Shown here: positions 1 through 64,000 of the stretch, one piece after another
How positions within the stretch are numbered: position 1 is the stretch's first letter
Layout of the letters: the number at the start of each line of letters is the position of its first letter
IMG/VR virus record: IMGVR_UViG_3300032334_001259
Span: 62,001-126,000 of that record
Reading direction: 5' to 3' (one strand)
DNA: 64,000 bases
Notes under the pieces: model-generated
Databases searched by the model: none
What the model was told of the DNA's origin: nothing
The model's input: only the letters and a program-made list of their open reading frames with translations
Translations under genes and position numbers: made by a program

Positions 1-13
1 ATTTCTTTAAATC

Positions 14-367
14 TCATTTCTTTCTCCTTGCTCCACTATTATGTGGAACAGGACTTACTTTATTATTAGAGTCAGGTTCACGACCTTTTTCTTTTGTAAT
101 CCACTTTGATTTATGTCCAAGACCTTTTATAGCATTATTAAGCATATCCATTTCTTCTGGACAATAAGCAGCAGCAAGTGGCTGATCACGGAAATGTTCA
201 TGCTCGTGTGGTGCTTTGTGATGTGGATGTGCGGCAACTACTGTCATAAAACGATAATAATCATAACCTGAATCCATATCAGGATATACTAAACTTGGTG
301 GCATTGTGCTTATATGCTCACCATTGGTTTTTGATTTTGCTTCTATAACAAATTCTGCGGCTCTCAT
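14..367 (-). CDS. Small late protein, possible head-internal protein
   Basis: 117-aa ORF; N-terminus MRAAEFVIEAK resembles the T4 capsid-targeting sequence; late promoter CATAAATA just upstream (373-380). Confidence 0.6.
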   Translation of the reverse strand: MRAAEFVIEAKSKTNGEHISTMPPSLVYPDMDSGYDYYRFMTVVAAHPHHKAPHEHEHFRDQPLAAAYCPEEMDMLNNAIKGLGHKSKWITKEKGREPDSNNKVSPVPHNSGARRKK

Positions 368-372
368 AAAGA

Positions 373-380
373 TATTTATG
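373..380 (-). promoter_or_regulatory. T4-type late promoter (CATAAATA)
   Basis: Reverse complement of tatttatg; matches the T4 gp55 late consensus TATAAATA at 7/8. Confidence 0.6.
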
Positions 381-386
381 AGAAAA

Positions 387-977
387 TTACTTCTTTACAG
401 GAAGTATCCAATATTTTGCAGTTTCGCTATCTCTGCTGCAATCTACACCTTCAAGAAACAATTTGCTACGCTTTGAATCTGTTCTCTTAAATGAGCATTC
501 AAATGTTACACGTGCTTCTGTTGCACTTGGATTAATTGCAGTAACTGTAACTTCACTTTCTGGAAGTTGGTCTGTTTCTACAAGACTTGCAACTGCATGA
601 CGTAGTTTGTAACCTTGTTCAACCATTGTTTCATTAATTTTATTTGCTTTAGCAATATTACGAACAAAATCTTGTGTAATACCAGCAGCTTCCATTGGTG
701 GTTGATGTAGGAATGATTTTTGAACTTTCTCTCCATCACGTTCAAATGTAAGAACAAACTCTGCCATTTGTTGTGAAACACCTTCACTTAACAAATGATT
801 ACGGTCAAGCATGTTCCATGCTGCATTATCAAGGTATAATTTAATACTATTATCAGTATGTTCAACAACACTTGCTTGGACACTACGTAAACTATCAATT
901 TCAATGTTTACAATATCACCAGTTACTGGTGCATTATTTGCTCTTTCTACTGATTTTAAGTAATCACGAAAATTCAT
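387..977 (-). CDS. Hypothetical virion/head-associated protein
   Basis: 196-aa ORF in a tightly packed late operon; N-terminus MNFRDYLKSVE. Confidence 0.65.
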   Translation of the reverse strand: MNFRDYLKSVERANNAPVTGDIVNIEIDSLRSVQASVVEHTDNSIKLYLDNAAWNMLDRNHLLSEGVSQQMAEFVLTFERDGEKVQKSFLHQPPMEAAGITQDFVRNIAKANKINETMVEQGYKLRHAVASLVETDQLPESEVTVTAINPSATEARVTFECSFKRTDSKRSKLFLEGVDCSRDSETAKYWILPVKK

Positions 978-986
978 AATAATTCC

Positions 987-1613
987 TTAATCAAAATCTA
1001 CTGCAACGTGTGTTGGATTATCACCACCTGCAACCTTTGGATAAGTTCCTTTAGGTCTTGCTAAATCTGTTCCACTTGGAACTGCTGCACGTGTTGGCTT
1101 TACAATTTCATGTGGACTATTTGTATAAGGACGATTTGTAGAATCATCCATAGTAATACTTGTTTCATCACCCATTGGTGGTTCAGCACTAACTGTTGCA
1201 ACGGGAGCGGCAATAGGTGCGGCAATTGTAGCTATTGCTGGTGTATTATCAGCAACCATAGACATGCTTGTTTCTGCATTAATCATACCAGCAAGTTTAA
1301 GAATTTGACCAAGAACAGCATCTTCGCCACTTAAGTCAATCTTAACAGCTTCGGAAACTGGAATACCGTTTAGCTTTGAAACACTACTTATAGCACGACT
1401 TACTTCTTCTGGACTACGATTACTGATTTCACCCAACTTTGCTAAAACATCAAACATTTGTGCGCTATTTGCTGCACGTGATGCGGCAAGACCTTCTCTT
1501 ACTGCACCAGTGTGTGGTGTTAGTTTATTTGCATTATCAATAGCACGACCAATATCTTCGGGGCTACGGTGTGAGATTTGTTCAAGTCTCTTTAATACGT
1601 CAATCATTTCCAT
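987..1613 (-). CDS. Hypothetical protein with an internal ~29-aa duplication
   Basis: 208-aa ORF; MIDVLKRLEQISHRSPEDIGRAI and MFDVLAKLGEISNRSPEEVSRAI; Ala/Pro-rich linker. Confidence 0.7.
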   Translation of the reverse strand: MEMIDVLKRLEQISHRSPEDIGRAIDNANKLTPHTGAVREGLAASRAANSAQMFDVLAKLGEISNRSPEEVSRAISSVSKLNGIPVSEAVKIDLSGEDAVLGQILKLAGMINAETSMSMVADNTPAIATIAAPIAAPVATVSAEPPMGDETSITMDDSTNRPYTNSPHEIVKPTRAAVPSGTDLARPKGTYPKVAGGDNPTHVAVDFD

Positions 1614-1615
1614 AA

Positions 1616-2185
1616 TTATGCTCTCCCCGTTCTTGGGCGTTCTGGTAATTTATTTTTTGTTGTTCCAACTGGACTCTTGTCACCCATTGGAAGGTCATTT
1701 GTTGTTTTGCCTACTTCTGGCTTTACTGCGAACTGATGTTCAATAGTCTTAACTTTTAGTGCATTTGCAAGGTCAGCAAGCAATTGTGGTGCTTTTTGTG
1801 TAGGAAGTGGTGTATCAAGAATTGCACGACCTTCTGCTTCTGGAGCAATAGGTGCGGCAAGAACTTCTTGATTTGGTGTTACAACCATAATACGGCTTAA
1901 TGAAATACCAGTTGCCTCATGAATTGCTGCTTGCATTTCTAATGGACTTATTGGATAATTTACAACCATATCAATGATATAAAGATCGGTTGCCTTTAAG
2001 TGACTAAATCCTGTGTGATCTTCACTAACTGGTAAACGCTTTGGTTCACTGATTGCTTCAAGATTCCAACGAGCGAGAACCTTTTGAAGTTTGTCTAATT
2101 CTTCTTTTGTAGGTTCTTGCGCTATTTTAGCACGGAAACCATATTTCTTTTCATGGTCTAACAAATACTGAATATAGGGTTTCAT
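1616..2185 (-). CDS. Hypothetical late protein
   Basis: 189-aa ORF with AGG RBS and late promoter AATAAATA at 2204-2211. Confidence 0.7.
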   Translation of the reverse strand: MKPYIQYLLDHEKKYGFRAKIAQEPTKEELDKLQKVLARWNLEAISEPKRLPVSEDHTGFSHLKATDLYIIDMVVNYPISPLEMQAAIHEATGISLSRIMVVTPNQEVLAAPIAPEAEGRAILDTPLPTQKAPQLLADLANALKVKTIEHQFAVKPEVGKTTNDLPMGDKSPVGTTKNKLPERPRTGRA

Positions 2186-2232
2186 TTCCTAATACCTTTT
2201 AGATATTTATTGTTTTCAGATAGTTTTTATTA

Positions 2233-2658
2233 TTAGTTTTTTCTAAATGTACGAAGCAACTCATTTCTGTCAAAAACTTGTGCTTCTATTGTTTCTGGTT
2301 CATCACCAGTATTTTTACCCATATCAAACTTTAGCTTCTGTGCTTTAAGAGCAAGTTCAGTTTGTTTTAACTTCTTTTGGACTTTACCAAGTTTAGCAGT
2401 CACTGCAGTTGCTAACATTTTAGCACTTGCTTCAAATATGGGTGCACTGAATCGTGCTTCTACATTCATACCAAGACTTTGTAAATTTTCAAAACTTTCA
2501 ACTGCTTTATCTACCAATTCATCCAATTCTTTATCCATAGCATCTTCTGGTTGCTCTGGAATAGCACTTTCAAGTTGATGCGCATTTTCAATTGCTTCTG
2601 CAACTTCTTTACTTGGTGCTGGCGGTAAATCAAATAATTCTTCAAGTTTTTGAGTCAT
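2233..2658 (-). CDS. Helical protein, possible terminase small subunit (gp16-like)
   Basis: 141 aa, acidic N-terminus followed by amphipathic helices and a coiled coil (KLGKVQKKLKQTELALK); size and pattern resemble gp16 of T4-like phages; unconfirmed. Confidence 0.4.
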   Translation of the reverse strand: MTQKLEELFDLPPAPSKEVAEAIENAHQLESAIPEQPEDAMDKELDELVDKAVESFENLQSLGMNVEARFSAPIFEASAKMLATAVTAKLGKVQKKLKQTELALKAQKLKFDMGKNTGDEPETIEAQVFDRNELLRTFRKN

Positions 2659-2666
2659 ATACTAAT

Positions 2667-3107
2667 TTATCTCTTTTTCTTTTTAGTATTTGAGAACATA
2701 TCATGTTCAGTTATGACTCTAAAACTTATACCATTACGTTTACAAAATTCTCTAGCTGCTTCCCACTTGGCTTGATTTACTGCGGCTTGAATTTGATTTT
2801 TAGTAGAGCGACCAGCGGCTTCTAATGTAGTTTCTTTGTGTGGTTTAATTTCTACCAATTCACCTTTGCGATTACCATTAGCATCTTCATAAATTATAAA
2901 AAAATCTGGAACATAACTCTTAACTTTTTTGGCTACTGGATTTTCATATTTTATACTGATACTTTCACTTGCCCATTGTTTTACACTTGGATGAGTATCT
3001 AAAAAATTCATAAATCGTAGTTCCCAACTACTGCGATATTTTATACTACCACGACCAATATATTTTTCTGGATTTGTTGGATTAAAAAGACCTTGACTAA
3101 ACTTCAT
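2667..3107 (-). CDS. gp4: Head completion protein (gp4-like, PD-(D/E)XK/TnsA-N fold)
   Basis: Motifs NPEKYIG, YRSSWE, WASE, YVPDF, VEIKP, VNQAKWEAA are characteristic of T4 gp4. Confidence 0.9.
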   Translation of the reverse strand: MKFSQGLFNPTNPEKYIGRGSIKYRSSWELRFMNFLDTHPSVKQWASESISIKYENPVAKKVKSYVPDFFIIYEDANGNRKGELVEIKPHKETTLEAAGRSTKNQIQAAVNQAKWEAAREFCKRNGISFRVITEHDMFSNTKKKKR

Positions 3108-3460
3108 GGTATAATATTTCTTGCTACGCTTGGTGCTATTGTTGTATTTTTATTAAAACCAAGTTTACTTGTTGCGCCTTTTGCATTGTTAAAAAAGCTA
3201 ATTAGTAGATTTTTAGTATTATTACTCGTAGGATTTGTTTGAAATTGTTTAATAATATCAAGTGGTTCTAACTTATTATTATAACTTAGTGTAATAACGC
3301 TTTGCGCCAGTGAACTTGCGGCATCAACACTTTGGGTTAATTCATAAAAATATCCGAATACTTGACACCATAGTGCTTCACTTATTTGAATAGGTTGGCT
3401 AAAATAGCCATTAAAAAATATTTGGGTATCAGTTTGCTGATTATTAGGTATATTTGCCAT
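3104..3460 (-). CDS. Hypothetical protein
   Basis: 118-aa ORF; 4-nt overlap with gp4. Confidence 0.65.
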   Translation of the reverse strand: MANIPNNQQTDTQIFFNGYFSQPIQISEALWCQVFGYFYELTQSVDAASSLAQSVITLSYNNKLEPLDIIKQFQTNPTSNNTKNLLISFFNNAKGATSKLGFNKNTTIAPSVARNIIP

Positions 3461-3468
3461 AAAATTAT

Positions 3469-4980
3469 TTATTGGTTTGAACTTGAAGTTATTTTGTTAT
3501 TTTGAATATAGTTTTTTGCAAGTGGAACTAAATTAAATCCAGGTGGCACATTTAATTTATTAATATGACTGCTTGCTAAAGTAATATCACTGTCAGTATA
3601 ACCTTGATTTTTTAATGTTTGAATCCAGTCGTCACTATTATACACAGCGTTTGGTGGACTTGTAGGGTCTGCAAAACTAATACTGCTTTGAACATAATTA
3701 GGCTGACCATAATCTACAGCACCAATACTTGCAACGCTATTTGGATCATCAATATATTGTTGTGCTATTACTGCTTTTGCAGTTTCTGTGTTGCTAAAAC
3801 CACCATAGCTTGCCAATGTTGCCGTAGGAACAGTCGCAATAAAATTAGATGCATCATTTACTTGTTGAGCACTATAACCTTGGTTCCATAAAGTAGTTTG
3901 CCAACTATCCGTTTGAAATGGATTTGTTGGAACAAAACTACGTGATGTATCTATACTTTGTGTATTTGTATCTAAATCACTTGGTCTAGGTGGTGGCAAT
4001 GGTACTGCTGACGCAATAGGTCGTATATTTGTATCTGCTAGTGGAAATTCTGTACTGGCATTAGTTTGATTTAAATCATTATTTTGAATAATAGCATTAA
4101 TTTCTTCTGGACTGAAACCTTGATTTGCAGTCGGATTGTAATATGCACCTTGGTCAACAAAACCGAAAGAACCTTGTTCTTGTTGATAATACTGTCCACG
4201 ATTTACAAACTGGCTACCTTGTTGGTTAAGTTGTCCAGTAACTGGATTAATAAAATTATTTCTACCTAAAGCGCCACTTAACGGACTTAATCTATCATCA
4301 TAATAAGCAGTCTCATTAAATCCTGGCATATCTTTAACATAACCACCTTCATAAGTCACACCATTGTAACGAACTTGCATGGTTGCTTCCATGAGATTAG
4401 TGCTATCAGAATAATCATGTGTATCATGTTGGAAACTTGTAATAACAGGACTCATAAGAGTTATCTTATTTGCCTGACCACTTTGCATACTATATATTTC
4501 AATTGCACTAAAAAATGGTGTCAAACTACCATTATCTAAACCCCAAGCACTGTGAAGTCGTTGTTGATAACGATCATCATAATTATAATCATTCAGACTA
4601 TAAAGTCCATCAGCATAATAATAATTGTAATAATCTTGCCATAATTCACGTAAACCATTTTGATTATCATCATGAAATTTTATAGTTACTGGTTCGTATT
4701 TTATACGATCTTGAATATAGGTATGTTTATTATATTGGTTTAAGTCCTTAACATCCATAGTAAATTTTGGTAAGTCAATGCTTTTTACAAGATAACCAAT
4801 TTCACGTGTTGAAACATAACGTGGTACGCCTTGACCTAAAATAAAATTTACATAAAAAAGAAATTTATATTTTGGACTACGACTAAAATTACTAGTTCTA
4901 AAAATTTGAGCGGCGTGTGCATAATCATGAACATCACCGCCGCCCAATAAACTATTCAAAAAACCCCATAAACTAGCCAT
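3469..4980 (-). CDS. Tail-tube-fold baseplate protein (gp19/gp54/gp48-like) with long C-terminal extension
   Basis: N-terminal KYKFLFYVNF...VKSIDLPKF...QYN...IKYEPVTIKFHDD is the tail-tube fold signature; adjacent to gp19. Confidence 0.7.
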   Translation of the reverse strand: MASLWGFLNSLLGGGDVHDYAHAAQIFRTSNFSRSPKYKFLFYVNFILGQGVPRYVSTREIGYLVKSIDLPKFTMDVKDLNQYNKHTYIQDRIKYEPVTIKFHDDNQNGLRELWQDYYNYYYADGLYSLNDYNYDDRYQQRLHSAWGLDNGSLTPFFSAIEIYSMQSGQANKITLMSPVITSFQHDTHDYSDSTNLMEATMQVRYNGVTYEGGYVKDMPGFNETAYYDDRLSPLSGALGRNNFINPVTGQLNQQGSQFVNRGQYYQQEQGSFGFVDQGAYYNPTANQGFSPEEINAIIQNNDLNQTNASTEFPLADTNIRPIASAVPLPPPRPSDLDTNTQSIDTSRSFVPTNPFQTDSWQTTLWNQGYSAQQVNDASNFIATVPTATLASYGGFSNTETAKAVIAQQYIDDPNSVASIGAVDYGQPNYVQSSISFADPTSPPNAVYNSDDWIQTLKNQGYTDSDITLASSHINKLNVPPGFNLVPLAKNYIQNNKITSSSNQ

Positions 4981-4991
4981 TGGCTAAATCC

Positions 4992-5615
4992 TTAGCCAGA
5001 AATACTGGCCCCACTGGTTCTTGTTACTGGTTTACCAACTCCATTACTTGTTGGAATTTGTAATGCATTATCATAACGAATGGTCAATGTAATAGTTGCT
5101 GGATCATTGCTATTATAATCAAAGTTGTTGTAATTTACTTCTGCCAAGAAGCAACCATACAATTGCCAAGTTTCAAGTGTAGTTGGACCGTTTTGACCAT
5201 TGCCACCATCAAGTGCTTCAAATTGTGTAGTAAACTTATAATCAATACCACTAACTGCACTTGCTTGTTCAGCAAAGTCAAATTGCTTTTGGATTTGCTC
5301 ACCAACAAGAACACGCACGCTGCCATTGGCATCATCACGAAGGTTAACAGTAACCTGTTGCCACTCTGGACGACCCTGTAGGTACATTCTGCTGTTATAG
5401 ACTGGAATTTCAATTTGGTTAAAGTTTACGTTTGGACGTGTAAAATCCATAACCTGTTTTGTAAGTTCTGTAGTTGGGTTTGTGACGCCAAAATTCAAGA
5501 ATGTAACTCTAAAGCGGTATTTTAGCAAAGGCATTAATAAGCCTTGATTGCCCGCACTCTGGTCACTATTACTAGCAACAGGAACCGTCATGTTGAGTAA
5601 TGATGCAACTGCCAT
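4992..5615 (-). CDS. gp19: Tail tube protein
   Basis: 207 aa; YRFRVTF, RP(N)V, GRPEWQQVTVNLRDD, ETWQLYGCF, ITLTIRYDNA; directly downstream of the sheath gene. Confidence 0.9.
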   Translation of the reverse strand: MAVASLLNMTVPVASNSDQSAGNQGLLMPLLKYRFRVTFLNFGVTNPTTELTKQVMDFTRPNVNFNQIEIPVYNSRMYLQGRPEWQQVTVNLRDDANGSVRVLVGEQIQKQFDFAEQASAVSGIDYKFTTQFEALDGGNGQNGPTTLETWQLYGCFLAEVNYNNFDYNSNDPATITLTIRYDNALQIPTSNGVGKPVTRTSGASISG

Positions 5616-5634
5616 CTGTATCTCCTATTAAAAG

Positions 5635-5642
5635 TATTTATA
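5635..5642 (-). promoter_or_regulatory. T4-type late promoter (TATAAATA)
   Basis: Perfect consensus upstream of gp19. Confidence 0.75.
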
Positions 5643-5680
5643 ACAATTAGAATACTTTTTAAGGGGGGTATAAAACAAAA

Positions 5681-5702
5681 AAGCCGCCTATAAAGGCGGC
5701 TT
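5681..5702 (-). terminator. Intrinsic terminator after gp18
   Basis: Stem aagccgcct/aggcggctt followed on the minus strand by a T-rich tract. Confidence 0.7.
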
Positions 5703-5730
5703 CTTCTATTTTTTATTTTAGTGTATAATA

Positions 5731-8700
5731 TTATACACCCAAAGTTAAACTTGGAGTAATATTACTTAATCCACCTTGGTTTGCATTTGTGCCAGCAATT
5801 GCACCAGTGTTCAAGATACGAACAGGGATATAAATGAACTCTACAGCCTTTGTTGGTTCAATTGCGATATCAATATGCAATTCATTTTGATCAATAGTAG
5901 ATGGTGTATTGTTTGTAGTATCACAAACTACAAGATAATCATACACACCACGTTGAGTTTTAACATCGTTTAGCAATGCTGATACAGCGTTTGTAGCAGT
6001 ATTACGTGTTACAGTGTCGTTTGGCTCAAATACCAATGGTTTAGCAATACGTTCAAGGTTGTAACGTAGATAGTTGATTAGACGTGCAACGTTGATACGG
6101 TCAAGAGCAGTAGCAGTTGCCTGACGAGTATGGTTACCATAGTTAAGAATACCTTCTGTTGGGAACACTGCAACTGGATTTACGTTATTGCTATATAGTA
6201 AATCACGTAGACCTTGGTTAGTTCCAATACTATAGAACTTACCAGTTACACGGTCAACATAACCAATCTTGATTACATTGTCAATTTTACCACGCAATGA
6301 ACCTGCTGGTGCAAACCATGGAGCACTTGCTTGATCGCTCTTAATAATCATACGTAGGATTGCATGTGTAATAGGAACAACAATCTGACCATTGCCATCA
6401 AGTGCATTTGTATAACCTGCACCTGGATAGAACACAGCAGTATAACTATCACTCGTAGCAAGACCATCTTCACCAGTGCTTGCAACACCACTTGTGTTAG
6501 TAACATAGTTGCTTACACTTGTAGTATCAGCAGTAAGACCCATTGGTGTGTCAGCAATGATAAATCCAGTGTTACGACGATCATTATTAAGTGAAATTAG
6601 ATTTGTCGTCAATTCTGGATATCCTGGACATACAAGAAGATTAAAGTTAGTTTGATCTTCACGTATTGTTGTATTATTATCAACTGCTGTCTTAAGTGCA
6701 TTTACAACAACATTGCGAACTGCCTTACGACCCATGTAAGGAACACCAGCAGTATTGCTACCACTTACACTTTGCCAAGTAGCAGCAACAGCAGGAATAG
6801 TTCCTAATGGATAGTTTGCACTTGTAAACTTGTTAGCCTTGTATTGTTTTACATTATAAGTGCTACGACGAGTATTGAATAGCAACATACCACGTGGATA
6901 TAGTTGTGGATTTGGTGCATCTAAATCAAGATAATTGCTTGTCAATAGACTTACAATTGTTGGCTTTGCATCAAGAGCAGGATCTACTGTGCCGGAAGTA
7001 TCCCAACGTGCATCAGCAAACAAGATACCATTTTCAGTTGTATTATCAGTGTTATCAATTTGAACCCACTGTGCGGTGCCGCTTACACTCTGCCAACGAT
7101 AAATCTTTGGATAGTTTTCAAGATCACTTGTATCTACCCATAGGTCACCATAAACAAGACTTGAATTGTCAGTTTGTTTTGTAGGTTGACTTGCACTAAT
7201 AATTGGACCAAGTGGATCTGTATTTGCAAGATTATATCCACGTGCATCACTACTTACGTTTTGATAACCTCTCCAATCAGTGCCATTACTAATCATAATG
7301 TCAACTTCAAGTGGAGTTGAAGCATACCAATAAGTGCCGTCATCAGGTGCTACAACTGGTTGTGTAGCTTGTTGGTAAAGATTACTTGCAGGATACCAAT
7401 TACTACCAATAAGATAACCATCACTTTCATCATCAAATACGTTATCAAGACTTGTTGTAATACCAGCAGCAGTAATTGGAGTTCCACTTACGTTGTGAAA
7501 TTCAATATCACCACCATTTGTATGACTAATTGAAATGTAATTAGTTGCACTTAATGATGCAGTAAGATATGGAACATTAGCCGCAAGCACATCACTTACA
7601 AAACTTGCCGCACTTGTGCTACTCAATGTAATTGTATATGCGCTACTCCAGCTGCTACTACCAGGACTTGTTGTTCTTATAGTAAAGCTATTACCAGCAC
7701 TAAATGTTGGATTTGCAACACTACCAGTAACAACAGTAGCAGTTCCACCACCATTCCATTGTAATAGTTTATATGTGCCTGTGTTTGTACCAAGAACATC
7801 ATATTCAACAAATAGCGTATCTGCTGCAATACCTAAACCACCAAGTGTTGGATCAAGATTATAAAGTGCAGTTTTACGATCTGCATAAACTGGTGCAGGT
7901 ATAGTGTCAAACGCCATAGTAGCACTGTTATAACGATAAATCTTAAAGTTTGCACCACCGTTTACAGCGGTAGTTTTCATCCAAATACTACCTGTTGGAT
8001 GTGGTTGCGCATCAGTTGATTTCCATGCAGGAACACTGTAGTGTGCACCATAACTAAGTGCAGGACTCCAGTATGTACCTGGTGTTAAGCCAAGAGCATT
8101 AAGTGGGTTACCACTGCTATTACTAATAGTAATTTTACCGTCAGCTGCAGCATTAGCACCACCACTCTTTGCACTTGCGTTTGCAAACAAATTAAAGTAA
8201 CCATTAACAACTTGTGCATTAATACCAGACAAACCAGCACTATTAATAGTTGCGGCAAGATTTGACGCACTTGTGTTTGCTATTGTAAATGTATTACCAT
8301 TTATTACAAGTGCTGTTGCAAGAGTTAACGCACTTGCCTGTGCATTACCAATAAGTGTTGGTGTCTTGATTGCCCATGCATTACTACCAATTAGGTTCCA
8401 AGAATTATCATAAGCCTTGCGATATATTGGATTCTTAACATCAGTTGCATTGATTGCATAACTTCCAACTGTGCCAATATTACTATAAGGAACACCACCA
8501 GTTAACTGTGTTGAATCTGTAATTACAGTTGGGCTTGTTTGTGTGAATGTTTCACTTGTATAATCCCATTCAAATACGCCATAACTTGTAGTTGCGGTAT
8601 CCATCCATTGTGTTCCACCATCTGGATTTGCATATGGACGTGAACTACTGCCAGTTAACTGTGCAAGGTCAACATTTGCACGAAGAACATAAACTTGATT

Positions 8701-9012
8701 AGTAACACCAAGTGTGCTGTGTGCAGCCATAAGACCGTATTCTGCGGTCTCGCTACCAAATAAACGATTTCCACTTGCATCTGTTGGGAAAATCGGTAGT
8801 CCGTAGTTTGTAAGAAGGTCTTTTTGACTTGTAAGAAGTTGTAATGTATTAACTGTTGATTCAGTTGTATAACTTGCAATACCGCCAGCAGTGCTTGTTT
8901 TGTCTGTAGCAGTAGCAAGAAGAACGAAAGGTACTGTGCCAGGACCAGTAGGAGCGTAATTGCTTTGATCAATTACTGTTACTGATACGCCAGGAGATGT
9001 TAAAGTTGCCAT
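5731..9012 (-). CDS. gp18: Tail sheath protein
   Basis: 1093 aa; N-terminal LTSPGVSVTVID; C-terminal WFAPAG..RG, DRINVARL, FEPND..TR, IEPTKAVEFIYI; late promoter CTAAATA at 9040-9046. Confidence 0.95.
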   Translation of the reverse strand: MATLTSPGVSVTVIDQSNYAPTGPGTVPFVLLATATDKTSTAGGIASYTTESTVNTLQLLTSQKDLLTNYGLPIFPTDASGNRLFGSETAEYGLMAAHSTLGVTNQVYVLRANVDLAQLTGSSSRPYANPDGGTQWMDTATTSYGVFEWDYTSETFTQTSPTVITDSTQLTGGVPYSNIGTVGSYAINATDVKNPIYRKAYDNSWNLIGSNAWAIKTPTLIGNAQASALTLATALVINGNTFTIANTSASNLAATINSAGLSGINAQVVNGYFNLFANASAKSGGANAAADGKITISNSSGNPLNALGLTPGTYWSPALSYGAHYSVPAWKSTDAQPHPTGSIWMKTTAVNGGANFKIYRYNSATMAFDTIPAPVYADRKTALYNLDPTLGGLGIAADTLFVEYDVLGTNTGTYKLLQWNGGGTATVVTGSVANPTFSAGNSFTIRTTSPGSSSWSSAYTITLSSTSAASFVSDVLAANVPYLTASLSATNYISISHTNGGDIEFHNVSGTPITAAGITTSLDNVFDDESDGYLIGSNWYPASNLYQQATQPVVAPDDGTYWYASTPLEVDIMISNGTDWRGYQNVSSDARGYNLANTDPLGPIISASQPTKQTDNSSLVYGDLWVDTSDLENYPKIYRWQSVSGTAQWVQIDNTDNTTENGILFADARWDTSGTVDPALDAKPTIVSLLTSNYLDLDAPNPQLYPRGMLLFNTRRSTYNVKQYKANKFTSANYPLGTIPAVAATWQSVSGSNTAGVPYMGRKAVRNVVVNALKTAVDNNTTIREDQTNFNLLVCPGYPELTTNLISLNNDRRNTGFIIADTPMGLTADTTSVSNYVTNTSGVASTGEDGLATSDSYTAVFYPGAGYTNALDGNGQIVVPITHAILRMIIKSDQASAPWFAPAGSLRGKIDNVIKIGYVDRVTGKFYSIGTNQGLRDLLYSNNVNPVAVFPTEGILNYGNHTRQATATALDRINVARLINYLRYNLERIAKPLVFEPNDTVTRNTATNAVSALLNDVKTQRGVYDYLVVCDTTNNTPSTIDQNELHIDIAIEPTKAVEFIYIPVRILNTGAIAGTNANQGGLSNITPSLTLGV

Positions 9013-9092
9013 TTGGTCTATCCTTATAGGTGTTGTTAATATTTAGCGGATAGACCTAAAAGAACCTCCATTTCAGGAGTTATATACGGACA

Positions 9093-9698
9093 TTATAGCA
9101 AACTCTTGACTTTTTCTTCCAATTCAGCAATTGTGCCGTCATTATTAATAAGTTGGTCAAGATTTTCTTTGACCCATGACCATTCACTTGGATGAATATC
9201 ATTTGGTTGTTCGCCATATTGTACAAGTTTAATCATCCAATCAGGGTCTTCACCACGACGAACACCCCATACTTCACCGCCAAGTTTGCGGATCATATTT
9301 ATTTCATTTGGGAAACGAGTATCTGGAATAACAACATTATTATATTGTGCATTACTATTTTTAGCACCTGAAAGTTTTTTTTCAAGACTTGCAATCCAAA
9401 TGTCTGTATGAAAACCTTGGCGGCAAACTTCTGTTCCCCAATATTGTAATGCCCAACGTGGTGTAATATTTTCTATACCAAGTCGTGCTGACCACCATTC
9501 ATCTACGGTTTCACGCCAATCACGGCTTTCTTTTGTGTCACCTTCAAGTAAATGCCGAGGCCATCCAAATACAGTTGCTACAACGTCTTTAAGACTGTCA
9601 GCAAAACTTACTTTTTCAAAATTGTGATTGCCTACAAGAATATCCGCAACGGTTCCTTTGCCACCACCGATAAGACCGCATACCCCAATTATCTTCAT
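9093..9698 (-). CDS. gp1: Deoxynucleoside monophosphate kinase
   Basis: IIGVCGLIGGGKGT P-loop, SFADSLKD, PRWALQYWGTE..R, VIPDTRFPNE. Confidence 0.9.
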   Translation of the reverse strand: MKIIGVCGLIGGGKGTVADILVGNHNFEKVSFADSLKDVVATVFGWPRHLLEGDTKESRDWRETVDEWWSARLGIENITPRWALQYWGTEVCRQGFHTDIWIASLEKKLSGAKNSNAQYNNVVIPDTRFPNEINMIRKLGGEVWGVRRGEDPDWMIKLVQYGEQPNDIHPSEWSWVKENLDQLINNDGTIAELEEKVKSLL

Positions 9699-9736
9699 GT
9701 TAATAATTTAACAAAAAATAATATTATTGTCAAATA

Positions 9737-10489
9737 TTATCCGATAACAAACCACATTGGTGTTTCACCAGTCATACTATTGGTGATTTCAAGTTCAAGT
9801 GCATCTAATTTGGTTTGACCACGTGTGAGAAGGTCGGTTCCATTTAAACTACTGCCACCCTGTGGACCAGGCAGTGTGCTAAACTTACTACGTGCTTCAC
9901 CCAAAATCATCATACATTTTGCTAAAGTATATTCACGAAGCCATGGTTTGCTATAGATATCAGTTAATAATGTAATATCTGGTTTATAATTTTCTGTCCA
10001 AAGCAAAATGGTTTCTTTGTCACTACGTGGACGGCGCATGATTGTAAGTTCTTTTGTAACCGTATTAAACTTATAATTTAAAAAACCACCAAACATCTTT
10101 GCTGCTTCTTTTAAGAAAGCACTATAAAGATAGTATGTTGCCAAACCACCAACACGACCACTTTGTATCATATAAAAGTTTACGAAACCTGCTTCAAATG
10201 GTTCATATTGGCTACTTGTGCCACTGTTTGCACCAATATTACGCTTAAAACAATTACGAACACTTATAACTTCATTTGGTAATGTATAAGTGTTTGTATC
10301 TTGTATGAGTTCTAAAAATGAATAACTTTCTTCAACACTGTTAGCACTGCGTTGGCGATAGCGAATAATAGCCTGAGTTAACGCAGTTTCATAATGAATT
10401 GGATCAAGTTCAATGTCAATGATACCATCACCAAGGGTATAACGGACATAATCAAATACTTCTGTTTTTAATTCTTGCAGTGTTGCCAT
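9737..10489 (-). CDS. gp13: Neck protein (head-tail adaptor)
   Basis: LGDGIIDIELD, WLREYTLAKC..LGEARSKF..LPGPQGG.SLNG; late promoter CTAAATA at 10495-10501. Confidence 0.85.
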   Translation of the reverse strand: MATLQELKTEVFDYVRYTLGDGIIDIELDPIHYETALTQAIIRYRQRSANSVEESYSFLELIQDTNTYTLPNEVISVRNCFKRNIGANSGTSSQYEPFEAGFVNFYMIQSGRVGGLATYYLYSAFLKEAAKMFGGFLNYKFNTVTKELTIMRRPRSDKETILLWTENYKPDITLLTDIYSKPWLREYTLAKCMMILGEARSKFSTLPGPQGGSSLNGTDLLTRGQTKLDALELEITNSMTGETPMWFVIG

Positions 10490-10497
10490 GCAAATAT

Positions 10498-10749
10498 TTA
10501 GCGTGTTTCTATTTCATCACCCCAACGCAACAAAAAATAAACCTGATCTTCTGGTTCTAAATCAGCATGAACTTCTACTGCTGTTCCCCACTGATATAAA
10601 GTGTCATAGGTAGTTCGCCATTCTGGTATTCTTATAGCATGTTCCATTACCCAACGACCACTTTCACTGCGTTGCCAATCCATAAGTGGACCAGCGGCAT
10701 ATATTTGGGCATCTTCTACATCACCCATACTAAAACGATGAACAAGCAT
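10498..10749 (-). CDS. Small protein of the C-terminal F-x-L/M-R-W/F-G family
   Basis: 83 aa ending EDQVYFLLRWGDEIETR. Confidence 0.65.
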   Translation of the reverse strand: MLVHRFSMGDVEDAQIYAAGPLMDWQRSESGRWVMEHAIRIPEWRTTYDTLYQWGTAVEVHADLEPEDQVYFLLRWGDEIETR

Positions 10750-11165
10750 CAGGTATTTAAGATTTGTTCATCCTGAAATACACGTAAACATTTTTCTAAA
10801 GTAAAACGTTTTACAAAATGATTATTTGCATCATATTCTACAAGTTGTGTAGCAATTTTATTGGCTAACCAATTAAAATGATGAACTGGACCATTATCTA
10901 AACGATAACGCCAATCTACCTCACCAAATGCTCCAAGAATATAAGCATGCCTAAATTCATTAAAAGCGGCTGTCATAGTGCTATTGTTTATGAAAGCCAG
11001 TTCTTTGTAATTGGCAATAAACATCATGGCTTGTGCTTGTGTCATACCTAAACCCATCCAAAAACAAATATGTGTCTTGCTTGGGACATGATAAAAAGGT
11101 TGTGGAACATCACTTAAAACAGAAAATGCAGCTTCATTACGCATAATCGTCCTGTCCCACTGCAC
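10749..11165 (-). CDS. Hypothetical protein
   Basis: 138-aa ORF overlapping its neighbours in an operon. Confidence 0.6.
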   Translation of the reverse strand: MQWDRTIMRNEAAFSVLSDVPQPFYHVPSKTHICFWMGLGMTQAQAMMFIANYKELAFINNSTMTAAFNEFRHAYILGAFGEVDWRYRLDNGPVHHFNWLANKIATQLVEYDANNHFVKRFTLEKCLRVFQDEQILNT

Positions 11166-11766
11166 GAACCCAACTTACATTATCTGCCGCAAACAATTGA
11201 TCATATGCCTCATCAACAGCACGGAAACCATAAGCATGATATTTTATGAACCGTCTTGCACTACTAACACCAATATTCTTGGTAAATCTAAACTGACGCC
11301 GTTCAATATCTTCTAAAGTGTGTTCACCTACCCAAATCTTGTCACCATCAGTTGCAATTTGGCAAATGCTGATATCAAAGTCCTCAATACATTCCTGTGG
11401 ATTATCATAAAAATTACGACGAATAAGTTGAAGTTTACCAAGATGATTCATGGTAATACCATCATTTATATCATAAGATATGGCATTATTTGTTTCATGT
11501 ATTGTATGTGGATAATCGTGTGGTGGTATAAGATAATCATTAATTTCACTTATTGTTTTATCTGCACCACGCAATTTTGCTTCTAATGTTTTTTTAAAAA
11601 TATTAAATCTGATTTCACTTTTGAAATAAAGGTCAATGTCACTGTTTGTTGGACGACCAAGAAACCATGACAATGCGGCACCACCAGCTACCCAATAATT
11701 AGTTTTGGATAACGTGATACCAAGTTTGTTTTGTATCCATAGGTCATCACGATGAATAATATGCAT
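11137..11766 (-). CDS. Nucleotidyltransferase, poly(A) polymerase/CCA-adding head-domain type
   Basis: VAGGA...SDIDLYF (pol-beta D-x-D) and EDFDISICQ (RDFTIN-like) motifs; start moved to ATG at 11766 behind a GGAG RBS. Confidence 0.75.
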   Translation of the reverse strand: MHIIHRDDLWIQNKLGITLSKTNYWVAGGAALSWFLGRPTNSDIDLYFKSEIRFNIFKKTLEAKLRGADKTISEINDYLIPPHDYPHTIHETNNAISYDINDGITMNHLGKLQLIRRNFYDNPQECIEDFDISICQIATDGDKIWVGEHTLEDIERRQFRFTKNIGVSSARRFIKYHAYGFRAVDEAYDQLFAADNVSWVRAVGQDDYA

Positions 11767-11767
11767 T

Positions 11768-12049
11768 CTAAACTCCAAATCTCATAAGATAGTAAGTTAA
11801 ATCTTCTGGTTCAAATTGGGCGGTTACAAGTACACGATAATCATCTGTCACAATATCGTATTGGGTATAGAAAGTTACGCTATCTTTAATAGCATTTTCC
11901 CACACCCATTGATAATTTTCACACTTACTCCAGTGCACATTTGCTTCACCTTTGGCATCATGCTCAACTACTTTTGGTGATTTACCAACGTGACCAGAAT
12001 AAACATTAGTGCGAAACACTGTAACAGGTTTAGAAGGGGATATCTTCAT
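11768..12049 (-). CDS. Small protein of the F-x-L/M-R-W/F-G family
   Basis: Likely start MKISPSKP (RBS aaggaag); ends EDLTYYLMRFGV. Confidence 0.6.
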   Translation of the reverse strand: MKISPSKPVTVFRTNVYSGHVGKSPKVVEHDAKGEANVHWSKCENYQWVWENAIKDSVTFYTQYDIVTDDYRVLVTAQFEPEDLTYYLMRFGV

Positions 12050-12446
12050 CTTCCTTACCTTCATGCCAATCTGGACCTGGATCTTTGCCATCAACAATTG
12101 CTTTTGTCATACGATCCATTTTACGCTTGGTTGTGAACTTTTCTTCACGGTCAGCAATAGTTTTGTCCTTAAAGCCAAGCATATTCAAATACTTACGACA
12201 TTCGTTCCAACCGTGCATAAAGTGAATGCAATCTTCTGCACTGCCACTAAAGATAGTAACACCACGTGTGTAAATTGGTAGAGTATCACCATCATCTTTA
12301 GGAATTATAAGTGCAAACTCTGTGCCATTATTAGTTTCATAAGCATATGAATTAAATGCACCACGACTTGGACCGATTTCAAATCCAATCTTGTTGGCAA
12401 GACCTGTCATATCGTTGATAGTGCGGTAATGATTATAATTTGTCAT
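12030..12446 (-). CDS. Hypothetical protein
   Basis: 138 aa; acidic C-terminal tail EDEDIPF resembles an SSB-type interaction tip. Confidence 0.65.
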   Translation of the reverse strand: MTNYNHYRTINDMTGLANKIGFEIGPSRGAFNSYAYETNNGTEFALIIPKDDGDTLPIYTRGVTIFSGSAEDCIHFMHGWNECRKYLNMLGFKDKTIADREEKFTTKRKMDRMTKAIVDGKDPGPDWHEGKEDEDIPF

Positions 12447-12766
12447 GTTTCAAATCCTATTACAAATTGAACTAAATCTTCTTCTTGCAAATAAACATGG
12501 TAGCGTGTGTAAGTTTCACGCATTTTATATACTTGCGGTTTAGGTCTTTCATAGTTTTCACGATAAACACTTGCATAATGTGGTGACCATAGATAAATGT
12601 CACGCAACTCGCAAATGTTTTGTTTAAACCAATTTTCAACATTAATGCAATTTTGTCTGTCACGCACAATAATACGATGGCTGTAATGTTCAACCATTTT
12701 ATTACGACCATCTAATTTTGCCCAACTGATACGTGGGTTAATATATCCGCCATCATATCTCATCAC
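12443..12766 (-). CDS. Hypothetical protein (divergent member of the small-protein family)
   Basis: 107 aa ending EEDLVQFVIGFET. Confidence 0.6.
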   Translation of the reverse strand: MMRYDGGYINPRISWAKLDGRNKMVEHYSHRIIVRDRQNCINVENWFKQNICELRDIYLWSPHYASVYRENYERPKPQVYKMRETYTRYHVYLQEEDLVQFVIGFET

Positions 12767-12773
12767 GATTTAC

Positions 12774-12995
12774 CTATGTTTCAACCGTTTTCCAACCTTT
12801 TAATTCAGGATACAGATAATTTTCCAATACTACGACAGCATCACTCATTGCAATAAGTGCTGCATTTTTATCCGCATCTGCTTCATCATCCATAAGCACA
12901 TCAATTTCTATTGCTAATAATTGGACAATGCCTTCAAGTCGCTCACGCAACTGCGGATCAAGATTTGTGATGTTGCCAGTGCTTGTCTGTTCCAC
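12774..12995 (-). CDS. Hypothetical helical protein
   Basis: 73-aa ORF with GTG start. Confidence 0.5.
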   Translation of the reverse strand: MEQTSTGNITNLDPQLRERLEGIVQLLAIEIDVLMDDEADADKNAALIAMSDAVVVLENYLYPELKGWKTVET

Positions 12996-13359
12996 CTAAA
13001 TGTCCCCAATCACTGTCAACTGTCATTTTACTTGTAATACCACCACGTGGACGGAACTCAATCTCAAGGCGAATACGTTCAGGATCATATACTACCATAA
13101 GATGCTTGAACATAACATCAATGCAACGCTCATAACTGATAATTGTATCACGATACTGATAAAAGTATTCTTTTAGGCTTTTAAGTTCAATGGTTTTATC
13201 TTTGCCATAAAACCAAATTACAATATGTCCAAAATCAGGTTGATCGTGAACACCAAGAAATGTAAACTCTGGCACAGTGATACGTTGTTCATATCCACGT
13301 GCCGCATTAGGCAGTGCTTTCAGCACTGTAAAATCAATAGTATCCCAAAGTTTTTTCAT
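12958..13359 (-). CDS. queF: QueF-like T-fold protein (7-deazaguanine pathway family) lacking the catalytic Cys
   Basis: PEFT...QPDFG, ELKSLKEY, SYE, PRGGI match unimodular QueF; EFTSLCPxTGQPDF is replaced by EFTFLGVHDQPDF. Confidence 0.75.
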   Translation of the reverse strand: MKKLWDTIDFTVLKALPNAARGYEQRITVPEFTFLGVHDQPDFGHIVIWFYGKDKTIELKSLKEYFYQYRDTIISYERCIDVMFKHLMVVYDPERIRLEIEFRPRGGITSKMTVDSDWGHLGGTDKHWQHHKS

Positions 13360-13360
13360 A

Positions 13361-14521
13361 TCACTTTACCGCTTTTAAGAGGATAGTATCACCGTTCAAG
13401 CGTCCTGTCAAGCCAATTTCGACAGCACGTATATTATCAAGGAACTTACGAAGTGCAACCTTGCCACTGTTCTGGAACTCCTTGATTTGTTCCTTTGGCT
13501 TGCGAAGTGTCTTTGCTACACTTTGCTTGGCATCATATCCAAGAATAGTGCTACCCTTGATACCCAATACACCACTACTTGCATCAGCAACATATTTGCC
13601 AATCTTACGTGTCTTGATATTGTAAACCCATAATTCAGTTGCATTCAACACATCAACAGGGCTGATGCTAACAAGGTTCAATTCATCAAACTTTTGCAAG
13701 AACTTAACGTTTTTTACAAGTTTTTCCTTGCTTACAGGACGTGGCTTACGAACCTTGCGAACAGCACTCTTAACATTGCCATAAGTTGTAAGTGCATCAA
13801 ATAGGGATTTATACCACGTATCATAACGCTTGAAATCTGTCTTTGTCATCCAAGCATAGGCTTCACGTAAATCTGCGTCACCTTTCTTGTTTTGGCTTTC
13901 AAGTAATTCACCATACTGTGCCGCATACTTTTCACGTATACGGCTACAGAAAGCCTGTGGCATATTCTTCTCACGGAAGTAAGCCATAAAATCAGGCAAT
14001 TCAATACTACCTTCAATCATTTCATCATACTTGGCTTCAAGTTCACCAATAGTATCATCTAACTTTTCTGCCATAATTTCGGCAACATTGCGTTTTGGTA
14101 CATCCTTAACTACCTTTTTAGTAGCCAGTTTTTCACGACCATATGCAAGCAATTCTTCTAATTTGTTTACAATATATTCAGCATCATGTGCCAATGGTGC
14201 GCCATTAAGAATCATCTTGCTGGCGCTACCAATTGTAATACCGACCCGATTATCATCGCATTCAGCAAAAGCACTAATTTCTGCCTTGCCCCACTTGTAA
14301 TATGTCTGCCCAAATTCTACAACATATTTCCGCATATCACCAGCGGTCATATAATAATTGTAAAAATAAAAGGCATGAGTAATTTCCTGACGCTTCTTCT
14401 CGTCAGTCCATTTACTGGCACCATCCCACTTTGGTTCTGGACCAGTAAACTTCTCGTCCATAAACTTGGGGGTTGAAACCTTACGTTGTGGTTTTTTAGC
14501 GATCATCAATCGGTTTACCAT
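13361..14521 (-). CDS. Conserved hypothetical protein of T4-like phages
   Basis: 386 aa, basic; C-terminal LWVYNIKTRK...IKGSTI...KTLRKP...GRLNGDTILLK. Confidence 0.75.
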   Translation of the reverse strand: MVNRLMIAKKPQRKVSTPKFMDEKFTGPEPKWDGASKWTDEKKRQEITHAFYFYNYYMTAGDMRKYVVEFGQTYYKWGKAEISAFAECDDNRVGITIGSASKMILNGAPLAHDAEYIVNKLEELLAYGREKLATKKVVKDVPKRNVAEIMAEKLDDTIGELEAKYDEMIEGSIELPDFMAYFREKNMPQAFCSRIREKYAAQYGELLESQNKKGDADLREAYAWMTKTDFKRYDTWYKSLFDALTTYGNVKSAVRKVRKPRPVSKEKLVKNVKFLQKFDELNLVSISPVDVLNATELWVYNIKTRKIGKYVADASSGVLGIKGSTILGYDAKQSVAKTLRKPKEQIKEFQNSGKVALRKFLDNIRAVEIGLTGRLNGDTILLKAVK

Positions 14522-15048
14522 ATATACTTCCTTTCGCTTGACCAGAAACTATTACCGTTCCAGTCTTGTTGATCCTGATAATCCCAAAATTCATTAGAGT
14601 AACCAGTCTTATCACCGATCAGTGCATTTGTCAACTGTTCTTTTGAGATACCATGTTGGGTATAACCTTCCATGCACATATTATAATAATGTGTGGATGG
14701 ATTGCTTACATAATCTTGGTCATTCATCATATAAACCCAAGCAACACCATATCCATTACCAGTTTCTACCCATGCACGTTGACGTAGGTAATAACTTGGA
14801 AAACTTTCAAGACGATCAAGTGCTTGTAGGCATTTATCGGTTATATCCCACAAAACACCTTCTACTTGACTTTCCCAATCTAATTCAACATCCGCATGAC
14901 CACGAAATACAAACTTGTAACCTGGCAAAATAGCCGCACCAATAACTTTGCTATCAGGGCAACGACTTGCCATTTGTTGTTTGTTTGTATTCATTCCGTA
15001 ACCGAAATAAAGATGTCTATTCTGCAATTCGTAATCTACCGTATTCAC
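14515..15048 (-). CDS. Gamma-glutamylcyclotransferase (GGCT/AIG2-like)
   Basis: LYFGYGMN..QM..RCP, VEGVLW, LDRLE..P..Y motifs. Confidence 0.85.
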   Translation of the reverse strand: MNTVDYELQNRHLYFGYGMNTNKQQMASRCPDSKVIGAAILPGYKFVFRGHADVELDWESQVEGVLWDITDKCLQALDRLESFPSYYLRQRAWVETGNGYGVAWVYMMNDQDYVSNPSTHYYNMCMEGYTQHGISKEQLTNALIGDKTGYSNEFWDYQDQQDWNGNSFWSSERKYIW

Positions 15049-15096
15049 TATACTAATTTACACCTCACTATGTTGGGCATAATTGCCCGTAGGTTT

Positions 15097-15161
15097 AAAT
15101 TACCATATTTTAGACCGTTGTCAAGAGAAAAATTGACTTGGCTAAAATATAGTTATATATT
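15097..15161. promoter_or_regulatory. Divergent sigma70-type promoter pair
   Basis: Minus strand CTTGACA (15125-15119) with TAATTT; plus strand TTGACT (15133) with TATATT 17 nt downstream. Confidence 0.55.
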
Positions 15162-15176
15162 AAAGAATGAAAAAGC

Positions 15177-15740
15177 ATGAAAATGGTTGAAAAATTCCAA
15201 TTATCTCTTATTTTACAAGGATTTGAGTGTAATGGTTATCCAAAATGTAGGATAACTTTCAATGATCAAATTTTGTATGATAGTCAAATTATTGACACAT
15301 GCAGTGTTAACTGCGACATTACATTAGAAAAAACAAATATAATAAAAATTGAACAATATGACAAAAAATTTGGTGAAAATGGTATTTGGGATACTAAATT
15401 AGAAAATGGAAAAATTGTTCAAGACAAGTATATTATTATAAGAAAAATTTGTATAGATAACATTAATTTACAACCATGGTGGCATTTTGGTTTGTTAGAT
15501 AATGAAATAATTTTTGAACATCAAAATGAAATTGGATTATACAAAAATTCTACTTTCAATTTAAAATTTGATAGTCCACTATATGATTGGTTAATTTGTA
15601 AAAAAAGTGAGGGATTTAAAGAAATTGGACCAGCTTGGAAAAAATCAAGTTTAAATAGTTTTGCTGATGGTTATAGTATAACCATAGAAAGATTTGAAGA
15701 ACTTATTGCAGAGGCTAAACAGTTATTAAAAAAATTATGA
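15177..15740 (+). CDS. Hypothetical beta-rich protein coupled to the radical SAM gene
   Basis: 187 aa, very AT-rich; 4-nt overlap with the next ORF. Confidence 0.7.
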   Translation: MKMVEKFQLSLILQGFECNGYPKCRITFNDQILYDSQIIDTCSVNCDITLEKTNIIKIEQYDKKFGENGIWDTKLENGKIVQDKYIIIRKICIDNINLQPWWHFGLLDNEIIFEHQNEIGLYKNSTFNLKFDSPLYDWLICKKSEGFKEIGPAWKKSSLNSFADGYSITIERFEELIAEAKQLLKKL

Positions 15741-17173
15741 TAAAAACACTTGTTATAACAGTTCCTTTTTTAGAATCATTCAGACCTCCAATAAGTGGTG
15801 CCACTATATGTTCAATTGCAGAAAGTTGTGGTCATAAAGTAAAAGCATGGGATGCAAATATTAAACTTTATAATTCTATTGGTAATACAAAATTTTATGA
15901 TTTACAAAACCAATTTACTAACTTGAAAGTATTAGAACAAAATAGTATTTCTTTAGTAGAAAATTTTGTAGCAAGTTATGATTTTTCAAATTTTGATTAT
16001 ATTTTAATAAGTTTATTTTCTTCTTGGTCACATAATTTTAATACTATTTTATTAAAACATTTAAAAAAGGTTAATAATAAAGCAATTATTGTTATTGGTG
16101 GACCTGGTGTCAGCAACACATTTGAAAATAATAGTTCATATGGCATGACAATGTTACAAAATAATTTATGTGATTATTATGTTGATGGTGAAGGTGAAAA
16201 GACTTTATTAGAAATATTTAAAAATAACAAAAATTATCCTGGTATAAACGGAATACCTCCACAACAAATTATGGATTTAGATTCTTTACCTATACCAAAC
16301 TACGATTATTATAATTTAGAAGATTATGATTATTTGTTAGAAAATGAAAAGGATTTATTTGTTTATGGTAGTAGAGGTTGTGTAAGAAATTGTAGTTTTT
16401 GTGATGTTCCCACTTATTGGCCAACATTTCGTTGGAGAAGTGGTGACAATATTGCAGAAGAATTAATTAAAAATTGGGAAAAATATGGTATCAGGCATTT
16501 CTTTTTTACAGATAGTTTATTAAATGGAAACTTGAAAGCATTTCGTTTACTTCATGAAACACTGGCTAAAAATAATTTGCCAAAATTTCATATTGCAGGT
16601 TATGCAATTATTCGTCCTAAAAACCAACATCCTAAAGAGTTGTTTGACATGCTACAAAATACAGGCACACATTTTTGGAGTGTAGGAGTTGAACATGGAA
16701 GTGATTCTGTGAGAAACAACATGAGAAAAAAATTTTCTAATGAAGATATTGATTGGCATTTAGAACAATCTTATAGAATTGGTTTACAAAATAATTTTTT
16801 AATGATGCCTACATGGGTAACAGAAACGTTGGATGATCACAAAGAATACCTACAAATATTTCCACGTTGGCAAAAATATGTTGCAACAGGGACTATTTCA
16901 TCTATGGTTCTTTCTCCACTTCTTTATGCTTATAGAAATACTCCATTAACAAGCCATGAATACAACATTGATTTTATTCCAAATGAACTTGAGGCATTAA
17001 GAGAAATTTTATGGATTAACCGTGATAATCCTGAATTAAATTTAGTAGAAAGATTTCGTAGAACATTAGCAATTTGGGAACAAGCTGTAGTTTACAAGTA
17101 TCCTTTGTTAATGGCTGAAAATAAAATTATGCGGTTAAATGCAACTATTAAAAAAGTCTTAGAAATATTATAA
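15737..17173 (+). CDS. Cobalamin(B12)-binding-domain radical SAM protein
   Basis: N-terminal B12-binding-like domain (RPP, IVIGGPG, GEGE), SRGC-x3-C-x2-C (GCVRNCSFC), FFFTDSL, GVEHGS. Confidence 0.88.
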   Translation: MIKTLVITVPFLESFRPPISGATICSIAESCGHKVKAWDANIKLYNSIGNTKFYDLQNQFTNLKVLEQNSISLVENFVASYDFSNFDYILISLFSSWSHNFNTILLKHLKKVNNKAIIVIGGPGVSNTFENNSSYGMTMLQNNLCDYYVDGEGEKTLLEIFKNNKNYPGINGIPPQQIMDLDSLPIPNYDYYNLEDYDYLLENEKDLFVYGSRGCVRNCSFCDVPTYWPTFRWRSGDNIAEELIKNWEKYGIRHFFFTDSLLNGNLKAFRLLHETLAKNNLPKFHIAGYAIIRPKNQHPKELFDMLQNTGTHFWSVGVEHGSDSVRNNMRKKFSNEDIDWHLEQSYRIGLQNNFLMMPTWVTETLDDHKEYLQIFPRWQKYVATGTISSMVLSPLLYAYRNTPLTSHEYNIDFIPNELEALREILWINRDNPELNLVERFRRTLAIWEQAVVYKYPLLMAENKIMRLNATIKKVLEIL

Positions 17174-17180
17174 ATTTTTT

Positions 17181-17447
17181 ATGTGGTTTTTGATTATATT
17201 TTTACTGATTGTTGGCGGTCTTATAGTCCTTTATGTGGTAGAGGCTTGGCTTGACCTTGACCGTTGGATTGCGGATGCCCCAAAACGTGAGGCAGAAGGG
17301 TATCGTGAACCTGTCAATATTATGACACCACCGCCCCAACCCAAGCCAGAACCTGTCAAAATACTGACACCAAGCCTTGAAAATTTCCCTAAAAGTAGTG
17401 AAGATGCAAAGGCAAAAATAGATAGATTGTTGAAAAAAAGTGCTTGA
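17181..17447 (+). CDS. Small membrane-anchored protein
   Basis: N-terminal hydrophobic helix and Pro-rich linker. Confidence 0.6.
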   Translation: MWFLIIFLLIVGGLIVLYVVEAWLDLDRWIADAPKREAEGYREPVNIMTPPPQPKPEPVKILTPSLENFPKSSEDAKAKIDRLLKKSA

Positions 17448-17471
17448 CAGTCCTGAAATATATGGTATTGT
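17443..17471 (+). promoter_or_regulatory. Early sigma70-type promoter
   Basis: CTTGACA...TGG-TATTGT followed by tgatggagaa RBS. Confidence 0.6.
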
Positions 17472-17502
17472 AAGAATATAAGGTGAATTGATGGAGAAAA
17501 CA

Positions 17503-17640
17503 ATGGTTTTTACAGGAAAACCCGCATACACCACCAAGAAATTGCGTGATTTGCATGGTCGTGGTTGGGCTATTGTTCGTAGCCACAAGCATCCTGATGG
17601 CACGACCACCTACGTTATGACTTATGTAGGTAAAAAATAA
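17503..17640 (+). CDS. Small basic protein (not in ORF track)
   Basis: ATG 17503 with GGAG RBS; MVFTGKPAYTTKKLRDLHGRGWAIVRSHKHPDGTTTYVMTYVGKK, 45 aa. Confidence 0.6.
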   Translation: MVFTGKPAYTTKKLRDLHGRGWAIVRSHKHPDGTTTYVMTYVGKK

Positions 17641-17642
17641 CC

Positions 17643-17671
17643 CTTGACAGCCCCAAAATCTGTGTTATATT
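17643..17671 (+). promoter_or_regulatory. Early sigma70-type promoter
   Basis: CTTGACA...TGT-TATATT; same geometry and same tgatggagaa RBS as 17443, exactly 200 bp downstream. Confidence 0.65.
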
Positions 17672-17700
17672 ACATTATAGTCAACTGATGGAGAACGGTA

Positions 17701-18120
17701 ATGGCTTACATGTCACAGGAAAAGAAGTCCAAGATTGCCCCTACGGTCAAGAAAATCCTTGCCAAGTATGGTGTTAAGGGTTCACTTTCGGTTTCCAATC
17801 ATATGACCCTTGTGCTGAATATCAAGAGCGGTGGCATTGATTTTATCCAGAATTATAAAGATACTGTTGATGAACGCACTTACCATCACAGCAAGCAATA
17901 TTGGCACGATGGTCGTGTAGTAGACAGTTTGAATGTTAATCCTTATTGGTATCACGAACATTTTACAGGTAATGCCAAGGATTTCTTGACAGAAATCTTT
18001 ACCGCCATGAACGATGGCAATCACGATAACAGCGATATCCAGACTGACTACTTTGATTTTGGTTGGTATGTAGACGTAAATATCGGTAAGTGGAACAAGC
18101 CTTATATTCTCTCCAAGTGA
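17701..18120 (+). CDS. Conserved phage hypothetical protein
   Basis: 139 aa, strong RBS; C-terminal DNSDIQTDYFDFGWYVDVNIGKWNKPY. Confidence 0.75.
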   Translation: MAYMSQEKKSKIAPTVKKILAKYGVKGSLSVSNHMTLVLNIKSGGIDFIQNYKDTVDERTYHHSKQYWHDGRVVDSLNVNPYWYHEHFTGNAKDFLTEIFTAMNDGNHDNSDIQTDYFDFGWYVDVNIGKWNKPYILSK

Positions 18121-18130
18121 GGAGTTTATT

Positions 18131-18397
18131 ATGTCACAGGTTAAAACCAGAGGCGTGAAACTTAAAACAATAATGTATTCACGTGCATTTATGCTTGGTT
18201 ACAAAGAAGTGGTAAATGGTTTGCCTTTCAATCCTGATTATGATAAGTGGAAAAGTGCTGACCAATGGAGTTATGAACGTGGTCGCCATTTTGCTATTTT
18301 AAGTGGCGGCAAACAACCACCAAAAATCGGCAAACAAGTAAACTATCAAGCATTGTTAAACTATGCTGAATTAAATTATAGCGGTGAAATTATATAA
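18131..18397 (+). CDS. Hypothetical protein
   Basis: 88 aa with GGAG RBS. Confidence 0.65.
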   Translation: MSQVKTRGVKLKTIMYSRAFMLGYKEVVNGLPFNPDYDKWKSADQWSYERGRHFAILSGGKQPPKIGKQVNYQALLNYAELNYSGEII

Positions 18398-18401
18398 TAA
18401 A

Positions 18402-18425
18402 AAAGGCGGGAAAAATCCCGCCTTT
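18402..18425. terminator. Bidirectional intrinsic terminator
   Basis: aaaggcggga/tcccgccttt stem between convergent genes, A/T tracts on both sides. Confidence 0.75.
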
Positions 18426-18448
18426 AATTTTTTTTGATGTTCTAACTA

Positions 18449-19096
18449 TTAGAACTTAACTGTGAAAGCACCTGTTACAGCGTCACCAGTTGCATTCCAT
18501 GTGCTATCATAGCTACGTGTAACGCTTAAACCAACTGAATAGTTTGATGTGATGTCATATGTTACGCCTGTACCAAGACGATGGCTTTCGTAAGCATTTG
18601 TAGTATCAAAAGCATTACGATAACGATAGTTGATAGCATTTAGAGTCAAGCCATCAACCAACTTGTAATCAGCTGCGCCATAAAGTGCATAGTATGGGAA
18701 GTTAGTTGTAGCAAAACGCTCACCAACACCAACCTTACCGCTGACAGTTACGCCAGAAAATGCAGGAAGTGCATAACCAGCTTGAACTTCAAGATTTTGC
18801 TTAAGAAGCGCACCTGAAACTTGAGTTGTGCTTGCAACGCCACTGACGCTGAAACCACCACCAAGATTATGCTTATAAGTTACACCATAAGCATCATCAA
18901 CCTTTGCACCAAAATTGTTGCCAAGGTCTTGACCATAGCTAACTGACAAGCTATCATTGCTTGCAGCTGGCTTTGCAGCTTCTGCAGCAACTGGCTTTGC
19001 CGCTTCTGGAGCCTTCTTCTTGTTTGGAAGGTCAGTTGCATTTGCAGTTGCAGTAAGAGCCAAAACAGCCAAAGTTGAAATAATAAGTTTCTTCAT
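18449..19096 (-). CDS. Outer-membrane beta-barrel protein (Omp25/RopB-like)
   Basis: Sec signal peptide ending ANA, then TDLPNKKKAP; alternating amphipathic strands; C-terminal Phe (VKF). Confidence 0.75.
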   Translation of the reverse strand: MKKLIISTLAVLALTATANATDLPNKKKAPEAAKPVAAEAAKPAASNDSLSVSYGQDLGNNFGAKVDDAYGVTYKHNLGGGFSVSGVASTTQVSGALLKQNLEVQAGYALPAFSGVTVSGKVGVGERFATTNFPYYALYGAADYKLVDGLTLNAINYRYRNAFDTTNAYESHRLGTGVTYDITSNYSVGLSVTRSYDSTWNATGDAVTGAFTVKF

Positions 19097-19326
19097 TTTA
19101 AATTTTCCTTTCAGATTGTGGTTATATCATAGACAACGAAGTTTGTCTAATTTTTTTATCAACCAATTTTATTATTAGTTGAAGGCAACGTATGATTTTA
19201 CTCCCACGGTGTTAAAAATTCGATTTGCATCGCTGCCATGCCCCCCACAATGTTGGGAAGCATAGATATTTATCCCAATGCAATGCAACATAAAATAAAA
19301 TGACCAAATAATCAATAAATATTTTA

Positions 19327-20205
19327 ATGCTATTGAGTGAATTATACGACGATCAGCTTAATGAGGGACCATGGACAGATGCCCTAAAACGTCTGGCAAT
19401 GGCTGGAACCGTAGCAACTGGAATAGGAACTGCTGGAATTAGTGCATATAATGCACAAAAATCACCAGAACCAGTAACTGCTGTGGCCCAAATACCACAA
19501 ACACAACAAACTGACATCAAAGCAGAACCAGCGATACAAAAAGCACAAAAAAGTATTAATCCAAACTTTCCAAAATCACTTGCCGATGTTGACAAATTAC
19601 AACCAGGTGCACGTGTAGAAACATTTATTAAGACACTACTACCAATGGTTCAAGCAGAAAATAATAAAATTTTACAAGATCGTCGCAGACTTATACAAGA
19701 TATTAAAATTTTAAAAAGTGGTAAAAAATTATCCAATGAAGAAACTACTTGGGTTCGTAGTTTAGTTGAAAAATATGGTGAAGATAACCTATATGAATTA
19801 GCTAAAAAAGTTGATATCATTCCACCAAGTATTGCATTAGCACAGGCTGGCATTGAAAGTAGTTGGGGAACTGATCCTAAAACTGTAAGCAGTAATGCAT
19901 TTTATGGACAAAAATCATGGGCTAAAAGCGGCGGTGTTGAAGGTCCATATGGTGAACGTTATCGTGCTTTTGAAACACCAAGTCATAGTATTGCGGCATA
20001 TATGACCAATCTTAATACACATAATGCTTATGATGAGTTTCGTGACGCACGTGCAGAATTACGTAAAACTGGCAAACCAGTTGTAGGGTTAGAATTAGTG
20101 CCAAAATTGGTGGCTTATACCGATACGGGTAGCCAATATCCCAAAAAACTTAAAAGTATCATACAAGGGCGCAATTTAGGTCAGTATGACTTACCTAAAA
20201 AATAA
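19327..20205 (+). CDS. GH73 glucosaminidase (Bax-like peptidoglycan hydrolase)
   Basis: IPPSIALAQAGIESSWGT, NAFYGQ, F...SI.AYM.NLNTH.AY, terminal AY...Y motif; N-terminal hydrophobic stretch; late promoter AATAAATA at 19314-19321. Confidence 0.82.
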   Translation: MLLSELYDDQLNEGPWTDALKRLAMAGTVATGIGTAGISAYNAQKSPEPVTAVAQIPQTQQTDIKAEPAIQKAQKSINPNFPKSLADVDKLQPGARVETFIKTLLPMVQAENNKILQDRRRLIQDIKILKSGKKLSNEETTWVRSLVEKYGEDNLYELAKKVDIIPPSIALAQAGIESSWGTDPKTVSSNAFYGQKSWAKSGGVEGPYGERYRAFETPSHSIAAYMTNLNTHNAYDEFRDARAELRKTGKPVVGLELVPKLVAYTDTGSQYPKKLKSIIQGRNLGQYDLPKK

Positions 20206-20207
20206 TG

Positions 20208-20236
20208 CTTGACAACCTATAAATCCGTGTTATATT
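20208..20236 (+). promoter_or_regulatory. Early sigma70-type promoter
   Basis: CTTGACA...TGT-TATATT followed by AGGAG RBS. Confidence 0.65.
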
Positions 20237-20266
20237 GGGTTGTAAGTTGAAAAACAGGAGATTTTT

Positions 20267-20959
20267 ATGCCTAATTGGTGCTATAACCGTGCGACTTTTA
20301 CGCACGATGACCCCGAACAGATTACCCGTCTTGTCAATGCTGCCAAAGCTGGCAAGCTGTTTAATGAATTTTATCCTATGCCACCTGAATTACTTGAGGA
20401 AGCACCCGTAGGTGATGATTATCAAGAACGTAGTGCCGCTATTGCAAAACGCAATGAAGAAGAATTTGGGTATGTAAGTTGGTATGATTGGAGTATTGCA
20501 CATTGGGGAACTAAATGGGATATCTCCGAAATGGATGATGACGACAATTTTAACATCACAAATGATGGCAAAACTGTATCGTTTAGTTTTGATACAGCTT
20601 GGGCACCGCCTACTGAATGGTATGATAACATTGATGGTTTCCACATTGAAGCATATTATCATGAACCTGGTGTTGGTTTCTGTGGTAAATGGACCAGTGA
20701 AGATGGCGATGACCAATATGAAATTGACATGATGGAAGATATTGAGAGCGTTAAAGAACGTATTCCAAGTGACATTCTTGATGAGTTTGGTATTCTTGAT
20801 GACATGGAAATGTATCAAGAAGAAAATCAAGAAGAACTTGAAGAAGACGATGGTGAAGAATGGTGGAGTGCAGACGAAGCACTTGAGGGCATTGATGTTG
20901 GTGAAGTAACTATTGAAATTAAACCAAGTGAAGATGATGAAGAAGGAGAAGACAAGTGA
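20267..20959 (+). CDS. MPNWC-family ferredoxin-like protein (DUF1281/YubB-like)
   Basis: MPNWCYN, WYDW.I.HWGTKWD, FDTAWAPP, Y.EPG..F.G; acidic tail. Confidence 0.75.
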   Translation: MPNWCYNRATFTHDDPEQITRLVNAAKAGKLFNEFYPMPPELLEEAPVGDDYQERSAAIAKRNEEEFGYVSWYDWSIAHWGTKWDISEMDDDDNFNITNDGKTVSFSFDTAWAPPTEWYDNIDGFHIEAYYHEPGVGFCGKWTSEDGDDQYEIDMMEDIESVKERIPSDILDEFGILDDMEMYQEENQEELEEDDGEEWWSADEALEGIDVGEVTIEIKPSEDDEEGEDK

Positions 20960-21099
20960 AGCAGTTTACCTTTAAGATGGATGATGGCGGTATTTTTCTT
21001 TGCATCGCACGTGATTTTCGTAGTGCATGTTTGCTTTTTGATCAAAACCAAATGGGTTTCAAGGCACAAGATATTCTTGAAATCGTAGAACGTGCCTAA
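20956..21099 (+). CDS. Small hypothetical protein (not in ORF track)
   Basis: GTG start overlapping the previous stop, GGAG RBS; MKQFTFKMDDGGIFLCIARDFRSACLLFDQNQMGFKAQDILEIVERA, 47 aa. Confidence 0.5.
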   Translation: MKQFTFKMDDGGIFLCIARDFRSACLLFDQNQMGFKAQDILEIVERA

Positions 21100-21367
21100 A
21101 ATCTACGCACTACCAAGTAAAATATTAGTTGCAGAAACGCTGGTCAAGTGGGAAGTGCTTGACTGGCTTTCTCGCAATATAGGCATTGTTCATAGAAGTG
21201 AAGACCCACAAAAACCTATTCATAGCGGTGAGGGTTGGAGATTTATTTTTACATACAGATTTGCTTCTATTAATACACGTAGAACTACTGTAAAAATTGA
21301 ATTTGATGATAGCGTTCCAGATGATATAATACTTTATTTTTTATTGCGATTTGGTGATAGCATATGA
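21092..21367 (+). CDS. Small protein of the F-x-L/M-R-W/F-G family
   Basis: 91 aa ending DDIILYFLLRFGDSI. Confidence 0.6.
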   Translation: MPKIYALPSKILVAETLVKWEVLDWLSRNIGIVHRSEDPQKPIHSGEGWRFIFTYRFASINTRRTTVKIEFDDSVPDDIILYFLLRFGDSI

Positions 21368-21663
21368 GTAATACACCAGTAGGACAAATATGGTTTGACA
21401 CTGCAACGAGTGAACTTAAGATGTATGATGGTATGGGTTGGATAACTATTAGGAAAATGCCATACACCCAAGACCCATTCAACACTGGTGCAAAGTTTGT
21501 TAAAAGATTTGCATTTTTACCACACAAATGTCATCTAACTGGTCGTAAAATATGGTTAGAATGGGCAATTCGTGGCGAACTAAATGATTTGATTGCCAGA
21601 TATAAAGAATTTCGTTGGTATGATAAGTTTGAATATCTAAATTGGACAATTGCAAATGCTTGA
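21364..21663 (+). CDS. Hypothetical protein
   Basis: 99 aa; overlaps neighbours in the operon. Confidence 0.6.
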   Translation: MSNTPVGQIWFDTATSELKMYDGMGWITIRKMPYTQDPFNTGAKFVKRFAFLPHKCHLTGRKIWLEWAIRGELNDLIARYKEFRWYDKFEYLNWTIANA

Positions 21664-21901
21664 TTTAGACTTTGAAAATGGTTTTTGGATTTCAACTGAT
21701 TGGACAGATGCAACCGATACCATGTGGAAAAACTTTAAAACTTACTGCAAGAGCAAAGGTAACAATAATGAAGTTATTTTACTGACGGAGTTTAATGCCA
21801 AAGCACAAAGATATGTTGGTGATGATGATGAAGATGACCAATGGTTTATACGATTTAATACACCAGAAGATTATACTTTTTTTGTAATGAGATTTGGATA
21901 A
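21650..21901 (+). CDS. Small protein of the F-x-L/M-R-W/F-G family
   Basis: 83 aa ending EDYTFFVMRFG. Confidence 0.6.
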   Translation: MQMLDLDFENGFWISTDWTDATDTMWKNFKTYCKSKGNNNEVILLTEFNAKAQRYVGDDDEDDQWFIRFNTPEDYTFFVMRFG

Positions 21902-22131
21902 TGACAAAAATAAGGGTCCATGATTTAGGACCGCAACGGTGGCATATGACTATCAGGTTTACTGATAATGGCACTATAAACTTTGAGTTTAAGAAATGGA
22001 TGAACGACAATTATCCAGATTGCCTTTGCATACACAGATTTAATAACGGTGAACCATTTTGGGAAGTTCGTGGCGGTGATCCAAGTGACCAAGCATTTAT
22101 AGCAATGCGTTGGGGTGGAGAAAATAATTGA
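21901..22131 (+). CDS. Small protein of the F-x-L/M-R-W/F-G family
   Basis: 76 aa ending SDQAFIAMRWGGENN. Confidence 0.6.
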   Translation: MTKIRVHDLGPQRWHMTIRFTDNGTINFEFKKWMNDNYPDCLCIHRFNNGEPFWEVRGGDPSDQAFIAMRWGGENN

Positions 22132-22155
22132 CATCATATAAAATTGTGTTATTAT
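22128..22155 (+). promoter_or_regulatory. Early sigma70-type promoter
   Basis: TTGACA...TGT-TATTAT. Confidence 0.6.
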
Positions 22156-22177
22156 AATAATAAACACAGGACTTACT

Positions 22178-22399
22178 ATGGTTAGAAAAAGCAGCGAAAT
22201 TATTGAAGATTTTATTAAGTCACTAGAAACTCTTGTTGATGCACTTGATGATGAATGGCATCACAATGATGAAGGTGAATGGCGCATGGCAGATAATATT
22301 CGTAAAAATGTGCTACCAATTGCTAAACAGCGATTTAAAGAACATCTTGATGAATATATTGACCGCAGAATTGAAACTTATTTGGAGAAAAACAAATGA
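22178..22399 (+). CDS. Hypothetical protein
   Basis: 73-aa helical ORF with AGGA RBS. Confidence 0.6.
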   Translation: MVRKSSEIIEDFIKSLETLVDALDDEWHHNDEGEWRMADNIRKNVLPIAKQRFKEHLDEYIDRRIETYLEKNK

Positions 22400-22860
22400 C
22401 AGATGAAACCGAAAAAATGATTAAATGGAAAGTTTCACCACGTTATAAGAAAAGTGTAATTGATATTGAAACTTTTCGCAATGGTGAAAATGAAATTACT
22501 TTGGAAACTGGCTGGCGTTGGGGTCATGTCGTTCTTCTTGTTCCAGAAGGCATTGACTTGGTAACACAACTTAATCCAGAAGAAAATACACGTATCCAAA
22601 TTGATGGTTTAGAATATGATATCTATGATCGTGAAATGGATGATGGTTGTTGGGAAGAATGGGATTTAGATGCACTTGATGATGAAGAAGAATTTATTGA
22701 AGCATGGGATGAAGATTCACACGATGGCATAGCAAATCTTGGTTGGGAAGCGTGGGACAGTGAATTGTTCTTTGATGGTCCACTTGATATAGAAAATCTT
22801 GGCGAACATGTGCCGCCAGTGTGGGATGAAGAAGAAGATGATGAGGATCAAGAACAATGA
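22396..22860 (+). CDS. Highly acidic hypothetical protein
   Basis: 154 aa, Asp/Glu/Trp-rich; ATGA overlaps. Confidence 0.65.
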   Translation: MTDETEKMIKWKVSPRYKKSVIDIETFRNGENEITLETGWRWGHVVLLVPEGIDLVTQLNPEENTRIQIDGLEYDIYDREMDDGCWEEWDLDALDDEEEFIEAWDEDSHDGIANLGWEAWDSELFFDGPLDIENLGEHVPPVWDEEEDDEDQEQ

Positions 22861-23102
22861 CATATAAAATCTCTATAAGCGATGAAACAGCAGAAAGCAT
22901 GTTCCGTGATATGCTTATTGAAGATTATCGTCGTGTTCGCAATGACATCTATAACATGACCAACAAGGCTGCAGAGTTTGGTAAACTTGAAAAGTATGAA
23001 AGTGAAGATTTAGAAGATTGGAAACGTTGGTTTGGTGCAATGAAAATCCTTATGGAATATTATTTGCCACAAAATCAGTATAATGAAGTTGTAGGCGAAT
23101 GA
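22857..23102 (+). CDS. Hypothetical protein
   Basis: 81 aa; ATGA overlaps. Confidence 0.6.
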   Translation: MTYKISISDETAESMFRDMLIEDYRRVRNDIYNMTNKAAEFGKLEKYESEDLEDWKRWFGAMKILMEYYLPQNQYNEVVGE

Positions 23103-23359
23103 AAATAGTAGGTAAACTACGTGATATAGCAGAAGAATGTGAACGTGGTGAACGTTCACCTATTAGCGGTATTTCCACTTGGCCAAAGGAAACTACGGTT
23201 GAGTGGAAAGCTGCACATGTTATTGAACAATCTATGGCGGCATTACTAACTATTATTGAAACTGATGAAGCTGTGCCAAGTGAAGCATTACGTTTTATGG
23301 CGCAACGTAATTTTGAAATATTAACTGGAATGTGCAATGACCCAGAACTGGACAGTTAA
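23099..23359 (+). CDS. Hypothetical protein
   Basis: 86 aa; ATGA overlap. Confidence 0.55.
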   Translation: MKIVGKLRDIAEECERGERSPISGISTWPKETTVEWKAAHVIEQSMAALLTIIETDEAVPSEALRFMAQRNFEILTGMCNDPELDS

Positions 23360-23510
23360 ACTTATAGAAGAAGATGGTGAATTATTTTTGCCATTTCCAG
23401 AAGATGTAATTAAAGTTCTTGATTGGGAAGAAGGCACTGTTGTATGTTGGGAAATCACTACCAATGGTTTAAGTCTTAAAAAGATGGAAAAAAAGGATGA
23501 TGGTGAATGA
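23337..23510 (+). CDS. AbrB/MazE/SpoVT-family DNA-binding protein (not in ORF track)
   Basis: MTQNWTVKLIEEDGELFLPFPEDVIKVLDWEEGTVVCWEITTNGLSLKK..., 57 aa; swapped-hairpin signature LPFPEDV...LDW.EG..V.W. Confidence 0.75.
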   Translation: MTQNWTVKLIEEDGELFLPFPEDVIKVLDWEEGTVVCWEITTNGLSLKKMEKKDDGE

Positions 23511-23713
23511 AATATGTGTCAGTGATCGCATTAGGCATTGTGCTGTGTGCTTGCAGTAAAACACTAGATTATGCACTACCACAAAATCCTACTGGTATTG
23601 AACGTAAATTACTTACGGTTCCGCATCGTGACTGGATTGAAAGTGGTTGTTATCCAAAGTTAGTAGATGGTCAAGATGTGAAAGTATGTAATGCGAATAC
23701 AAATAGTAAGTGA
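23507..23713 (+). CDS. Small lipoprotein
   Basis: Signal peptide II with lipobox LCAC. Confidence 0.6.
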   Translation: MKYVSVIALGIVLCACSKTLDYALPQNPTGIERKLLTVPHRDWIESGCYPKLVDGQDVKVCNANTNSK

Positions 23714-24515
23714 TTTACATTTAGAGTTTGCTGAAATACCAACAATTAAAAATGTGGGTGCAGAAGTGCTTGTGCTTGGCGGCGACATTTGTGTTGCCCA
23801 ACATCTATATCGTCATCCACGCAATAATCTTCGTAATAATGATGGACATGCTGTTGATGCCGCAAAATATCGTGATTTCTTCCAATATTGCAGTGATAAT
23901 TGGGAAAGTGTAATTTACCTTGCGGGTAACCACGAACATTATAGTGGTCGTTGGGATAGAACTGCACAAGTCTTACGTGAAGAAACAGAAAATTATCATA
24001 ATATATTATTTTGTGACCAAGATCGTGTAGATTTTGGTGATGTAGTATTTTTAGCAACTTCACTGTGGACTGATTTTAATAATCATGATCCACTTACAAT
24101 TATGTCAGCAAGTGATATGATGAATGATTATCGTGCTATTACTGAAAGTCCAAAGGATTTTGTATATCATAAACTACGTCCAACTACTGCACTTGCTAAA
24201 CATGTTGCTGATTTAGAATGGTTGCGTGTTCAGTTGGCATTGTTGCGAGACCGTAAGGTTGTTGTATGCACACATCACGCACCAAGTCACAGTAGTATTC
24301 ATCACACTTATGCGCATCAGCATGTTATGAATGGTTGTTTTGTAAGTAATCTTGATGGGTTTATTATGGATCATCCACAAATTAAACTTTTTACTCACGG
24401 ACACGTTCATAACGTCTTTGACTATTATATTGGCGAGACACGTGTAGTCTGTAATCCCAGAGGGTATCCAGGTGAACACAGTGGTTGGAACCCACAATTC
24501 ACCGTTGAGGTTTAA
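23691..24515 (+). CDS. Calcineurin-like metallophosphoesterase
   Basis: SDLH, GGDI, GNHE, THH, HGHVH and NPRGY motifs. Confidence 0.9.
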   Translation: MRIQIVSDLHLEFAEIPTIKNVGAEVLVLGGDICVAQHLYRHPRNNLRNNDGHAVDAAKYRDFFQYCSDNWESVIYLAGNHEHYSGRWDRTAQVLREETENYHNILFCDQDRVDFGDVVFLATSLWTDFNNHDPLTIMSASDMMNDYRAITESPKDFVYHKLRPTTALAKHVADLEWLRVQLALLRDRKVVVCTHHAPSHSSIHHTYAHQHVMNGCFVSNLDGFIMDHPQIKLFTHGHVHNVFDYYIGETRVVCNPRGYPGEHSGWNPQFTVEV

Positions 24516-27500
24516 GCCCAAGTTCCTACGCTTGTATTACCAGTAATACTACCAACTGGCCAAATCTGCATAAATGCACCAGATTGTAATATTGAACTGC
24601 TACCAGGTGTGTTAGTAAATCCGATAAGTGGATTGATATAACCACCTGTTGTAACATCTATGTCACCATCTATAATCAAGTTATAATATTGTGATGATAA
24701 TCCACTTGTTGGTGTAATAGTTACAGGATTTGTAAAGTTAGCAGTCAAGTAATTGCTCATCTGGTAAGCTGCGTTTAGTGCTTGTTGGCTTGAACCGCAA
24801 GCAGGATTTACAACATATGTATGATGTTGTAGAACAGCATTGCTTTGACCGTTGAAACTACCACCCATAGCATAAGTTACTGCTGCACTTGATGCACTGC
24901 TACTCTTGTAAACAACAGCCATAATGCGGTAGATATAACGAGTGCTACTACTTACTACAACACCATTACCTAAACCAAACATAGGTTGTAAACTTGTACG
25001 ATTTGTAATACTAACGTTAGCATTTGGAATAAATGTTTGAGTTGCTGGTAATAGACCACGTTGACTATCTTGTGGTGTAAAGTAAAGAACTTGTCCATCG
25101 TATTCTGTATCACCATTAGTAATGTTGCTATTTGATTGTAGAACACCAGTTTGGAATGTAAGTGGTGCAGTGCTTGTAGTGCCTGCACTTAACGTTACAC
25201 GACTATTTGCAACAATAGCAATATTACCAGCACTTATATTACCACCATAAACTGGCATATAAGCGGCAACATTGGCATTACTATAAACAGATTTTGAAGA
25301 TATTGCACTGTTCATAGCAATTAGATTTGCATTTATGCTACTGATTTCACCTTCTTGGTAAGATGCATTAGCGTTCCATGCAGTGATAACATTGTTGATC
25401 TGTATGCCAAGACTGCTGTTAGCAGCATTGATGTTAGCACGAAGACCACTGATTTCATTTTCTTGGTAAGCGGCATTTGCCAACCAATTAGTTGCGGCAT
25501 AAGAATTAGCAGAAGTAATAGCACTATTTGCCGCCGCAATGTTTGCTTGTAGCGCACTGATTAGATTTGCTTGTGTAGCGGCATTAGATACCCAACCAGT
25601 AGAATTATAACTGTTTGCGGCAACGATAGCGGCATTTGCAGCCTCAACATTTGCACGTAGTGCTGTAATTTCATCTTCTTGATAAGCCGCATTAGCATTC
25701 CAAGTAGTGATGATTGTAGTAGTATTTGCTTGCCATGCACTTGTAACCGCACTGTTGGCAGTCACGATAGCACTATTTGCCGCTGTGATATTAGCACGTA
25801 GACCACTTATATCATTGGCTTGTGATGCGGCGTTTGCGTTCCAATTTACAATAATATTATTAAGTGATGTGGCAGTTGCGGCATTAGCGGCAGTCAAGCC
25901 AGCCTGAACAGCAACAATTTGACTATCTTGGTAAGCGGCATTAGCAGTCCAAGCCGCAGTTACCGCAATATTTGCATTAATAATAGCGGCATTTGCACCA
26001 CTAATATTATTATTTGCGGCATTTATATTAGCACGTAAACCACTGATTTCAGTTTCTTGGAAAGCGGCATTTGCTTGCCATGCACTGGTTACAGCATTAT
26101 TAGCATTTATAATAGCACTATTAGCCGCAGTAACATTTGCATTTGTGCTTGCGATAGCACTATTAGCGGCATTGATATTAGCAGTAAGTGCAGTAATTAA
26201 ATCTGCTTGTGTAGCGGCATTACTGACCCAACCACTGCTATTATAACTATTAGCGGCAATAATTGCGGCATTTGCTGCGGCAACATTTGCATTAAGTAGT
26301 GCAATTTCATTTTCTTGATAAGCGGCATTAGCATACCAAGATGTTGAAGCATAACTGTTAGCGGCACTAATAGCACTATTAGCGGCATTTACATTTGCTT
26401 GCAGTTGTGTGACTGTTGCATAATTGCTGTCGTTTGTAAATGTAGAAATAAGTGTAGGTTGGTTATACCATACTGCACCGTTAGAACTGTTATAATTTAT
26501 ACTGCCAGCCGCACTTATAGAACTGCGAGCACGTGCTGTTGTAAAGAATTGGTTTGTATCTTCTGTAAGATTCTTGGTGTTAGCATAAAGTCCAGTTGCA
26601 ACTACATTGCTCATATACCAAGCAACATTAGTAACATAACCAACTCTTGCGCCAATTGTAGTATTACCAACGTGGAATACCAATGCTGTGTTAGCAGTTT
26701 GTGTTCCAAGTGATAGATTACCACCATTTACGTATAGGTAACCATCATTAGCACCACCAATGTTATAATTTGGATCATTATAAACACTGCTGTTTATACC
26801 CATATCGATATAGTTTGCACCATCAGTGCCAATATCATTTTCTGCAACAAAGTCAGTAGATGCACTGCCACCTTTATAATGGTTTGTATGAACAACTTGA
26901 CTATAAGCATTGATATTACTGTCTATTTGTAAATCAGCATTAGGATAATCATAACCAATATATGCGGCACCAAAGTGACCAGCGTCAGTGAAATAACCAA
27001 ATGTTGCACTTACATTACTTGCATTTAAATTACCAGTAGTAATACCAGTTGTGCCACCATCTACAAGCCAACTATCACTTGCTTGGTCATACTTAATATA
27101 TTTGCTTATACCACTTGCAACATTACCTAAAACAATACCACCACCACTTATTGCTGATAGTGTATTAGCAGTATTACCAAGATAAAGCACTGTGCCTACT
27201 GTTACAGCAGGTTGAATACTATATGTATTGCCAAGAACAGTAAGATTGCTTACAGTTAGGTTAGCAAATGTTACGTTACTATTTGTGCCAATGTTTTGTG
27301 GTAAACTTAATGTAACAACATTACCAACATTAGTAACATTGATTTGGTTTGCTGTGCCATTAACGCCAAGAATACCAGTGCTATCAACAGTGACTGCACC
27401 AGTAGAACCAGTAACATAGATACCAGCACCAGCAGTTAAACTTGTAACAGCACTGGTTGAATTAAATGCAGTGGTTTGGCGAGTATTATCAGCAAATGTA

Positions 27501-29455
27501 ACGCCAGTGTTAGTTCCAAGAACCAGACCATTGCTGTAAAAACTTGCAGTGGTGCCAATAGTGCTGCTACCAGTTGGCGTAGTTTGGAATGTAATGCGTG
27601 TGCCAACAGATGAATTACTTGTAAATGTTTCTGCGGCTTCTAAATTGACACGAACAATACTACCAGCAAATGCACCACCGCCTGTCCAACCTTGACCAGT
27701 TAAACGTAGTATAGTATCGCCAGCCTGTGTAGTAGATGGTGAATCAACTGAACCACGGGCAGCACGAGCAGCAAGTGCAGTATAAGAGTTTTGCCCACTT
27801 GCATAACCAAACGCATCAAAACTAATACGATTTACGGCATTATCTTGACCAGTAACCTGAACCATAGTGTTACTAAAATTACGTGGTTGAGCATAACCTG
27901 ATTCAGAACCATTGATATTAAACACTGCTTGTGTATTTGTAAGACTAATAGGTGCTAAAATAGTTGTTAAACCATTTCTATCAACTCTAAATGCTGGTTT
28001 TGCTTGTGAGTTTAGCACCTGCACTGGGCGGTTTAAGTTTAGATTACCAGTGGCAAATTGTGTGCCAATATTAAAATCTTCTGTTGGACTTGCAAGAGCA
28101 ATTGTATTGCCATATAGTGTAAATTTACCAACTGTTAAACCAGTGCCGCCACCAATATAAAGATTGCCATCCTTTGCGCCAATAGTTTGGTCAGTTCCAA
28201 GTGTTTCATCCAACACATAAATTGTACCAGCACCTACCCATACGTGACGCCAACGCTTTACAGGACTACCAAGATCATAAACATCATCTGTAAATGGTAA
28301 TATACTGCTACTTGTAACCGTGCTACCACCAGTGCCAGGAACAAAAGATACGTCAGTATTTGCTGCTGTGGTAATATTAAAGCCAGCATTTACAACATCA
28401 CGTGTTGTGAATATTGTTGTGCCGTTTGTTGGAATTGATAGGTTGTTTAGAGTTTGGTTTGTAATAACAACATTGGCATTAGCACCAGTTCCAATAGCCA
28501 AAACATTACTTAAATATGGAACACCAGTTCCAGTAATATGGTCACCAACTTGTAATGCTGGTGCTGGATTTGTAGTCATTTGATAAACTGACCAACCAGT
28601 GCCAGCACCACTTATACCATTAGTAATACCATAATCACCAATATTCAAGTTATCACTGCTGCTTGTGCTATAATCTAATACTTGGTTAAGTGTGAGATTT
28701 GCAATTGTAACTGTGATAGGTGCACTTCCTTGCACGATACTACCAACAGGGATTTTAATACCAGGAACACTTACTAAACCAGTGCCAAGTGGTAATAGCG
28801 TAATATCACGATTGCTGACTAAACCGCCAATAGTTTCATCACTAATATAAAGATTACCAAGATTAGCAACATTACCAACAGTTAGATTACTGAATACTAC
28901 ACTGCTATTAGTATAAAGGTTTTGGTTACTTAACTGTGCATTGGCATAAAGAAATCCAACATCATTGTTATAACCACTTAAATTACGTGGTAGTGTGCCA
29001 GCAGTAAGATATCCACTATCATTTACAAAATAACTTACATTTACAGGTATGCTTGCCGCAGTAATATAATTGGTATCATTAGTATAATAACTTAAATTAT
29101 GCGGTAATGTGCTTGTAGTAAGATAAGCGGCATCATTATAAAATGCGCTAACATTATGCGGAATACTTGCTGCTGTAATATATGCCGAATCATTGTTAAA
29201 GAAACTAATGTTTTGTGGCATAGTAGTTTGTGTAATATAACCAACATCATTAGTATATGCACTTAAAACTGTTGGATATGTAAAAGAACTGCCATTACCA
29301 CTGATGATAACACCACCAGGTGTATGACCATCGCCAACACGCAGTGTATTTGTAATTGGATCATACCAAATACGCCCAAGTTCACCAAGTCTGGTCATAC
29401 CATTGCTGTTGTTATTTCTACTGGTGAATAGTTCCTGAACGTGATTTATAGTCAC
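24512..29455 (-). CDS. Long fibre/adhesin protein with coiled-coil shaft
   Basis: 1647 aa, rich in N/T/G/S/A; Mtd-N-like start (GELGRIWYD..TNTLRVGDG.TPGG); tandem NDxGY repeats; Ala/Asn coiled-coil repeats. Confidence 0.85.
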   Translation of the reverse strand: MTINHVQELFTSRNNNSNGMTRLGELGRIWYDPITNTLRVGDGHTPGGVIISGNGSSFTYPTVLSAYTNDVGYITQTTMPQNISFFNNDSAYITAASIPHNVSAFYNDAAYLTTSTLPHNLSYYTNDTNYITAASIPVNVSYFVNDSGYLTAGTLPRNLSGYNNDVGFLYANAQLSNQNLYTNSSVVFSNLTVGNVANLGNLYISDETIGGLVSNRDITLLPLGTGLVSVPGIKIPVGSIVQGSAPITVTIANLTLNQVLDYSTSSSDNLNIGDYGITNGISGAGTGWSVYQMTTNPAPALQVGDHITGTGVPYLSNVLAIGTGANANVVITNQTLNNLSIPTNGTTIFTTRDVVNAGFNITTAANTDVSFVPGTGGSTVTSSSILPFTDDVYDLGSPVKRWRHVWVGAGTIYVLDETLGTDQTIGAKDGNLYIGGGTGLTVGKFTLYGNTIALASPTEDFNIGTQFATGNLNLNRPVQVLNSQAKPAFRVDRNGLTTILAPISLTNTQAVFNINGSESGYAQPRNFSNTMVQVTGQDNAVNRISFDAFGYASGQNSYTALAARAARGSVDSPSTTQAGDTILRLTGQGWTGGGAFAGSIVRVNLEAAETFTSNSSVGTRITFQTTPTGSSTIGTTASFYSNGLVLGTNTGVTFADNTRQTTAFNSTSAVTSLTAGAGIYVTGSTGAVTVDSTGILGVNGTANQINVTNVGNVVTLSLPQNIGTNSNVTFANLTVSNLTVLGNTYSIQPAVTVGTVLYLGNTANTLSAISGGGIVLGNVASGISKYIKYDQASDSWLVDGGTTGITTGNLNASNVSATFGYFTDAGHFGAAYIGYDYPNADLQIDSNINAYSQVVHTNHYKGGSASTDFVAENDIGTDGANYIDMGINSSVYNDPNYNIGGANDGYLYVNGGNLSLGTQTANTALVFHVGNTTIGARVGYVTNVAWYMSNVVATGLYANTKNLTEDTNQFFTTARARSSISAAGSINYNSSNGAVWYNQPTLISTFTNDSNYATVTQLQANVNAANSAISAANSYASTSWYANAAYQENEIALLNANVAAANAAIIAANSYNSSGWVSNAATQADLITALTANINAANSAIASTNANVTAANSAIINANNAVTSAWQANAAFQETEISGLRANINAANNNISGANAAIINANIAVTAAWTANAAYQDSQIVAVQAGLTAANAATATSLNNIIVNWNANAASQANDISGLRANITAANSAIVTANSAVTSAWQANTTTIITTWNANAAYQEDEITALRANVEAANAAIVAANSYNSTGWVSNAATQANLISALQANIAAANSAITSANSYAATNWLANAAYQENEISGLRANINAANSSLGIQINNVITAWNANASYQEGEISSINANLIAMNSAISSKSVYSNANVAAYMPVYGGNISAGNIAIVANSRVTLSAGTTSTAPLTFQTGVLQSNSNITNGDTEYDGQVLYFTPQDSQRGLLPATQTFIPNANVSITNRTSLQPMFGLGNGVVVSSSTRYIYRIMAVVYKSSSASSAAVTYAMGGSFNGQSNAVLQHHTYVVNPACGSSQQALNAAYQMSNYLTANFTNPVTITPTSGLSSQYYNLIIDGDIDVTTGGYINPLIGFTNTPGSSSILQSGAFMQIWPVGSITGNTSVGTWA
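25300..26410 (-). repeat. Coding tandem repeats: W-x-A/S-N-A-A-x-Q...AN-x-I units (coiled coil)
   Basis: About 9-10 imperfect units such as WYANAAYQENEIALLNANVAAANAAI and WVSNAATQADLITALTANINAANSAI. Confidence 0.8.
28946..29272 (-). repeat. Coding tandem 19-aa repeats (S-x-F/Y-x-N-D-x-G/A-Y-I/L-T)
   Basis: Six units from LSAYTNDVGYIT to LSGYNNDVGFL. Confidence 0.8.
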
Positions 29456-29469
29456 CGCCTAACTCCTTT

Positions 29470-29802
29470 TTATTCTAGGTCAGTGTCTTCACTTGCAACT
29501 TGCACTGCGATAGGATGAATTCCTGCATTACGCTTGATAATTGATAACTCGTCTTCAACATCCTCGTCACCAGGTTGATTAAAAATGCTTTCTTCGCCAG
29601 CAACTTTCTTTAAAAGTTCTAATTTTTGCTGCAATGGTGGCACCATTACACCGCCAGTTTCACTATTTGTATGTGTATCTTCTGGAAATGGGTCTTGTGG
29701 TGCTACTACTGGTGTAAGTTCTGCGTGTGGTTGTTGCGCTGTTGGTTGGTTTATCTGTGATAAAACGTCTATCAACTTGCGAATTAGTTCTGCGGCTTCC
29801 AT
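29470..29802 (-). CDS. Hypothetical late protein
   Basis: 110 aa, co-oriented with the fibre gene. Confidence 0.65.
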   Translation of the reverse strand: MEAAELIRKLIDVLSQINQPTAQQPHAELTPVVAPQDPFPEDTHTNSETGGVMVPPLQQKLELLKKVAGEESIFNQPGDEDVEDELSIIKRNAGIHPIAVQVASEDTDLE

Positions 29803-29811
29803 TATAATTCC

Positions 29812-30108
29812 TTACGTACTTTGTACTTGTGGGATTGCACTACTTGCTACATAACCTACTGTTACAACGGTTACTTCTGCGGTGCCAGTTGCAGTAATGA
29901 ACGCAAGTTTATTATTAAGACCTTCCATATTAATAAATCTTGTAGTTCCAGCAGGAATTACATCGCAGTTACCAGCATATGCTACTGGATTTGCACCTAC
30001 TTGATAGTGAACGTGGGCATTTGCAGTAACTTTTGCTCTTGTGCTTGATATAGCAGGTGTTTGACCACTTGTGCTATTATTTGCTGTAATAATGGTTGCT
30101 GATGGCAT
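29812..30108 (-). CDS. Small beta-rich virion protein
   Basis: 98 aa; perfect late promoter TATAAATA at 30128-30135 (minus strand). Confidence 0.65.
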   Translation of the reverse strand: MPSATIITANNSTSGQTPAISSTRAKVTANAHVHYQVGANPVAYAGNCDVIPAGTTRFINMEGLNNKLAFITATGTAEVTVVTVGYVASSAIPQVQST

Positions 30109-30178
30109 CTTCTAAATCCTCTGCAGTTATTTATATGAAAGTTCTTGACTTTATTGGATTAAAAGTATAAAGTAAATT

Positions 30179-31408
30179 ATGGCTGATGTAAAGATACTGC
30201 ACGGTGACTGCCGTGAACAACTCAAAACTCTACCCGACAATAGCATTGATAGCATTGTGACTGATCCACCTTATGGTTTAAGTGTTGAACCAGATATGAC
30301 AGAAGTTCTTCGTCACTGGTTAAATGGTGATGACTATGAACATACTGGCAAGGGTTTTATGGGTAAAAGTTGGGACAGTTTTGTTCCAGGACCAAGTGTA
30401 TGGCGTGAATGTTTGCGTGTTCTTAAACCAGGCGGTCATATGTTATCATTCTTTGGTTCAAGAACTTATGATTTAGGTGTCACAGCAATTAGATTGGCTG
30501 GTTTTGAAATACGTGACCAGATTATGTGGGTTTATGGAACAGGATTTCCAAAGAATCATGATATAAGCAAGGCAATTGACAATGCTGCTGGTGCTGAAAG
30601 AACTGTTGGTGGTAGAGTATGGAGCGGCGGCGCACGTAGTGGTGGTATTATTAAAGATGATGCCAGTGAAACTACCTCAGAACGAATCATTTATGATGAA
30701 CCAGCAACCCCAGAAGCAAAAAAGTGGCAAGGTTGGGGGACAGCACTTAAACCATCACATGAACCAATTTGTGTTGCACGTAAGCCAATAAGTGAAAAAA
30801 CTATTGCAGATAATGTATTGCAATGGGGTGTCGGTGCATTGAATATTGATGCATCACGAGTTGGAGAAGGTGCAAAAAAGTGGGTTACACCACGAGGTGG
30901 TATTTGGACAACAGATAGTGAAGCAAAAGCGGAACTTGTTGATAATCCATTAGGTCGTTGGCCAGCAAACTTTATCCATGATGGTAGCATAGAAACAGAA
31001 TGGGAAAAGTTTTTTTATTGTGCGAAGGCAAATAATACAGACCGCAATGATGGTTTAGATGATTTTGAAGGTGGCAAGACCAATGATGGTCGTAAAAAGG
31101 ATGCGGATAATGCATATCAACGTGGTGCATCAATACGTAAAAACACACATCCTACTGTAAAACCTACTGATTTAATGCGTTATTTGTGCAAAATGATCAC
31201 TCCAACTGGTGGAACAGTCCTAGACCCATTTACTGGCAGTGGTTCTACTGGTCGTGGTGCTGTGTTAGAAGGTTTTAATTTTATTGGTATTGAAATGAGT
31301 GAAGAATATGTTGAAATTGCTAAAGCACGAATTGCTGTGGTAGAAAAAAAGGTAGCACAAGTTGAAGATAAAATTACTACATACAATAATCTATTTGAGG
31401 AAGAATAA
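30179..31408 (+). CDS. DNA amino-methyltransferase (N6-A/N4-C, beta class)
   Basis: TDPPY catalytic motif; HPTVKP..LMRYL; VLDPFTGSGSTG SAM-binding motif near the C-terminus. Confidence 0.92.
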   Translation: MADVKILHGDCREQLKTLPDNSIDSIVTDPPYGLSVEPDMTEVLRHWLNGDDYEHTGKGFMGKSWDSFVPGPSVWRECLRVLKPGGHMLSFFGSRTYDLGVTAIRLAGFEIRDQIMWVYGTGFPKNHDISKAIDNAAGAERTVGGRVWSGGARSGGIIKDDASETTSERIIYDEPATPEAKKWQGWGTALKPSHEPICVARKPISEKTIADNVLQWGVGALNIDASRVGEGAKKWVTPRGGIWTTDSEAKAELVDNPLGRWPANFIHDGSIETEWEKFFYCAKANNTDRNDGLDDFEGGKTNDGRKKDADNAYQRGASIRKNTHPTVKPTDLMRYLCKMITPTGGTVLDPFTGSGSTGRGAVLEGFNFIGIEMSEEYVEIAKARIAVVEKKVAQVEDKITTYNNLFEEE

Positions 31409-32493
31409 TGGGCGTCCAAATATTACAAGGTGATTGCCGTGATGTTTTGAAAACATTGGCAGATGAAAGTGTAAACATGTGTGTAACATCACCACCTTAT
31501 TATGGATTGCGTGATTACAAAACTGCTACATGGAGTGGTGGTGATTCTAATTGTGATCATGTTGAAAAGATTGCCGCACATGGCGGTGAACGTGCTGACC
31601 GTGACCAAGGTGGTAATGTATTCAAGTTTCGTGGAACTTGTGAAAAGTGTGGCGCAACCTCAAGTGATAACCAGATTGGTCTTGAACAAACACCAGAAGA
31701 ATATATTCAACAATTAGTAGAAGTATTCCGTGAAGTTCGTCGTGTTCTTAAAGATGATGGCACACTTTGGGTAAACATTGGTGATAGTTATTACAATTAT
31801 CGCAGTGGAACTGCATTTGTTAAGCAAAGTGTAGCAAAAACTGACCAAGATTTGCCAAGTTTCAGCCCAAGTCGTAATAATAAATTAGATGGTCTTAAAA
31901 GCAAAGACCTTATTGGTATTCCATGGATGTTAGCATTTGCTCTACGTGCCGATGGTTGGTATTTGCGTCAAGACATTATTTGGCACAAACCAAACCCAAT
32001 GCCAGAAAGTGTGAAAGACCGTTGCACAAAGGCACATGAATATATCTTTTTGTTAAGCAAAAGCAAGAATTATTACTTTGACCATGAAGCAATTAAAGAA
32101 GAAGGTGTAATACCTGCTGGTACAAAAGCGGCAAAAGGCAGTGCGGAACGTCAAGCAGAGTTTGGTGTAAATGGTCGTCCACCAGAATATAAAATCTATG
32201 ATGGTATGCGACAAAAGCGTAGTGTTTGGACTGTCACAACAAAACCTTATAAAGGTGCACATTTTGCCACATTTCCAACAGATTTGATTGAACCTTGTAT
32301 TTTAGCAGGTTGCCCAAAAGATGGTATGGTATTAGACCCATTTGGCGGCAGTGGCACAACTGGATTGGTAAGCAATCGTCTTGGACGTAATGCTACTTTA
32401 ATTGAACTTAATCCAGAATATATTGATTTGGCAGAAGATCGCATTGATCCACCTGAACAACGTTTAGACAGTAATCTGTTTACATTTGAATGA
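31408..32493 (+). CDS. DNA methyltransferase, likely N4-cytosine (beta class)
   Basis: TSPPY motif; WYLRQDIIWHKPNPMPESV.DR; HFATFP; LDPFGGSGTT. Confidence 0.92.
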   Translation: MGVQILQGDCRDVLKTLADESVNMCVTSPPYYGLRDYKTATWSGGDSNCDHVEKIAAHGGERADRDQGGNVFKFRGTCEKCGATSSDNQIGLEQTPEEYIQQLVEVFREVRRVLKDDGTLWVNIGDSYYNYRSGTAFVKQSVAKTDQDLPSFSPSRNNKLDGLKSKDLIGIPWMLAFALRADGWYLRQDIIWHKPNPMPESVKDRCTKAHEYIFLLSKSKNYYFDHEAIKEEGVIPAGTKAAKGSAERQAEFGVNGRPPEYKIYDGMRQKRSVWTVTTKPYKGAHFATFPTDLIEPCILAGCPKDGMVLDPFGGSGTTGLVSNRLGRNATLIELNPEYIDLAEDRIDPPEQRLDSNLFTFE

Positions 32494-32855
32494 CACTTTC
32501 ACATACCATTCCCATTATTGTTACAAAGCAACAAGTATTAGATTTTGCTAATTTAACTGGCGATGACAGCGCAATTCATGTTGAAGGTGGTATTGTGCAA
32601 GGTGGATTGATTTTAAGCATGTTACCACAATGGTCTAAAATAGCGATAGAATTAGGTAACTTTTCACTAATATTTAACGATAGCATGACTGTTAAAATGG
32701 ATTGCAAATTTAGTAATCCACTTATTGCAGATACACCAGTAAACATAACGTTTAACTATACACCATTAAAATTTCGTATTTCTAAAATAAGTTGGGAAAT
32801 AAGTGGTGATATGGAATATTGCAGTGGTGATTGGATTATTTGTAGTTTGTCATAA
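32490..32855 (+). CDS. MaoC-like dehydratase (hot-dog fold)
   Basis: FA.LTGD.S.IH...IVQG motif. Confidence 0.7.
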   Translation: MTLSHTIPIIVTKQQVLDFANLTGDDSAIHVEGGIVQGGLILSMLPQWSKIAIELGNFSLIFNDSMTVKMDCKFSNPLIADTPVNITFNYTPLKFRISKISWEISGDMEYCSGDWIICSLS

Positions 32856-32864
32856 TACTGTCAT
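32847..32864 (+). promoter_or_regulatory. Pho box (PhoB-binding site)
   Basis: TTGTCAT-AATA-CTGTCAT, two direct repeats with 11-bp periodicity, about 45 nt upstream of the pstS start. Confidence 0.85.
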
Positions 32865-32907
32865 ATTAGTGTGATAAATTAGGTCAGCATACTAAAAGGA
32901 GAGAAAT

Positions 32908-33831
32908 ATGCTTACTAGGTTTATTGCTGTTGCAGCCGCAACACTTATTAGTACTGCTGCTTTTGCAGTAGAAGTTACAGGTGCAGGTGCTACTTTCCCA
33001 CAACCAATTTATATGAAGTGGGCAGAAGGTTATAAGAAGGCCACTGGTAATGTCATTAATTATCAAGGTATTGGTAGTGGTGCAGGTATCAAGCAAATTG
33101 AAGCAAAGACAGTAAATTTTGGTGCTACAGATATTCCAGTAAAGCCAGAAGACCTTGAAAAGAAAGGTCAAGTTCAATTCCCAATGATCGTTGGTGGTAT
33201 TGTTCCAATTATTAATCTTAAGGATGTTGACCATCTAACATTAACAACAGACATTCTTGCAAAAATTTATAGTGAAAAGATTCGTCGTTGGAATGACAAG
33301 GAAATTGCAGACCTTAATTCAGGTGTAAAACTTCCAGACCTTCCAATTATCAAGATTCGTCGTGCTGATGGTAGTGGCACAACTTGGAATTTTACAAAGT
33401 TTCTTACAGAAGCCAATGAAGATTGGAAGAAGAAGTATGGAACTGGTCAAACTGTTGAATGGGTTGGCGGTGCAATCGGAGCAAAGGGTAATGACGGTGT
33501 TGCAAACAACGTTTACCAGACAAATGGTTCCATTGGTTATGTAGAATATGCTTTTGCCAAGCAAAATGATCTTACTGTTGCTGATATGATTGGCAAGGAT
33601 GGTAAGAAGGTTTCACCTGGTCTTAAGGCTTTCCAAACAACTTGGCCAATGGTTGCTACAAGTTACATTGTTCTAAACAAAGAAAATGATAACAAAGAAG
33701 CAGTTCAAGCGGCAATTAAGTTCTTTGAATATGGTTATGCAAATGACAAGGACGCAGAAGCACTTGACTATATTCCATTGACTGCAGCACAAAAGGCAGA
33801 AAGCAAAAAGGCTTGGTCAGTAGTCAAGTAA
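32908..33831 (+). CDS. pstS: Phosphate ABC transporter substrate-binding protein
   Basis: Signal peptide; GAGATFP, NYQGIGSGAG, FGATD, RRADGSGTT, GSIGYVE. Confidence 0.95.
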   Translation: MLTRFIAVAAATLISTAAFAVEVTGAGATFPQPIYMKWAEGYKKATGNVINYQGIGSGAGIKQIEAKTVNFGATDIPVKPEDLEKKGQVQFPMIVGGIVPIINLKDVDHLTLTTDILAKIYSEKIRRWNDKEIADLNSGVKLPDLPIIKIRRADGSGTTWNFTKFLTEANEDWKKKYGTGQTVEWVGGAIGAKGNDGVANNVYQTNGSIGYVEYAFAKQNDLTVADMIGKDGKKVSPGLKAFQTTWPMVATSYIVLNKENDNKEAVQAAIKFFEYGYANDKDAEALDYIPLTAAQKAESKKAWSVVK

Positions 33832-33854
33832 TTTACATAAAATTACTGTAAAAT

Positions 33855-33893
33855 ATGCCCTACAGAATTATTTTTTGTAGGGCATTATTTTTT
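33855..33893 (+). terminator. Intrinsic terminator after pstS
   Basis: atgccctaca/tgtagggcat stem followed by a T tract. Confidence 0.7.
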
Positions 33894-33895
33894 TC

Positions 33896-33925
33896 TTGAC
33901 ATTATATAATTATCGTGTATAAATA
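33896..33925 (+). promoter_or_regulatory. Composite promoter: TTGACA -35 plus T4 late TATAAATA
   Basis: TTGACA at 33896-33901; TATAAATA at 33918-33925. Confidence 0.65.
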
Positions 33926-33946
33926 GACCTACAACAGAGAGTGATT

Positions 33947-34027
33947 ATGACTAACACGCCTAAACATAACGATTATATCATTTGCCGCATGCCAGAAGGT
34001 TTCTGGATTACGGGGGCGTGTGCCTAA
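33947..34027 (+). CDS. Putative 26-aa leader peptide
   Basis: AGAGAG RBS; MTNTPKHNDYIICRMPEGFWITGACA; its 3' end overlaps the antiterminator strand. Confidence 0.6.
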   Translation: MTNTPKHNDYIICRMPEGFWITGACA

Positions 34028-34055
34028 TGTGAACGCACATTAGTGTATGCACTTA

Positions 34056-34087
34056 GCCCCCGAAGCGAAAGTTTCGGGGGTTTTTTT
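34056..34087 (+). terminator. Strong intrinsic terminator (attenuator) with a competing antiterminator
   Basis: gcccccgaagc-GAAA-gtttcgggggt plus T7; the 5' arm gcccccg is exactly complementary to cgggggc at 34011-34017. Confidence 0.85.
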
Positions 34088-34265
34088 ATTTTCAGGACGG
34101 TATCCCCTTTGCATAAGGATACCCACCGACCAGTACTTGGGCCAAATGGCTGAATAGGTGGTTTCGGCGGTGAAAAATGGGGTGGGAGTGTCAATATTTT
34201 GACATTTTTACCAAAAAATTGCCTAAAATTTGTGCAAACTTTTTTTGATTTTCGTGCATTTTTTT

Positions 34266-34294
34266 CTTGACTTATTATACGGTTGTGCTATTAT
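34266..34294 (+). promoter_or_regulatory. Sigma70-type promoter for the HTH gene
   Basis: CTTGACT...TGC-TATTAT. Confidence 0.6.
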
Positions 34295-34344
34295 GCATAT
34301 GTTGATGACGACATGGTGTCGTCCTTTTTATGGAGAAAGTAACT

Positions 34345-34611
34345 ATGACTATCGTATCAAATACAGACCGTGTTCTTGAAGCCCTTAAGTCTGGTGAGTT
34401 GCTCACCGCAAAGCAGATTTCTGCCCGTTTTGGCGTTGCCAATCCACATGCAGCTATTTCTGCAATCCGTCTCAAGGGTTATGCAGTTTATCTCAATGAG
34501 TATAAGACTGCAAAGGGTGAAGTAACCAAGAAGTATCGTCTTGGCACTCCTTCACGTGAGATCGTCGCAGCTGGTATGCGGGCTCTCATGGATGCAGGCG
34601 TTCGCATCTAA
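34345..34611 (+). CDS. Winged helix-turn-helix DNA-binding protein
   Basis: RVLEALKSGELLTAKQISARFGVANPHAAISAIRLKGY; start at 34345 behind a GGAGA RBS. Confidence 0.75.
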   Translation: MTIVSNTDRVLEALKSGELLTAKQISARFGVANPHAAISAIRLKGYAVYLNEYKTAKGEVTKKYRLGTPSREIVAAGMRALMDAGVRI

Positions 34612-34641
34612 TTATATTATTATATAATTTCAAGATTAAAG

Positions 34642-34666
34642 AGGGGCGGCTTCCGCCCCTTTTTCT
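34642..34666 (+). terminator. Intrinsic terminator after the HTH gene
   Basis: aggggcgg-ctt-ccgcccct plus T tract. Confidence 0.75.
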
Positions 34667-34674
34667 GTTTTTCT

Positions 34675-34748
34675 ATCAGTGTGGTGTAATGGTAACACAG
34701 CGGTCTCCAAAACCGTTATTCAGGGTTCGAGTCCTTGCACTGATGCCA
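34675..34748 (+). tRNA. trnW: tRNA-Trp(CCA)
   Basis: Acceptor atcagtg/cactgat; anticodon loop ct-cca-aa; TTCGA T loop; encoded CCA. Confidence 0.92.
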
Positions 34749-34803
34749 AAAATAACATTATTATGACATTGACACGCAATTTAAAAGGATATATAGTTAT
34801 AGG

Positions 34804-35034
34804 ATGGCATCAAGCAAACCGCCCATCATTCCAGATAATACTTGCCCATATATTGATATGGCACAAGACCTTATTAGCCAAATGTCTGCCCAAGAAGATG
34901 CAGAGTGGCGTAAAAAACAAGCAGATTTAGCAGAAAGTTTATTGGAATATATTCGTGCAGCAAATTTAGAGTTGCGTGAAGGCGGAAAGTATTGGTATAA
35001 TCGTGCAAAGAAGGTAGGAAAGGGAACTGTATGA
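34804..35034 (+). CDS. Hypothetical protein
   Basis: 76 aa; PIIPDNTCPYID motif. Confidence 0.6.
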   Translation: MASSKPPIIPDNTCPYIDMAQDLISQMSAQEDAEWRKKQADLAESLLEYIRAANLELREGGKYWYNRAKKVGKGTV

Positions 35035-35678
35035 AAGGCAAGATAGCGATTTTTGTTGATCACCCAAGAGTTAGCATACATGGTGCTAATGGGTTAATGA
35101 ACGCACTTGCTCAAGATTATCAGTTTAAGATTTTTACAAGACATGATCTTCCATATGATGATTGGTGGGATGATGTTGATATCTGTGCCGTGCCAGGTGG
35201 TATTGGTGATTATATGACATTTAATCGTGTTATGAAACATCATATTCCTAAAATTAAAACATTTCTTGACCGTGGTGGTCGTTATCTTGGTATTTGTATG
35301 GGTGCATATTGGGCTGGCAGTATGTTTCTTGATATACTCAAAGGACGTGATTGTGTTCAATATCTTAGACGCCCTAAAACTGATACACGCCGACCACATG
35401 CAAAAGATTTAGAAGTTACTTGGTTAGGTAATAAAGAAAAGATATTTTGGTATGATGGATGTAGCATTATTGGAAAAGGTAAGTTTGATGTTGTTGCCAC
35501 TTACCCCAATGGTGATGCTATGGCAGGTTACCAAGATCGTATTGGTCTTATCGGCAGTCATCCAGAAGCAGAAAAATTCTGGTATGACGAATATACTTGG
35601 TTGAAGCCAAAGTATGTTGGAAAAGAACACAATCATGAACTATTACATGATTTTGTTGATGAACTTATGAAACGCTAA
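35031..35678 (+). CDS. Class I glutamine amidotransferase-like protein (BPL_N type)
   Basis: VPGG, YLGICMGAY nucleophile elbow, SHPE His-x-Glu. Confidence 0.8.
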   Translation: MKGKIAIFVDHPRVSIHGANGLMNALAQDYQFKIFTRHDLPYDDWWDDVDICAVPGGIGDYMTFNRVMKHHIPKIKTFLDRGGRYLGICMGAYWAGSMFLDILKGRDCVQYLRRPKTDTRRPHAKDLEVTWLGNKEKIFWYDGCSIIGKGKFDVVATYPNGDAMAGYQDRIGLIGSHPEAEKFWYDEYTWLKPKYVGKEHNHELLHDFVDELMKR

Positions 35679-35926
35679 TGATAGAATATATTATTGTATT
35701 TTTATCGATGTTTGTCGTGGATGTATTCTATGCAATATATCTAAAAAGCATTGAAAATAACAAACCTATATTTGCCTCTTTTATGGCTACCATTGTGTTT
35801 TTTGTTGCAAGTATCGCAACAATAGGTTATATTGATAATCACTGGTTACTTGTTCCAGCTTGTTTAGGTGCATTTGCTGGCACATGGGTTGGTGTTATGT
35901 ATAATATTAAAAAGAAGAAAAACTAA
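35678..35926 (+). CDS. Small three-helix membrane protein
   Basis: 82 aa with three hydrophobic segments. Confidence 0.65.
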   Translation: MIEYIIVFLSMFVVDVFYAIYLKSIENNKPIFASFMATIVFFVASIATIGYIDNHWLLVPACLGAFAGTWVGVMYNIKKKKN

Positions 35927-35928
35927 TT

Positions 35929-36006
35929 GGGGAAGTGAGTGCGGAATGGTTACGCCAAGGTCTGCAAAACCTGTTCATGTGGGTTCGAGTCCCATCTTCC
36001 CCTCCA
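35929..36006 (+). tRNA. trnC: tRNA-Cys(GCA)
   Basis: ggggaag/cttcccc acceptor; ct-gca-aa loop; U73; CCA. Confidence 0.9.
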
Positions 36007-36169
36007 TTACTGGAGATAAAGAGATAGATTTGTTAATACACAAAACTCGTATGTGCTTGTGTAACAAATACTACAATCAAGTTTATAAGTACATTTCTAT
36101 CTTAGAAACTAAAAATGTTTTCTTTAATGTAGAAAATAATAAAGAATACCAAGAATGGTTACATAATAC

Positions 36170-36244
36170 GGCTCCATCTTATAATGGTTATTATCCTTGA
36201 CTGTCTATCAGGGGATAGGGGTTCGATTCTCCTTGGAGTCGCCA
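36170..36244 (+). tRNA. trnD: tRNA-Asp(GTC)
   Basis: ggctcca/tggagtc acceptor; ct-gtc-ta loop; G73; CCA. Confidence 0.9.
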
Positions 36245-36255
36245 TAAATAACTAT

Positions 36256-36696
36256 ATGGCACTAGATCCTAAATCCGCACAGAAACTTGGTGAAGCATAT
36301 GGCAAAGGCGTCACCGACGCCGTATTTGGTATTGTTGATGATGTTCGCAATGCGAAAAATATCAAAGCATCAAATAATGCAAAGATTGCCGCAAAAAATA
36401 AAATTACAGAAATCAACAATCAAATAATTCGCAATAATAACGCACTGCGTGAACAAGCAATGCGTGAAATTGCGGCAGAAGCAGAAGCAAGTGCATTAGC
36501 AAAAATGACACCTGCACAACGTCAAGCATATAAAGCAACAAAAGAAGCTAATGCCGCAGCAGCACAACGTGCAGCTAAAGAAGCTAAAAGAAAAAGTGAA
36601 GAGTTTTGGCAGTATTTTTGGGCAATTGTGATTGTTCTAGTCTGCATACCAATTTTAGGTGGTGCTGGCTATCTACTACTTAAATTAGCACACTGA
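36256..36696 (+). CDS. Coiled-coil protein with C-terminal transmembrane helix
   Basis: Start moved to ATG 36256 because the upstream part overlaps tRNA-Asp; CATAAATA late promoter at 36243-36250. Confidence 0.65.
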   Translation: MALDPKSAQKLGEAYGKGVTDAVFGIVDDVRNAKNIKASNNAKIAAKNKITEINNQIIRNNNALREQAMREIAAEAEASALAKMTPAQRQAYKATKEANAAAAQRAAKEAKRKSEEFWQYFWAIVIVLVCIPILGGAGYLLLKLAH

Positions 36697-36741
36697 TTTC
36701 AATTATATCAGTATCTCAATTACATCTATAATTTTCCATGT

Positions 36742-36990
36742 TTGGAGATACTGTTGGATATTCTACCACAAACCTACGATATGGCGTGGGGTCCGTGCTA
36801 TTGGCGGATGCATTATTTTTATCATAATGTAAAAGAATACCATTGGACACAATGGGATGCCAGTGCTGATTATAGCAAACAAAGCATTATGAATGCATGG
36901 GTTGAAGCAAAAAACAAAGCTGATCCAACAATACGAATACGTATAACGTGTCAAAATAACAAATATATTATTTTAGATACACGTCCTTAA
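36742..36990 (+). CDS. Hypothetical protein
   Basis: 82-aa ORF with TTG start. Confidence 0.4.
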   Translation: MEILLDILPQTYDMAWGPCYWRMHYFYHNVKEYHWTQWDASADYSKQSIMNAWVEAKNKADPTIRIRITCQNNKYIILDTRP

Positions 36991-36995
36991 TTTAA

Positions 36996-37072
36996 CCGCC
37001 CATAGATAACGCTGGCTATATCACTGCCCTTTCAAGGCAGAGTAACGAGTTCGACACTCGTTGGGCGGACCA
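36996..37072 (+). tRNA. trnE: tRNA-Glu(TTC)
   Basis: ccgccca/tgggcgg acceptor; ctgcc-ct-ttc-aa-ggcag; CCA. Confidence 0.88.
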
Positions 37073-37125
37073 ATTAATTTGCATATTCTAATAATTTTTG
37101 TTATACTTTCATTATAAGGTGTAAC

Positions 37126-37647
37126 ATGAATACAGAAGAATATGCAGCATTTGAAAAAAGTGCAAGACCAATACTAGAAAGCTATCGTGGTAATATTGAT
37201 TATTATGTTGGCACAATGTATGAAGGTTTTTTAAGTCATCCAAATACAGTTCGTGGTAGTATTGGTGAAGCAATTGTTAGTGCAGATATGTCAAGCCGTG
37301 GACATGTTGTAGAAGATCGTATTAATGCTGGTCATGACAGAATTATTGATGGTATTAAAACAGAAATAAAACACGCAATTCAAGGCAAATTTGGTCCAGA
37401 TAGTCATATTATAAATCATATTAGTGCTGATAAAGATTGGGATAGATTAATATTTTATGGTGTAAACCGTCCATTGGAAGATACACGAAGAGTATGGTTT
37501 ACAAAAGAAGATTTTATTGCAAATATTAACAGTGGTATTTTTCGTCGTCAACAAGGTGGACAAGATGGTGGAAATGATGATTATATGGTTAGCAACACAA
37601 GTAAATTATTGTGTCAACCATGGGTTCATGATATTCAAACTTTTTAA
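37126..37647 (+). CDS. PD-(D/E)XK restriction-endonuclease-like protein
   Basis: GSIGEAIV...GHDRIIDGIKTEIK fits the E...D-x5-7-E-x-K pattern. Confidence 0.65.
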   Translation: MNTEEYAAFEKSARPILESYRGNIDYYVGTMYEGFLSHPNTVRGSIGEAIVSADMSSRGHVVEDRINAGHDRIIDGIKTEIKHAIQGKFGPDSHIINHISADKDWDRLIFYGVNRPLEDTRRVWFTKEDFIANINSGIFRRQQGGQDGGNDDYMVSNTSKLLCQPWVHDIQTF

Positions 37648-37722
37648 TGGCGTGTAGCTCAGTGGTAGTAGCACAGTCCTGATAAGACTGGGGTCATTGG
37701 TTCAAATCCAATCATGCCAACC
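37648..37722 (+). tRNA. trnI: tRNA-Ile(GAT)
   Basis: tggcgtg/catgcca acceptor; cagtc-ct-gat-aa-gactg; CCA. Confidence 0.9.
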
Positions 37723-37729
37723 AAATAAA

Positions 37730-37759
37730 AAATGAGAGGAAATTGCTTTCCTCTCATTT
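37730..37759. terminator. Bidirectional terminator
   Basis: aaatgagaggaaa-ttgc-tttcctctcattt perfect stem between convergent units. Confidence 0.7.
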
Positions 37760-37784
37760 ATTGTAGAATAAACTTTTGGGAAAA

Positions 37785-38018
37785 TTACTTCTTCTGCCAA
37801 ATGTTATAGAGAACCCAAATTGCAATCAAGCCTACAAGACCTTCTGATCCAAGACCTTTTACAATTGATGTAACGTTAGCAATAACGTCTACATTTGGAA
37901 GGAATGGGATTGCTACACCCTTGAAAATTACACTAGTAACAATCATAAGTGCTAGTACACTTAATAGAGTGTCAGCAAGTGCTGAAACCCATGATTTAAC
38001 TGTCTTTAAAATATCCAT
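37785..38018 (-). CDS. Small two-helix membrane protein
   Basis: 77 aa with GGAG RBS and two hydrophobic segments. Confidence 0.7.
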   Translation of the reverse strand: MDILKTVKSWVSALADTLLSVLALMIVTSVIFKGVAIPFLPNVDVIANVTSIVKGLGSEGLVGLIAIWVLYNIWQKK

Positions 38019-38069
38019 TTTATACTTCTCCTAATACCTTTTGTCATAAAAAGGTAATAATATTTATTC

Positions 38070-38146
38070 GCTGTTGGGGCGGTTGTGGAAATCGCACCAC
38101 TCTCATAAGGTGGGAAAAGCTGCTTCGAGTGCAGCCAACAGCACCA
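38070..38146 (+). tRNA. tRNA with CAT anticodon (elongator Met or Ile2/lysidine)
   Basis: gctgttg/caacagc acceptor; ccact-ct-cat-aa-ggtgg; CCA; lacks initiator hallmarks. Confidence 0.85.
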
Positions 38147-38174
38147 TAAGCACAAAGCACCAATTAAATATATT

Positions 38175-38633
38175 ATGAAAAGAATTATTCTAATTTGTTT
38201 GTTATTGTCAGGATGCAACACATTACAAAAAACTAGTGTAGATGTTGTTGGAACTGGTTTATCACATCATTTAATTGAACGGACTAATCCTCCTTATAAT
38301 GAAACCAATAGTGGTGTTGGATTAAGACTTAATTTTAATAATGATACTGCAATACAAAGTGGATTTTACAATAACAGCTATAACAACCAAAGCAATTATG
38401 CAATATTAGATTATTCACCATACAAATTATTAAGACAAAATGATTGTGGAAAAATAGATGTAGGTGGTTTTATAGGAGCAGCAACTGGTTATAAAACATA
38501 TCCAGTTCCAGTTGGTGGTATACAAGGTGCAATTCATTGTGGTGATTTTTATGTGCGTTCAAGGGTAACACCAGCACCAATTGCTGGTGCAGTTTTATCC
38601 GTTGAATTTGGCTATACAATTTTTAAATTTTAG
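38175..38633 (+). CDS. Exported small beta-barrel protein, PagP-like
   Basis: Lipobox LSGC; GLSHH...YNETN.G.G...GFYNNSY...SNY...GG..G.ATGY; C-terminal Phe. Confidence 0.55.
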   Translation: MKRIILICLLLSGCNTLQKTSVDVVGTGLSHHLIERTNPPYNETNSGVGLRLNFNNDTAIQSGFYNNSYNNQSNYAILDYSPYKLLRQNDCGKIDVGGFIGAATGYKTYPVPVGGIQGAIHCGDFYVRSRVTPAPIAGAVLSVEFGYTIFKF

Positions 38634-38791
38634 GGACGACCTTGACCACGATAGGTTTTAGTATTGCGACGAACATGTTTATTTTTAGGACGACTTGCCT
38701 TGGCATGACCTATACTGGTACGTTTTTTAACACTTGCTTTTTTAAATGTAACTTTTTGTGCAGCATTACTTCCACCTTTTGCTTTAGCCAT
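38630..38791 (-). CDS. Small very basic protein ending KTYRGQGRP (not in ORF track)
   Basis: AGGAG RBS; MAKAKGGSNAAQKVTFKKASVKKRTSIGHAKASRPKNKHVRRNTKTYRGQGRP, 53 aa. Confidence 0.75.
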   Translation of the reverse strand: MAKAKGGSNAAQKVTFKKASVKKRTSIGHAKASRPKNKHVRRNTKTYRGQGRP

Positions 38792-38849
38792 GGTTGATCT
38801 CCTATTAAAATATTTACATTAAAATTACAAAATGATACATACAAATATT

Positions 38850-38923
38850 GCGGCTATGATGTAGAGGTAACCTGTCTCGTTGCCAACGAGAATTCACCAG
38901 TTCGATTCTGGTTAGCCGCTCCA
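38850..38923 (+). tRNA. trnG: tRNA-Gly(GCC)
   Basis: gcggcta/tagccgc acceptor; tctcg-tt-gcc-aa-cgaga; U73; CCA. Confidence 0.92.
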
Positions 38924-38936
38924 ATTAAATACCTAC

Positions 38937-39548
38937 ATGGAAGATATAGAAGCAATTTCTTGGAAAAATACTCACAAAGAAGATTTATGGGTATTTGATA
39001 AACTAATTATTGCCAAGAAAATGGGTTATACATGTGGTCCTGTAGGAGTTGATGTGCCTAAACCTGGTTTTTACATTGTGCGCCCGTGTGTCAATATACC
39101 AGGCATGGGACGTGGTGCTAAATTGAGACACCTTATTAAACGAACAAAACACTTACCTACTGGACATTTCTGGTGTGAATCATTCAGTGGTAGACATATA
39201 AGCGTTGATTATAAAAATGGTGAACAAGTGTTAGCAGTAGAAGGATTTCGTAGAGACGGTCATCTTTGGCAGTTTTGCAAATGGGAACGTGTAAATGATG
39301 ATTTGCCATTACCAGAAATATTTCACGACGTAATAAATCGTTATGAATATATCAATGTTGAATATATTGGCGGAAAAGTTATAGAAATTCATTTTCGTCA
39401 TAATCCTGATTTTGTATGGGGCAATAGTGTAGCATATCCAGTTTGGGAAAAAATAGATGTGCGACAATTATATCCAGAAGTTGACTTTGATAGTTTAACT
39501 TTTGTATCATCTCCAGATTATAAACGTTTAGGATTTTATATAGATTAA
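38937..39548 (+). CDS. Conserved phage protein, possible ATP-grasp fold
   Basis: DKLII...GY.CGP, YIVRPC.N..GMG.GA, FWCE.F.G.H.S.D, NVEYIGGK.IE.HFRHNPD. Confidence 0.6.
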   Translation: MEDIEAISWKNTHKEDLWVFDKLIIAKKMGYTCGPVGVDVPKPGFYIVRPCVNIPGMGRGAKLRHLIKRTKHLPTGHFWCESFSGRHISVDYKNGEQVLAVEGFRRDGHLWQFCKWERVNDDLPLPEIFHDVINRYEYINVEYIGGKVIEIHFRHNPDFVWGNSVAYPVWEKIDVRQLYPEVDFDSLTFVSSPDYKRLGFYID

Positions 39549-39553
39549 AATAT

Positions 39554-39628
39554 GCTGGTATGGTGTAATAGTTTGCACATAAGGTTGTGGCACTGGTAGA
39601 GTTAGTTCGAATCTAACAGACGGTGCCA
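39554..39628 (+). pseudogene. Degenerate tRNA-His(GTG)-like gene
   Basis: Intact D arm, T arm (gttag-ttcgaat-ctaac), tt-gtg-gc loop and CCA; acceptor and anticodon stems poorly paired. Confidence 0.6.
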
Positions 39629-39671
39629 TTAAAATTTGACTATTGTCAAATATATGATATATTTAAAATAT

Positions 39672-39744
39672 TGCGGGGTAGTGGAAAAGTGCCACGGTTG
39701 GCTCATAACCAACAAAACTGGAGCGTTACCAGCGACCGCAACCA
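39672..39744 (+). tRNA. trnM: tRNA-Met(CAT), initiator-like, atypical T loop
   Basis: tgcgggg...gaccgca-A-CCA; gttgg-ct-cat-aa-ccaac; T loop AGCGTTA. Confidence 0.75.
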
Positions 39745-39750
39745 ATTTAT

Positions 39751-39826
39751 CTCTGTGGAGTTAGGGTAAGATTAATGCGGCACTTGGACTGCCGAGAACC
39801 TGGGGCAGCGCCAGGCACGGAGACCA
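39751..39826 (+). tRNA. trnP: tRNA-Pro(TGG), atypical T loop
   Basis: ctctgtg/cacggag acceptor; cggca-ct-tgg-ac-tgccg; T arm cctgg-GGCAGCG-ccagg; CCA. Confidence 0.8.
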
Positions 39827-39914
39827 TCTAGAAGGCAAGATACACGTATTACTAAGTGGGTGTATCACATCGTGGGCGTGTTGGAGTGGGGCTGCACGAT
39901 GATTAGCTGATTTT

Positions 39915-39998
39915 GGATCGGTTACCGTAGTGGCGAACGGCCTAGGCTTTTAACCTAGTATACAAACATCATGGGTTCGAGTCCCATCCGATCCTCCA
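39915..39998 (+). tRNA. trnK: tRNA-Lys(TTT) with enlarged variable region
   Basis: ggatcgg/ccgatcc acceptor; ctagg-ct-ttt-aa-cctag; 12-nt variable loop; U73; CCA. Confidence 0.85.
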
Positions 39999-40006
39999 AA
40001 AATATG

Positions 40007-40041
40007 GGTAGAGCATAAATATAATAAAAGGATGCTCTACC
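40007..40041 (+). promoter_or_regulatory. Hairpin next to the RBS with an embedded late promoter, upstream of the HNH gene
   Basis: ggtagagcat (40007-40016) pairs with atgctctacc (40032-40041); CATAAATA at 40014-40021; AAAGGA RBS at 40027-40032. Confidence 0.7.
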
Positions 40042-40042
40042 T

Positions 40043-40471
40043 ATGCCAAGTAAAATAAAAAGTTTTTGTAAAAATTGTGGTGTCAGTTTTATACACGGAA
40101 AAAGTTCATATGGAATATATTGTAGTAATAGGTGTCAGGGGGAACTAAAATCTAAAACAATTATAGAAAATTGGTTTAATGGAACAGATAAAGGATATAA
40201 AGTAGGATTTAGAATTAAACCTGCTATAAGAAATTATCTGTTAGAAAAAACTAATTATAGTTGCTCCGAATGTGGGTGGAATAAAATAAACCCAAAAACT
40301 GGAAAATCTCCATTAGAAATTGATCACATTGACGGAGATTGTTCAAATAATAAAGAAGAAAATTTAAGAGTTCTTTGTCCTAATTGCCATTCTTTAACGC
40401 CAACATGGAAAGCATTAAACAAAGGAAATGGAAATAAAGAAAGTCATAGATATTCTGGTCTTATAAAATAA
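40043..40471 (+). mobile_element. Free-standing HNH homing endonuclease gene
   Basis: Zn-ribbon CxxC...YCSNRC; CSECG; LEIDHIDG..SNN.EENLRVLCPNCH. Confidence 0.88.
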
Positions 40472-40548
40472 GCCTACGTAGTTCAATGGATTAGAATGAC
40501 GGTCTTCGAAACCGTGGGTTACAGGTTCAAGTCCTGTTGGGTCTACCA
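40472..40548 (+). pseudogene. Chimeric tRNA-Arg(TCG): duplicated 5' part joined to a foreign T arm/acceptor 3' strand
   Basis: First 49 nt match 41266-41314 with one mismatch; 3' strand tgggtct does not pair with gcctacg. Confidence 0.75.
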
Positions 40549-41223
40549 ATTATTAATATCTTCTTCTATTTCATTAAATCCAACTTGATTTGATTTGGCA
40601 CCCATTTTATGGTTTGCCTTCCACCAATTTTTCCAAACATTATAAATTCTATCTTTATTAAGTGGATTTAAGTTAAAAAATTCAAGAGATTTGTTAATTT
40701 CAATTGTAAATTTATTTCCATTTAAAAACGCAGAGTGTGGAAATTTAAAATAATTTTTATTTTTTTCATCTAAAAATCTGATTAATTCTTTTTCATACTT
40801 AATTTGTGCATCAACCATGTTATCATCTGAACCACTACTTTCTACAAAGTTTCTTCTGAATAAAAGCCATTTAGTTTCTTTTTCATTAGATAAATCCCAA
40901 TCAATGTAAATTAATTTTTCAAAATTTAACCATTCATTAAATGAAAAAAATCTTGGATGAGCTGCTGTTATGTTTTTATGAAATTTACCTTCATATGCTT
41001 TTCTCCATGCAAATTTTGGAATATTAGGTGCTTCTGCTGAATATATTTCATCTAATTTATTAAAAAAATCTGGTCCAAAATACTTCTCACTACAACTTAG
41101 AATATTAGCAAGTAAATGTCCACCAGTCATAGGAAAATAAGCAATTAATAAACTATCTTTGTGTGGTATTCTTTGAACAGAAAGTAAATTTTCAATAGGA
41201 GTAAATGGCCATGTGTTTATCAT
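40543..41223 (-). CDS. Hypothetical protein, sulfotransferase-like P-loop fold
   Basis: 226 aa, very AT-rich; IAYFPMTGGHLLANIL resembles a PAPS-binding/P-loop start; flanked by the tRNA-Arg repeats. Confidence 0.55.
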   Translation of the reverse strand: MINTWPFTPIENLLSVQRIPHKDSLLIAYFPMTGGHLLANILSCSEKYFGPDFFNKLDEIYSAEAPNIPKFAWRKAYEGKFHKNITAAHPRFFSFNEWLNFEKLIYIDWDLSNEKETKWLLFRRNFVESSGSDDNMVDAQIKYEKELIRFLDEKNKNYFKFPHSAFLNGNKFTIEINKSLEFFNLNPLNKDRIYNVWKNWWKANHKMGAKSNQVGFNEIEEDINNW

Positions 41224-41265
41224 GCAATATTTAATTTAAATATTTTATCTAATAAAAAAATAATT

Positions 41266-41342
41266 GCCTACGTAGTTCAATGGATAAGAATGACGGTCTT
41301 CGAAACCGTGGGTTGGGGGTTCGAATCCCTCCGTAGGCTCCA
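41266..41342 (+). tRNA. trnR: tRNA-Arg(TCG)
   Basis: gcctacg/cgtaggc acceptor; acggt-ct-tcg-aa-accgt; CCA. Confidence 0.9.
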
Positions 41343-41352
41343 AAAAATAATG

Positions 41353-41382
41353 CTTGACATAATTGTAAAGTTGATATATATT
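41353..41382 (+). promoter_or_regulatory. Sigma70-type promoter for the distal tRNAs
   Basis: CTTGACA-17 nt-TATATT. Confidence 0.6.
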
Positions 41383-41399
41383 ATGAATATAATAGTTAT

Positions 41400-41475
41400 T
41401 CCCGAATAGCTCAACTGGCAGAGCACAGTGCTGTTAACACTGGGGTTACTTGTTCGAATCAAGTTTCGGGAGCCA
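41400..41475 (+). tRNA. trnN: tRNA-Asn(GTT)
   Basis: tcccgaa/ttcggga acceptor; cagtg-ct-gtt-aa-cactg; G73; CCA. Confidence 0.92.
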
Positions 41476-41480
41476 CTTTT

Positions 41481-42107
41481 TTAAAACGCTAATGGATAAA
41501 AATACCAAATACCATCAGCAAGTAGGGCAAGTCCAACTAAACCTACAGCAATACTACCGCCCCATAACAGTATGTTAGCACCAAGTATAGCAGTAGTGCT
41601 TAATACAATTGCAATTTGAAATGCCGTACTTGCCAATCCAAATAGTGGATTACGTTGTTTAGCAGCATCACGTTCTGCTTCAAGTTCTCGTGCTTCTGCC
41701 ATAATTTCTTTTTTTCCATGACCTTTTGGATCACTTTCAAGTTTATCAATAACGGCTTGATAACGTGATGCACGTTCTGCTAATATCTTTTTAACATTTG
41801 CTGGTGTAGATGGGTCTTCTAGTTGTGCTTTAGTATCTTCTAAATCTACATAATATAAGTTTTGTTTAATGCTTTTTGCTTGATAAAAAGCCCATGCATT
41901 TGTTACTTCTATATTTGTTTCCATAATTCTTGTAGCATTTTTACCACCAAAAAGTGTGCATACCGATAATATCATTGCAAATACGGTAATGGTAATTGTA
42001 GAAAGTTTTCTTATCTTTGCTTCTTTATCAGCAAGTTTATCTATATCACCTTCTTTACGAGTTTTAAGATATGTGTTTACAGTGTTTTGAAATTGTTTGA
42101 TGTCCAT
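41481..42107 (-). CDS. DUF4337-like membrane protein
   Basis: TM helix, NAWAFYQAKSIKQ, coiled coil, two C-terminal TM helices; start moved to MDIKQF because the longer ORF overlaps tRNA-Leu. Confidence 0.7.
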   Translation of the reverse strand: MDIKQFQNTVNTYLKTRKEGDIDKLADKEAKIRKLSTITITVFAMILSVCTLFGGKNATRIMETNIEVTNAWAFYQAKSIKQNLYYVDLEDTKAQLEDPSTPANVKKILAERASRYQAVIDKLESDPKGHGKKEIMAEARELEAERDAAKQRNPLFGLASTAFQIAIVLSTTAILGANILLWGGSIAVGLVGLALLADGIWYFYPLAF

Positions 42108-42156
42108 GGTATTTTTCTCTTGACTATATGTGATATTTAGGATATATATAATACAT

Positions 42157-42234
42157 GCCCTACTAGCCCAACTGGTTAGAGGTGCTTGCCTTAGAAGCAA
42201 GAGGTTCTCCGTTCGAATCGGAGGTGGGGCACCA
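42157..42234 (+). tRNA. trnL: tRNA-Leu(TAG) without a long variable arm
   Basis: gccctac/gtggggc acceptor; cttgc-ct-tag-aa-gcaag; 5-nt variable loop; A73; CCA. Confidence 0.85.
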
Positions 42235-42236
42235 AT

Positions 42237-42310
42237 GCCGCCATAGTATAATGGTATTACAGTGGATTAGTAACCCTCTGACGGAAGTTCGATTCTTTCT
42301 GGCGGCACCA
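42237..42310 (+). tRNA. trnT: tRNA-Thr(AGT)
   Basis: gccgcca/tggcggc acceptor; loop tt-agt-aa; anticodon stem only 3/5 paired; CCA. Confidence 0.7.
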
Positions 42311-42314
42311 TATA

Positions 42315-42398
42315 GGAAGATAGCGAGCAAGGTGCTCAAACCGTCTTGAAAACGGTGCCACCGAAAGGTTGATGGTTCGATTCCTTTATCTTCCGCCA
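42315..42398 (+). tRNA. trnS: tRNA-Ser(TGA)
   Basis: ggaagat/atcttcc acceptor; accgt-ct-tga-aa-acggt; long variable arm; G73; CCA. Confidence 0.9.
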
Positions 42399-42402
42399 TA
42401 AT

Positions 42403-42476
42403 GCGGAGTTGGCATATTGGTTGTGCTCCAGCCTTCCAAGCTGGCTAAACGAGTTCGATTCTCGTACTCCGCTCCA
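42403..42476 (+). tRNA. trnG: tRNA-Gly(TCC)
   Basis: gcggagt/actccgc acceptor; ccagc-ct-tcc-aa-gctgg; U73; CCA. Confidence 0.93.
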
Positions 42477-42513
42477 ATTTTTCTCCAAGTCATAAAATCG
42501 TAATAAATATTGT

Positions 42514-42672
42514 ATGGGATATTCAATTGCAAAGATGATCGAGTTTGCGTTATCTTATTTGCTTTCTAATGAATTGCTCGTGGGTAAAACTAATTTACCT
42601 GATTCAACCAAAGAAATTATAATCAATTACTTTAATGAACGTATTGCACAAATACGTTCCGAATACAAATGA
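42514..42672 (+). CDS. Small hypothetical protein (not in ORF track)
   Basis: MGYSIAKMIEFALSYLLSNELLVGKTNLPDSTKEIIINYFNERIAQIRSEYK, 52 aa; AATAAATA upstream; ATGA overlap with the next ORF. Confidence 0.45.
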   Translation: MGYSIAKMIEFALSYLLSNELLVGKTNLPDSTKEIIINYFNERIAQIRSEYK

Positions 42673-42962
42673 AACAACCAACAATAGATAATATAATAAT
42701 AGACCAAACAATAAGTTTGGCACCAAATAAAATACTAATAAAAATATTTCCTAATTTAATTGGAACAGTATTTTTTCCACCACTATCCACAGATTTTCTA
42801 AAAGAAACTATACAAGAACCGCTAAAAAAATGGTGTAATGAACATTTAAGTCCTAGTTACAATATTGTTTATAGATATAATGATGGTGATCCGTATTGGT
42901 CACTTTTTTTAGACGATACAAGTGATGTGAATATTTTTATGCTACGTTTTGGTAAAAATTAA
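42669..42962 (+). CDS. Small protein of the F-x-L/M-R-W/F-G family
   Basis: 97 aa ending SDVNIFMLRFGKN. Confidence 0.6.
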   Translation: MKQPTIDNIIIDQTISLAPNKILIKIFPNLIGTVFFPPLSTDFLKETIQEPLKKWCNEHLSPSYNIVYRYNDGDPYWSLFLDDTSDVNIFMLRFGKN

Positions 42963-43321
42963 AGTCCCATTTCTTTGCGAATCTTTGTCGCACTTATAGC
43001 ATGTATTTCTTCATCAAATACTTCTTGTTCAATTTTATAACCAACATCACGACCATATGTTATGTTTACGATGTTAGGAACAAGTTCTACCACAAAATCT
43101 GTGTGGTGTACATAACCTTTTTCATGTAAACTTTGTATAATACGATTTTTTACATCAACAAAGTTAAATGGATTATTGTCTGTTCCACCAACATCACGTA
43201 TCATAATACATACTTGACCTGTTTTAGAATGTGCCCTTTTAAATAAAGCAAAGTGCCCATCATGCCATGGTTGCCAACGTCCTAACATTTGCACAGTTGG
43301 TGCTTGATTATTCCAAGTCAT
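42959..43321 (-). CDS. HxGH nucleotidyltransferase (cytidylyltransferase/NadM/ATP-sulfurylase superfamily)
   Basis: LGRWQPWHDGH, NP F..V..RI, ISATKIR; ATGA overlap with the upstream kinase. Confidence 0.82.
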   Translation of the reverse strand: MTWNNQAPTVQMLGRWQPWHDGHFALFKRAHSKTGQVCIMIRDVGGTDNNPFNFVDVKNRIIQSLHEKGYVHHTDFVVELVPNIVNITYGRDVGYKIEQEVFDEEIHAISATKIRKEMGL

Positions 43322-43791
43322 GATGATTTTAATCCTTTTAACATTGCTTTGATCCAAGTTGGATGTGTATCAAAATCAAGTTCTTCCGTGATATATTTTG
43401 ACCAAAAATCTGCATCTTGTGTATCTACACGGAAATAATAACTGCCTGGTTCTGGTGGAACAAACATCTTATTTGTATCCTCAAACCTACCTTCTTTAAT
43501 TGTATCAACCCAAATAACAGTAGCAGGCCCAAAGGCCGCACGAGTGGCAGCTGTGGGACATACAAAATCTGCAATTGCCCATGAACCTGCTTCTGTAACT
43601 TGATCACATAGCCAACCCATTCTACGGGCTTGCTCTATGCGATCACTTTCACTAAAACCAAGATGGCTATTAATATTTGCACGAACAGCATCTGCGTTCC
43701 AATGAACTGCTTTAAGTTTAGGAGCCAAGGCTTTTGCCAGAGTGGTTTTACCCGACCCTGGCAAGCCCATTATTAATATTTTCTTGTTCAT
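43318..43791 (-). CDS. cysC: Adenylylsulfate (APS) kinase-like protein
   Basis: GLPGSGKTT, NADAVR, LGFSESDRIEQARR, FVCPT..TR match CysC motifs. Confidence 0.8.
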   Translation of the reverse strand: MNKKILIMGLPGSGKTTLAKALAPKLKAVHWNADAVRANINSHLGFSESDRIEQARRMGWLCDQVTEAGSWAIADFVCPTAATRAAFGPATVIWVDTIKEGRFEDTNKMFVPPEPGSYYFRVDTQDADFWSKYITEELDFDTHPTWIKAMLKGLKSS

Positions 43792-45245
43792 GCAGATGTT
43801 GTTACAAGTTTTTTACGAGTTACATTACTAACAACATAGCAAAGTGCACCACTACCGAATACTTCAATTAATACAGCAAGTGCCATTATGCTTGGACCAC
43901 CGCCGAAAAACTGACCATAGATGTAAAGTGGAATACCAATGAATACTCCTACTGCACTACCAGCAAGGAATCCTTGACGAGTAAGGAAGTCGCCAGCCAT
44001 AAGTGCAAGAATAATTGGAATAGCAAAAGTAAGCATTAATGCCTTGCCCCACATAAACAATACGTTAAGATCAAGACCTGGCATATTAGCTAAACCAACA
44101 CCAATAGCAGCTACTACAACCATTGCAATGCGTCCCCAATAAATTGGATCTTTTCCGTTGAATCCATCGTGAACATCATTACCAATAAGGTTTGCAGCAC
44201 TTACCATTTGTGTATCAATAATGCTTACAAGACCAGCAAATACAACGGCAAGATAAAGAAGTGGCAACCAAGTGCCAACTACATTTGCCATAACCATAAG
44301 GTTAATAAACTGTGTTTGTGGACCACTTACATCATAGTGCAAACCTGCACCAAGCATACCTAACATACCACCAACAACTGGTAGAATCGTCCAATAAAAT
44401 GGTGCCATAATAAATGCCTTACGAACATCTTTTTGTTCAATGCTAAAAGCATTTTGATAAGCTGCATTATCAGTCCATGGTGTTGCAAGATGACCCAAAA
44501 CTGTAGGTAAACCAAAACCAAGGAAAAGTCCAGTAGTAAATGCATCACCCCAAAGTGCGATACCATTACCTGTCTTACCACCAATACCTGCGGCTACTGG
44601 TTCAAATCCAGTTGTACCAAATACAGCGATAGCAACAGTTAATAATACTGCCCAAATTACACCAATTTTAACGATATCAGTTGCAACAGTAGCCTTTTGT
44701 CCACCACGCAAACTGTAGACAAGCGCAATTACAACAAGCAGAATGCTCACTGTAAAAGCATTAAGACCTGTTAACAATTCAACGCTTCTGCTACCAGCAA
44801 AAAGATTGATTGTCATACCTTGCAACATGTATAGAGTTGCAGCCGCAAATACACAATATTGAACAGCACGACCGTATTTGCTTCGGAACCATTGGCTTAA
44901 TGTAAAACCATTAGGATTATCTTGTCTAATTTTATTAGCACCGTAACTAAAAAGTATAAGTGCAAAAAAATTACCAAGACTAAACCAAAATACGCCAGCA
45001 ATACCGTTGTTAAAGCCTTGCTGTGCGGCAACAAACAAACCTGGTGCCCAAATCCACGCAGCACCACTACTCAAACTTCCTTGCCAAAAACCTAACTTAC
45101 GATTAGCAACAAGAAAAGATTCTTTGGTCTTATTGAAGCCTTTGGCAAACCAACTTGTAAGCCAAAAAACAAACAATGCATATAGACCAATTACCAATAG
45201 TCCAGTTTCTTGACTGAAAATTGGAAAAATTTTAGTTACATCCAT
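43788..45245 (-). CDS. Na+/solute symporter (SSS; PutP/Dur3-like)
   Basis: About 13 TM helices; SFLVANR, S..AAWIWA..L, YS..GG.KA...TD, AGLVS.ID. Confidence 0.88.
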   Translation of the reverse strand: MDVTKIFPIFSQETGLLVIGLYALFVFWLTSWFAKGFNKTKESFLVANRKLGFWQGSLSSGAAWIWAPGLFVAAQQGFNNGIAGVFWFSLGNFFALILFSYGANKIRQDNPNGFTLSQWFRSKYGRAVQYCVFAAATLYMLQGMTINLFAGSRSVELLTGLNAFTVSILLVVIALVYSLRGGQKATVATDIVKIGVIWAVLLTVAIAVFGTTGFEPVAAGIGGKTGNGIALWGDAFTTGLFLGFGLPTVLGHLATPWTDNAAYQNAFSIEQKDVRKAFIMAPFYWTILPVVGGMLGMLGAGLHYDVSGPQTQFINLMVMANVVGTWLPLLYLAVVFAGLVSIIDTQMVSAANLIGNDVHDGFNGKDPIYWGRIAMVVVAAIGVGLANMPGLDLNVLFMWGKALMLTFAIPIILALMAGDFLTRQGFLAGSAVGVFIGIPLYIYGQFFGGGPSIMALAVLIEVFGSGALCYVVSNVTRKKLVTTSA

Positions 45246-45257
45246 TTTATTTTCCTT

Positions 45258-46334
45258 TTAATTGAAATAATCTATTAATTCGCCATCTCTGTTAAGGTCA
45301 CATGTTATACAATGTATACCTCCACTCCAGAAATAACGATTTCTGTAATGAGAGACGTGAACATTTATACCATGTTTTTCTAACTCATCACAAATTCTTT
45401 TATTGTAATTGAATACAATTACATTATTCTCATCAATGCTTAACATATTACAGTCAAATACGTTATCCATCATGTATTTCTGCCAACCATTATCTAACCA
45501 TTCATTAGCAAGAGCAGCACGAGCAGCATCTCCTTCTTCACCATAGTTCCATAGGTTATGATTATGTTTTTGTTTGAATCCTAAGAACTTATACATGCTT
45601 ACCAAACTGTCACTGCCATCTGTAGTAATAACCTTCCAGTTTGGAAAATCTTTTGCATATTTTTCACTTCCCATAACACTAACGATAAGACCTGGTTTAA
45701 GTGGACGATACCAACTGTCACGCCAACCTATTTCATCGTATATAATATTCTCATAACCTTCACCAAATTCAGAAACAAATTGTTGAAATTCATTATGTGA
45801 TCCATATCTTTGAAATGGTCCACCATTTCCATATGTCATACGTTTGCCAATTTTGGTCATCCAACCTTCACTGTTTATTTGTGTTTTAGTATGATAAACA
45901 GAATTTCCTTGCGCTTTAACATATTCAACAATATTTTGATATTGAGCATATTGTTCTGGTTCAATAAACCAGTGGATGAATTTATCACCCATCATCATGA
46001 TCCAGTCACGAGGCTGCAGTGGGGGTGGCACTATACACTCGGCTGTGGGATATTCTGTGTATTGTAATGGTAATACAAATTGATCATACCATACTCGTGA
46101 CTGGATTCTCTTTTTGAAATCTGCGTTAGTATCAACCGTGGGACGTATGGTTTTTACACCAAATGATTGTAGCAGTCTTTCTAAATTTTGATAGTCTTCT
46201 TCTGTTTCATATGCTATTTGTTCATAACGACGGCGGACATCAATATCTTTTATAAAACTATAAAATTCTGGTGCATAGGTGCGACCAATTACACAATTTT
46301 TTAATGGTTGAAATAAGCAATGCTTTTCGAACAC
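45258..46334 (-). CDS. Amidinotransferase-family (pentein) protein
   Basis: QPRD, KPGLI, N.LSIDE..V and C-terminal GGIHC.TCD with the nucleophile Cys; the usual H-x-D reads W-R-D. Confidence 0.8.
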   Translation of the reverse strand: MFEKHCLFQPLKNCVIGRTYAPEFYSFIKDIDVRRRYEQIAYETEEDYQNLERLLQSFGVKTIRPTVDTNADFKKRIQSRVWYDQFVLPLQYTEYPTAECIVPPPLQPRDWIMMMGDKFIHWFIEPEQYAQYQNIVEYVKAQGNSVYHTKTQINSEGWMTKIGKRMTYGNGGPFQRYGSHNEFQQFVSEFGEGYENIIYDEIGWRDSWYRPLKPGLIVSVMGSEKYAKDFPNWKVITTDGSDSLVSMYKFLGFKQKHNHNLWNYGEEGDAARAALANEWLDNGWQKYMMDNVFDCNMLSIDENNVIVFNYNKRICDELEKHGINVHVSHYRNRYFWSGGIHCITCDLNRDGELIDYFN

Positions 46335-46345
46335 CTTTTATATCC

Positions 46346-47029
46346 TTAAAATATTTCTTTTTTTTGAACTGCTACTGTATACCCAGACCTACGTATAATA
46401 TCATCTACTTGTGGATTTTCAGCAGATTTTATATATTTTTCATTTGAATCTTCGGCTAAAATTTCTTCTAATCTAGAGTCTTGATATGCTATGGGAAACT
46501 GCAACCATTTTCCAATATCTCGTAGATATATTTTTTTATAAAGATACACAAGTTCAGTGCTTACATAAAAAGGAGTAACATCTAGCCATCTAATATACTG
46601 TGTCATGCATCCCCATGTTGGTCCACCACGAATTCTACTTTGTTGCTTTGTTAATATTGTTTTATCACGTCCTATAATAACAGGTTGAACTTCAATATCT
46701 AAACTTTGTAATTTTGTAATAAATTTAGTAAATGGAGGTATTTGTAATTCATCTTTATTCCAAAATGGAACACTAGCACTTATCACAGCGTAATTCTTAC
46801 CACCCATGATATCTAATGTTATGCTATCAATATCATTCCAATATTTGTTGTTAGGTTCTTTATAATGGGGAACAAAATAATTATCAGGATCACTTGTATC
46901 TAATAATTCTTCCCATCCATGAACATCTGGGTGTAGTGCAAAGATTTTACTAAACAGATGATTTCCACTGCCCTGTGGACCAAAAAGTAAAATAATTTTA
47001 TTTTTTTCTTTATTTTTAAAAAAATCCAT
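46346..47029 (-). CDS. Sulfotransferase-like P-loop protein
   Basis: ILLFGPQGSGNHLFSKIF..HP.V, resembling the 5'-PSB loop G-x-x-R-S-G-T; conserved IIGRD. Confidence 0.55.
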   Translation of the reverse strand: MDFFKNKEKNKIILLFGPQGSGNHLFSKIFALHPDVHGWEELLDTSDPDNYFVPHYKEPNNKYWNDIDSITLDIMGGKNYAVISASVPFWNKDELQIPPFTKFITKLQSLDIEVQPVIIGRDKTILTKQQSRIRGGPTWGCMTQYIRWLDVTPFYVSTELVYLYKKIYLRDIGKWLQFPIAYQDSRLEEILAEDSNEKYIKSAENPQVDDIIRRSGYTVAVQKKEIF

Positions 47030-47044
47030 ACATATTTCCTAAAT

Positions 47045-47057
47045 CATAAATATTTAG
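47045..47057. promoter_or_regulatory. Overlapping divergent late promoters
   Basis: cataaatatttag gives CATAAATA on the plus strand and CTAAATA on the minus strand. Confidence 0.6.
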
Positions 47058-47110
47058 TAAAAAAAAATCTAGTATCTTAAAAATATTTATTAAAATTAGG
47101 AAAAAAATAA

Positions 47111-47851
47111 ATGAACAAGAAAATTTATGAGTTTTTATTAAAAAATTTAAATGAAGCATTTAAATTAGAAAGATACACAGAAATTCGCAATAGTATTGAT
47201 GAAAATACTATTATAACCGATCTTCCTTGGACATTAAAACGTTGGGAAAAATTTAAAAAAGATATCAATGATACTTTTCAAGACGTTGATATAGAATTTA
47301 AAGGGACACTAAAAGAATTTACTGAACACGTTGATTACAAATACCAGTGCCGTGTATGGGGTGGTGAAATGTGGAAACCTCGCACTGAGATTTATCGTTT
47401 TACTGGTTGGAATATCGTCAAGGATGTAAACGATCTTAAACCAAATGCAGTATTAGATGTTGGGTGTGGGTTTAATCAATTTAAAGCACATATACCTGGC
47501 TTGATTGGTATTGACCGTTACAATCCAAATGCCGATTATATGGTTGAAATTATGGATTTTAAATGGAAGCCAGAAAGTTTTGATGCAATTATTGTTTTTG
47601 GAAGTATAAATTTTTACAGCTATGATTGGGTTGCGGAAAGATTCTCTAGAGTATTTGAATTACTTGCACCTGGTGGAACAGTATTTTGTCGTGCAAATCC
47701 ATGGAATACAGAACCAGAAAATAAATGGATTGATCCGTATTACTGGGATTTTGACACCGCCGTTCGTATTGCAGAAGCAAATAATGTTAAATTAGAAACA
47801 TGGAAACAAGATAACGGTGACCGTTTCTATTTTGTTTATAAAAAGCATTAA
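47111..47851 (+). CDS. Class I SAM-dependent methyltransferase with an N-terminal ACP-like extension
   Basis: VLDVGCG motif I, SFDAII, LLAPGG; the N-terminal ~80 aa has an acyl-carrier-like pattern. Confidence 0.8.
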   Translation: MNKKIYEFLLKNLNEAFKLERYTEIRNSIDENTIITDLPWTLKRWEKFKKDINDTFQDVDIEFKGTLKEFTEHVDYKYQCRVWGGEMWKPRTEIYRFTGWNIVKDVNDLKPNAVLDVGCGFNQFKAHIPGLIGIDRYNPNADYMVEIMDFKWKPESFDAIIVFGSINFYSYDWVAERFSRVFELLAPGGTVFCRANPWNTEPENKWIDPYYWDFDTAVRIAEANNVKLETWKQDNGDRFYFVYKKH

Positions 47852-47893
47852 GGTATAGGCTGATCTTACCATAAATATCTTGTAGGATCAGCA

Positions 47894-48988
47894 ATGCCAC
47901 GTTTAAGTCTTTACCGTGAAACACATACAAACGATTACAAATGGCAAGATAATCGTGTTCGTGAATTATACACAATAAGTGGTGTAGGTATAAATGTGCA
48001 CAAATACCTTGGAACAAAAGATCAAGGTGAAACAACCGATTTAACACAACCACAATACAGCACACAAAGTGAAAAGAATATCCAAGATTTACTATTCTTG
48101 GAAAACCGTGACCGTGCATATGATAAAGATGTTTATAATTTACGTGGTCATTATACCATTCAAGACAACGATTTTAACCTAAGTCAATTTGGTCTTATGG
48201 TAACTAATGATACACTTTATATTACATTCCATATCAATGATATGAGTGAACGTCTTGGTCGTAAAATTATGCCAGGCGATGTATTTGAATTACCACACTT
48301 GCGTGATTACAGTCCGCTTGATGAAAGTATACCTGTTCCACTTAAAAAGTTTTATGTTGTTCAAGAAGCAGTACGTGGTAGTGAAGGTTATGCTCAAACT
48401 TGGTGGCCGCATATTTGGCGTTGTAAAGTTACACCTATGGTTGATAGTCAAGAATTTAAAGATATTCTTGACCAAGAAGCAATTAAAGGTGATGGAACAC
48501 CAACTGGTAGCACACTTGGTGATCTACTCAGCAGTTACAATCTCAACGTGCAAATTAATAATGCTGTTATTGCTCAAGCACAAACAGATGTACCAGCAAG
48601 TGGTTATAATGTAAACAAACTTTACATATTACCAACACAAGATGGCATTAGTCCAGTTAAAGTAATTAATGGTTATCTTACTGGTGATGGAACTGCACCA
48701 AATGGATTACCAGTTACGGTTGATGTTGCGTTTCCATTAAATGCAACAGTAGGTGAATATGTATTACGAACAGATTATGTCCCATCACGACTATTCCGTT
48801 ATGATGGCACAGCTTGGCGTGCAATACAAGATGTTCAGCGTGCTAATATTACTGGTGCAAATACAAATACACAACTTGGAACATTTATTAATAACAATGC
48901 AACTGTAACATTGGCGAATGGTTATACTATACCAAGTCGTGAGACACTAAGTAATCTATTCAAGTTACAACCAGATATCATAGGATAA
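47894..48988 (+). CDS. gp14: Neck/head-closure protein
   Basis: IQDLLFLENRDR.YD, FGL..DTLYITFH, GRK.MPGDV.ELPHL; late promoter CATAAATA at 47870-47877. Confidence 0.8.
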   Translation: MPRLSLYRETHTNDYKWQDNRVRELYTISGVGINVHKYLGTKDQGETTDLTQPQYSTQSEKNIQDLLFLENRDRAYDKDVYNLRGHYTIQDNDFNLSQFGLMVTNDTLYITFHINDMSERLGRKIMPGDVFELPHLRDYSPLDESIPVPLKKFYVVQEAVRGSEGYAQTWWPHIWRCKVTPMVDSQEFKDILDQEAIKGDGTPTGSTLGDLLSSYNLNVQINNAVIAQAQTDVPASGYNVNKLYILPTQDGISPVKVINGYLTGDGTAPNGLPVTVDVAFPLNATVGEYVLRTDYVPSRLFRYDGTAWRAIQDVQRANITGANTNTQLGTFINNNATVTLANGYTIPSRETLSNLFKLQPDIIG

Positions 48989-48992
48989 CAGC

Positions 48993-50381
48993 GTGGGTCA
49001 ATATTTCTACGACAAACAGATACGCAGATTTATGGGTCAATTCATTCGCATCTTTGATGAGATGTATGTTGAATTTGGCAAAGATAATAATGGAAATAGT
49101 ATATTAAAACGTGTTCCTGTTCGTTATGCCGATACAAACCGTCAGGTCAGTGCTATATTAAAAAATAATAGTGACAATAGCGTGCTCAATGTTCCAATGA
49201 TGGTTTGTTACATTAAAGAAGTAAACTATGACCGAACTCGCATACAAGAACCAAAATATGTTGATAATAAAAGTTTAAGAACACGTGCGAACGATCCACT
49301 TACAGGAAATACTAACACACAACAAGGACAAAATTATACGTTAAAACGTTTAATGCCAGCACCATATCGGCTGACGGTCGTAGTCGAATTATGGACGAGT
49401 AATTTTGATCAAAAAGCACAACTGTGGGAACAGATTACCACAATGTTTAACCCAGATATGGAAATTCAAGGTAATCAAAATTACTTTGATTGGACAAGTT
49501 TAAGTTATGTATTACTAACATCAACAAGTTGGACTACACGTGATATTCCTGTTGGCGCAGATGATCCAATAGATGTTGCTACGCTAACATTTGAAATGCC
49601 AATTTGGTTTAGCACACCTGCAAAGATTCAAAAACTTGGTATTGTTCAAAGTGTAGTGAGCAACATTTATGATGCTAATGGTAATCCAAGTAATGCACTT
49701 ATAGAAGCAACAAACCAATTAGGTAACCGTCAGTATTTTACTCCAACTGGTTATCAAGTATTAGTAAATCAAGGTAATTTAAAATTATTACCACGTGGTG
49801 GTCCTGAAATTTACGCAAACAGTTACAGTATGCCAACAACAACTGCAAATGCTATTGCTTGGGCACCAGTTATAAATTTATTTGGTAATATTGCAAACAA
49901 CTACAGTATGATGTATCTTACTGATAACAGAACAGATAGGTTGGTTACTGGCACAGTTGCATATGATCCAAACAATCAAAATAATTTGTTTTTTAATGTA
50001 GATAGTGCTACTATACCAACTAATATATTACCAAGTGTAAATGCTATTGTTGATCCACGTGTTTATGGTCCTGGTATAGGATTACCAGCAGCATCAACTG
50101 GTCAACGTTACTTGATAGTAAATCCACTTGGTAATGCATCAACTGGTAATGGTTCAGCGGCTTGGCAAAATGCAAACACGAGTATTACACATGCACTACC
50201 AAATGATATTATTCAATATAACGGTAGTGCTTGGGCTGTTTCATATCGACCAAATAGTATCAGCAATGCAAGTTATGTTACAAACACATACACAAATATT
50301 CAATATGCATGGGATGGAAATCAATGGGTAAAAAGTTGGGAAGGAATTTACCCAGAAGGTCTTTGGTCAATCGTGATCTAA
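48993..50381 (+). CDS. gp15: Tail terminator/sheath stabilizer with C-terminal extension
   Basis: YFYDKQIRRF, VPVRYA, PAPY.L, EQI..FNP, TLTF..P.W. Confidence 0.82.
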   Translation: MGQYFYDKQIRRFMGQFIRIFDEMYVEFGKDNNGNSILKRVPVRYADTNRQVSAILKNNSDNSVLNVPMMVCYIKEVNYDRTRIQEPKYVDNKSLRTRANDPLTGNTNTQQGQNYTLKRLMPAPYRLTVVVELWTSNFDQKAQLWEQITTMFNPDMEIQGNQNYFDWTSLSYVLLTSTSWTTRDIPVGADDPIDVATLTFEMPIWFSTPAKIQKLGIVQSVVSNIYDANGNPSNALIEATNQLGNRQYFTPTGYQVLVNQGNLKLLPRGGPEIYANSYSMPTTTANAIAWAPVINLFGNIANNYSMMYLTDNRTDRLVTGTVAYDPNNQNNLFFNVDSATIPTNILPSVNAIVDPRVYGPGIGLPAASTGQRYLIVNPLGNASTGNGSAAWQNANTSITHALPNDIIQYNGSAWAVSYRPNSISNASYVTNTYTNIQYAWDGNQWVKSWEGIYPEGLWSIVI

Positions 50382-50803
50382 CTGCCGTTGGTGCGCTATT
50401 CATAAGTGAAAAAACTGGTCGTGGTTTATTTCTGCTACGAGATCAAGACACATATAGCAATACATGGGGTTTAGTTGGTGGGCAATTAGAACCAAATGAA
50501 ACATTATATGGTGGATTAGTTCGTGAAGTTATAGAAGAAATTGGATTTGAACCACCAATTAAAAAAGTATTACCACTTGAATATTTTAACAGCCCTGATG
50601 GACATTTTAGTTACCACACATTTGTTGTGATTGTACCACAAGAGTTTATACCAACGTTAAGCAATGAGCATAAAGGTTACAGTTGGTGCAGTTTGGATGC
50701 AACTCCTAAACCATTACATCCTGGTTTATATAATAGTTTGAATAATAAAATTATAAAAGAAAAATTAAAAACGATGCAGCAAATATTAAAAATCACCAGC
50801 TAA
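50363..50803 (+). CDS. Nudix hydrolase
   Basis: Nudix box GGQLEPNETLYGGLVREVIEEIG; probable TTG start behind AGAAGG. Confidence 0.88.
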   Translation: MVNRDLTAVGALFISEKTGRGLFLLRDQDTYSNTWGLVGGQLEPNETLYGGLVREVIEEIGFEPPIKKVLPLEYFNSPDGHFSYHTFVVIVPQEFIPTLSNEHKGYSWCSLDATPKPLHPGLYNSLNNKIIKEKLKTMQQILKITS

Positions 50804-51493
50804 GACTGCTTCACGAACACTTACCTCGTGATAATTAGGTAGTTGATTTAAACGATTGCTATAATTGTGGCTAATATGTGTTCTTACACGATAAAAATCA
50901 ACATCAGTATAAACACTGCAAACATCATATAAATGACCATGATGTTTTTCATGTGTAAAATCATTTCTATCATAACCTAGTGTGTCAGCATAAACATTTT
51001 CATTAGTAATATGATCACTGCCATCAAAACCAAATAAGAAAATTTTCTTTGCGCCATCAAATGCGGCAAGATATGCTGCAGTAGCACCACTATCCAAATA
51101 ATAAACATATGGAATAAGATTAGTATCACGATATGTAACCCACATATCATTTGTGACAAACATTTGATTGTGTTTGTCAGTTGGTATTTCCGCAAATAGT
51201 AATCTATTTTTTATTACATAATAATCTGCTTTTACATCACGATAAGCGGCATTACAAGCATAGGTTGTTTTGTATCCTTCTGCAACACGACGATTATTTT
51301 GATTTAAAATAAGTTGAATATCTTGACTGTTACGACTAATACCATTACCAATAACTATAGCAGTAGTAACCGCACGATCATATGGAAAACTACGTGGATT
51401 TACAAACAACGATTTCATTTTATCGTTATCGGTAAATGTTAATGGTTCACCTTTGTAATCTCTGCGATAATAAGGAAAGTTTAATTCTGGCAT
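50786..51493 (-). CDS. Rossmann-like protein (MptE/DUF115 or GT29 sialyltransferase-like)
   Basis: AIVIGNG.SR, Y.CNA.YRD, SGATA..LA...G.K.IFLFGFD; late promoter CATAAATA at 51499-51506. Confidence 0.6.
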   Translation of the reverse strand: MPELNFPYYRRDYKGEPLTFTDNDKMKSLFVNPRSFPYDRAVTTAIVIGNGISRNSQDIQLILNQNNRRVAEGYKTTYACNAAYRDVKADYYVIKNRLLFAEIPTDKHNQMFVTNDMWVTYRDTNLIPYVYYLDSGATAAYLAAFDGAKKIFLFGFDGSDHITNENVYADTLGYDRNDFTHEKHHGHLYDVCSVYTDVDFYRVRTHISHNYSNRLNQLPNYHEVSVREAVLAGDF

Positions 51494-51501
51494 AGCAATA
51501 T

Positions 51502-51747
51502 TTATGGTATCACAACTTCACTTGGAAAGTGTTCAAGACTATATTTCATTTGACTAAACTGTGTAGCAACATATCGTGAACCTTGTTCGTCAAGTGCATA
51601 GGCATCTAATTCAAAATCTGGCCAGTTGCCTTGTGCTTTCCATGCTACATATTCTTGAAAATGACGGTTTTCTGGATCAGGTGTAATATGCCATCCGTCT
51701 TCATTGTCAACAATTGTTCCGTGCCAACATAATGTATATTTTGTCAT
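51502..51747 (-). CDS. Tail fibre assembly/XkdW-like small protein
   Basis: IT.DPENRHFQEYVAW..QGN.P motif; directly after a fibre gene. Confidence 0.6.
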   Translation of the reverse strand: MTKYTLCWHGTIVDNEDGWHITPDPENRHFQEYVAWKAQGNWPDFELDAYALDEQGSRYVATQFSQMKYSLEHFPSEVVIP

Positions 51748-51750
51748 AGT

Positions 51751-53079
51751 TTACATATCCGCATCTGCATAAAGTGTAACTGTTTGGTTGCTTCCCCATA
51801 CTAAATTTGTGCCATAACTTGCAATACTTGCTGTAGTTAAACTCCATCCGTCCACTGTTATAGATGTCGCTGTTATACTTGTCATGCTTACATTAACAGG
51901 AGCATAAGGAGTGGTAGTAGTAGTTCCTACACCAACCATATTCCAACTTGTGGAACTAAAAGATATAGCAGGTGCTACACGCATTTGTTGAGGATGGTTA
52001 ACACGACCACGTGTATCGCCATTAGATGTATAAGTTACCCATGGACCCCATTCTTTGCCACCACTTGTAAGAGTATAATAGTATCGTTGACATATTGCAA
52101 GTTCCGTTGGATAGTGTCTATTTTCATAAGGTGTTGCGATACTACCTGGCTCAAATTGAACACCAGTCCATTGCATAGTGCTACCAACTGCAGTTAAAAC
52201 GTTACCACTTAATGCACGACTATTGGCACCAGTATAGTTACCACTTGTCCAAGTATTTGCGCTCGCTGGTGCGTAAACAGAACCATTCCATACTGCAAAT
52301 CCTAACTCTATACCACAACCGCTACCACCGCCCCAAGTTCCAGTAGTTGAACCTTGCACGGGAATGCTAACATAAGTCCATGTATTTGCACTTGGAATAT
52401 TATATGTAAAAGTTAAACTTTGGTCAAAGGTTGGATTGTTTCTTATAAATCCACTATAAACACCAGCATTACTACTACGTGTCCAAAAACTTAAAGTAGC
52501 ATTTCTTGCCCAAGTTTGTCCCCAACCTAAATCACGAGCAATGTAACCTTCAATTTTTTGTGATAAGAAAATGTAATCACTAGTATTTAATGTTGAAGGA
52601 ACACTTGTAGTTGTCCAACCATAATAGCTAAAATGTCCTGTTGGACTTGTAATACTGCCTTGATTTTGTCCAGTATAACCTTTACTTACGGTATTTGTGG
52701 TTGTATTCCAAACCCAACGGTCAATATAATACGCAGCAAAAGAAGAAACAGCAACATTGGCTGCACCATTGCGTTGGTCAATTTTGAAATCACCATTTAT
52801 GATACGATTTCTTGCGCCAAATGATTGAACCGTGCCAAACACAGTTCCATCACTAAAACCAACGTTGGAAGCATACACATTGCCTTGAACACCAATTCCA
52901 CCCACGACTTGTAGAGCACCAGTTGTTCTACTTGTTGCAGCAGTATTAGCTGCAATAACAATAGGTGTAGAAACACCAGCCTGTGTTGCAGTCCAAGTTC
53001 CTTGTGCACTATTATAGGTGTAACTTGTATTGTTTAATACATATGTTTGACCGTCTGTTGGACTATTAGGAAATGGCAT
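51751..53079 (-). CDS. Tail fibre protein with carbohydrate-binding-like domain
   Basis: RNRIINGDF.IDQR, YYIDRW, TGVQFE.G..ATPYE.R....EL..CQRYY. Confidence 0.8.
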   Translation of the reverse strand: MPFPNSPTDGQTYVLNNTSYTYNSAQGTWTATQAGVSTPIVIAANTAATSRTTGALQVVGGIGVQGNVYASNVGFSDGTVFGTVQSFGARNRIINGDFKIDQRNGAANVAVSSFAAYYIDRWVWNTTTNTVSKGYTGQNQGSITSPTGHFSYYGWTTTSVPSTLNTSDYIFLSQKIEGYIARDLGWGQTWARNATLSFWTRSSNAGVYSGFIRNNPTFDQSLTFTYNIPSANTWTYVSIPVQGSTTGTWGGGSGCGIELGFAVWNGSVYAPASANTWTSGNYTGANSRALSGNVLTAVGSTMQWTGVQFEPGSIATPYENRHYPTELAICQRYYYTLTSGGKEWGPWVTYTSNGDTRGRVNHPQQMRVAPAISFSSTSWNMVGVGTTTTTPYAPVNVSMTSITATSITVDGWSLTTASIASYGTNLVWGSNQTVTLYADADM

Positions 53080-53639
53080 TAATATCTACCTACCGCTATT
53101 TCTATTTTTCTTATAGAAGCATCTGTAATTATTTCCATGCTTTTACCAATTATACATCCAACTTCATATTTTGTTTTATCCAATGCACAAGCAACACCTT
53201 TAATGTCACTACTGACAAGTAATGTTCCTTTTGCAACTGGTCCACGCACCATACATGGAACACGACCAGTAAGTGCTACTGGAACCCAATTATCTTGTTC
53301 AAAATTATCATTCATAAGGTATGCAGGATTTGTTGAAACTACACCAGCAATAGCAGTATCGTGACTTTGTTTTGATACAGTCACATCAAGATCGCCACCA
53401 AATACCATAACAGTGCCAGGCGTATAATAATCATCAGCATGATACATTTCTGCCAAATCAGCATATTTTGCTGTAGTTGATGTACCAACAAATGTTACAC
53501 CATAAATTGTGCTCCAATAAGAAGTAGAAGAACCAAGATTTGCCGAATTATTAGCACTTGGGTAAAAACTACCAGCAACTGCTACTTGATTACGTGATGG
53601 ATCATATGACAGATATGATGGAGATAACGTTATCGACAT
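53079..53639 (-). CDS. Fibre-tip protein with peptidase-G2/intramolecular-chaperone-like domain
   Basis: AKYADLAE.Y, PGTV..FGG, GVVSTNPAYLMN, VAL.GRVPC. Confidence 0.75.
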   Translation of the reverse strand: MSITLSPSYLSYDPSRNQVAVAGSFYPSANNSANLGSSTSYWSTIYGVTFVGTSTTAKYADLAEMYHADDYYTPGTVMVFGGDLDVTVSKQSHDTAIAGVVSTNPAYLMNDNFEQDNWVPVALTGRVPCMVRGPVAKGTLLVSSDIKGVACALDKTKYEVGCIIGKSMEIITDASIRKIEIAVGRY

Positions 53640-53648
53640 CGCAACTCC

Positions 53649-56600
53649 TTATGCTTGCGCTTCTGTCCAACTCAAACGTGCCTGAATAGTTCCAGTTGAA
53701 GCACCAATATTTGTTGCAACAATTGTAACAACATCTGGTCCATCAGGATAAACTTGAATAGCACCAGTTGATACTCCACCACTTAATATACTTGTTCCCA
53801 TATCACGGACCAAGTTAAGGTCTTGTTGAGTAGCCGCTGCCGCACTTGTAGCAAAGTTTGTATAGAAACCAAAGATAGGCTCACCACCGCTAATTGTTGT
53901 GCCACCAAAGTGAATGATGTATTGTGCAAAACTACTACCACCAACAGATGTCCAACTATCACTTGTATATGCAGTGGTGCCGTTAAGGAATAACTGAATC
54001 AAGAATGAACCGTTACTAAACAAGTCCATTTGACGCAGAACCATCTGCATACGATTTACAATTTCACGCTGACCAAGTTGGTTACCAGTAATACCGTTAC
54101 TGACACTTGGTGAAAGTCGGAAACTCATAATGGCATTACGTGCGCCTGAATTAACACTGATGTTTGTATTCATGCCCTGAATAAACACGAATGATTTATC
54201 GTCATCAAAGCGACCGTCCATAATAACACTAGTTCCCCAGTGACTGATAGTTGGTGCAAATGCAGGACTATGACTTTCAACTGCAATAGGTGCAGTTGCA
54301 CTATAAGTCCAAGTTTGTCCACTGCTCATACCCATTGGGCTAAATGTAACAGTTTGGCTACCACTTGAAACTGGATATTGACTTAATGTAACGCTTGTAT
54401 TAGCAACAAAACTTACAACATAAGTGCCTTGTGGAATACCAACACCTGTTACATATTGTCCAATTTGAACACCACTTGTGCTTGCACCTGTAATAACATT
54501 ACTTGTTGTTGATAGCGTAAATGTTAATGCACCACCTGCCTGTGCACGAGTTACACCAGTTAATGATGGTCCAAAATAAAGTGTTTGTGAACCAGTTGCT
54601 GTTACAGCAACACTTAAGACAACGCTTGAATTTGTAGCTATGCTTATAACATATGCACCGCTTGGAATACCTGTTCCAATTACATATTGTCCAGTAGAAA
54701 CACCACTTGTGCTTGTCATACCAATAGTACTACTGCCATAAGTTAATGTGCCAGTCAGTGTAGCTGCTTGAGAAACACCAGTATAATTGATGTATTCCTG
54801 TTGAGTTGCATTTCTAATTACTGCAGTTCCACTTGTTGGCCAACCACTCCAATCACTTATATAAATTACGTTATCACCACCAGCTGCACTTTGTGTCAAA
54901 ATGCCATATTTTGAAAATGTATTTGTTTCATAACGGCCTGGTAAGTTACCACTGCGCATATATGCTTCATTATTATAATTGTTGTTTGCAAGTTTATGAC
55001 AATAAATTACGTTGCCATCTGCTCCACGGAAGCCCCAACGAATGAAACCTGCACCATACCAACTATAATCCATATAGAACATTTGCATCTTGGCAAGGTT
55101 CATGTTAAATCCGCTTGGTCCTGTTCCATCACACTTATCAATATTCCAAAGATTTTGTGGAATACGTAGGTCAACAGTTTTGCTTACAATAGCATTTGTT
55201 AAGTTTGCAACACCACGATAAGCAGGTGAGATAGTCATACTTGTATCACTAGCAATATTGACAATACGATAACTCATGCCCTTAATAACAATAAAATCAT
55301 TTGGTTGTAGTTGCTTACTAAAGATAGTGCTTACACCGTTTACTGTTTGACCAGTTACAGTGCTACTACCAGCATTGACGCTGACAAATCCACTTATTTG
55401 TTGTGTGCTACTACGACGAACTGCATATAATGTTTGACCATCAAACTCAAAGAAAATACCATTTTGACTATCAAACATACCTGTACGTACAGCAGCATTA
55501 TACCACCCAACAACACTTACAACAACAGGACCACTTGCTGTTGTAGCAGTTACAGCGGCTGACAATGTATATGTGAATGTATAGGCATCTTTAACTGCAG
55601 CAACCGTAAATGTGCCATTATAACCAGTTTCATTTGCACCCGAAATAGTGATTGAAACACCAGGATTAACATTATGAGCTTGTTTGGTAACAACAGTTGC
55701 TGTGCTACCTGCTGTTAAAGCATTGGCAGTTAATGAATCAACGTTAAAGTTTGGCTTCATAATTGTGCCAGTGCTCATTTGAATACCCTTACCACTTTGG
55801 TAACGGAAGTAACGACGAGTTTGACGAACATATTGTTGGTTATGGCTTTGAGCATTTGTGCTGAACTGAACACCGCCATCAAATGCACGGTGAACTGTTA
55901 AACCTGGTGGACGAACAAACATATTTGCAGTCGCAGTGACAACAGTATTACTTGCACTGGCATTAGCAGGATTACTTAATGTAATACTTGTATTTGTTAC
56001 GTTACCTGTAATGTATGTTCCAAAAGGAATACCAGTTGTTGGCTGAATATATTGTCCAGTAAATGCGTTAGCAGTTGCACTACAAGTAGCCGTTACACTA
56101 TTTGCGGTTGTTGTGATGGTCAATAAATTGCTTGTTTTAACATAACTTGCTGGTGCACTAGCTACATAAGTTGTAAATGCAGTTGCATTTGGAACAGTTG
56201 TTACAGTCCAACTACCATTTGGTGGAGTCGTAGCGTTAGCACCTGTAATTGCTATTTCATTGCCTAAACTTAAACCATGAGGAACACTTGTGGTAACTAC
56301 CAACAAATTACTGCTTACTAAATCAATATTTGCAATACCTATTTGTGCATTTGCAAATTGTTTACCAGTATAAATTGCAGTTACGCCTGCATTGTTAATA
56401 CTACCAGTAGTTCCTGTATATGTATATTTTGCAGTATAACTAAAACTTGTGCTTGCTACTACAGCATCAACAACATAAAGTCCGTCCGCACCTGCCCAAA
56501 TTGTATCTTGTATATACACAACACTACCTAATGTTGGAGGTGTAGATGTAGAAACTAAAACAGTTCTACTACCATTTGTAGCCGTAATATCAGTATATGT

Positions 56601-57053
56601 CTGTGTTGTGTTAGTATAATATGCAAATGGACGATTATTAATAAGAGCAAGTGATTCCCACTTGGTTGACTGTGAACCATATTCAAAGTCAGTATCAATC
56701 AACGCTTGTGGTTGTGATATTCTAAACTTATTAACAGGGTCAGTTAGTGTTTCACTCGGAGTAAATGATTGGTCAAATGTATCGGTAATAATCTGCAATT
56801 TATCAGATGAACTCATGGCAACTGTGTTGTAGTTAAGAACAATAGTTGTATAGTTATTTTGACCTGTGCTGTCAGAAGTAATTGTATAACTTGTAGCTGT
56901 AAGACTATTATCGCTAAAATTGTAAATTACAGTGTTTGTTGTGACGTTTGTAATCAATATCATACGTTCACGTGGAATAACTTTGTTAATCACAATTGTG
57001 CGTGTAGTTGGATTAAATGTATAATATTGGTCTAAAATAACGTTTCTTGACAT
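53649..57053 (-). CDS. Large virion structural (baseplate/fibre) protein
   Basis: 1134 aa, T/S/G/N-rich; RYFRYQSGKG and IFFEFDG segments; preceded by the fibre operon. Confidence 0.8.
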   Translation of the reverse strand: MSRNVILDQYYTFNPTTRTIVINKVIPRERMILITNVTTNTVIYNFSDNSLTATSYTITSDSTGQNNYTTIVLNYNTVAMSSSDKLQIITDTFDQSFTPSETLTDPVNKFRISQPQALIDTDFEYGSQSTKWESLALINNRPFAYYTNTTQTYTDITATNGSRTVLVSTSTPPTLGSVVYIQDTIWAGADGLYVVDAVVASTSFSYTAKYTYTGTTGSINNAGVTAIYTGKQFANAQIGIANIDLVSSNLLVVTTSVPHGLSLGNEIAITGANATTPPNGSWTVTTVPNATAFTTYVASAPASYVKTSNLLTITTTANSVTATCSATANAFTGQYIQPTTGIPFGTYITGNVTNTSITLSNPANASASNTVVTATANMFVRPPGLTVHRAFDGGVQFSTNAQSHNQQYVRQTRRYFRYQSGKGIQMSTGTIMKPNFNVDSLTANALTAGSTATVVTKQAHNVNPGVSITISGANETGYNGTFTVAAVKDAYTFTYTLSAAVTATTASGPVVVSVVGWYNAAVRTGMFDSQNGIFFEFDGQTLYAVRRSSTQQISGFVSVNAGSSTVTGQTVNGVSTIFSKQLQPNDFIVIKGMSYRIVNIASDTSMTISPAYRGVANLTNAIVSKTVDLRIPQNLWNIDKCDGTGPSGFNMNLAKMQMFYMDYSWYGAGFIRWGFRGADGNVIYCHKLANNNYNNEAYMRSGNLPGRYETNTFSKYGILTQSAAGGDNVIYISDWSGWPTSGTAVIRNATQQEYINYTGVSQAATLTGTLTYGSSTIGMTSTSGVSTGQYVIGTGIPSGAYVISIATNSSVVLSVAVTATGSQTLYFGPSLTGVTRAQAGGALTFTLSTTSNVITGASTSGVQIGQYVTGVGIPQGTYVVSFVANTSVTLSQYPVSSGSQTVTFSPMGMSSGQTWTYSATAPIAVESHSPAFAPTISHWGTSVIMDGRFDDDKSFVFIQGMNTNISVNSGARNAIMSFRLSPSVSNGITGNQLGQREIVNRMQMVLRQMDLFSNGSFLIQLFLNGTTAYTSDSWTSVGGSSFAQYIIHFGGTTISGGEPIFGFYTNFATSAAAATQQDLNLVRDMGTSILSGGVSTGAIQVYPDGPDVVTIVATNIGASTGTIQARLSWTEAQA

Positions 57054-57089
57054 AAGAAGTCCCTGTTGTTACGATTACAGATATTTATG

Positions 57090-59252
57090 TTAATCTGCGC
57101 CTAGCAATATATCAACTGGTTTAAATGGATATATTTTTGGAGGTTGGCTGTAACTTCCAGTAACTGTTCTAACCAAAACTTGGCTGGCTATTGGTAATGA
57201 ATCTGCAAACTTAATAAGTGGACCAGATAACACTGTTCCATTTGGATAATAATAATTTATAACCGTATATCCTTTATTACCAGTAAGGACAAAACTTTGC
57301 CATAAACTTTCAATATTGTAAGCCCATGCAGGTTGTAATTGTCCATTAACTGTTACTGTTAATTGCCATGGACTTAATATAGTAACATTGGCTTTATTAT
57401 AAGTTAATGAAAAAGTATTAGTTCTACCATCAACATAATTACTTAAATCATCTAAATCATATATAGAACTTATAATTGGTGTTCCATTTGAATAATAATG
57501 ACTATTACTGTAAAGTGCATTTGCAGTTACATTACCATTTACATTTAAATTACCACCAACTCCTACACCACCACTTACTACCAATGCACCAGTTGTTGAA
57601 GAAGTAGATGTTGTTGCACTATTAGATACAAGATTGCCACTTGTTTTATTATATTGTAGATAAGTTGCACCACCAAAGTTTGTTCCATCATTAAATTGAA
57701 CAAATGTGTTGCTACCACCAGCAGGCGTAGTTATAGTGCTACCATTACTATAAAGATAGTAATTACTGTAAAATGCATTAGCATTTACTGTATTAGCAGA
57801 TAAAGTCCCTTGGGTAATTGTAGTAGTGCTTGGTGTTATGATATTACCATTTTCATATATGCGCATGGCTTCAACAAGTGAAGAACCATTATAAGTGCTA
57901 AACACCATTTGACCAACGTTGGTTGCTGTTGCACTATTTGTTACACTTATACGTGCACTATTGACAAGTGTATTTCCACCAGGCACTTTGTCAACAAAGT
58001 CAATCTTACTTTGGATACCACTGCCGCTACCGCTGCTTCCTTGAATTTCAAGAGCACCAACACCAGTAACTTGGCTACCAGTATCACCAAGACGTGCGCC
58101 CATAATAGTTAGATAAGCACTACTACCAGCAATTAAACCGATGTTTTGGACACCAGTTAGTGTAGTAGTTGAACCAATTAATATATTAGCAGCATAAATG
58201 TTACCACCAACACCCAAGCCACCAGCAAGAACTAGCGCACCTGTGCTAGTTGAAGTGCTTTGTGTTGTGCTGTTAGATACAAGATTACCACTTGTTTTAT
58301 TATACTGAATATATGTTGCACCACCTAATGAACCAGCATCACTAAATTGAACCATGGTATTACTACCACCAGCAGATGCAGTAACAGCAACCCAACTTAG
58401 ATTGCCGTTGCCATCTGTGCGTAAAAAATAACCAGCGGTTCCGCCAGTAACATTTAAACTGTTAACATCTATGTTTAAATTACCAGTTACTGTAAGCGTA
58501 TTAGCTACAGTTAAATTACCATAACTACTTGGATTGCTACTTAAATCTAACCAATATTTGTTATTGTAAGCATCTTGAATATATTCATAAAGAATATCGG
58601 TATTACCCTGATACCAAGTATCACCCAAATTAGGAGCAGTTGGTGCGACATTCCCAGTTCTAAAACGAGGAACCGCAGTAGAACCAAGATAAATGTTTCC
58701 ACCAGCAGCAACGTTTATATTACCATTATTTGTTACATTAATATTACCAGCAACATTTTGAACATTTGCATATTCAGTAAGTGTAACTGTTTCATATGAT
58801 TGTGTAACAATATTACCAATAACATTTAAAGTTCCCGCAATATTAACATTGCCAGGAAATGATGTAACATTAGAATTAACGCTATAAAGGTTTGTAAAAT
58901 TAATTGATGTAGTATTAATTGTAACGTTAGAACCGCCACCATTAATAAAATAAAATGCATTACCGTTTATTGTTCCTGCTTCTACAAACACCATTGCGCC
59001 AGGACTAATTTCACGCCAATCATTAAAATCACTACTACGTGTCCAACTACCATTAGAACCTGTTCCTAAAGTAGTTACACGATAGATACCATTAAGTGAA
59101 GTAGGTGTTTGGTCTTTAACAAGAACACGATCATTTGCTGACAAACTTACGCCGTCAAGTGTGTTTGGTGCAGCGCCAAGATTTATGTTAGCACCAGTTG
59201 ATGATGCTTTTACGCTATCTTTGTAATCGTTAACGAGACGAGTTAATGCCAT
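57090..59252 (-). CDS. Tail fibre protein
   Basis: SVKA.STGANINL...DGV.L..NDRVLVKDQ...NGIY; internal repeats; late promoter GTAAATA at 59271-59277. Confidence 0.8.
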   Translation of the reverse strand: MALTRLVNDYKDSVKASSTGANINLGAAPNTLDGVSLSANDRVLVKDQTPTSLNGIYRVTTLGTGSNGSWTRSSDFNDWREISPGAMVFVEAGTINGNAFYFINGGGSNVTINTTSINFTNLYSVNSNVTSFPGNVNIAGTLNVIGNIVTQSYETVTLTEYANVQNVAGNINVTNNGNINVAAGGNIYLGSTAVPRFRTGNVAPTAPNLGDTWYQGNTDILYEYIQDAYNNKYWLDLSSNPSSYGNLTVANTLTVTGNLNIDVNSLNVTGGTAGYFLRTDGNGNLSWVAVTASAGGSNTMVQFSDAGSLGGATYIQYNKTSGNLVSNSTTQSTSTSTGALVLAGGLGVGGNIYAANILIGSTTTLTGVQNIGLIAGSSAYLTIMGARLGDTGSQVTGVGALEIQGSSGSGSGIQSKIDFVDKVPGGNTLVNSARISVTNSATATNVGQMVFSTYNGSSLVEAMRIYENGNIITPSTTTITQGTLSANTVNANAFYSNYYLYSNGSTITTPAGGSNTFVQFNDGTNFGGATYLQYNKTSGNLVSNSATTSTSSTTGALVVSGGVGVGGNLNVNGNVTANALYSNSHYYSNGTPIISSIYDLDDLSNYVDGRTNTFSLTYNKANVTILSPWQLTVTVNGQLQPAWAYNIESLWQSFVLTGNKGYTVINYYYPNGTVLSGPLIKFADSLPIASQVLVRTVTGSYSQPPKIYPFKPVDILLGAD
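57548..58373 (-). repeat. Two imperfect ~175-bp direct repeats within the fibre gene (57548-57723 and 58200-58373)
   Basis: Both encode AGGSNT.VQF.D....GGATY.QYNKTSGNLVSNS.T.STS..TGALV..GG.GVGGN. Confidence 0.75.
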
Positions 59253-59281
59253 TTAAGTTCTCTAATATAGTATTTACCCTA

Positions 59282-60601
59282 TTAGAGACGACCAACCACC
59301 ACCTCTATTACACCTACGCCATCACCCATACTTTGAAGTGCTTTACCAATAACACTACCAATTTTTGGATTGCGTTCCATACGAGCAGTTCCATCACCGT
59401 TACTGACCATCATAGCACCTTTTTCAATTGGTCCTGTGACTTTACATGGAACACGACCTTGTAGTGCAACAGCAACAAAGTTCTCTTCTAAACCACCATT
59501 CATGAGATAAGCAGGATTAGTTGATACTACACCAGCAACATATTGACTAGCATTGATATTGCTTAATGTAACTTCAGCAGTTCCACCAAAATCAACTACT
59601 GTACCTGGTTCATAATCTACATCACTTGTATAACGTTCGGCCAAGTCAGCGTATTTTGCTGTGGTTGAGGTTCCAAGGAAGTTTACTGCATATACGTTAT
59701 TCCAATATAAACTAGTTGTGCCAAGATTTACAGATGCGTTAGCACTTGGTGATACAGCACCACTAAATGTTCCAGTAGTTGCTGTAACAGGACCACTACT
59801 ATAAACATTACCAACAAATATTGTGTTAAAGTAATTGCTTGGACCACCAAGGTTTAGTGTATTGTTTGTTGTTGGAAGTATATTTTGATTACTACGCCAA
59901 GCACTAGCAGCATTGTTATAAGTCCAAGTTACAACACTATTATTTCCAAGTAGGATACCAGCACCATCAACACCACTTGTTGTATTTTGGTTGTTTGCTA
60001 ATACAAGATTTTTATTATCTGTAACAATGTTACTTGAACCACTTGTTGTAATAGCTCCAGTAACTTGTAAGTTACCACTAACAATAAGACTGTTTACAAT
60101 GTTAACGTTACCAGTTGTATCAATATAAGCACGAGTAGTATCATTCTGTTTTAAGTTAAACTGACTGTTTGTTACAGAACCAACGTGGAAACTTGTTGCA
60201 TCAGTAATTGCCATACCAACGGCACTACCAGTATTGTTACGAACAAAAAGATTTCCTGCGCCGCCAGCTTGTAGTGAAGTATTACCAGTAATAATAACAC
60301 TACCATTCGCAGCAATAAATGCAGGTGTTTGACTTGCCATTTTAAAATTAAGTTGTGTTGCACTTGCACTACCAAAGTGGGTATAGCTGTTATCTGCAAC
60401 TATATACGCACTAACACTGCCACTATAATTGTTAGCATAAATTGTTCCATAACCATTGCTACCCGCAGGTGCAGTAACTGAAAATCCAGATGATCCAGTT
60501 GTTATAAGCGAGCCACCAATTGTAAGGTTACCACTTACAGCATCAATGCTTGTTGGTCCTACTGTAAGACCATTGTGTACTATAAAATTACTATTAGCCA
60601 T
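59282..60601 (-). CDS. Fibre protein with C-terminal peptidase-G2/chaperone-like domain
   Basis: MANSNFIVHNGL start; C-terminus paralogous to 53079-53639. Confidence 0.78.
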   Translation of the reverse strand: MANSNFIVHNGLTVGPTSIDAVSGNLTIGGSLITTGSSGFSVTAPAGSNGYGTIYANNYSGSVSAYIVADNSYTHFGSASATQLNFKMASQTPAFIAANGSVIITGNTSLQAGGAGNLFVRNNTGSAVGMAITDATSFHVGSVTNSQFNLKQNDTTRAYIDTTGNVNIVNSLIVSGNLQVTGAITTSGSSNIVTDNKNLVLANNQNTTSGVDGAGILLGNNSVVTWTYNNAASAWRSNQNILPTTNNTLNLGGPSNYFNTIFVGNVYSSGPVTATTGTFSGAVSPSANASVNLGTTSLYWNNVYAVNFLGTSTTAKYADLAERYTSDVDYEPGTVVDFGGTAEVTLSNINASQYVAGVVSTNPAYLMNGGLEENFVAVALQGRVPCKVTGPIEKGAMMVSNGDGTARMERNPKIGSVIGKALQSMGDGVGVIEVVVGRL

Positions 60602-60625
60602 AGTTCCATATCTCCCTGTTGGCTA

Positions 60626-63600
60626 TTATAAAGGCATGTAAATTTGTTGGACTTTAGCATAACTTGACACGCCTGCGTTTGCATAAAGTCTTGCGGTTGT
60701 TCCACTTACGTTAGCGTAGAAGTTACCAATACTAGTTCCATTTGCGCTTACTACACCATAGGTTTGAACACTTGCGTTGCTACTGCCACACACAAGAACT
60801 ACTTCAGCAAGTGTAAAGTTATTGTTTGTATAATCACTCAATGTAACAACATATTTTGCACCACGATACGTGCTTGTTGAAAAACTATCAATTATGGTTG
60901 GAACACCCGCACTTAAACTTGTATTTGCGCTTAATGTGCTGATACCACCACCAAAGAAATTACCACTACTATTTGCAAGATGTGCAACACTGTTAACTGC
61001 TGTTGTATATACACCACCAGTGTTTGCAACAACTGTATTACCGCCAGTAGCATCAGTTATGCTTGTAACAGTTCCTGTTGTAGTAAGAGCACGTGCGTCA
61101 ATTATATCAGTGCTTAATGGTGCTTCTGTAAATGTAAGAGTCGTGCCACTTACACTATAGGCAGTAGTTGGAAGCTGTATAACACCATTAATTGAAACCA
61201 AAGTGCCTGCGGTAGTAGTGCTTTGACTTAATGTAAAGTTAGTTTGACTGCCATCACCAACAAACTGATCTGCTGTAATAATAGTAAACGCAGTCCCAGT
61301 TCCACTCCAAGTTGTTCCAGTATAAAATTCCAATTGACTGCTGTTGGTATTAAAACGTATCATACCTTGTTGTGCATTACTTGGACGATTTGCCTGTGCA
61401 CCAGTTGGAATAATCATAGAATCTGTGCCATTAATTTGCAGAGATGTGTTACCAACTATTTGGCTTGGTGCTACTTTAATTCCAACTTGTCCAGTTGCAC
61501 CATTAGTTGTAAGTAGATTTTGATAACCAGCTGCACTATTACCGTGAACAACAAGGTTTGCAACAATTTGATTTGCATTAACTGTAACATTTGTGTTTAA
61601 TTGTGGGTATAGATTAATATTGCCAGCATTTGCGTATGGGTAAATGTTGCTTGTATAAATTGTTGGAACATTCTTTGATGTAGTTCCATTTATATTACCA
61701 CCAACATTTAGATCACCAGAAATACCAGCGCCGCCACGAACTTGCAGTGCACCTGTGTTAGTAGTTGTACTTGCAGTTGTGCTACTAATAACAAAACTAT
61801 TTGTATTTGCTCTCATACGAGCAAACTCATTTGCATTAGCCACACCACCAAGTGAGTAAATGATATCGTTAGCAGTAGTTGTAGAAATTACAAGGTTACC
61901 ACCACCAGTTGTTGTATTACCAGCAACATATAGATAACCGTCATTTGCTTTTGTTAAACTAAAAGCAGCTTGACTATAACCGCTGCCGTTGATACCCATA
62001 TCAATAAAAGTGTCAACATCTGTTCCATTATCAGCAGTAACAACAATATCACCACTTGCTTGTGCGCCAGTATTGCTATTTTCTAGGTTTATTTGTGTAT
62101 AGTTATTAGTATTACCGCTAAATTGAGCCACTACGTTAGCAAGTGGAGTATAACCAGTTTGACCAGCATAAAGTGCATTCATACCAGTTACTGGTAAACC
62201 GTAGAAAATACCACCTTGTGTATAAACATTTGCGGTTATAGCATTGATATTACCAGTAACAATTAAGTTACCAGCAATATATGCATTACCATTACCACCA
62301 CTTGTTGTTGTTAAAAGACTAGTAAATACAGCACTATTTGGAACGTTAGCACCTATTGCACCATTTAAGTAACCAATAACTTGGCCCGCACTGTTTAAGT
62401 TTCCAACAGAAGCATTGCCTGTTACTGTTAAACTATTCAATGTGCCAATTGAAGTAATGTTTGGTTGACTAGAACTAACACTAGCGATAGTTCCTTCAAG
62501 AATTGTATTTGTATTACCAATCTGTCCAGCACTTACTGCATTTACACTTATGTTACCAGTGAGAGTCATACTTGCACCACTAATCGTAGCGCCAGCATTA
62601 CCAATAGTTCCTGCATTTAAAGTAGGAGCAGCAACAGTTCCCTGTGATGTAATAGTGCTACTTGTTGTAAGAGTAGTAAATGCACCAGTAGATGCAGTTC
62701 CATTACCAATTGGAGTATTTTGGATTGCAGCAGCATAGATGTTACCACCAACACCCATACCACCATAAATTACAGCAGCACCAGTTGTTGTTGATGTTGA
62801 TGTGTTGCCACTATAAGCAATGATATTACCAAGTTTTACAGTATCATATATTAGATACGCATTTGCAAGATCAACAGTTGTGCTTGGTTCTGATCGAAGA
62901 TTACTGAATACATACCATGCATTGTCTATGTGATTTCTTACAATACCAGTATGGTTATACCCAACAGCAGCATCGTATTTGTGGCTGTAGAAACCTATTT
63001 CATAGTTATAATTGGTAAAACCCGATACCGCAAGGTATAATAGCGGAGCATTGGCAACAAGCGAAGTACTTCCAAGACTTGTAAGATTAGCAACAGTTAA
63101 GTTACCCGCAATATAAGAGTCACCGCCAGCGTAGAAACCGCCAGTTATTTGTAATGCACCTTGACCACTGCCATAGCTGTTTGCTGTTCCTGTTAGTGTT
63201 GCAGTCGAGGCAGTAATTGCCGCACCAGTATTACCAATAGTGCCAGCATAAACTGCTACACCATTAAATGTGTTAGCATTTACGGCACCGCTGACAGTTA
63301 GAGATGATAAAGTACCAAGACTTGTAATATTCGGTTGACTTGGTGTAGCACTACCAATAGTGCCTTCAAGTATAGTAGTTGTGTTACCGATTTGACCAGC
63401 ACTAACAGCGTTTACACTTACGTTACCAGTAAGAGTCATACTAGCACCGCCGAATGTAGCACCACTATTACCGATTGAACCAGCATTTAATGTTGCAGCG
63501 TTAAGTGTACCATTAACGGTTGCAGTTGTGAATACACCAGTATTAGGTGTGTTGGCACCAATTGCACCAGTTATATAACCAATGTGTTGACCGCCACCAG

Positions 63601-64000
63601 TAGAAGTAAAATTATCTGCTTTTAAATCATTATTAACGGTAGTTGTACCAGTATCAGCACCAATGCTAACTGTTGTTGCTGCTCCACCAATGTTTACAGT
63701 TGTAGTGTTTGCATTAAAGACAGATGCAGTGCCAGTAGAACTTGTATCAATTGTTGGATTTGCGCCATTCATCAATACTTGTGTAGTATTTGGTAAGTTT
63801 AAGGTTGCATTTTTAATAGTTACTAGACCAGATGTGGCACCAATATTAATATTAGTAGCAGCACCAGCAAAATTCATTGTTGTTGCAACATTATCATATA
63901 AACTTTGTGTAGTTTGACTACCAATAAGGAAAGGATTAGCAATATTTGCTGTTCCACTTGTAGCACCCATTTTAAGTGCAGTAGCAGCACCAGCAAAATT
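60626..64000 (-). CDS. Large fibre/structural protein, 5' end beyond the window
   Basis: Frame stays open to the right edge; G/N/T/A-rich repeats; C-terminal IDSFS.STYRGAKYVV domain. Confidence 0.8.
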   Translation of the reverse strand, partial: NFAGAATALKMGATSGTANIANPFLIGSQTTQSLYDNVATTMNFAGAATNINIGATSGLVTIKNATLNLPNTTQVLMNGANPTIDTSSTGTASVFNANTTTVNIGGAATTVSIGADTGTTTVNNDLKADNFTSTGGGQHIGYITGAIGANTPNTGVFTTATVNGTLNAATLNAGSIGNSGATFGGASMTLTGNVSVNAVSAGQIGNTTTILEGTIGSATPSQPNITSLGTLSSLTVSGAVNANTFNGVAVYAGTIGNTGAAITASTATLTGTANSYGSGQGALQITGGFYAGGDSYIAGNLTVANLTSLGSTSLVANAPLLYLAVSGFTNYNYEIGFYSHKYDAAVGYNHTGIVRNHIDNAWYVFSNLRSEPSTTVDLANAYLIYDTVKLGNIIAYSGNTSTSTTTGAAVIYGGMGVGGNIYAAAIQNTPIGNGTASTGAFTTLTTSSTITSQGTVAAPTLNAGTIGNAGATISGASMTLTGNISVNAVSAGQIGNTNTILEGTIASVSSSQPNITSIGTLNSLTVTGNASVGNLNSAGQVIGYLNGAIGANVPNSAVFTSLLTTTSGGNGNAYIAGNLIVTGNINAITANVYTQGGIFYGLPVTGMNALYAGQTGYTPLANVVAQFSGNTNNYTQINLENSNTGAQASGDIVVTADNGTDVDTFIDMGINGSGYSQAAFSLTKANDGYLYVAGNTTTGGGNLVISTTTANDIIYSLGGVANANEFARMRANTNSFVISSTTASTTTNTGALQVRGGAGISGDLNVGGNINGTTSKNVPTIYTSNIYPYANAGNINLYPQLNTNVTVNANQIVANLVVHGNSAAGYQNLLTTNGATGQVGIKVAPSQIVGNTSLQINGTDSMIIPTGAQANRPSNAQQGMIRFNTNSSQLEFYTGTTWSGTGTAFTIITADQFVGDGSQTNFTLSQSTTTAGTLVSINGVIQLPTTAYSVSGTTLTFTEAPLSTDIIDARALTTTGTVTSITDATGGNTVVANTGGVYTTAVNSVAHLANSSGNFFGGGISTLSANTSLSAGVPTIIDSFSTSTYRGAKYVVTLSDYTNNNFTLAEVVLVCGSSNASVQTYGVVSANGTSIGNFYANVSGTTARLYANAGVSSYAKVQQIYMPL

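What the first reader, a model, noticed from the sequence alone, without database searches (positions are those of the whole stretch)
12958..13359. QueF-like protein with the catalytic cysteine replaced
Seen: EFTFLGVHDQPDF where QueF and QueF-L have EFTSLCPxTGQPDF, so there is no Cys and the loop is one residue shorter. The preQ0-binding Glu motifs are kept. Established: that Cys forms the thioimide with preQ0, and phages use QueF-family enzymes for 7-deazaguanine DNA modification. Inference: a T-fold protein with different chemistry or a ligand-binding role, possibly making a new deazaguanine DNA base. No folE/queD/queE/queC/dpdA is visible in this window.
Basis: partly seen in the sequence, partly recalled or inferred. 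Interest (0 to 1): 0.6.

Follow-up and report, generated by a model that had tools for sequence, protein, structure and literature searches.

The report
Cysteine-less QueF relative tied to SAM recycling
A freshwater jumbo phage carries an intact member of a large, undescribed branch of the QueF enzyme family in which glycine replaces the catalytic cysteine; this branch sits beside methionine and S-adenosylmethionine recycling genes in phages and bacteria, which points to a new function and not to a new DNA base in this phage.

Summary
Window 12958-13359 (-) encodes a 133-aa QueF-fold protein with EFTFLGVHDQPDF. Gly36 replaces the thioimide cysteine and the loop is one residue shorter. The proton-donor Asp, both base-binding Glu and the NADPH-linked QueF motif are kept. 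This is not decay. Gly is invariant in all 121 close homologues and in a monophyletic "G-type" clade with further fixed changes (Phe34, Ser75-Tyr76-Glu77-Arg78). The clade occurs in many phages and at least 71 bacterial species. dN/dS is 0.06-0.09.

The complete 338-kb genome has no TGT/DpdA, QueC, FolE, QueD or QueE-like gene.

Gene neighbourhoods point elsewhere. G-type genes abut MetK, SAH hydrolase, MTA/SAH nucleosidase or MetH in 40 of 70 viral loci. In 15 bacterial loci they lie between the two halves of a split methionine synthase.

My best reading (about 0.4) is an NADPH-dependent reductase acting on a folate- or pterin-like substrate that supports homocysteine remethylation and SAM regeneration. 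Simple MetF or DHFR replacement was tested and rejected. A subset of related phages also link the gene to FolE/QueD/QueE-like/PRTase without QueC, so a deazaguanine role not involving a nitrile remains a live rival. I found no published description.

The parts
12958..13359 (-). G-type QueF-like gene (133 aa, P0001)
   Evidence: ORF and translation. Pfam QueF at 67 bits. AF2 model with pLDDT 87.8; best Foldseek match is B. subtilis QueF 4fgc/4f8b, TM 0.76, rmsd 1.4-1.6 A. dN/dS 0.06-0.09 against the nearest relatives.
13231..13269 (-). Active-site loop EFTFLGVHDQPDF. Gly36 (13252-13254) replaces the catalytic Cys, the loop is one residue shorter, and Asp42 (the proton donor in QueF) is kept.
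   Evidence: Alignment to 4f8b. All 121 close homologues have EFTFLG[VAG]xxQPD[FY]. In the G-type clade, G36 and F34 are each invariant (1.00), against C 1.00 and S 0.74 in canonical QueF.
13165..13188 (-). QueF motif ELKSLKEY (E58, K60, K63, Y65). In QueF this is the NADPH-linked motif and carries the N9-binding Glu.
   Evidence: Invariant or nearly so in both G-type and canonical sequences. The motif's role is taken from PMC5699537 and PMC13740343.
13126..13137 (-). Clade signature SYER. Ser75 replaces the stacking Phe95, Tyr76 replaces His96, Glu77 is the kept base-anchoring Glu97, and Arg78 is new.
   Evidence: S 0.97, Y 0.97, E 0.95 and R 0.86 in the G-type clade, against F 1.00, H/Y, E 1.00 and variable in canonical QueF. 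SYER is present in 70 of 71 bacterial G-type ORFs.
13361..14521 (-). Upstream 386-aa gene of unknown function. Its TGA stop lies 1 nt before the QueF-like ATG, so the two are probably co-translated.
   Evidence: ORF list and junction sequence. Matches only phrog_11903, of unknown function. No Pfam, PDB or Atlas lead.
14515..15048 (-). Gamma-glutamyl cyclotransferase-like (GGACT/AIG2) gene at the head of the same minus-strand gene run.
   Evidence: Pfam GGACT 50 bits, phrog_2520. The same neighbour lies upstream of the gene in the closest relative, L218 (same contig as L009). There are three paralogues in the genome.

Best explanation
P0001 belongs to a distinct, ancient and functional clade of the QueF T-fold family, here called G-type. 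It is not a nitrile (preQ0) reductase, and in this phage it is not part of a 7-deazaguanine DNA-modification pathway. It keeps the parts of QueF that hold a 2-amino-4-oxo heterocycle (Glu77, Glu58), donate a proton (Asp42) and are linked to NADPH binding (ELKSLKxY). It has lost the covalent nucleophile and rebuilt the pocket around the position where the nitrile carbon would sit (Phe34, Gly36, shorter loop, Ser75, Tyr76, Arg78). By gene association the clade works in the methionine/S-adenosylmethionine cycle.

Most likely mechanism (inferred, not shown): direct hydride transfer from NADPH to an imine or iminium-type centre on a folate- or pterin-like substrate. Examples are the N5-linked one-carbon unit of methylene-tetrahydrofolate or an oxidised methyl-folate. 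This would sustain homocysteine remethylation and SAM regeneration for a phage that encodes SAM synthetase, DNA methyltransferases and 11 radical-SAM enzymes.

Shown: the altered but conserved active site, the fold, purifying selection, the absence of the deazaguanine genes, and the neighbourhoods. Inferred: NADPH use, the substrate class and the physiological role.
For: Distinct clade:
- The G-type clade is monophyletic with 100% support.
- Its signature residues are fixed.
- There are 382 clusters of close homologues. About 70 of the top 150 representatives at 50% identity carry the signature.
- dN/dS is 0.06-0.09.
- The predicted fold matches QueF.

No deazaguanine pathway in the complete genome.

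Link to the SAM/methionine cycle in viruses:
- SAH hydrolase immediately follows the gene in 23 of 42 loci related to the window, and MetK lies within 1-4.5 kb in 17.
- In a wider viral scan, 40 of 70 loci have a cycle gene within 3 kb. Directly adjacent are AhcY (18), MetK (16), MTA/SAH nucleosidase (4) and a DrdA/MtnB-like aldolase (2).
- This holds even for viral G-types only 51-53% identical to P0001.
- One phage contig has MetH beside the gene.

Link in bacteria:
- In 15 of 71 loci the gene lies, on the same strand, between the homocysteine-binding piece of MetH and the pterin/B12/activation piece; 4 further loci have one MetH-like piece nearby.
- Other loci have a Cys/Met PLP enzyme (5), a pterin-binding protein (3), ThyX (3) or MetK (2) nearby.
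- In one genome MetF directly follows the operon.

Canonical QueF co-exists with the G-type in 6 of 12 genomes and sits beside queC; the G-type never does. G000 itself has MetK and 11 radical-SAM genes.
Against: - No biochemical evidence exists.
- In the window itself the gene is not next to any SAM-cycle gene; MetK is about 245 kb away.
- MetF is present in 10 of 12 G-type bacteria, and DHFR and ThyA in 11 of 12 as well as in this phage. The enzyme therefore does not fill an obvious gap in folate metabolism.
- All residues that bind the deazaguanine ring in QueF are retained.
- In one phage lineage the gene is also close to FolE, QueD (CxxxHGH type), a QueE-like radical-SAM enzyme and a purine phosphoribosyltransferase. 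This fits a deazaguanine substrate.
- Many bacterial loci show no informative neighbours.
- Neighbourhood counts are not phylogenetically independent.
Confidence: 0.4

Rival explanations
1. It is a 7-deazaguanine-pathway enzyme that acts on an intermediate other than a nitrile. One option is NADPH reduction of a 7-formyl or 7-iminomethyl deazaguanine, which corresponds to the second, cysteine-independent half of the QueF reaction. Another is processing of 7-carboxy-7-deazaguanine (CDG), with Arg78 holding the carboxylate. The product would feed tRNA, nucleotide or DNA modification. In this phage the substrate would have to come from the host.
For: All ring-binding and proton-donor residues of QueF are kept. 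In a subset of related phages the gene lies within a few kb of FolE, QueD-type PTPS (CxxxHGH), a divergent QueE-like radical-SAM enzyme and a xanthine-PRTase-like gene. No QueC or TGT is seen there. QueD is directly adjacent in 7 of 70 viral loci.
Against: The complete genome here has none of these genes and no transglycosylase. Bacterial orthologues are never beside que genes, whereas canonical QueF is. In the Cytophagales sample, 29 of 29 genomes without the G-type also lack QueC and QueF, so the G-type does not track a gap in the queuosine pathway. SAM-cycle neighbours are far more frequent than deazaguanine neighbours, 41 against 16 of 70 viral loci.
Confidence: 0.2
2. It is a non-catalytic ligand-binding oligomer. 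It would act as a buffer, sensor or sponge for a purine- or pterin-like small molecule, for example preQ0/preQ1, a folate, or adenine-type by-products of SAM use.
For: Cys-to-Ala/Ser mutants of QueF still bind preQ0 non-covalently (PMC13740343). The ring-binding residues are conserved. The protein is small, and by homology to decameric QueF it is probably multimeric. One homologue is fused or merged with a Lar restriction-alleviation domain.
Against: The proton-donor Asp and the Lys, Lys and Tyr of the NADPH-linked motif are invariant across the clade, which pure binding would not require. Placement inside bacterial biosynthetic operons suggests an enzyme.
Confidence: 0.15
3. It is a genuine preQ0-to-preQ1 reductase that works without the covalent thioimide.
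For: In 6 of 12 bacterial genomes examined it is the only QueF-family gene, although QueA is present. One of these, Syntrophorhabdus, also has QueC and TGT. The review PMC13740343 mentions reports suggesting a pathway that bypasses the thioimidate in E. coli Cys190 variants.
Against: C55A/S and C190A/S mutants are reported as inactive. Specialists exclude Cys-less sequences from QueF (PMC5372742). The G-type co-exists with canonical QueF in 6 of 12 genomes. One G-type-bearing Actinomycetes MAG has no TGT. The phage has no use for preQ1, since it has no TGT/DpdA. The gene's neighbours are unrelated to queuosine.
Confidence: 0.07
4. One reading: the protein makes a new 7-deazaguanine base for this phage's DNA.
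For: Phage QueF enzymes do serve DNA modification elsewhere (PMC10516641). Related phages carry FolE, QueD and a QueE-like gene.
Against: Every phage known to carry such bases encodes a DpdA transglycosylase (PMC10516641). None was found in this complete genome or in four related contigs. No precursor genes are present. The same clade is chromosomal in many bacteria.
Confidence: 0.05
5. It is a decaying, functionless remnant of QueF.
For: The catalytic Cys is lost, and the score falls below the NCBIfam equivalog cut-off.
Against: dN/dS is 0.06-0.09. Signature residues are invariant over a deep clade. The reading frame is intact in hundreds of homologues.
Confidence: 0.02

Closest known systems
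Unimodular QueF (YkvM type; preQ0 reductase, EC 1.7.1.13; B. subtilis, PDB 4F8B/4FGC)
   Same: Same T-fold (TM 0.76, rmsd 1.4-1.6 A, 32-34% identity). Same size class. It shares the QPDF Asp, both base-binding Glu, the QueF motif and the C-terminal RGG.
   Different: Gly replaces the catalytic Cys and the loop is one residue shorter. The Pro-x-Thr-Gly of the loop is lost. Ser53 becomes Phe and Phe95 becomes Ser, which looks like a swap of the stacking aromatic. His96 becomes Tyr, and an Arg is conserved after the Glu. A DSDW...GG C-terminal tail is seen in the phage and bacterial G-type sequences inspected. There is no que-gene context; the neighbours are SAM/methionine-cycle genes.
QueF-L (archaeosine synthase of Crenarchaeota, PDB 5JYX/5K0P)
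   Same: A QueF-derived T-fold that has changed chemistry. It is found as a weaker structural match.
   Different: QueF-L shows the opposite pattern. It keeps the Cys thioimide and has lost the NADPH site (PMC5699537 and PMC10516641). The G-type lost the Cys and keeps the NADPH-linked motif.
DpdL (QueD-like predicted CDG decarboxylase of phages, PMC10516641)
   Same: It is also a T-fold paralogue in which the catalytic Cys of the parent enzyme is replaced, and it occurs in phages that have FolE/QueD/QueE but no QueC.
   Different: DpdL belongs to a different family (PTPS/QueD, not QueF). It always occurs with a DpdA, and its function is likewise unproven.
MetF (methylenetetrahydrofolate reductase), as a functional analogy only
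   Same: It is an NAD(P)H-dependent reduction that feeds methionine synthase, and metF sits in the same bacterial operon in one genome.
   Different: The fold is unrelated (a flavin-dependent TIM barrel). MetF co-occurs with the G-type in 10 of 12 genomes, so the G-type is not a simple replacement.

Membership tests
QueF (preQ0 reductase) | Catalytic Cys55 (B. subtilis numbering), which forms the thioimide | tested here: not met
   Gly36 aligns with Cys55. Of the 121 close homologues, 41 contain no Cys at all. PMC5372742 excludes sequences that lack this residue.
QueF (preQ0 reductase) | Asp62 in the QPDF motif, and Glu97 | tested here: met
   Asp42 and Glu77.
QueF (preQ0 reductase) | QueF motif E(S/L)K(S/A)hK(L/Y)(Y/F/W), including Glu78 | tested here: met
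   The sequence is ELKSLKEY. Seven of eight positions fit; position 7 is Glu.
QueF (preQ0 reductase) | Curated equivalog score (NCBIfam TIGR03139) | tested here: not met
   82.1 bits against a cut-off of 86.9. The Pfam domain PF14489 is met.
QueF (preQ0 reductase) | Genomic partnership with the preQ0 pathway and a transglycosylase | tested here: not met
   The complete genome has no TGT, QueC, FolE, PTPS or QueE-like gene.
QueF (preQ0 reductase) | NADPH-dependent reduction of preQ0 to preQ1 | not testable with these tools
   This needs an enzyme assay or complementation.
QueF-L (archaeosine synthase) | Cys thioimide retained and QueF/NADPH motif absent | tested here: not met
   The Cys is absent and the motif is present.
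GTP cyclohydrolase I (FolE), which is the annotation carried by phrog_5949 | Match to the FolE family, with its zinc-binding Cys/His site | tested here: not met
   The Pfam scan at E<=1 reports only QueF. The protein has a single Cys, which is not conserved.
Phage 7-deazaguanine DNA-modification systems (Dpd) | A DpdA/TGT-family transglycosylase in the genome | tested here: not met
   A six-frame PF01702 search at E<=1 found nothing in G000 or in four related contigs. A very divergent DpdA cannot be fully excluded.
G-type QueF-like clade (defined here) | E-x-T-F-h-G-x3-Q-P-D-[FY], plus ELKSLKxY, plus S-Y-E-R | tested here: met
   All three elements are present. The protein lies within a 98%-supported viral sub-clade of the 100%-supported G-type clade.

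The most novel reading that the evidence does not exclude
The G-type clade is a previously unrecognised enzyme of one-carbon and SAM metabolism. It would be a small, flavin-free, NADPH-dependent T-fold reductase acting on a folate or pterin one-carbon or imine centre. Bacteria would embed it in split methionine-synthase operons, and phages would carry it with MetK, SAH hydrolase and MTA nucleosidase to keep SAM flowing during infection.
Probability: 0.3. Interest if true: 0.78.

Novelty: new variant of a known kind. Interest (0 to 1): 0.62.

Why it matters
Databases name these proteins "7-cyano-7-deazaguanine reductase". That label feeds wrong predictions of queuosine and deazaguanine-DNA capacity in phages and in Bacteroidota, Kangiellaceae, Myxococcota and other bacteria. 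The clade shows the reverse pattern to QueF-L: the cofactor motif is kept and the nucleophile is lost. That makes it a clean case of new chemistry arising on the T-fold. Its repeated placement between the two halves of methionine synthase, and beside MetK, AhcY and MtnN in unrelated phages, gives a directly testable hypothesis for a missing accessory step in the activated-methyl cycle. It would also define a new class of viral auxiliary metabolic gene that supports heavy SAM use by methyltransferases and radical-SAM enzymes.

Tried and rejected
- **MetF replacement:** rejected. MetF is present in 10 of 12 G-type genomes, and in one it directly follows the operon.
- **DHFR or ThyA replacement:** rejected. 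Both are present in 11 of 12 bacteria and in the phage itself.
- **G-type replacing QueC/QueF in QueC-less Bacteroidota:** this looked attractive because QueE-like and PTPS genes are present without QueC. It was rejected because 29 of 29 G-type-negative genomes of the same order also lack QueC and QueF. Only 7 of 151 genomes of that order have the G-type.
- **Close relatives in deposited phages:** none. Nucleotide search gave no match, and protein hits are at most 38% identical and lie on genes annotated as QueF or GTP cyclohydrolase.
- **Fusions as functional clues:** the Lar fusion is uninformative. The FliM "fusion" is probably an assembly or gene-calling artefact.
- **Other bacterial neighbourhoods:** Myxococcota, Syntrophorhabdus, Neomarinimicrobiota and Marinilabiliaceae show no consistent theme beyond ThyX and a weak pterin-binding protein.
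- **The co-translated 386-aa upstream gene:** no lead from Pfam, PDB or the Atlas.
- **The protein Atlas:** returned only automatically named QueF clusters.
- **Literature:** searches found no description of a Cys-less QueF clade or of a QueF-MetH/SAM link. This covers open-access text only.
- **Model coordinates:** not available, so I could not measure whether Arg78 points into the pocket.

Full report
**1. What is there**

The window is part of a 338,435-bp virus record with direct terminal repeats, rated complete. The window covers C1:62001-126000, and the genome has 35.5% G+C. It is a jumbo myovirus: the window holds a tail sheath (5731-9012), a tail tube (3469-4980), a head-tail adaptor (9737-10489) and tail-fibre proteins. 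Near-identical pieces of window 12000-15100 occur in lake, pond and freshwater-sediment metagenomes from 12 other studies.

ORF 12958-13359 (-) encodes 133 aa (P0001). Its ATG lies 1 nt after the stop of a 386-aa gene of unknown function. That gene in turn overlaps a GGACT-like gene.

**2.

P0001 matches Pfam QueF at 67 bits. It falls just below the NCBIfam preQ1-synthase equivalog cut-off, 82.1 against 86.9.

Aligned to B. subtilis QueF (4f8b, E 1.4e-12), EFTFLG-VHDQPDF faces EFTSLCPKTGQPDF. Gly36 therefore replaces Cys55, and the loop is one residue shorter. Asp42 (Asp62), Glu58 (Glu78), Glu77 (Glu97) and the QueF motif ELKSLKEY are kept. His96 becomes Tyr and Phe95 becomes Ser.

An AlphaFold model (pLDDT 87.8) superposes best on B. 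subtilis QueF, with TM 0.76 and rmsd 1.4-1.6 A. QueF-L and GTP cyclohydrolase I match further down the list.

**3. It is a clade, not decay**

- The word search returned 382 clusters. The 120 listed are 73-98% identical, and with P0001 all 121 sequences carry EFTFLG[VAG]xxQPD[FY]. Of these, 41 contain no Cys at all.
- The exhaustive representative search found 824 relatives. About 70 of the top 150 representatives at 50% identity carry x-T-F-h-G-x3-QPDF. Canonical EFTS[LV]CPxTGQPDF sequences appear only further down the list.
- In an alignment of 37 G-type against 27 canonical sequences, the clade-specific fixed residues are Phe34 (canonical Ser), Gly36 (Cys), Leu59, Ser75 (Phe), Tyr76 (His/Tyr) and Arg78. 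Shared residues are Glu31, Thr33, QPDF, E-K-S-L-K-Y, Arg70, Glu77, Pro93 and RGG.
Of 80 bacterial loci returned, 71 encode true G-type ORFs of about 145 aa, and 70 of those contain SYER. Taxa include Marinilabiliaceae, Chitinophagales, Cytophagales, Flavobacteriales, Kangiellaceae, Syntrophorhabdus, Myxococcota, Neomarinimicrobiota and SAR202. In the viral scan, 70 of 74 newly fetched loci did the same.
- In a tree, the G-type is one clade with 100% support, and P0001 sits in a 40-row, almost purely viral sub-clade with 98% support. Bacterial and viral rows interleave, with at least 5 switches.
- dN/dS against the three nearest relatives, which share the window's gene order, is 0.06-0.09.

**4. 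Not a deazaguanine DNA system here**

Six-frame family searches of the complete genome found no TGT/DpdA, QueC, FolE or PTPS at E<=1. tblastn with the relatives' FolE, QueD, QueE-like, PRTase, HhH-GPD-like and AhcY proteins found nothing.

All phages known to carry 7-deazaguanines encode a DpdA (PMC10516641).

Specialists define QueF by Cys55, Asp62, Glu97 and the QueF motif together, and they discarded sequences lacking any of these (PMC5372742). Cys-to-Ala/Ser mutants are reported as inactive but still bind preQ0 (PMC13740343). One passage of that review mentions a possible bypass of the thioimidate.

**5. What the neighbours say**

*Relatives of the window (42 loci).* SAH hydrolase immediately follows the gene in 23 loci. 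MetK lies within 1-4.5 kb in 17. A QueD-type PTPS (CxxxHGH) immediately follows in 9. FolE lies 5.7-7.7 kb away in 9. A divergent QueE-like radical-SAM enzyme is present in 15.

*Wider viral scan.* Forty of 70 loci have a SAM-cycle gene within 3 kb. Directly adjacent genes are AhcY (18), MetK (16), QueD (7), MTA/SAH nucleosidase (4; PDB 4pr3, E 2e-16) and a class-II aldolase resembling the 5-deoxyribulose-phosphate/MtnB group (2). Two loci read MetK - G-type - nucleosidase with no gaps. G-types only 51-53% identical to P0001 also sit beside MetK, with AhcY beyond it in some loci. Another phage contig has an 848-aa MetH two genes downstream.

*Bacteria.* In 15 of 71 loci the gene lies, on the same strand and nearly abutting, between a 332-aa homocysteine S-methyltransferase and an 895-aa pterin-binding/B12/activation protein, which together form a split MetH. 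Four further loci have one MetH-like piece nearby. Others have a Cys/Met PLP enzyme (5), a pterin-binding protein (3), ThyX (3) or MetK (2). In one Cytophagales genome metF follows directly.

Canonical bimodular QueF co-exists with the G-type in 6 of 12 genomes and sits beside queC. The G-type never does.

**6. Hypotheses tested and dropped**

- The G-type is not a substitute for MetF. MetF is present in 10 of 12 genomes.
- It is not a substitute for DHFR or ThyA. Both are present in 11 of 12 bacteria and in the phage itself at C1:208720-210091.
- It does not fill a QueC/QueF gap. All 12 G-type genomes have QueA and a QueE-like gene, and several lack QueC. However, in a sample of the same order only 7 of 151 genomes have the G-type, and 29 of 29 G-type-negative genomes also lack QueC and QueF.

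**7. Best reading**

The clade retains what QueF uses to hold the ring, to protonate and, by homology, to bind NADPH. It has removed the covalent step that only a nitrile needs.

In a pterin or folate bound like preQ0, the one-carbon unit on N5 would fall near the position of the nitrile carbon. This is my structural inference, not something measured. An NADPH-dependent reduction of an iminium or imine centre on a folate- or pterin-like substrate, supporting homocysteine remethylation and SAM regeneration, therefore fits both the chemistry and the neighbourhoods.

The phage would profit from this. It has MetK (C1:319965-321053), DNA methyltransferases and 11 radical-SAM genes.

I put 0.4 on this reading, with about 0.3 on the specific folate/pterin-reductase version. 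The main rival (0.2) is a role in deazaguanine metabolism that does not involve a nitrile, prompted by the FolE/QueD/QueE-like/PRTase sets in some relatives.

**8. Novelty**

I found no description of this clade or of its link to MetH and SAM genes in the searchable literature. NCBIfam has no model for it. Source databases call it 7-cyano-7-deazaguanine reductase.

Noticed in passing
G000:C1 (whole genome); window 15737-17173 (+) is one copy: The phage encodes 11 radical-SAM genes. They include a tandem run at about C1:198087-203751 and others at about 270978-283032. The window copy has a B12-binding domain and a CxxxCxxC motif. This is an unusually heavy load of SAM-consuming enzymes.
   Followed up: partly
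L002:3487-13370; L004:4344-10408; L175, L214, L223 and similar viral loci: Related freshwater phages carry FolE, QueD-type PTPS, a divergent 280-300-aa QueE-like radical-SAM enzyme and a xanthine-PRTase-like gene. No QueC or TGT was detected. This is the same enzyme set as the first steps of tubercidin-type deazapurine nucleotide synthesis (from my own knowledge, not checked here), so it could be a base-to-nucleotide route that needs no DpdA.
   Followed up: partly
L002:9492-10824: In one 341-kb relative the G-type gene overlaps a purine-PRTase-like gene upstream and a small HhH-GPD (DNA-glycosylase-like, weak match) gene downstream.
   Followed up: no
G017-G065 (sample of the Cytophagales order): Twenty-nine of 29 sampled genomes lack both QueC and any QueF-family gene. 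The five QueC-less G-type genomes examined (three of them not from this sample) keep QueA, PTPS copies and a QueE-like gene. This suggests an unexplained or salvage-based route to queuosine in these Bacteroidota.
   Followed up: partly
G005, G006, G008, G012-G015: A second, longer QueA paralogue (about 400-440 aa, 320-350 bits) sits beside the normal QueA in many of these Bacteroidota.
   Followed up: no
window 14515-15048 (-); G000:C1:285891-286277 and 272500-272895: There are three gamma-glutamyl cyclotransferase-like (GGACT/AIG2) paralogues in one phage genome. One heads the gene run that contains the QueF-like gene.
   Followed up: no
window 12774-12995 (-): A 73-aa acidic ORF overlaps the last 38 nt of the QueF-like gene, which is the low-confidence C-terminal tail. 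It has no family match.
   Followed up: no
L007 (IMGVR_UViG_3300037189_015965, 111 kb): A second viral record encodes a 100% identical protein. It is probably the same phage, or a fragment of it, from another or the same sample.
   Followed up: no
window 30179-31408 (+): A 409-aa DNA methyltransferase (phrog_67). It is another SAM consumer in the window.
   Followed up: no
L044:6056-6937: A 293-aa product joins a Lar restriction-alleviation domain to a G-type QueF domain. It lies in a phage contig next to T4-type RNA ligase, Acb5 and nucleoside deoxyribosyltransferase genes.
   Followed up: no

Follow-up and report, generated by a model that had tools for sequence, protein, structure and literature searches.

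Known leader-peptide attenuators and the phage locus

In the ribosome-mediated attenuators of amino-acid operons, such as the trp, his, leu, thr, ilv and pheA leaders of E. coli, a short translated leader ORF is combined with four RNA segments that form 1:2, 2:3 (antiterminator) or 3:4 (intrinsic terminator) pairings, and a ribosome at the end of the ORF masks segment 2. In the translation-stress attenuators upstream of antibiotic-resistance genes in Firmicutes, for example the tylosin-responsive yxjB leader (PMC6851288), the leader ORF has no amino-acid codon run, and any slowing or stalling of the ribosome within it favours an antiterminator. In the pyrBI attenuator, the outcome depends on how closely the ribosome follows RNA polymerase, and termination efficiency depends on the distance from stop codon to terminator, reaching its maximum beyond about 30 bp (PMC4824070). 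The released RNA and leader peptide can have functions of their own, as for rnTrpL/peTrpL of Sinorhizobium meliloti, derived from a classical Trp-codon attenuator of trpE(G) (PMC6614838, PMC7298713). In the tna operon, the leader peptide TnaC, with an essential Trp residue and fixed Trp-Asp-Pro spacing, stalls at its stop codon with free tryptophan and blocks Rho, without an intrinsic terminator.

Here we analysed a 64,000-nt stretch of an uncultured freshwater jumbo phage (positions 62,001 to 126,000 of IMGVR_UViG_3300032334_001259; hereafter, the window), in which a sequence-only reading had proposed a leader-peptide attenuator upstream of the phage tRNA region. The locus shares with the amino-acid operon leaders the four-segment layout, but no run of codons for a regulated amino acid is common to its family, segment 1 sits at the very start of the ORF, the stop codon lies inside the antiterminator hairpin, and the downstream genes are tRNAs and a structured RNA in a phage rather than biosynthetic enzymes. 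Functionally, the Firmicutes attenuators are the closest analogue to a sensor of translation state, but those respond to drug-bound ribosomes and control resistance genes in bacteria, whereas here the context is a phage tRNA array and the hosts are probably Gram-negative. In pyrBI the ribosome itself blocks the terminator hairpin, whereas here the stop codon is a constant 25-29 nt upstream, so that a terminating ribosome would not cover the stem, and a separate RNA antiterminator is present. Functions of the kind seen for rnTrpL/peTrpL may explain the unusually conserved peptide and RNA, though a trans function here would be conjecture. Unlike TnaC, the terminator is intrinsic, the spacing from Trp to stop varies from 6 to 11 residues, and there is no conserved Pro at the end of the peptide.

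Two Rfam scans, one of them permissive and covering 451 nt, gave nothing near threshold: the best scores, driven by the terminator, were His_leader at 20.6 bits (gathering score 49) and trpB at 19.6 (59), and there was no T-box hit. In blastn searches of 50,697 phage records with the window locus and three divergent loci only tRNA matches or nothing were found, and hence no cultured phage in this set carries the module; the closest isolates by tail sheath are PA5oct-like Pseudomonas jumbo phages at 42% identity. A search of bacterial genomes with the peptide-level pattern hit only one 8.4-kb contig binned in a Gammaproteobacteria MAG, which is the same phage locus.

Anatomy of the leader

We first checked the features listed in the sequence-only reading, and its observation is confirmed: every one is present at the stated coordinates. 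The predicted promoter on the + strand (33896-33925) comprises TTGACA (33896-33901), a 16-nt spacer and TATAAATA (33918-33925), in which a sigma-70 -10 TATAAA overlaps a T4-type late-promoter consensus. The TATAAATA motif occurs only 3 times in the window against 9.9 expected, with one copy just upstream of a gene in the tail-gene block. A Shine-Dalgarno-like GAGAG (33937-33941), 5 nt before the ATG, has a predicted anti-SD duplex of -3.3 kcal/mol, which is ordinary for this phage (long ORFs of the window average -4.0 +/- 3.3, and 17% of random 20-mers do as well). The leader ORF runs from ATG at 33947 to TAA at 34025-34027 and encodes 26 codons, MTNTPKHNDYIICRMPEGFWITGACA, with a single Trp codon at 34004-34006. 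A GTG start at 33941 was rejected because, unlike the ATG, it is not conserved, and read-through of the TAA into the same-frame ORF ending at 34153 was rejected because relatives have non-triplet indels after the T tract and a whole ORF inserted there.

Hairpin H1 (CCAGAA-GGU-UUCUGG, 33992-34006) contains the Trp codon, and hairpin H2 (CTAATGTG/CACATTAG, 34024-34043) contains the stop codon and forms the tip of the long antiterminator hairpin, bringing segments 2 and 3 together. The intrinsic terminator (34055-34087) has a 12-pair stem (34055-34082) with a GAAA loop, followed by seven T at 34081-34087. Its 5' arm, GCCCCCG (segment 3, 34056-34062), pairs with CGGGGGU (segment 4, 34075-34081) and is the exact complement of CGGGGGC (34011-34017) in segment 2 (34011-34021), which lies 7 nt before the stop codon. 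A perfect complement of 7 nt or more to the terminator 5' arm within the 128-nt leader occurred in only 0.4% of 20000 dinucleotide-preserving shuffles (P about 0.004), and five other terminators in the window have only 4-5 nt. The whole transcript folds well below shuffles (z = -5.2). We also found the missing fourth segment: ACACGCC (segment 1, 33954-33960, codons 3-5) pairs with GGCGUGU at 34015-34021, with CC at 33985-33986 adding two more pairs, such that GGGGCGUGU (34013-34021) pairs with segment 1 and the CC dinucleotide. The design is therefore a full 1:2 / 2:3 / 3:4 layout, with the 1:2 pairing supported by prediction only.

Constrained folding was consistent with this layout. Before segment 3 is made, the minimum-energy fold has 1:2; once it is made, the long 2:3 hairpin is the minimum (-39.0 against -35.9 kcal/mol); and the full transcript takes the terminator form (-57.7 against -44.1 with 2:3 forced). 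A ribosome mask at codons 2-16 keeps all 7 pairs of 2:3, whereas a mask at codon 20 or later abolishes them. All these energies are predictions, and in variants with the GCCCCU arm (relatives L017 and L021) the 2:3 hairpin is not the predicted minimum for the nascent RNA.

The sequence-only reading had pointed out that the peptide uses 16 different amino acids, including 13 of the 15 served by the downstream tRNAs. Both counts are correct but unremarkable (P = 0.084 and 0.088 for random 26-mers of this phage's proteins), and hence amino-acid diversity as evidence for a general sensor is not significant. Its statement that there is no codon run is debatable for this clade, since codons 6-10 (33962-33976; AAA, CAU, AAC, GAU and UAU) encode Lys-His-Asn-Asp-Tyr, a NAN/NAY run that sits where a stalled ribosome would cover segment 1. 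A run of 5 or more from these residues occurs in 0.8% of random 26-mers (P about 0.008), but this is a post hoc observation, the clade itself shows Asn or Tyr at the third position, and the run is absent from the L009 type (a variant with a divergent N-terminal half) and from the divergent X and F clades.

Genes downstream

A second conserved structured RNA, element 2 (34093-34176), lies just after the terminator and consists of a hairpin, P1, followed directly by a multi-stem domain, P2/P3. It has 17 pairs with 100% of cells paired, 9 of them with compensatory changes, and a covariation of 0.571 against 0.213 in shuffled alignments; RNAalifold agrees, G-U wobbles indicate the + strand, and there is no Rfam match. 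A minus-strand ORF (34024-34194) over the terminator and element 2 was rejected, as element 2 varies by compensatory pairs and a 2-nt indel. There is one copy per locus, and no extra copies were found before other tRNAs.

As the sequence-only reading had cautioned, an HTH gene separates the leader from the tRNAs in the window. This inserted cassette (34189-34664, + strand) comprises a palindrome, TGTCAA-TATT-TTGACA (34189-34204), a predicted promoter, TTGACT-16-TATTAT (34267-34294), a winged-helix ORF (34345-34611; HTH_39 at 19.8 bits, below cutoff) and a strong terminator (34638-34664). It is not part of the ancestral module, being present only in some relatives, whereas others have nothing, a GIY-YIG endonuclease or extra tRNAs at this position. 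Then follows tRNA-Trp(CCA) (34675-34748, + strand), the first gene of the 15-tRNA array (34675-42476), which has internal promoters at 34769 and 41354. The switch therefore cannot be the sole gate of the tRNAs in the window.

Conservation in close relatives

In 21 close variants, which keep the region almost invariant, TTGACA and TATAAATA are invariant and the Shine-Dalgarno-like sequence is GAGAG or GAGAA. Between the window and relative L042, the leader is the best-conserved stretch of the locus (90-92% identity, against 79% for pstS, 79.5% for tRNA-Trp, 74% for element 2 and 72-75% for downstream genes), which fits overlapping coding and alternative-structure constraints. The ORF has a coding signature, with synonymous-only changes at P5, H7, Y10 and E17, in-frame indels (L054 and the L009 type), and indels outside the ORF that are not multiples of 3, although codons 2, 21 and 22 are hypervariable.

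Because segments 2, 3 and 4 are nearly invariant in this clade, with GGGGCGTGTGCC identical in all variants including third codon positions, covariation there is minimal and could not serve as a test: there is one A-U/G-U/G-C series at one 2:3 pair, and one A-U to G-C compensatory change in H2 in 7 of the 21 variants. H1 is 100% paired with one A-U to G-U change, and the terminator is conserved with wobble-compatible changes. The 1:2 pairing appears in the RNAalifold consensus of the 21 variants, with 99% of cells paired but almost no variation, and the L009 type replaces segment 1 with ACAUGCACCCC, which still pairs. The middle part of the extended antiterminator hairpin in the window (34018-23 with 34045-50) was rejected, since substitutions in relatives break it, as judged by eye on the alignments.

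Distant relatives with the same layout and different sequences

We next used element 2 as a handle to find distant relatives, whose homologues of this RNA score 61-92 bits. At least eight subclades have the same layout at the head of a tRNA array: an invariant TATAAATA promoter motif, an SD, a 24-35-codon ORF in which only Met1 and one Trp align as invariant, and a stop codon 25-29 nt before a terminator. The terminator was found in 18 of 19 divergent loci analysed, with none detected in L157. In all relatives element 2 follows the terminator, after at most a small ORF or a promoter, and precedes the tRNA array.

In 17 of 18 representatives the minimum fold predicted for the nascent RNA joins the ORF 3' end plus stop codon to the segment running into the terminator 5' arm, using 3-10 arm nucleotides, and an equivalent small hairpin follows the stop codon in every clade. 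The pairing sequences are clade-specific: GGGGGC/GCCCCC, GGGGUUC/GAACCCC, GGAGCGC/GCGCUCC, CGCUCAGUG/CACUGAGCG and CGCUCAACGU/ACGUUGGGCG. Cross-clade MAFFT alignment plus RNAalifold of the 3' domain gave no structure because the alignment is not structural, and we therefore used per-sequence folds and compared cognate with non-cognate duplexes. Cognate 2:3 duplexes average -19.1 kcal/mol and pairings with terminators of other clades -10.0 +/- 3.7, with only 1 of 20000 permutations of 8 subclade representatives reaching the cognate sum. In the F clade the helix is 88% paired, 6 of 11 pairs have compensatory changes, and covariation is 0.494 against 0.247 shuffled (0/500); in most F-clade folds the ORF 5' end pairs with the ORF 3' end. 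Relative L124 changes segments 2, 3 and 4 together (C to U, G to A, C to U). The locus thus withstood the challenge set beforehand, namely conservation and covariation in relatives, once distant relatives were included.

The arrangement downstream differs between clades. The gap from terminator to element 2 is 4-14 nt in the window clade and in X-clade loci L103/L167 and L156, and in a scan limited to sigma-70 consensus promoters none was found up to tRNA-Trp (L042, L021) or to the first tRNA (L103). In L021, L031, L042 and L045, tRNA-Trp starts exactly 13 nt after element 2. In L014, L020, L021, L150 and L120 a small ORF begins shortly after the T tract (RBS within about 10-20 nt), with no consensus promoter before the 52-aa ORF. 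In the F clade, by contrast, a sigma-70 promoter sequence (TTGACA or TTGATT, 17-nt spacer, TATATT) lies between the terminator and element 2, so that the leader there looks like a separate transcription unit, and the overlap with the terminator arm is only 3-4 nt in F1. In the window only element 2 follows directly, before the HTH cassette.

Interpretation

Altogether, we consider the locus to be probably a ribosome-dependent (leader-peptide) transcription attenuator at the 5' entrance of the phage tRNA array (probability about 0.6). In this view, transcription would start at about 33927-33932, from a promoter combining sigma-70 elements with the late consensus, and the nascent RNA could take three states. 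With no ribosome, segment 1 would pair with segment 2, the terminator would form, and RNA polymerase would stop at the T tract. A ribosome loaded but lagging in roughly the first 16 codons would cover or unwind segment 1, segment 2 would then pair with segment 3, stacked on H2 as one long hairpin, and with the base of the terminator stem blocked transcription would read through. A ribosome that has reached codon 20 or later, or the stop codon, would cover segment 2 and the terminator would form. Read-through would therefore report a lag of translation behind transcription, that is, reduced translation capacity, and send polymerase into element 2 and the genes behind it, which in compact relatives are a 52-aa ORF and/or the first tRNA directly, amounting to a demand-driven feedback on tRNA supply. 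Our analysis establishes that the parts exist and are conserved, that the pairings co-evolve and that compact relatives have no consensus promoter downstream. That the promoter is active and used by a late sigma factor, that the ORF is translated, that ribosome position decides the outcome and changes read-through, which stress is sensed and how large the effect is are inferred from sequence and predicted folds alone.

The interpretation in the sequence-only reading is thus partly supported: its core claim of a translated leader with mutually exclusive antiterminator and terminator at the entrance of the tRNA region is supported, whereas its general sensor of tRNA depletion remains a hypothesis and the link to anticodon nucleases is pure inference. 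An attenuator specific for Trp and serving tRNA-Trp was rejected, since a ribosome stalled at UGG masks segment 2 in this clade and the first tRNA in other clades is Lys, Ile, Glu, Ser, Tyr or Asn. The lack of a family-wide run of regulatory codons and the merely average SD weigh against the attenuator reading, although not all attenuators need such a run, as in the drug-responsive ones.

Of the alternatives, a stand-alone gene for a small protein, for example a host-takeover or anti-defence peptide, is unlikely but the strongest. The unit has its own predicted promoter and a strong terminator, the peptide is conserved with synonymous changes in the close clade, and a few residues recur across clades (Pro-Lys near the N-terminus, an Arg, the invariant Trp), which classical leader peptides do not need; moreover, a separate promoter follows in the F clade and an independent HTH cassette in the window. 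The long hairpin over the stop codon would then stabilise or process the mRNA, its overlap with the terminator stem would be incidental, and downstream genes would be served by leak-through or unrecognised phage promoters. However, this does not explain why the ORF 3' end co-evolves with the first 3-7 nt of the terminator stem in every clade, including the three-way change in L124, why the stop-to-terminator distance is fixed, why segment 1 pairs with segment 2, or why a small ORF or the first tRNA abuts the terminator without a consensus promoter. Only Met1 and one Trp are invariant, and PHROG and Pfam searches of the leader peptides and the 52-aa ORF found no family.

Less likely still is a nascent-peptide arrest sensor of the TnaC, SecM or Erm-leader kind, a variant of the main reading in which the peptide sequence, rather than translation speed in general, carries the signal, with the invariant Trp and nearby residues stalling the ribosome in response to a small molecule or to ribosome state. 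The residues after the Trp recur in the X and F clades (W-S/Y-E-D/G), and in the L009 type the C-terminal half is conserved while the N-terminal half diverges. Yet the Trp-to-stop distance varies, residues 21-22, right after the Trp, are hypervariable in the window clade, and the Trp codon there lies in a conserved hairpin arm, such that RNA constraint could explain it. In the window a ribosome with UGG in the A site would cover segment 2 and favour termination, whereas in the X and F clades segment 2 starts about 16-20 nt after the UGG (read from the sequences, not computed), so the logic is not uniform. Similarly improbable, though not exclusive of attenuation, is that the terminated 160-nt leader transcript is itself the product, a trans-acting or dual-function small RNA like rnTrpL/peTrpL acting on host or phage targets. 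The strong terminator with its U tail, the compact fold and the extreme nucleotide conservation are in line with this, as is the pairing of the SD, in the terminated fold, with GCACUU(A) just before the terminator in both promoter-proximal sequence types. But no target can be named, the invariant stretches are those engaged in the alternative helices, and architecture rather than sequence is conserved between clades, which argues for a cis-acting structure rather than a seed that pairs in trans.

A more speculative reading, which we regard as unlikely on present evidence, is that the leader and element 2 together form a previously undescribed phage control module for tRNA supply. The attenuator would measure how far ribosomes lag behind RNA polymerase and open the array when decoding slows, for example late in infection or when host anticodon nucleases cut tRNAs, whose classic targets the Lys-His-Asn-Asp-Tyr run of the window clade matches. 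Element 2 would be a new class of leader RNA that conditions the polymerase or the precursor for passage through, or processing of, the long, highly structured array.

Retention of the same wiring with different sequences suggests a real switch, of a kind that has not been described for phage tRNA genes. Element 2 is a well-supported new structured RNA motif tied to the same position, which could be registered as an RNA family and used to find these modules in metagenomes. Phage tRNA genes are now viewed both as codon-usage helpers and as counter-measures to host tRNA-cleaving defences, but how phages control their expression is almost unknown. A translation-coupled switch at the entrance of tRNA arrays, conserved in architecture across many uncultured freshwater phages while its sequence drifts, would give phages a feedback loop from decoding capacity to tRNA supply.

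Organization of the leader upstream of the phage tRNA array

The window matches the 338-kb IMG/VR contig IMGVR_UViG_3300032334_001259, a jumbo myovirus whose tail sheath is 42% identical to that of Pseudomonas phage PA5oct. The leader lies between a pstS-like gene (32908-33831, with its own terminator at 33855-33885) and an array of 15 tRNA genes (34675-42476). An N6/N4 DNA methylase gene (31408-32493) and this pstS-like gene, encoding a phosphate-binding protein, lie immediately upstream of the module, and pstS is an auxiliary metabolic gene seen in only some relatives at this position.

We first checked the elements proposed from the sequence alone, and each was present where it had been placed: TTGACA at 33896-33901, a 16-nt spacer and TATAAATA at 33918-33925; GAGAG at 33937-33941; a 26-codon ORF from 33947 to 34027; hairpin H1 at 33992-34006; hairpin H2 at 34024-34043, enclosing the TAA; a 12-pair terminator at 34055-34082 followed by seven T; and CGGGGGC at 34011-34017, exactly complementary to GCCCCCG at 34056-34062. 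The motif TATAAATA occurs only three times in 64 kb, at 5635-5642 (-), 30128-30135 (-) and 33918-33925 (+), against about 10 expected, and one copy lies just upstream of a gene in the tail-gene block, consistent with use as a T4-type late promoter and avoidance elsewhere, although such use is inferred from sequence alone.

A perfect complement of 7 nt or more to the terminator 5' arm occurs in 0.4% of dinucleotide shuffles of the leader, whereas five other terminators in the window have only 4-5 nt, and the transcript is predicted to fold 5 standard deviations better than shuffles. By contrast, the 16 different amino acids in the peptide and its coverage of the amino acids served by the tRNAs, which the sequence-only reading had pointed out, are not unusual (P = 0.084 and 0.088), and the SD is average for this phage.

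Conservation in close relatives

Pattern and protein searches of IMG/VR and JGI metagenomes gave 21 distinct variants of the element (loci are designated L and a number), all from freshwater phage contigs. The upstream flank differs between them and conservation starts exactly at TTGACA. The ORF is kept: changes at P5, H7, Y10 and E17 are synonymous only, codon 8 toggles between Asn and Tyr, and codons 2, 21 and 22 are hypervariable. L054 has an in-frame 3-nt insertion, the L009 type has a very different N-terminal half but still an ORF, one codon longer, and the L014 type turns TAA into a sense codon and stops two codons later, while indels outside the ORF are not multiples of three. One 8.4-kb contig carrying this phage locus (L068, RGPR01000083.1) is binned in a Gammaproteobacteria MAG, which is either a weak hint at the host or a binning artefact, and another metagenome contig (L055) carries the whole module twice (3597-3628 and 9072-9103), 5475 nt apart and with identical sequence, probably as a concatemer or circular-assembly artefact.

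RNAalifold on the 21 variants gave the terminated conformer, which contains a long-range helix (ACACGCC at 33954-60 with GGCGUGU at 34015-21, plus CC at 33985-86 with GG at 34013-14), H1, H2 and the terminator. The predicted design therefore has four segments, not three: segment 1 near the start of the ORF, segment 2 near its end, and segments 3 and 4, the two arms of the terminator. Both the terminated and the antiterminated structures are compatible with about 99% of cells, but segments 2-4 are almost invariant and covariation is therefore limited to one A-U to G-C pair in H2 and one G-C/G-U/A-U series in the 2:3 helix. That invariance is informative in itself, since between the window and L042 the leader is 90-92% identical, compared to 79% for pstS, 79.5% for tRNA-Trp, 74% for the second structured RNA described below (element 2) and 72-75% for the next genes.

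Predicted folding of the nascent transcript

Up to just before segment 3, the predicted minimum fold has the 1:2 pairing. Once segment 3 is out, one long hairpin, consisting of 2:3 stacked through an internal loop on H2, is the minimum in six of seven variants (-39.0 against -35.9 kcal/mol in the window), and with segment 4 present the terminator conformer wins (-57.7 against -44.1 kcal/mol with 2:3 forced). Masking a 30-nt ribosome footprint at codons 2-16 leaves all seven 2:3 pairs, whereas masking at codon 20 or later, including the stop codon, removes them. This is the geometry of a trp-type attenuator, with the difference that segment 1 lies at codons 3-5, so that an initiating or early-elongating ribosome would cover it.

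A second structured RNA leads to distant relatives

Six nucleotides after the T tract lies an 84-nt structured RNA, element 2 (34093-34176; also L042 5349-5430, L131 4023-4107 and L156 2659-2742, minus strand), predicted to form a 7-pair hairpin abutting a multi-stem domain. In 22 variants all 17 tested pairs are standard in 100% of cells, nine pairs have compensatory changes with up to five pair types at one position, and the covariation score is 0.571, against 0.213 in shuffles and at most 0.161 for slid partners. Invariant single-stranded stretches are GCAUAAG, AGUACU/GGUACU, CCAAAUGG and GUGGUUUC. Element 2 has no match in Rfam and occurs once per locus; a processing, stability or polymerase-conditioning role is only a guess.

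A loose pattern from element 2, scanned over IMG/VR and filtered with the covariance model, recovered at least 18 more divergent loci at 61-90 bits, plus one further window-type contig; the distant clades, like all relatives, are metagenomic and were reached only through this one anchored pattern. Upstream of nearly all of these element 2 copies there is again a TATAAATA motif, an SD, a 24-35-codon ORF, a small hairpin after the stop codon and a terminator, although no terminator was detected in L157. Element 2 lies after the leader terminator, with at most a small ORF or a promoter in between, and in every locus with enough downstream sequence a tRNA array follows. We call the groups W (window), X1-X3 and F1, F1b, F2 and F2b. 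Their peptides align with only Met1 and one Trp invariant, the stop-to-terminator distance is 25-29 nt throughout, and the first tRNA differs: Trp in W; Lys, Ile or Glu in X; and Ser, Tyr or Asn in F. The module therefore belongs to tRNA arrays in general, not to tRNA-Trp.

Co-evolution of the competing helices

We next examined whether the pairing is maintained across clades, the test on which the idea had been staked. In 17 of 18 representatives, the predicted minimum fold of the nascent RNA (through the terminator 5' arm) pairs the last nucleotides of the ORF plus the stop codon with the segment running into the terminator 5' arm, using between 3 and 10 arm nucleotides. The pairing sequences (segment 2/segment 3) are clade-specific: GGGGGC/GCCCCC in W, GGGGUUC/GAACCCC in X2 and X3, GGAGCGC/GCGCUCC in F2, CGCUCAGUG/CACUGAGCG in F1 and CGCUCAACGU/ACGUUGGGCG in F1b. 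Cognate duplexes average -19.1 kcal/mol, whereas duplexes between an ORF end and the terminators of other major clades average -10.0 +/- 3.7 kcal/mol, and among 20000 permutations of eight subclade representatives only one reaches the cognate sum. In an alignment of the 11 F-clade leaders the helix is 88% paired, six of 11 pairs have compensatory changes, and the covariation score is 0.494 against 0.247 shuffled (0/500). The terminator in the same alignment also covaries, and L124 changes the corresponding positions of segments 2, 3 and 4 together. The idea passes this test.

Genomic context downstream of the terminator

In the W clade and in X-clade loci L103/L167 and L156, 4-14 nt separate the T tract from element 2, and in L021, L031, L042 and L045 tRNA-Trp starts 13 nt after element 2. 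A scan for sigma-70-type promoters found none between the terminator and the tRNA in L042, L021 and L103. In L014, L020, L021, L150 and L120, belonging to several clades, a small basic ORF of about 52-54 aa (MKWPKLL... at 683-841 in L021; a divergent homologue in L120) sits between the terminator and element 2, with a strong RBS within about 10-20 nt of the T tract, no promoter and no family match. In those genomes these genes can only be reached through the terminator, or from promoters that a consensus scan, which sees only sigma-70 consensus, would miss. Against this, the F clade has a good promoter (TTGACA or TTGATT, 17-nt spacer, TATATT) placed so that transcription would start at the first base of element 2.

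In the window itself, an inserted cassette found only in some relatives (34189-34664) lies between element 2 and tRNA-Trp. It consists of a perfect palindrome TGTCAA-TATT-TTGACA (34189-34204), a promoter TTGACT-16-TATTAT, a gene for an 88-aa weak winged-helix protein (HTH_39, below cutoff; PHROG 4973) and a strong, bidirectional-looking terminator (34638-64) 10 nt before tRNA-Trp, and looks like a self-regulated repressor module dropped into the tRNA leader. Further promoters lie inside the array. In this view the switch would modulate entry into the array rather than being its only gate, and in this particular phage its immediate target would be element 2. The same slot holds a GIY-YIG homing-endonuclease-like ORF in some phages and an extra tRNA-Tyr in others (observed among L015, L027, L002 and L067), and seems to be a hotspot for insertions. 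In F-clade and some W-clade loci (for example L162 2790-2830 and L017 5150-5260) a conserved GAAA-loop hairpin (consensus about GAAGGAUAACGAAAGUUAUCUCUUC) follows element 2, and after it come tRNA-like remnants with a good T arm that ARAGORN calls as an undetermined tRNA, so there may be more unannotated RNA at the head of these arrays.

Interpretation

The observation made from the sequence alone thus holds, whereas its interpretation is supported only in part, for the attenuator but not for the stress proposed to trigger it. Three other explanations, namely a stand-alone small-protein gene, a peptide-arrest sensor, and a trans-acting leader RNA, for which rnTrpL/peTrpL provides a precedent, account for part of the data but not for the co-evolving overlap with the terminator.

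The element would work like the trp, his and leu leaders, and in lacking a codon run it resembles the translation-stress attenuators of resistance genes. It is not a sequence member of any Rfam leader family, nor is it TnaC-like, because the Trp-to-stop spacing varies and the terminator is intrinsic. Full-text literature searches found no description of a leader-peptide attenuator in front of phage tRNA genes, an absence in the library searched that is not proof. Element 2 is an additional, apparently undescribed RNA motif.

The specific proposal of a sensor of host anticodon nucleases remains speculative. One lead favours it: codons 6-10 in the W clade (33962-33976; Lys-His-Asn-Asp-Tyr in the window, Lys-His-Asn/Tyr-Asp-Tyr in the clade) correspond to the tRNAs classically hit by such nucleases, in the window the full set of queuosine-tRNA amino acids plus Lys in a row, and sit where a stalled ribosome would cover segment 1. 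A run of five or more from this set occurs in 0.8% of random 26-mers, and only C/U third-base or Asn/Tyr changes are seen in the main group of the clade. However, the run, which was noticed post hoc, is missing from the L009 type and from the X and F clades.

The best-supported reading is a ribosome-dependent attenuator, to which we assign a probability of about 0.6. Our analyses establish the parts and their conservation, the co-evolution of the competing helices, the coding signature of the ORF and the lack of consensus promoters before the downstream genes of compact relatives, whereas the structures themselves are all predictions and the regulatory behaviour is inferred: that ribosome position selects the fold, that read-through would rise when translation lags, and that the phage would in this way tune its tRNA supply.

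What the first reader, a model, noticed from the sequence alone, without database searches (positions are those of the whole stretch)
40472..41342. tRNA-Arg 49-bp direct repeats bracket an antisense AT-rich gene, leaving a chimeric tRNA
40472-40520 and 41266-41314 are identical except for one base. The first copy continues into a different T arm and acceptor (acaggttcaagtcctgttgggtctacca) that cannot pair with its 5' end. This looks like the footprint of an integrase-free cassette insertion or recombination in a tRNA gene that brought in the 226-aa sulfotransferase-like ORF, possibly driven by the adjacent HNH. It may be excisable by homologous recombination.
Basis: partly seen in the sequence, partly recalled or inferred. 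Interest (0 to 1): 0.6.

Follow-up and report, generated by a model that had tools for sequence, protein, structure and literature searches.

The report
Dead hybrid tRNA beside homing endonuclease
In the tRNA gene array of an uncultured 338-kb freshwater phage, one "tRNA-Arg" is a dead hybrid: the front of tRNA-Arg joined to the tail of a lost tRNA-Lys. It is a recombination scar at the edge of a mobile homing-endonuclease module, an instructive but fairly ordinary trace of how such selfish genes reshuffle phage genomes.

Summary
Window 40472-40520 and 41266-41314 match at 48 of 49 bases. Copy 2 is a normal tRNA-Arg(UCG). Copy 1 has a foreign T arm and acceptor that cannot pair with its own 5' end.

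The donor of that foreign end is now identified. It is the last 28 nt of a 76-nt tRNA-Lys(UUU) ("Lys76"). In relative L004, Lys76 lies 5 bp upstream of tRNA-Arg, and the match is 28/28. The joint is in structural register, at a shared GGTT in the variable loop.

Relatives show that the sulfotransferase-fold ORF226 already occupies the Lys-Arg spacer, without any repeats. So the event did not bring ORF226 in.

What is new in this phage is a module made of an 84-nt tRNA-Lys allele ("Lys84") plus an HNH gene.
- The HNH is 89-95% identical to copies in relatives whose flanking proteins are only 42-72% identical.
- In all three lineages that carry the module, it has displaced the 5' part of resident Lys76.
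- Each of those lineages keeps a 3' Lys76 remnant right after the HNH stop codon.

Best explanation: non-allelic recombination between tRNA-Arg and Lys76, probably during repair of an HNH-made break. The product is a pseudo-tRNA scar.

No excision junction was seen, but only contigs, not raw reads, were available. I rate this a new variant of a known kind, of moderate interest.

The parts
39751..39826 (+). Non-canonical tRNA-Pro(UGG)-like gene. It is conserved upstream of tRNA-Lys(UUU) in relatives and is the likely left homology arm for exchange.
   Evidence: 90-93% identical in L009, L010, L013, L017 and L024. Cloverleaf with 2 compensatory pairs. Not called by ARAGORN or Rfam.
39858..39998 (+). 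Leader plus the 84-nt tRNA-Lys(UUU) allele 'Lys84' (gene 39915-39998), which has a 13-nt unpaired variable region. It is the only tRNA-Lys(UUU) in the genome.
   Evidence: ARAGORN and Rfam. 84/84 identical in L009, L016 and L022. The block is 86-93% identical in L009, L011, L020, L016 and L022. No other Lys(UUU) in G000.
40003..40045 (+). 14-bp hairpin covering the ribosome-binding region and start codon of the HNH gene.
   Evidence: Energy -18.9 kcal/mol, z = -5.8, 0 of 200 shuffles as good. Kept in L022 and L016, with one C-G to U-A double change in L016.
40043..40471 (+). Free-standing HNH homing-endonuclease gene (142 aa). Its stop codon TAA abuts base 1 of the chimeric tRNA.
   Evidence: Pfam HNH and HNH_3 at threshold, PHROG 10822 at 3e-17. 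95% and 89% aa identity to L022 and L016, against 42-72% for neighbouring proteins (ORF203 72%, ORF226 42%, DUF4337 52-54%). The family sits in tRNA arrays, with its stop 0-4 nt before a tRNA in several members.
40472..40520 (+). 5' part of the chimera: tRNA-Arg(UCG) nt 1-49 (acceptor 5' strand, D arm, anticodon arm, variable loop). GGTT at 40517-40520 is the shared microhomology.
   Evidence: 49/49 identical to L004 tRNA-Arg and 48/49 to window copy 2.
40521..40548 (+). 3' part of the chimera: T arm, acceptor 3' strand, discriminator and CCA of the resident 76-nt tRNA-Lys(UUU) (L004-type Lys76). It also supplies the last codon (Trp) and the stop codon of ORF226 on the other strand.
   Evidence: 28/28 identical to L004 9194-9221, the 3' end of an intact tRNA-Lys(UUU). 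ORF226 end is at 40543.
40543..41223 (-). ORF226, a sulfotransferase-fold protein of a phage-only family. It is the resident cargo of the Lys-Arg spacer.
   Evidence: Homologues at the same place in L010, L026, L017-19 and L016/L027. AlphaFold2 pLDDT 80. All top structural matches are sulfotransferases, with Z about 10 and about 182 residues aligned. Atlas neighbours agree. No Pfam or PHROG hit.
41260..41342 (+). ATAATT spacer plus intact tRNA-Arg(UCG) (41266-41342), which is copy 2 of the repeat.
   Evidence: The spacer TAATT directly follows Lys76 in L004. The X2 joint 40547->41260 shows the ORF226-free form.

Best explanation
Copy 1 is a dead hybrid tRNA gene. Bases 1-49 come from tRNA-Arg(UCG). 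They are joined, in structural register at a shared GGTT in the variable loop, to the last 28 bases of the phage's former 76-nt tRNA-Lys(UUU) gene (Lys76).

The hybrid marks the right-hand edge of a mobile module. The module consists of an alternative 84-nt tRNA-Lys(UUU) (Lys84), a regulatory hairpin and a free-standing HNH homing-endonuclease gene.

The likeliest history is a cross between two close relatives.
- One parent was organised Lys84-HNH-Arg, which is the L009 order plus the HNH.
- The other was organised Lys76-ORF226(antisense)-Arg, which is the L010 order with L004-type alleles.
- The HNH cut the second genome in or near Lys76.
- The left side of the break was repaired by ordinary homology upstream of the Lys gene.
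- The right side was resolved non-allelically. The T-arm region of Lys76 paired with the similar T-arm region of the donor's tRNA-Arg, and the joint formed at GGTT.

The product keeps Lys84, HNH, ORF226 and an intact tRNA-Arg, and carries one pseudo-tRNA.

What is shown: the composition of the hybrid, its register, the mosaic boundaries, the mobility signature of the HNH, and Lys76 remnants in all three HNH-bearing lineages. What is inferred: that an HNH cut started the event, where that cut falls, and who the two parents were.
For: 1. Donor identified. The 28-nt foreign end is 28/28 identical to the 3' end of an intact tRNA-Lys(UUU), which in L004 lies 5 bp upstream of tRNA-Arg(UCG).
2. The Arg part is 49/49 identical to L004 Arg. 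The joint is in register (49+28 = 77 nt) at GGTT, inside a stretch where 13 of 19 positions match between the two tRNAs. The ten Arg(UCG) alleles compared (nine relatives plus window copy 2) show GGTT at this position only in the window, L004 and L016. Lys76 shows it only in L004.
3. Mosaic structure. Window 38925-39747 is about 90% identical to L004. Window 39736-40470 is 86% identical to L016, and 39858-40470 is 92% identical to L022. Homology to both ends at 40470, the middle base of the HNH stop codon (40469-40471).
4. In L016/L027 and L022 the HNH stop codon is followed at once by a 19-nt 3' remnant of Lys76. It is 19/19 identical to the L010-type allele in L016. So in all three HNH lineages Lys76 is truncated and Lys84 lies 44-45 nt upstream of the HNH.
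5. G000 has no intact Lys76.
6. L009 shows the HNH-free site, Lys84 - 7 nt - Arg.
7. The HNH is 89-95% identical in amino acids across lineages whose neighbouring proteins are 42-72% identical (ORF203 72%, ORF226 42%, DUF4337 52-54%).
8. Most of the 25 fetched loci with a related HNH place it inside a tRNA array. In the eight of those loci where I read the sequence after a full-length ORF (L032, L035, L037, L038, L039, L040, L046, L047), the stop codon lies 0-4 nt before the next tRNA.
9. ORF226 homologues occupy the Lys-Arg spacer in relatives without any repeat.
10. Precedent. T4 SegB sits in a tRNA cluster and recognises the T-psi-C motif of tRNA genes (PMC2330249). One-sided homing in T4 gives illegitimate joints at microhomologies (PMC2988022). 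SegB-dependent rearrangements use microhomology at a tRNA 5' end (PMC13096335).
Against: - Neither proposed parent was found. There was no contig with HNH directly followed by an intact Arg. There was no L004-type Lys76 followed by this ORF226.
- The HNH cleavage site is unknown, and the protein only just reaches Pfam's thresholds.
- The right-hand joints differ between lineages: variable loop here, T loop in L016/L022. A single fixed cut-and-paste site is therefore not demonstrated.
- The only other carrier, L003, is 100% identical to the window, so there is a single evolutionary observation of this chimera.
- The link between HNH presence and loss of intact Lys76 rests on 3 lineages against 9 (about p = 0.09 by my own count).
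Confidence: 0.6

Rival explanations
1. Segmental (tandem) duplication came first. In an ancestor organised Lys76-ORF226-Arg, the 794-bp unit from the Lys76 T arm to Arg nt 49 was duplicated at the GGTT microhomology, as in SegB-type amplification. That would create the Arg/Lys76 joint and two ORF226 copies. Later the Lys84-HNH module replaced everything upstream of the hybrid.
For: A tandem duplication of exactly this unit predicts exactly this new joint (my own reasoning). Homing-endonuclease-dependent tandem amplification in a phage tRNA array, with microhomology joints, is documented for T6 SegB (PMC13096335). The one-base difference between the copies fits a recent duplication.
Against: It needs two further events, one of which must end precisely at base 1 of the hybrid. 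There is no second ORF226 copy and no intact Lys76 in the genome. No relative shows the duplicated intermediate.
Confidence: 0.15
2. Non-allelic recombination between tRNA-Arg and Lys76 happened during ordinary phage recombination or replication (template switching) and had nothing to do with the HNH. The endonuclease gene simply sits next to the scar.
For: tRNA arrays offer many short similar stretches. The joint needs only 4 nt of identity inside 13/19 similarity. The Lys-Arg spacer is a variable slot in many relatives that have no HNH.
Against: The Arg-derived part starts at the base right after the HNH stop codon, and homology to the HNH-bearing relatives ends at the middle base of that stop codon. 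Both other HNH lineages also have a truncated Lys76 directly after the HNH. None of the HNH-free relatives examined shows a Lys76 or Arg fragment at this position.
Confidence: 0.15
3. The hybrid is a working RNA: an unusual tRNA-Arg read in a shifted register, or a processing or termination signal kept for ORF226 or HNH expression.
For: It still passes Rfam's tRNA threshold at 46.4 bits, and ARAGORN finds a 6-of-7 acceptor in a register shifted by 2 nt. This phage group does carry non-canonical tRNA-like genes. The remnant supplies ORF226's final codon and stop codon.
Against: The canonical acceptor has only 1 Watson-Crick pair of 7. The shifted register needs 4 nt between the acceptor and the D stem. 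I estimate the chance of such pairing at about 0.01 per register. The single-strand fold is no better than shuffles, z = -0.09. The group's non-canonical tRNAs all keep well-paired acceptor stems, whereas this one does not. There is no independent lineage in which to test conservation.
Confidence: 0.07
4. Assembly artefact: the two copies were joined wrongly.
For: Repeats in metagenome assemblies can cause chimeric joins. The only supporting data are contigs, one set of them possibly from the source sample.
Against: The longest exact shared stretch is 28 nt, shorter than usual assembly word sizes. The same sequence appears in a second IMG/VR record and in a 2,525-nt Logan contig spanning both copies with no differences. 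Each half of the hybrid has a sensible origin in relatives.
Confidence: 0.03

Closest known systems
T4/T6 SegB, a GIY-YIG homing endonuclease in the T-even tRNA gene cluster (PMC2330249; PMC13096335)
   Same: Both are free-standing homing-endonuclease genes embedded in a phage tRNA array. Their spread carries neighbouring tRNA genes along and erases the recipient's tRNA markers. SegB recognises the conserved T-psi-C stem-loop motif of tRNA genes, and its rearrangement joints use microhomology at tRNA ends. Here the joints lie at the variable-loop/T-stem border (window) and in the T loop (L016, L022).
   Different: The nuclease family differs (HNH with two zinc-finger-like CxxC pairs, not GIY-YIG). 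There is no sequence relationship. Cleavage was not tested here. The scar is a single in-register hybrid of two different tRNA genes, not a tandem array. The module carries a replacement tRNA-Lys of unusual build.
One-sided, illegitimate double-strand-break repair during T4 intron homing (Parker et al. 1999, as summarised in PMC2988022)
   Same: Homology on one side of the break is enough for homing. The other side is joined at short microhomologies, after resection, creating new junctions and duplications.
   Different: That case was shown with engineered T4 td-intron donors. Here it is inferred from a natural genome, the endonuclease is free-standing rather than intron-encoded, and the microhomology is guided by the general similarity of two tRNA genes.
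Integrase-mediated insertion into tRNA genes (prophages and genomic islands with att sites in tRNA 3' halves)
   Same: In both, a direct repeat of part of a tRNA gene brackets inserted DNA, with one intact and one partial tRNA copy.
   Different: There is no integrase here. The repeated part is the 5' 49 nt, not the 3' end. The partial copy is fused to another tRNA's 3' end. The bracketed gene is resident in relatives, not imported.
Cytosolic and bacterial PAPS-dependent sulfotransferases (PF00685/PF13469), compared with ORF226
   Same: The overall fold matches: Z about 10, about 182 of 226 residues aligned, and all top 50 structural matches are sulfotransferases. A glycine-rich loop after strand 1 and invariant His and Arg are present in the family alignment.
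   Different: There is no significant sequence match to any Pfam, PHROG or PDB sequence. The lysine of the 5'-phosphosulfate-binding loop is absent in all seven family members. Activity is unknown.

Membership tests
tRNA (Rfam RF00005), copy 1 at 40472-40548 | Covariance-model score above the gathering threshold | tested here: met
   46.4 bits against a threshold of 29. The score comes from the D, anticodon and T arms.
tRNA (functional gene), copy 1 | 7-bp acceptor stem between the 5' end and the 3' end, with 2 nt before the D stem | tested here: not met
   The canonical register has 1 Watson-Crick pair, 3 G-U pairs and 3 mismatches. ARAGORN's alternative shifts 2 nt into the HNH stop codon and leaves 4 nt before the D stem.
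tRNA (functional gene), copy 2 at 41266-41342 | Full cloverleaf with a paired acceptor stem and the expected anticodon | tested here: met
   68.1 bits, 7/7 acceptor pairs, anticodon UCG.
HNH homing endonuclease (free-standing) | HNH nuclease motif with metal-binding cysteines | tested here: met
   Pfam HNH 21.4 bits against a cut-off of 21.4. HNH_3 24.5 bits against 24.8. PHROG 10822 at 3e-17. DH...N...H and CxxC pairs are visible in the sequence.
HNH homing endonuclease (free-standing) | Patchy distribution, and much higher similarity than the flanking genes (a sign of horizontal spread) | tested here: met
   Present in 3 of about 12 related lineages. 89-95% aa identity against 42-72% for neighbouring proteins.
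HNH homing endonuclease (free-standing) | Site-specific cleavage of the endonuclease-free allele, and biased inheritance in crosses | not testable with these tools
   Needs purified protein and a cultivable host or a plasmid assay.
Integrase-type tRNA-gene insertion (att repeats) | Tyrosine or serine recombinase gene within the bracketed DNA or next to it | tested here: not met
   The only genes here are the HNH and ORF226. There is no recombinase domain.
Integrase-type tRNA-gene insertion (att repeats) | The repeat is the 3' part of the tRNA gene, and the bracketed DNA is absent from empty sites | tested here: not met
   The repeat is the 5' 49 nt. ORF226 homologues are present in relatives without repeats.
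SegB-type segmental amplification | Tandem head-to-tail repeat units that include the amplified gene in two or more copies | tested here: not met
   Only the 49-nt Arg part is repeated. ORF226 and the HNH are single-copy in the 338-kb genome.
Sulfotransferase (PF00685/PF13469), ORF226 | Sequence match to the family profile | tested here: not met
   No Pfam hit at E <= 1 for any of 7 family members.
Sulfotransferase (PF00685/PF13469), ORF226 | Sulfotransferase fold | tested here: met
   Model pLDDT 80 and pTM 0.80. VIA-align Z 10.3, rmsd 3.6-3.8 over about 182 residues. Foldseek best E 3.7e-3. Atlas structural neighbours carry PF00685/PF13469.
Sulfotransferase (PF00685/PF13469), ORF226 | 5'-phosphosulfate-binding loop with its conserved lysine | tested here: inconclusive
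   A glycine-rich loop is present at residues 31-37, but no member has lysine at the expected place. I judged this by eye, with the motif recalled from general knowledge.

The most novel reading that the evidence does not exclude
The Lys84 + HNH unit may be a 'replace-and-destroy' selfish module. Its endonuclease would target the ordinary tRNA-Lys(UUU) gene of related phages near the variable loop or T arm. The module would survive because it carries its own tRNA-Lys, whose enlarged 13-nt variable region makes the gene uncuttable. That variant tRNA might also escape host tRNA-cutting defences.

The canonical/non-canonical pairs seen in this phage group (Lys76/Lys84, Arg/ncArg, Pro/ncPro, Met/ncMet) would then be products of an arms race over tRNA genes. 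In that race, homing nucleases drive turnover and leave hybrid or truncated tRNA scars.
Probability: 0.2. Interest if true: 0.7.

Novelty: new variant of a known kind. Interest (0 to 1): 0.4.

Why it matters
Homing endonucleases are known to shuffle phage tRNA clusters, but natural molecular scars that show how a single event resolved are rare.

This one is unusually legible. Both halves of the hybrid can be traced base for base to alleles in a close relative. The joint is in register at a 4-nt microhomology. Two other lineages carry the same module with a different truncation of the same tRNA-Lys gene.

It therefore gives a natural example of homing with one-sided homology in an uncultured jumbo phage. 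It also points to a testable target, the ordinary tRNA-Lys(UUU) gene, for an uncharacterised family of HNH genes associated with tRNA arrays.

There is a practical lesson for annotation. ARAGORN and Rfam both call this pseudogene a tRNA-Arg, while missing several conserved non-canonical tRNA-like genes next to it.

Tried and rejected
- **Search for the proposed donor.** An exact-pattern scan of JGI metagenome contigs for the HNH-stop/Arg-start joint found nothing. A second scan with the HNH 3' end found only the known L016/L027 contigs and one chance match, L055, which has no HNH and no tRNA.
- **IMG/VR scans.** Scans for the 28-nt end and the 49-nt repeat found only L003 (the same strain) and L004. 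A protein scan with ORF226 found only the same strain. Its distant homologues came from tblastn on loci fetched through the DUF4337 neighbour.
- **Named phages.** blastn of the region against GenBank phages gave only short tRNA or HNH matches and no related named phage.
- **Read-level test for excision.** Only Logan contigs were on offer, with no raw reads and no RNA runs. No 794-bp skip was seen. The X1 joint 40543->41311 has only 22 nt on one side and a depth unlike the phage, so I discounted it as another organism's tRNA.
- **ORF226 by sequence.** Pfam, PHROGs and PDB sequence profiles gave nothing. Only structure comparison was informative.
- **A withdrawn reading.** I first took the L011/L020 match to window 41314 onward as an Arg 3' remnant with the same breakpoint. 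Reading the sequence showed a complete non-canonical tRNA-Arg-like gene instead.
- **Not run.** I did not use the large protein searches, because the claim does not rest on absence of relatives. I did not use complex prediction, because no binding claim is made.
Full report
**Setting.** The window is bases 62001-126000 of a 338,435-bp IMG/VR virus record with direct terminal repeats. Runs holding parts of it are freshwater, pond and lake metagenomes. ARAGORN finds 23 tRNA genes and one tmRNA-like gene in the genome. Fifteen of the tRNA genes lie in the window, in an array at 34675-42476 interspersed with small ORFs. No named phage in GenBank is close.

Window 40472-40520 and 41266-41314 are identical at 48 of 49 positions, the difference being T at 40492 against A at 41286.
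- Copy 2 (41266-41342) is a textbook tRNA-Arg(UCG) scoring 68.1 bits.
- Copy 1 (40472-40548) has a different T arm and acceptor 3' strand. In the normal register its acceptor has one Watson-Crick pair, three G-U pairs and three mismatches.
- ARAGORN reports copy 1 only by sliding the 5' strand two bases into the HNH stop codon and leaving four bases before the D stem. Its Rfam score is 46.4 bits, and its fold is no better than shuffles.
- The same sequence occurs in a second IMG/VR record, L003, which is 100% identical to the window over 12,060 nt.
- A 2,525-nt Logan contig of run X1 spans both copies without a difference. X1 may be the source sample, so independence is limited. The longest exact shared stretch is only 28 nt, which makes an assembly error unlikely.

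**The donor of the foreign end.** An exact search of IMG/VR for the 28-nt end found L003 and one informative relative, L004.
- L004 has a compact array: His - Met - Pro - Lys(UUU) - TAATT - Arg(UCG) - Asn.
- The 28 nt are exactly the T arm, acceptor 3' strand, discriminator and CCA of that 76-nt tRNA-Lys(UUU), here called Lys76.
- The 49-nt Arg part of copy 1 is 49/49 identical to L004's tRNA-Arg.
- Both genes read GGTT at the end of the variable loop, and the joint lies there. The hybrid is in structural register, at 49 + 28 = 77 nt.
- The region around the joint matches at 13 of 19 positions between the two tRNAs.
- I compared ten Arg(UCG) alleles (nine relatives plus window copy 2). GGTT at this position occurs only in the window, L004 and L016. 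Among Lys76 alleles, only L004's has it.
- Both halves therefore come from alleles of the window/L004 clade.
- The genome has no intact Lys76 and no second copy of the 28-mer.

**What relatives show.** Using the conserved DUF4337 neighbour (window 41481-42110, minus strand) I fetched 22 related loci and scanned their tRNAs. The order Lys(UUU) - Arg(UCG) - Asn - DUF4337 - Leu - Thr - Ser - Gly is conserved. The Lys-Arg spacer varies.
- It is 5-7 nt in L004, L009, L013-15 and L024.
- It holds an antisense ORF226 homologue (29-42% aa identity) in L010, L026, L017-19 and L016/L027.
- It holds three unrelated ORFs in L022.
- None of the relatives with an ORF226 homologue shows a repeat or a hybrid tRNA.

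ORF226 is therefore resident cargo of a variable slot, not something the repeat-forming event imported. A contig in pond run X2 joins 40547 to 41260, which is the ORF226-free form seen in L004.

**The mobile element is on the other side.** tRNA-Lys(UUU) comes in two builds. One is the 76-nt form. The other is an 84-nt form with a 13-nt unpaired variable region, Lys84. Lys84 is 84/84 identical in the window, L009, L016 and L022.
- Close homologues of the HNH (89-95% aa identity) occur only in the window, L016/L027 and L022, each 44-45 nt downstream of Lys84.
- In the same genome pairs, the neighbouring proteins are only 42-72% identical: ORF203 72%, ORF226 42%, DUF4337 52-54%. This is the signature of recent horizontal spread.
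- The window is a mosaic. Positions 38925-39747 are about 90% identical to L004. Positions 39736-40470 are 86% identical to L016, and 39858-40470 are 92% identical to L022. Homology to both ends at 40470, the middle base of the HNH stop codon at 40469-40471.
- In L016/L027 and L022 the HNH stop codon is followed at once by a 19-nt 3' remnant of Lys76, running from the T loop to CCA. In L016 it is 19/19 identical to the L010-type allele.
- So in all three HNH-bearing lineages the 5' part of Lys76 is gone, a 3' piece remains, and Lys84 supplies the function.
- L009 shows the HNH-free version of the left-hand layout: Lys84 - 7 nt - Arg. The window's left part is that layout with the hairpin and HNH inserted between Lys84 and Arg.

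**The HNH family.** Most of the 25 IMG/VR loci with a related HNH place it inside a phage tRNA array. In the eight of those loci where I read the sequence after a full-length ORF (L032, L035, L037, L038, L039, L040, L046, L047), the stop codon lies 0-4 nt before the next tRNA gene. A TAA directly abutting base 1 of an Arg sequence is thus the family's usual arrangement.

A 14-bp hairpin (40003-40045, z = -5.8) covers the ribosome-binding region and start codon. It is kept in L022 and L016, with one compensatory C-G to U-A change in L016. Hairpin control of translation is known for T4 homing-endonuclease genes. That comparison comes from my general knowledge.

**Mechanism.** The simplest history is one non-allelic joint between two close relatives.
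- Parent A was organised Lys84 - HNH - Arg.
- Parent B was organised Lys76 - ORF226 - Arg.
- The product is A up to Arg nt 49, then B from the Lys76 T arm onward.

I think repair of an HNH-made break in or near Lys76 is the most likely occasion, for four reasons:
- the Arg piece begins right after the HNH stop codon;
- the other two HNH lineages also have Lys76 truncated next to the HNH;
- the joints lie at the variable-loop/T-stem border (window) and in the T loop (L016, L022);
- there are close precedents.

The precedents are these. T4 SegB lies in a tRNA cluster and recognises the T-psi-C motif of tRNA genes, and its spread erases the recipient's tRNA markers (PMC2330249). Homing with homology on one side only gives illegitimate joints at microhomologies (PMC2988022). 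SegB-dependent rearrangements in T6 use microhomology at a tRNA 5' end (PMC13096335).

The cut itself, its position and the identity of the parents are inferred. Neither parent was found in IMG/VR or JGI contigs.

**Rivals.**
- Duplication first. A tandem duplication of the 794-bp unit would create the same joint, but it then needs a replacement ending exactly at base 1 of the hybrid. The genome has only one ORF226.
- Recombination unrelated to the HNH. This is possible but does not explain the coincidence of boundaries in three lineages.
- A working RNA. This is unlikely because the acceptor stem is lost, whereas the non-canonical tRNA-like genes of this group keep theirs.
- Assembly artefact. 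This is unlikely for the reasons given under the observation.

**Excision.** Recombination between the 49-bp repeats would delete the Lys76 remnant and ORF226, leaving HNH followed by an intact tRNA-Arg. No such joint appeared in the contigs of four runs. Raw reads were not available, and contigs drop rare variants, so this is untested.

**ORF226.**
- It is a real protein family. Seven members align, with invariant Gly, Ser, His and Arg.
- It has no Pfam, PHROG or PDB sequence match.
- An AlphaFold2 model (pLDDT 80, pTM 0.80) matches only sulfotransferases at the top of the list. VIA-align gives Z 10.3 with rmsd 3.6-3.8 over about 182 residues, and Foldseek's best E-value is 3.7e-3.
- Atlas neighbours are phage hypothetical proteins and PF00685/PF13469 clusters.
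- The lysine of the phosphosulfate-binding loop is absent, so activity is open.
- On the opposite strand, its last codon and stop codon lie in the CCA and acceptor end of the Lys76 remnant. That may help explain why the remnant is retained.

**Verdict.** The locus is a recombination scar at the edge of a homing-endonuclease module that swaps one tRNA-Lys allele for another. It is a new variant of a known kind of event and of moderate interest.

The more novel reading is a nuclease that destroys the ordinary tRNA-Lys gene while carrying an uncuttable replacement. That reading is not excluded. It gains some colour from known host defences that cut tRNA-Lys(UUU) and from phage variants that escape them (PMC12409363). 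It is unproven.

Noticed in passing
window 39751-39826: Non-canonical tRNA-Pro(UGG)-like gene with an odd T loop (GGCAGCG), missed by ARAGORN and Rfam. It is 90-93% identical in relatives whose proteins are about 50% identical. It folds as a cloverleaf with two compensatory pairs. In other relatives a canonical tRNA-Pro occupies the same place.
   Followed up: partly
window 39672-39747: tRNA-Met-like element (CAU anticodon loop) with a non-standard T loop (AGCGUUA), not called by ARAGORN or Rfam. It is 93.5% identical in L010 (6954-7030). L004 has a canonical tRNA-Met at this place.
   Followed up: partly
window 39554-39628: tRNA-His-like sequence. Its 3' half is identical to L004's tRNA-His, but its 5' half differs and no longer pairs. 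Rfam gives 22.4 bits, below threshold. ARAGORN finds no tRNA-His anywhere in the 338-kb genome. This may be a second hybrid or decayed tRNA.
   Followed up: partly
window 39915-39998: The 84-nt tRNA-Lys(UUU) has a 13-nt unstructured variable region, unusual for a Lys tRNA. It is base-for-base identical in phages whose proteins are only about 52-62% identical.
   Followed up: partly
L011 5770-5840; L020 5470-5545; L022 6469-6583; L021 4457-4571: A non-canonical tRNA-Arg(UCG)-like gene with a perfect 7-bp acceptor, no D arm and a 20-nt variable region. The acceptor sequence differs between lineages but stays fully paired. In L021 and L022 it is preceded by 26 nt of the canonical tRNA-Arg 5' end, another tRNA remnant at an allele replacement.
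   Followed up: partly
window 40003-40045: A strong hairpin (z = -5.8) covers the HNH ribosome-binding region and start codon. It is conserved in L016 and L022 with a compensatory change.
   Followed up: partly
window 43788-45245 (-), 35031-35678 (+), 45258-46334 (-): Cell-like genes next to the tRNA array of a phage: a sodium:solute symporter family protein (E 1.4e-13), a protein with a biotin-protein-ligase N-terminal-like domain (E 1.7e-11), and a weak arginine-deiminase-like match.
   Followed up: no
G000:C1:330-694 (outside the window): ARAGORN reports a tmRNA-like gene with a tag peptide near the genome end.
   Followed up: no
L016 8883-9680; L021 1846-2613: Paralogues of the ORF226 family (19-27% identity) occur elsewhere in the tRNA arrays of relatives, so the family is recurrent cargo of these arrays.
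   Followed up: no
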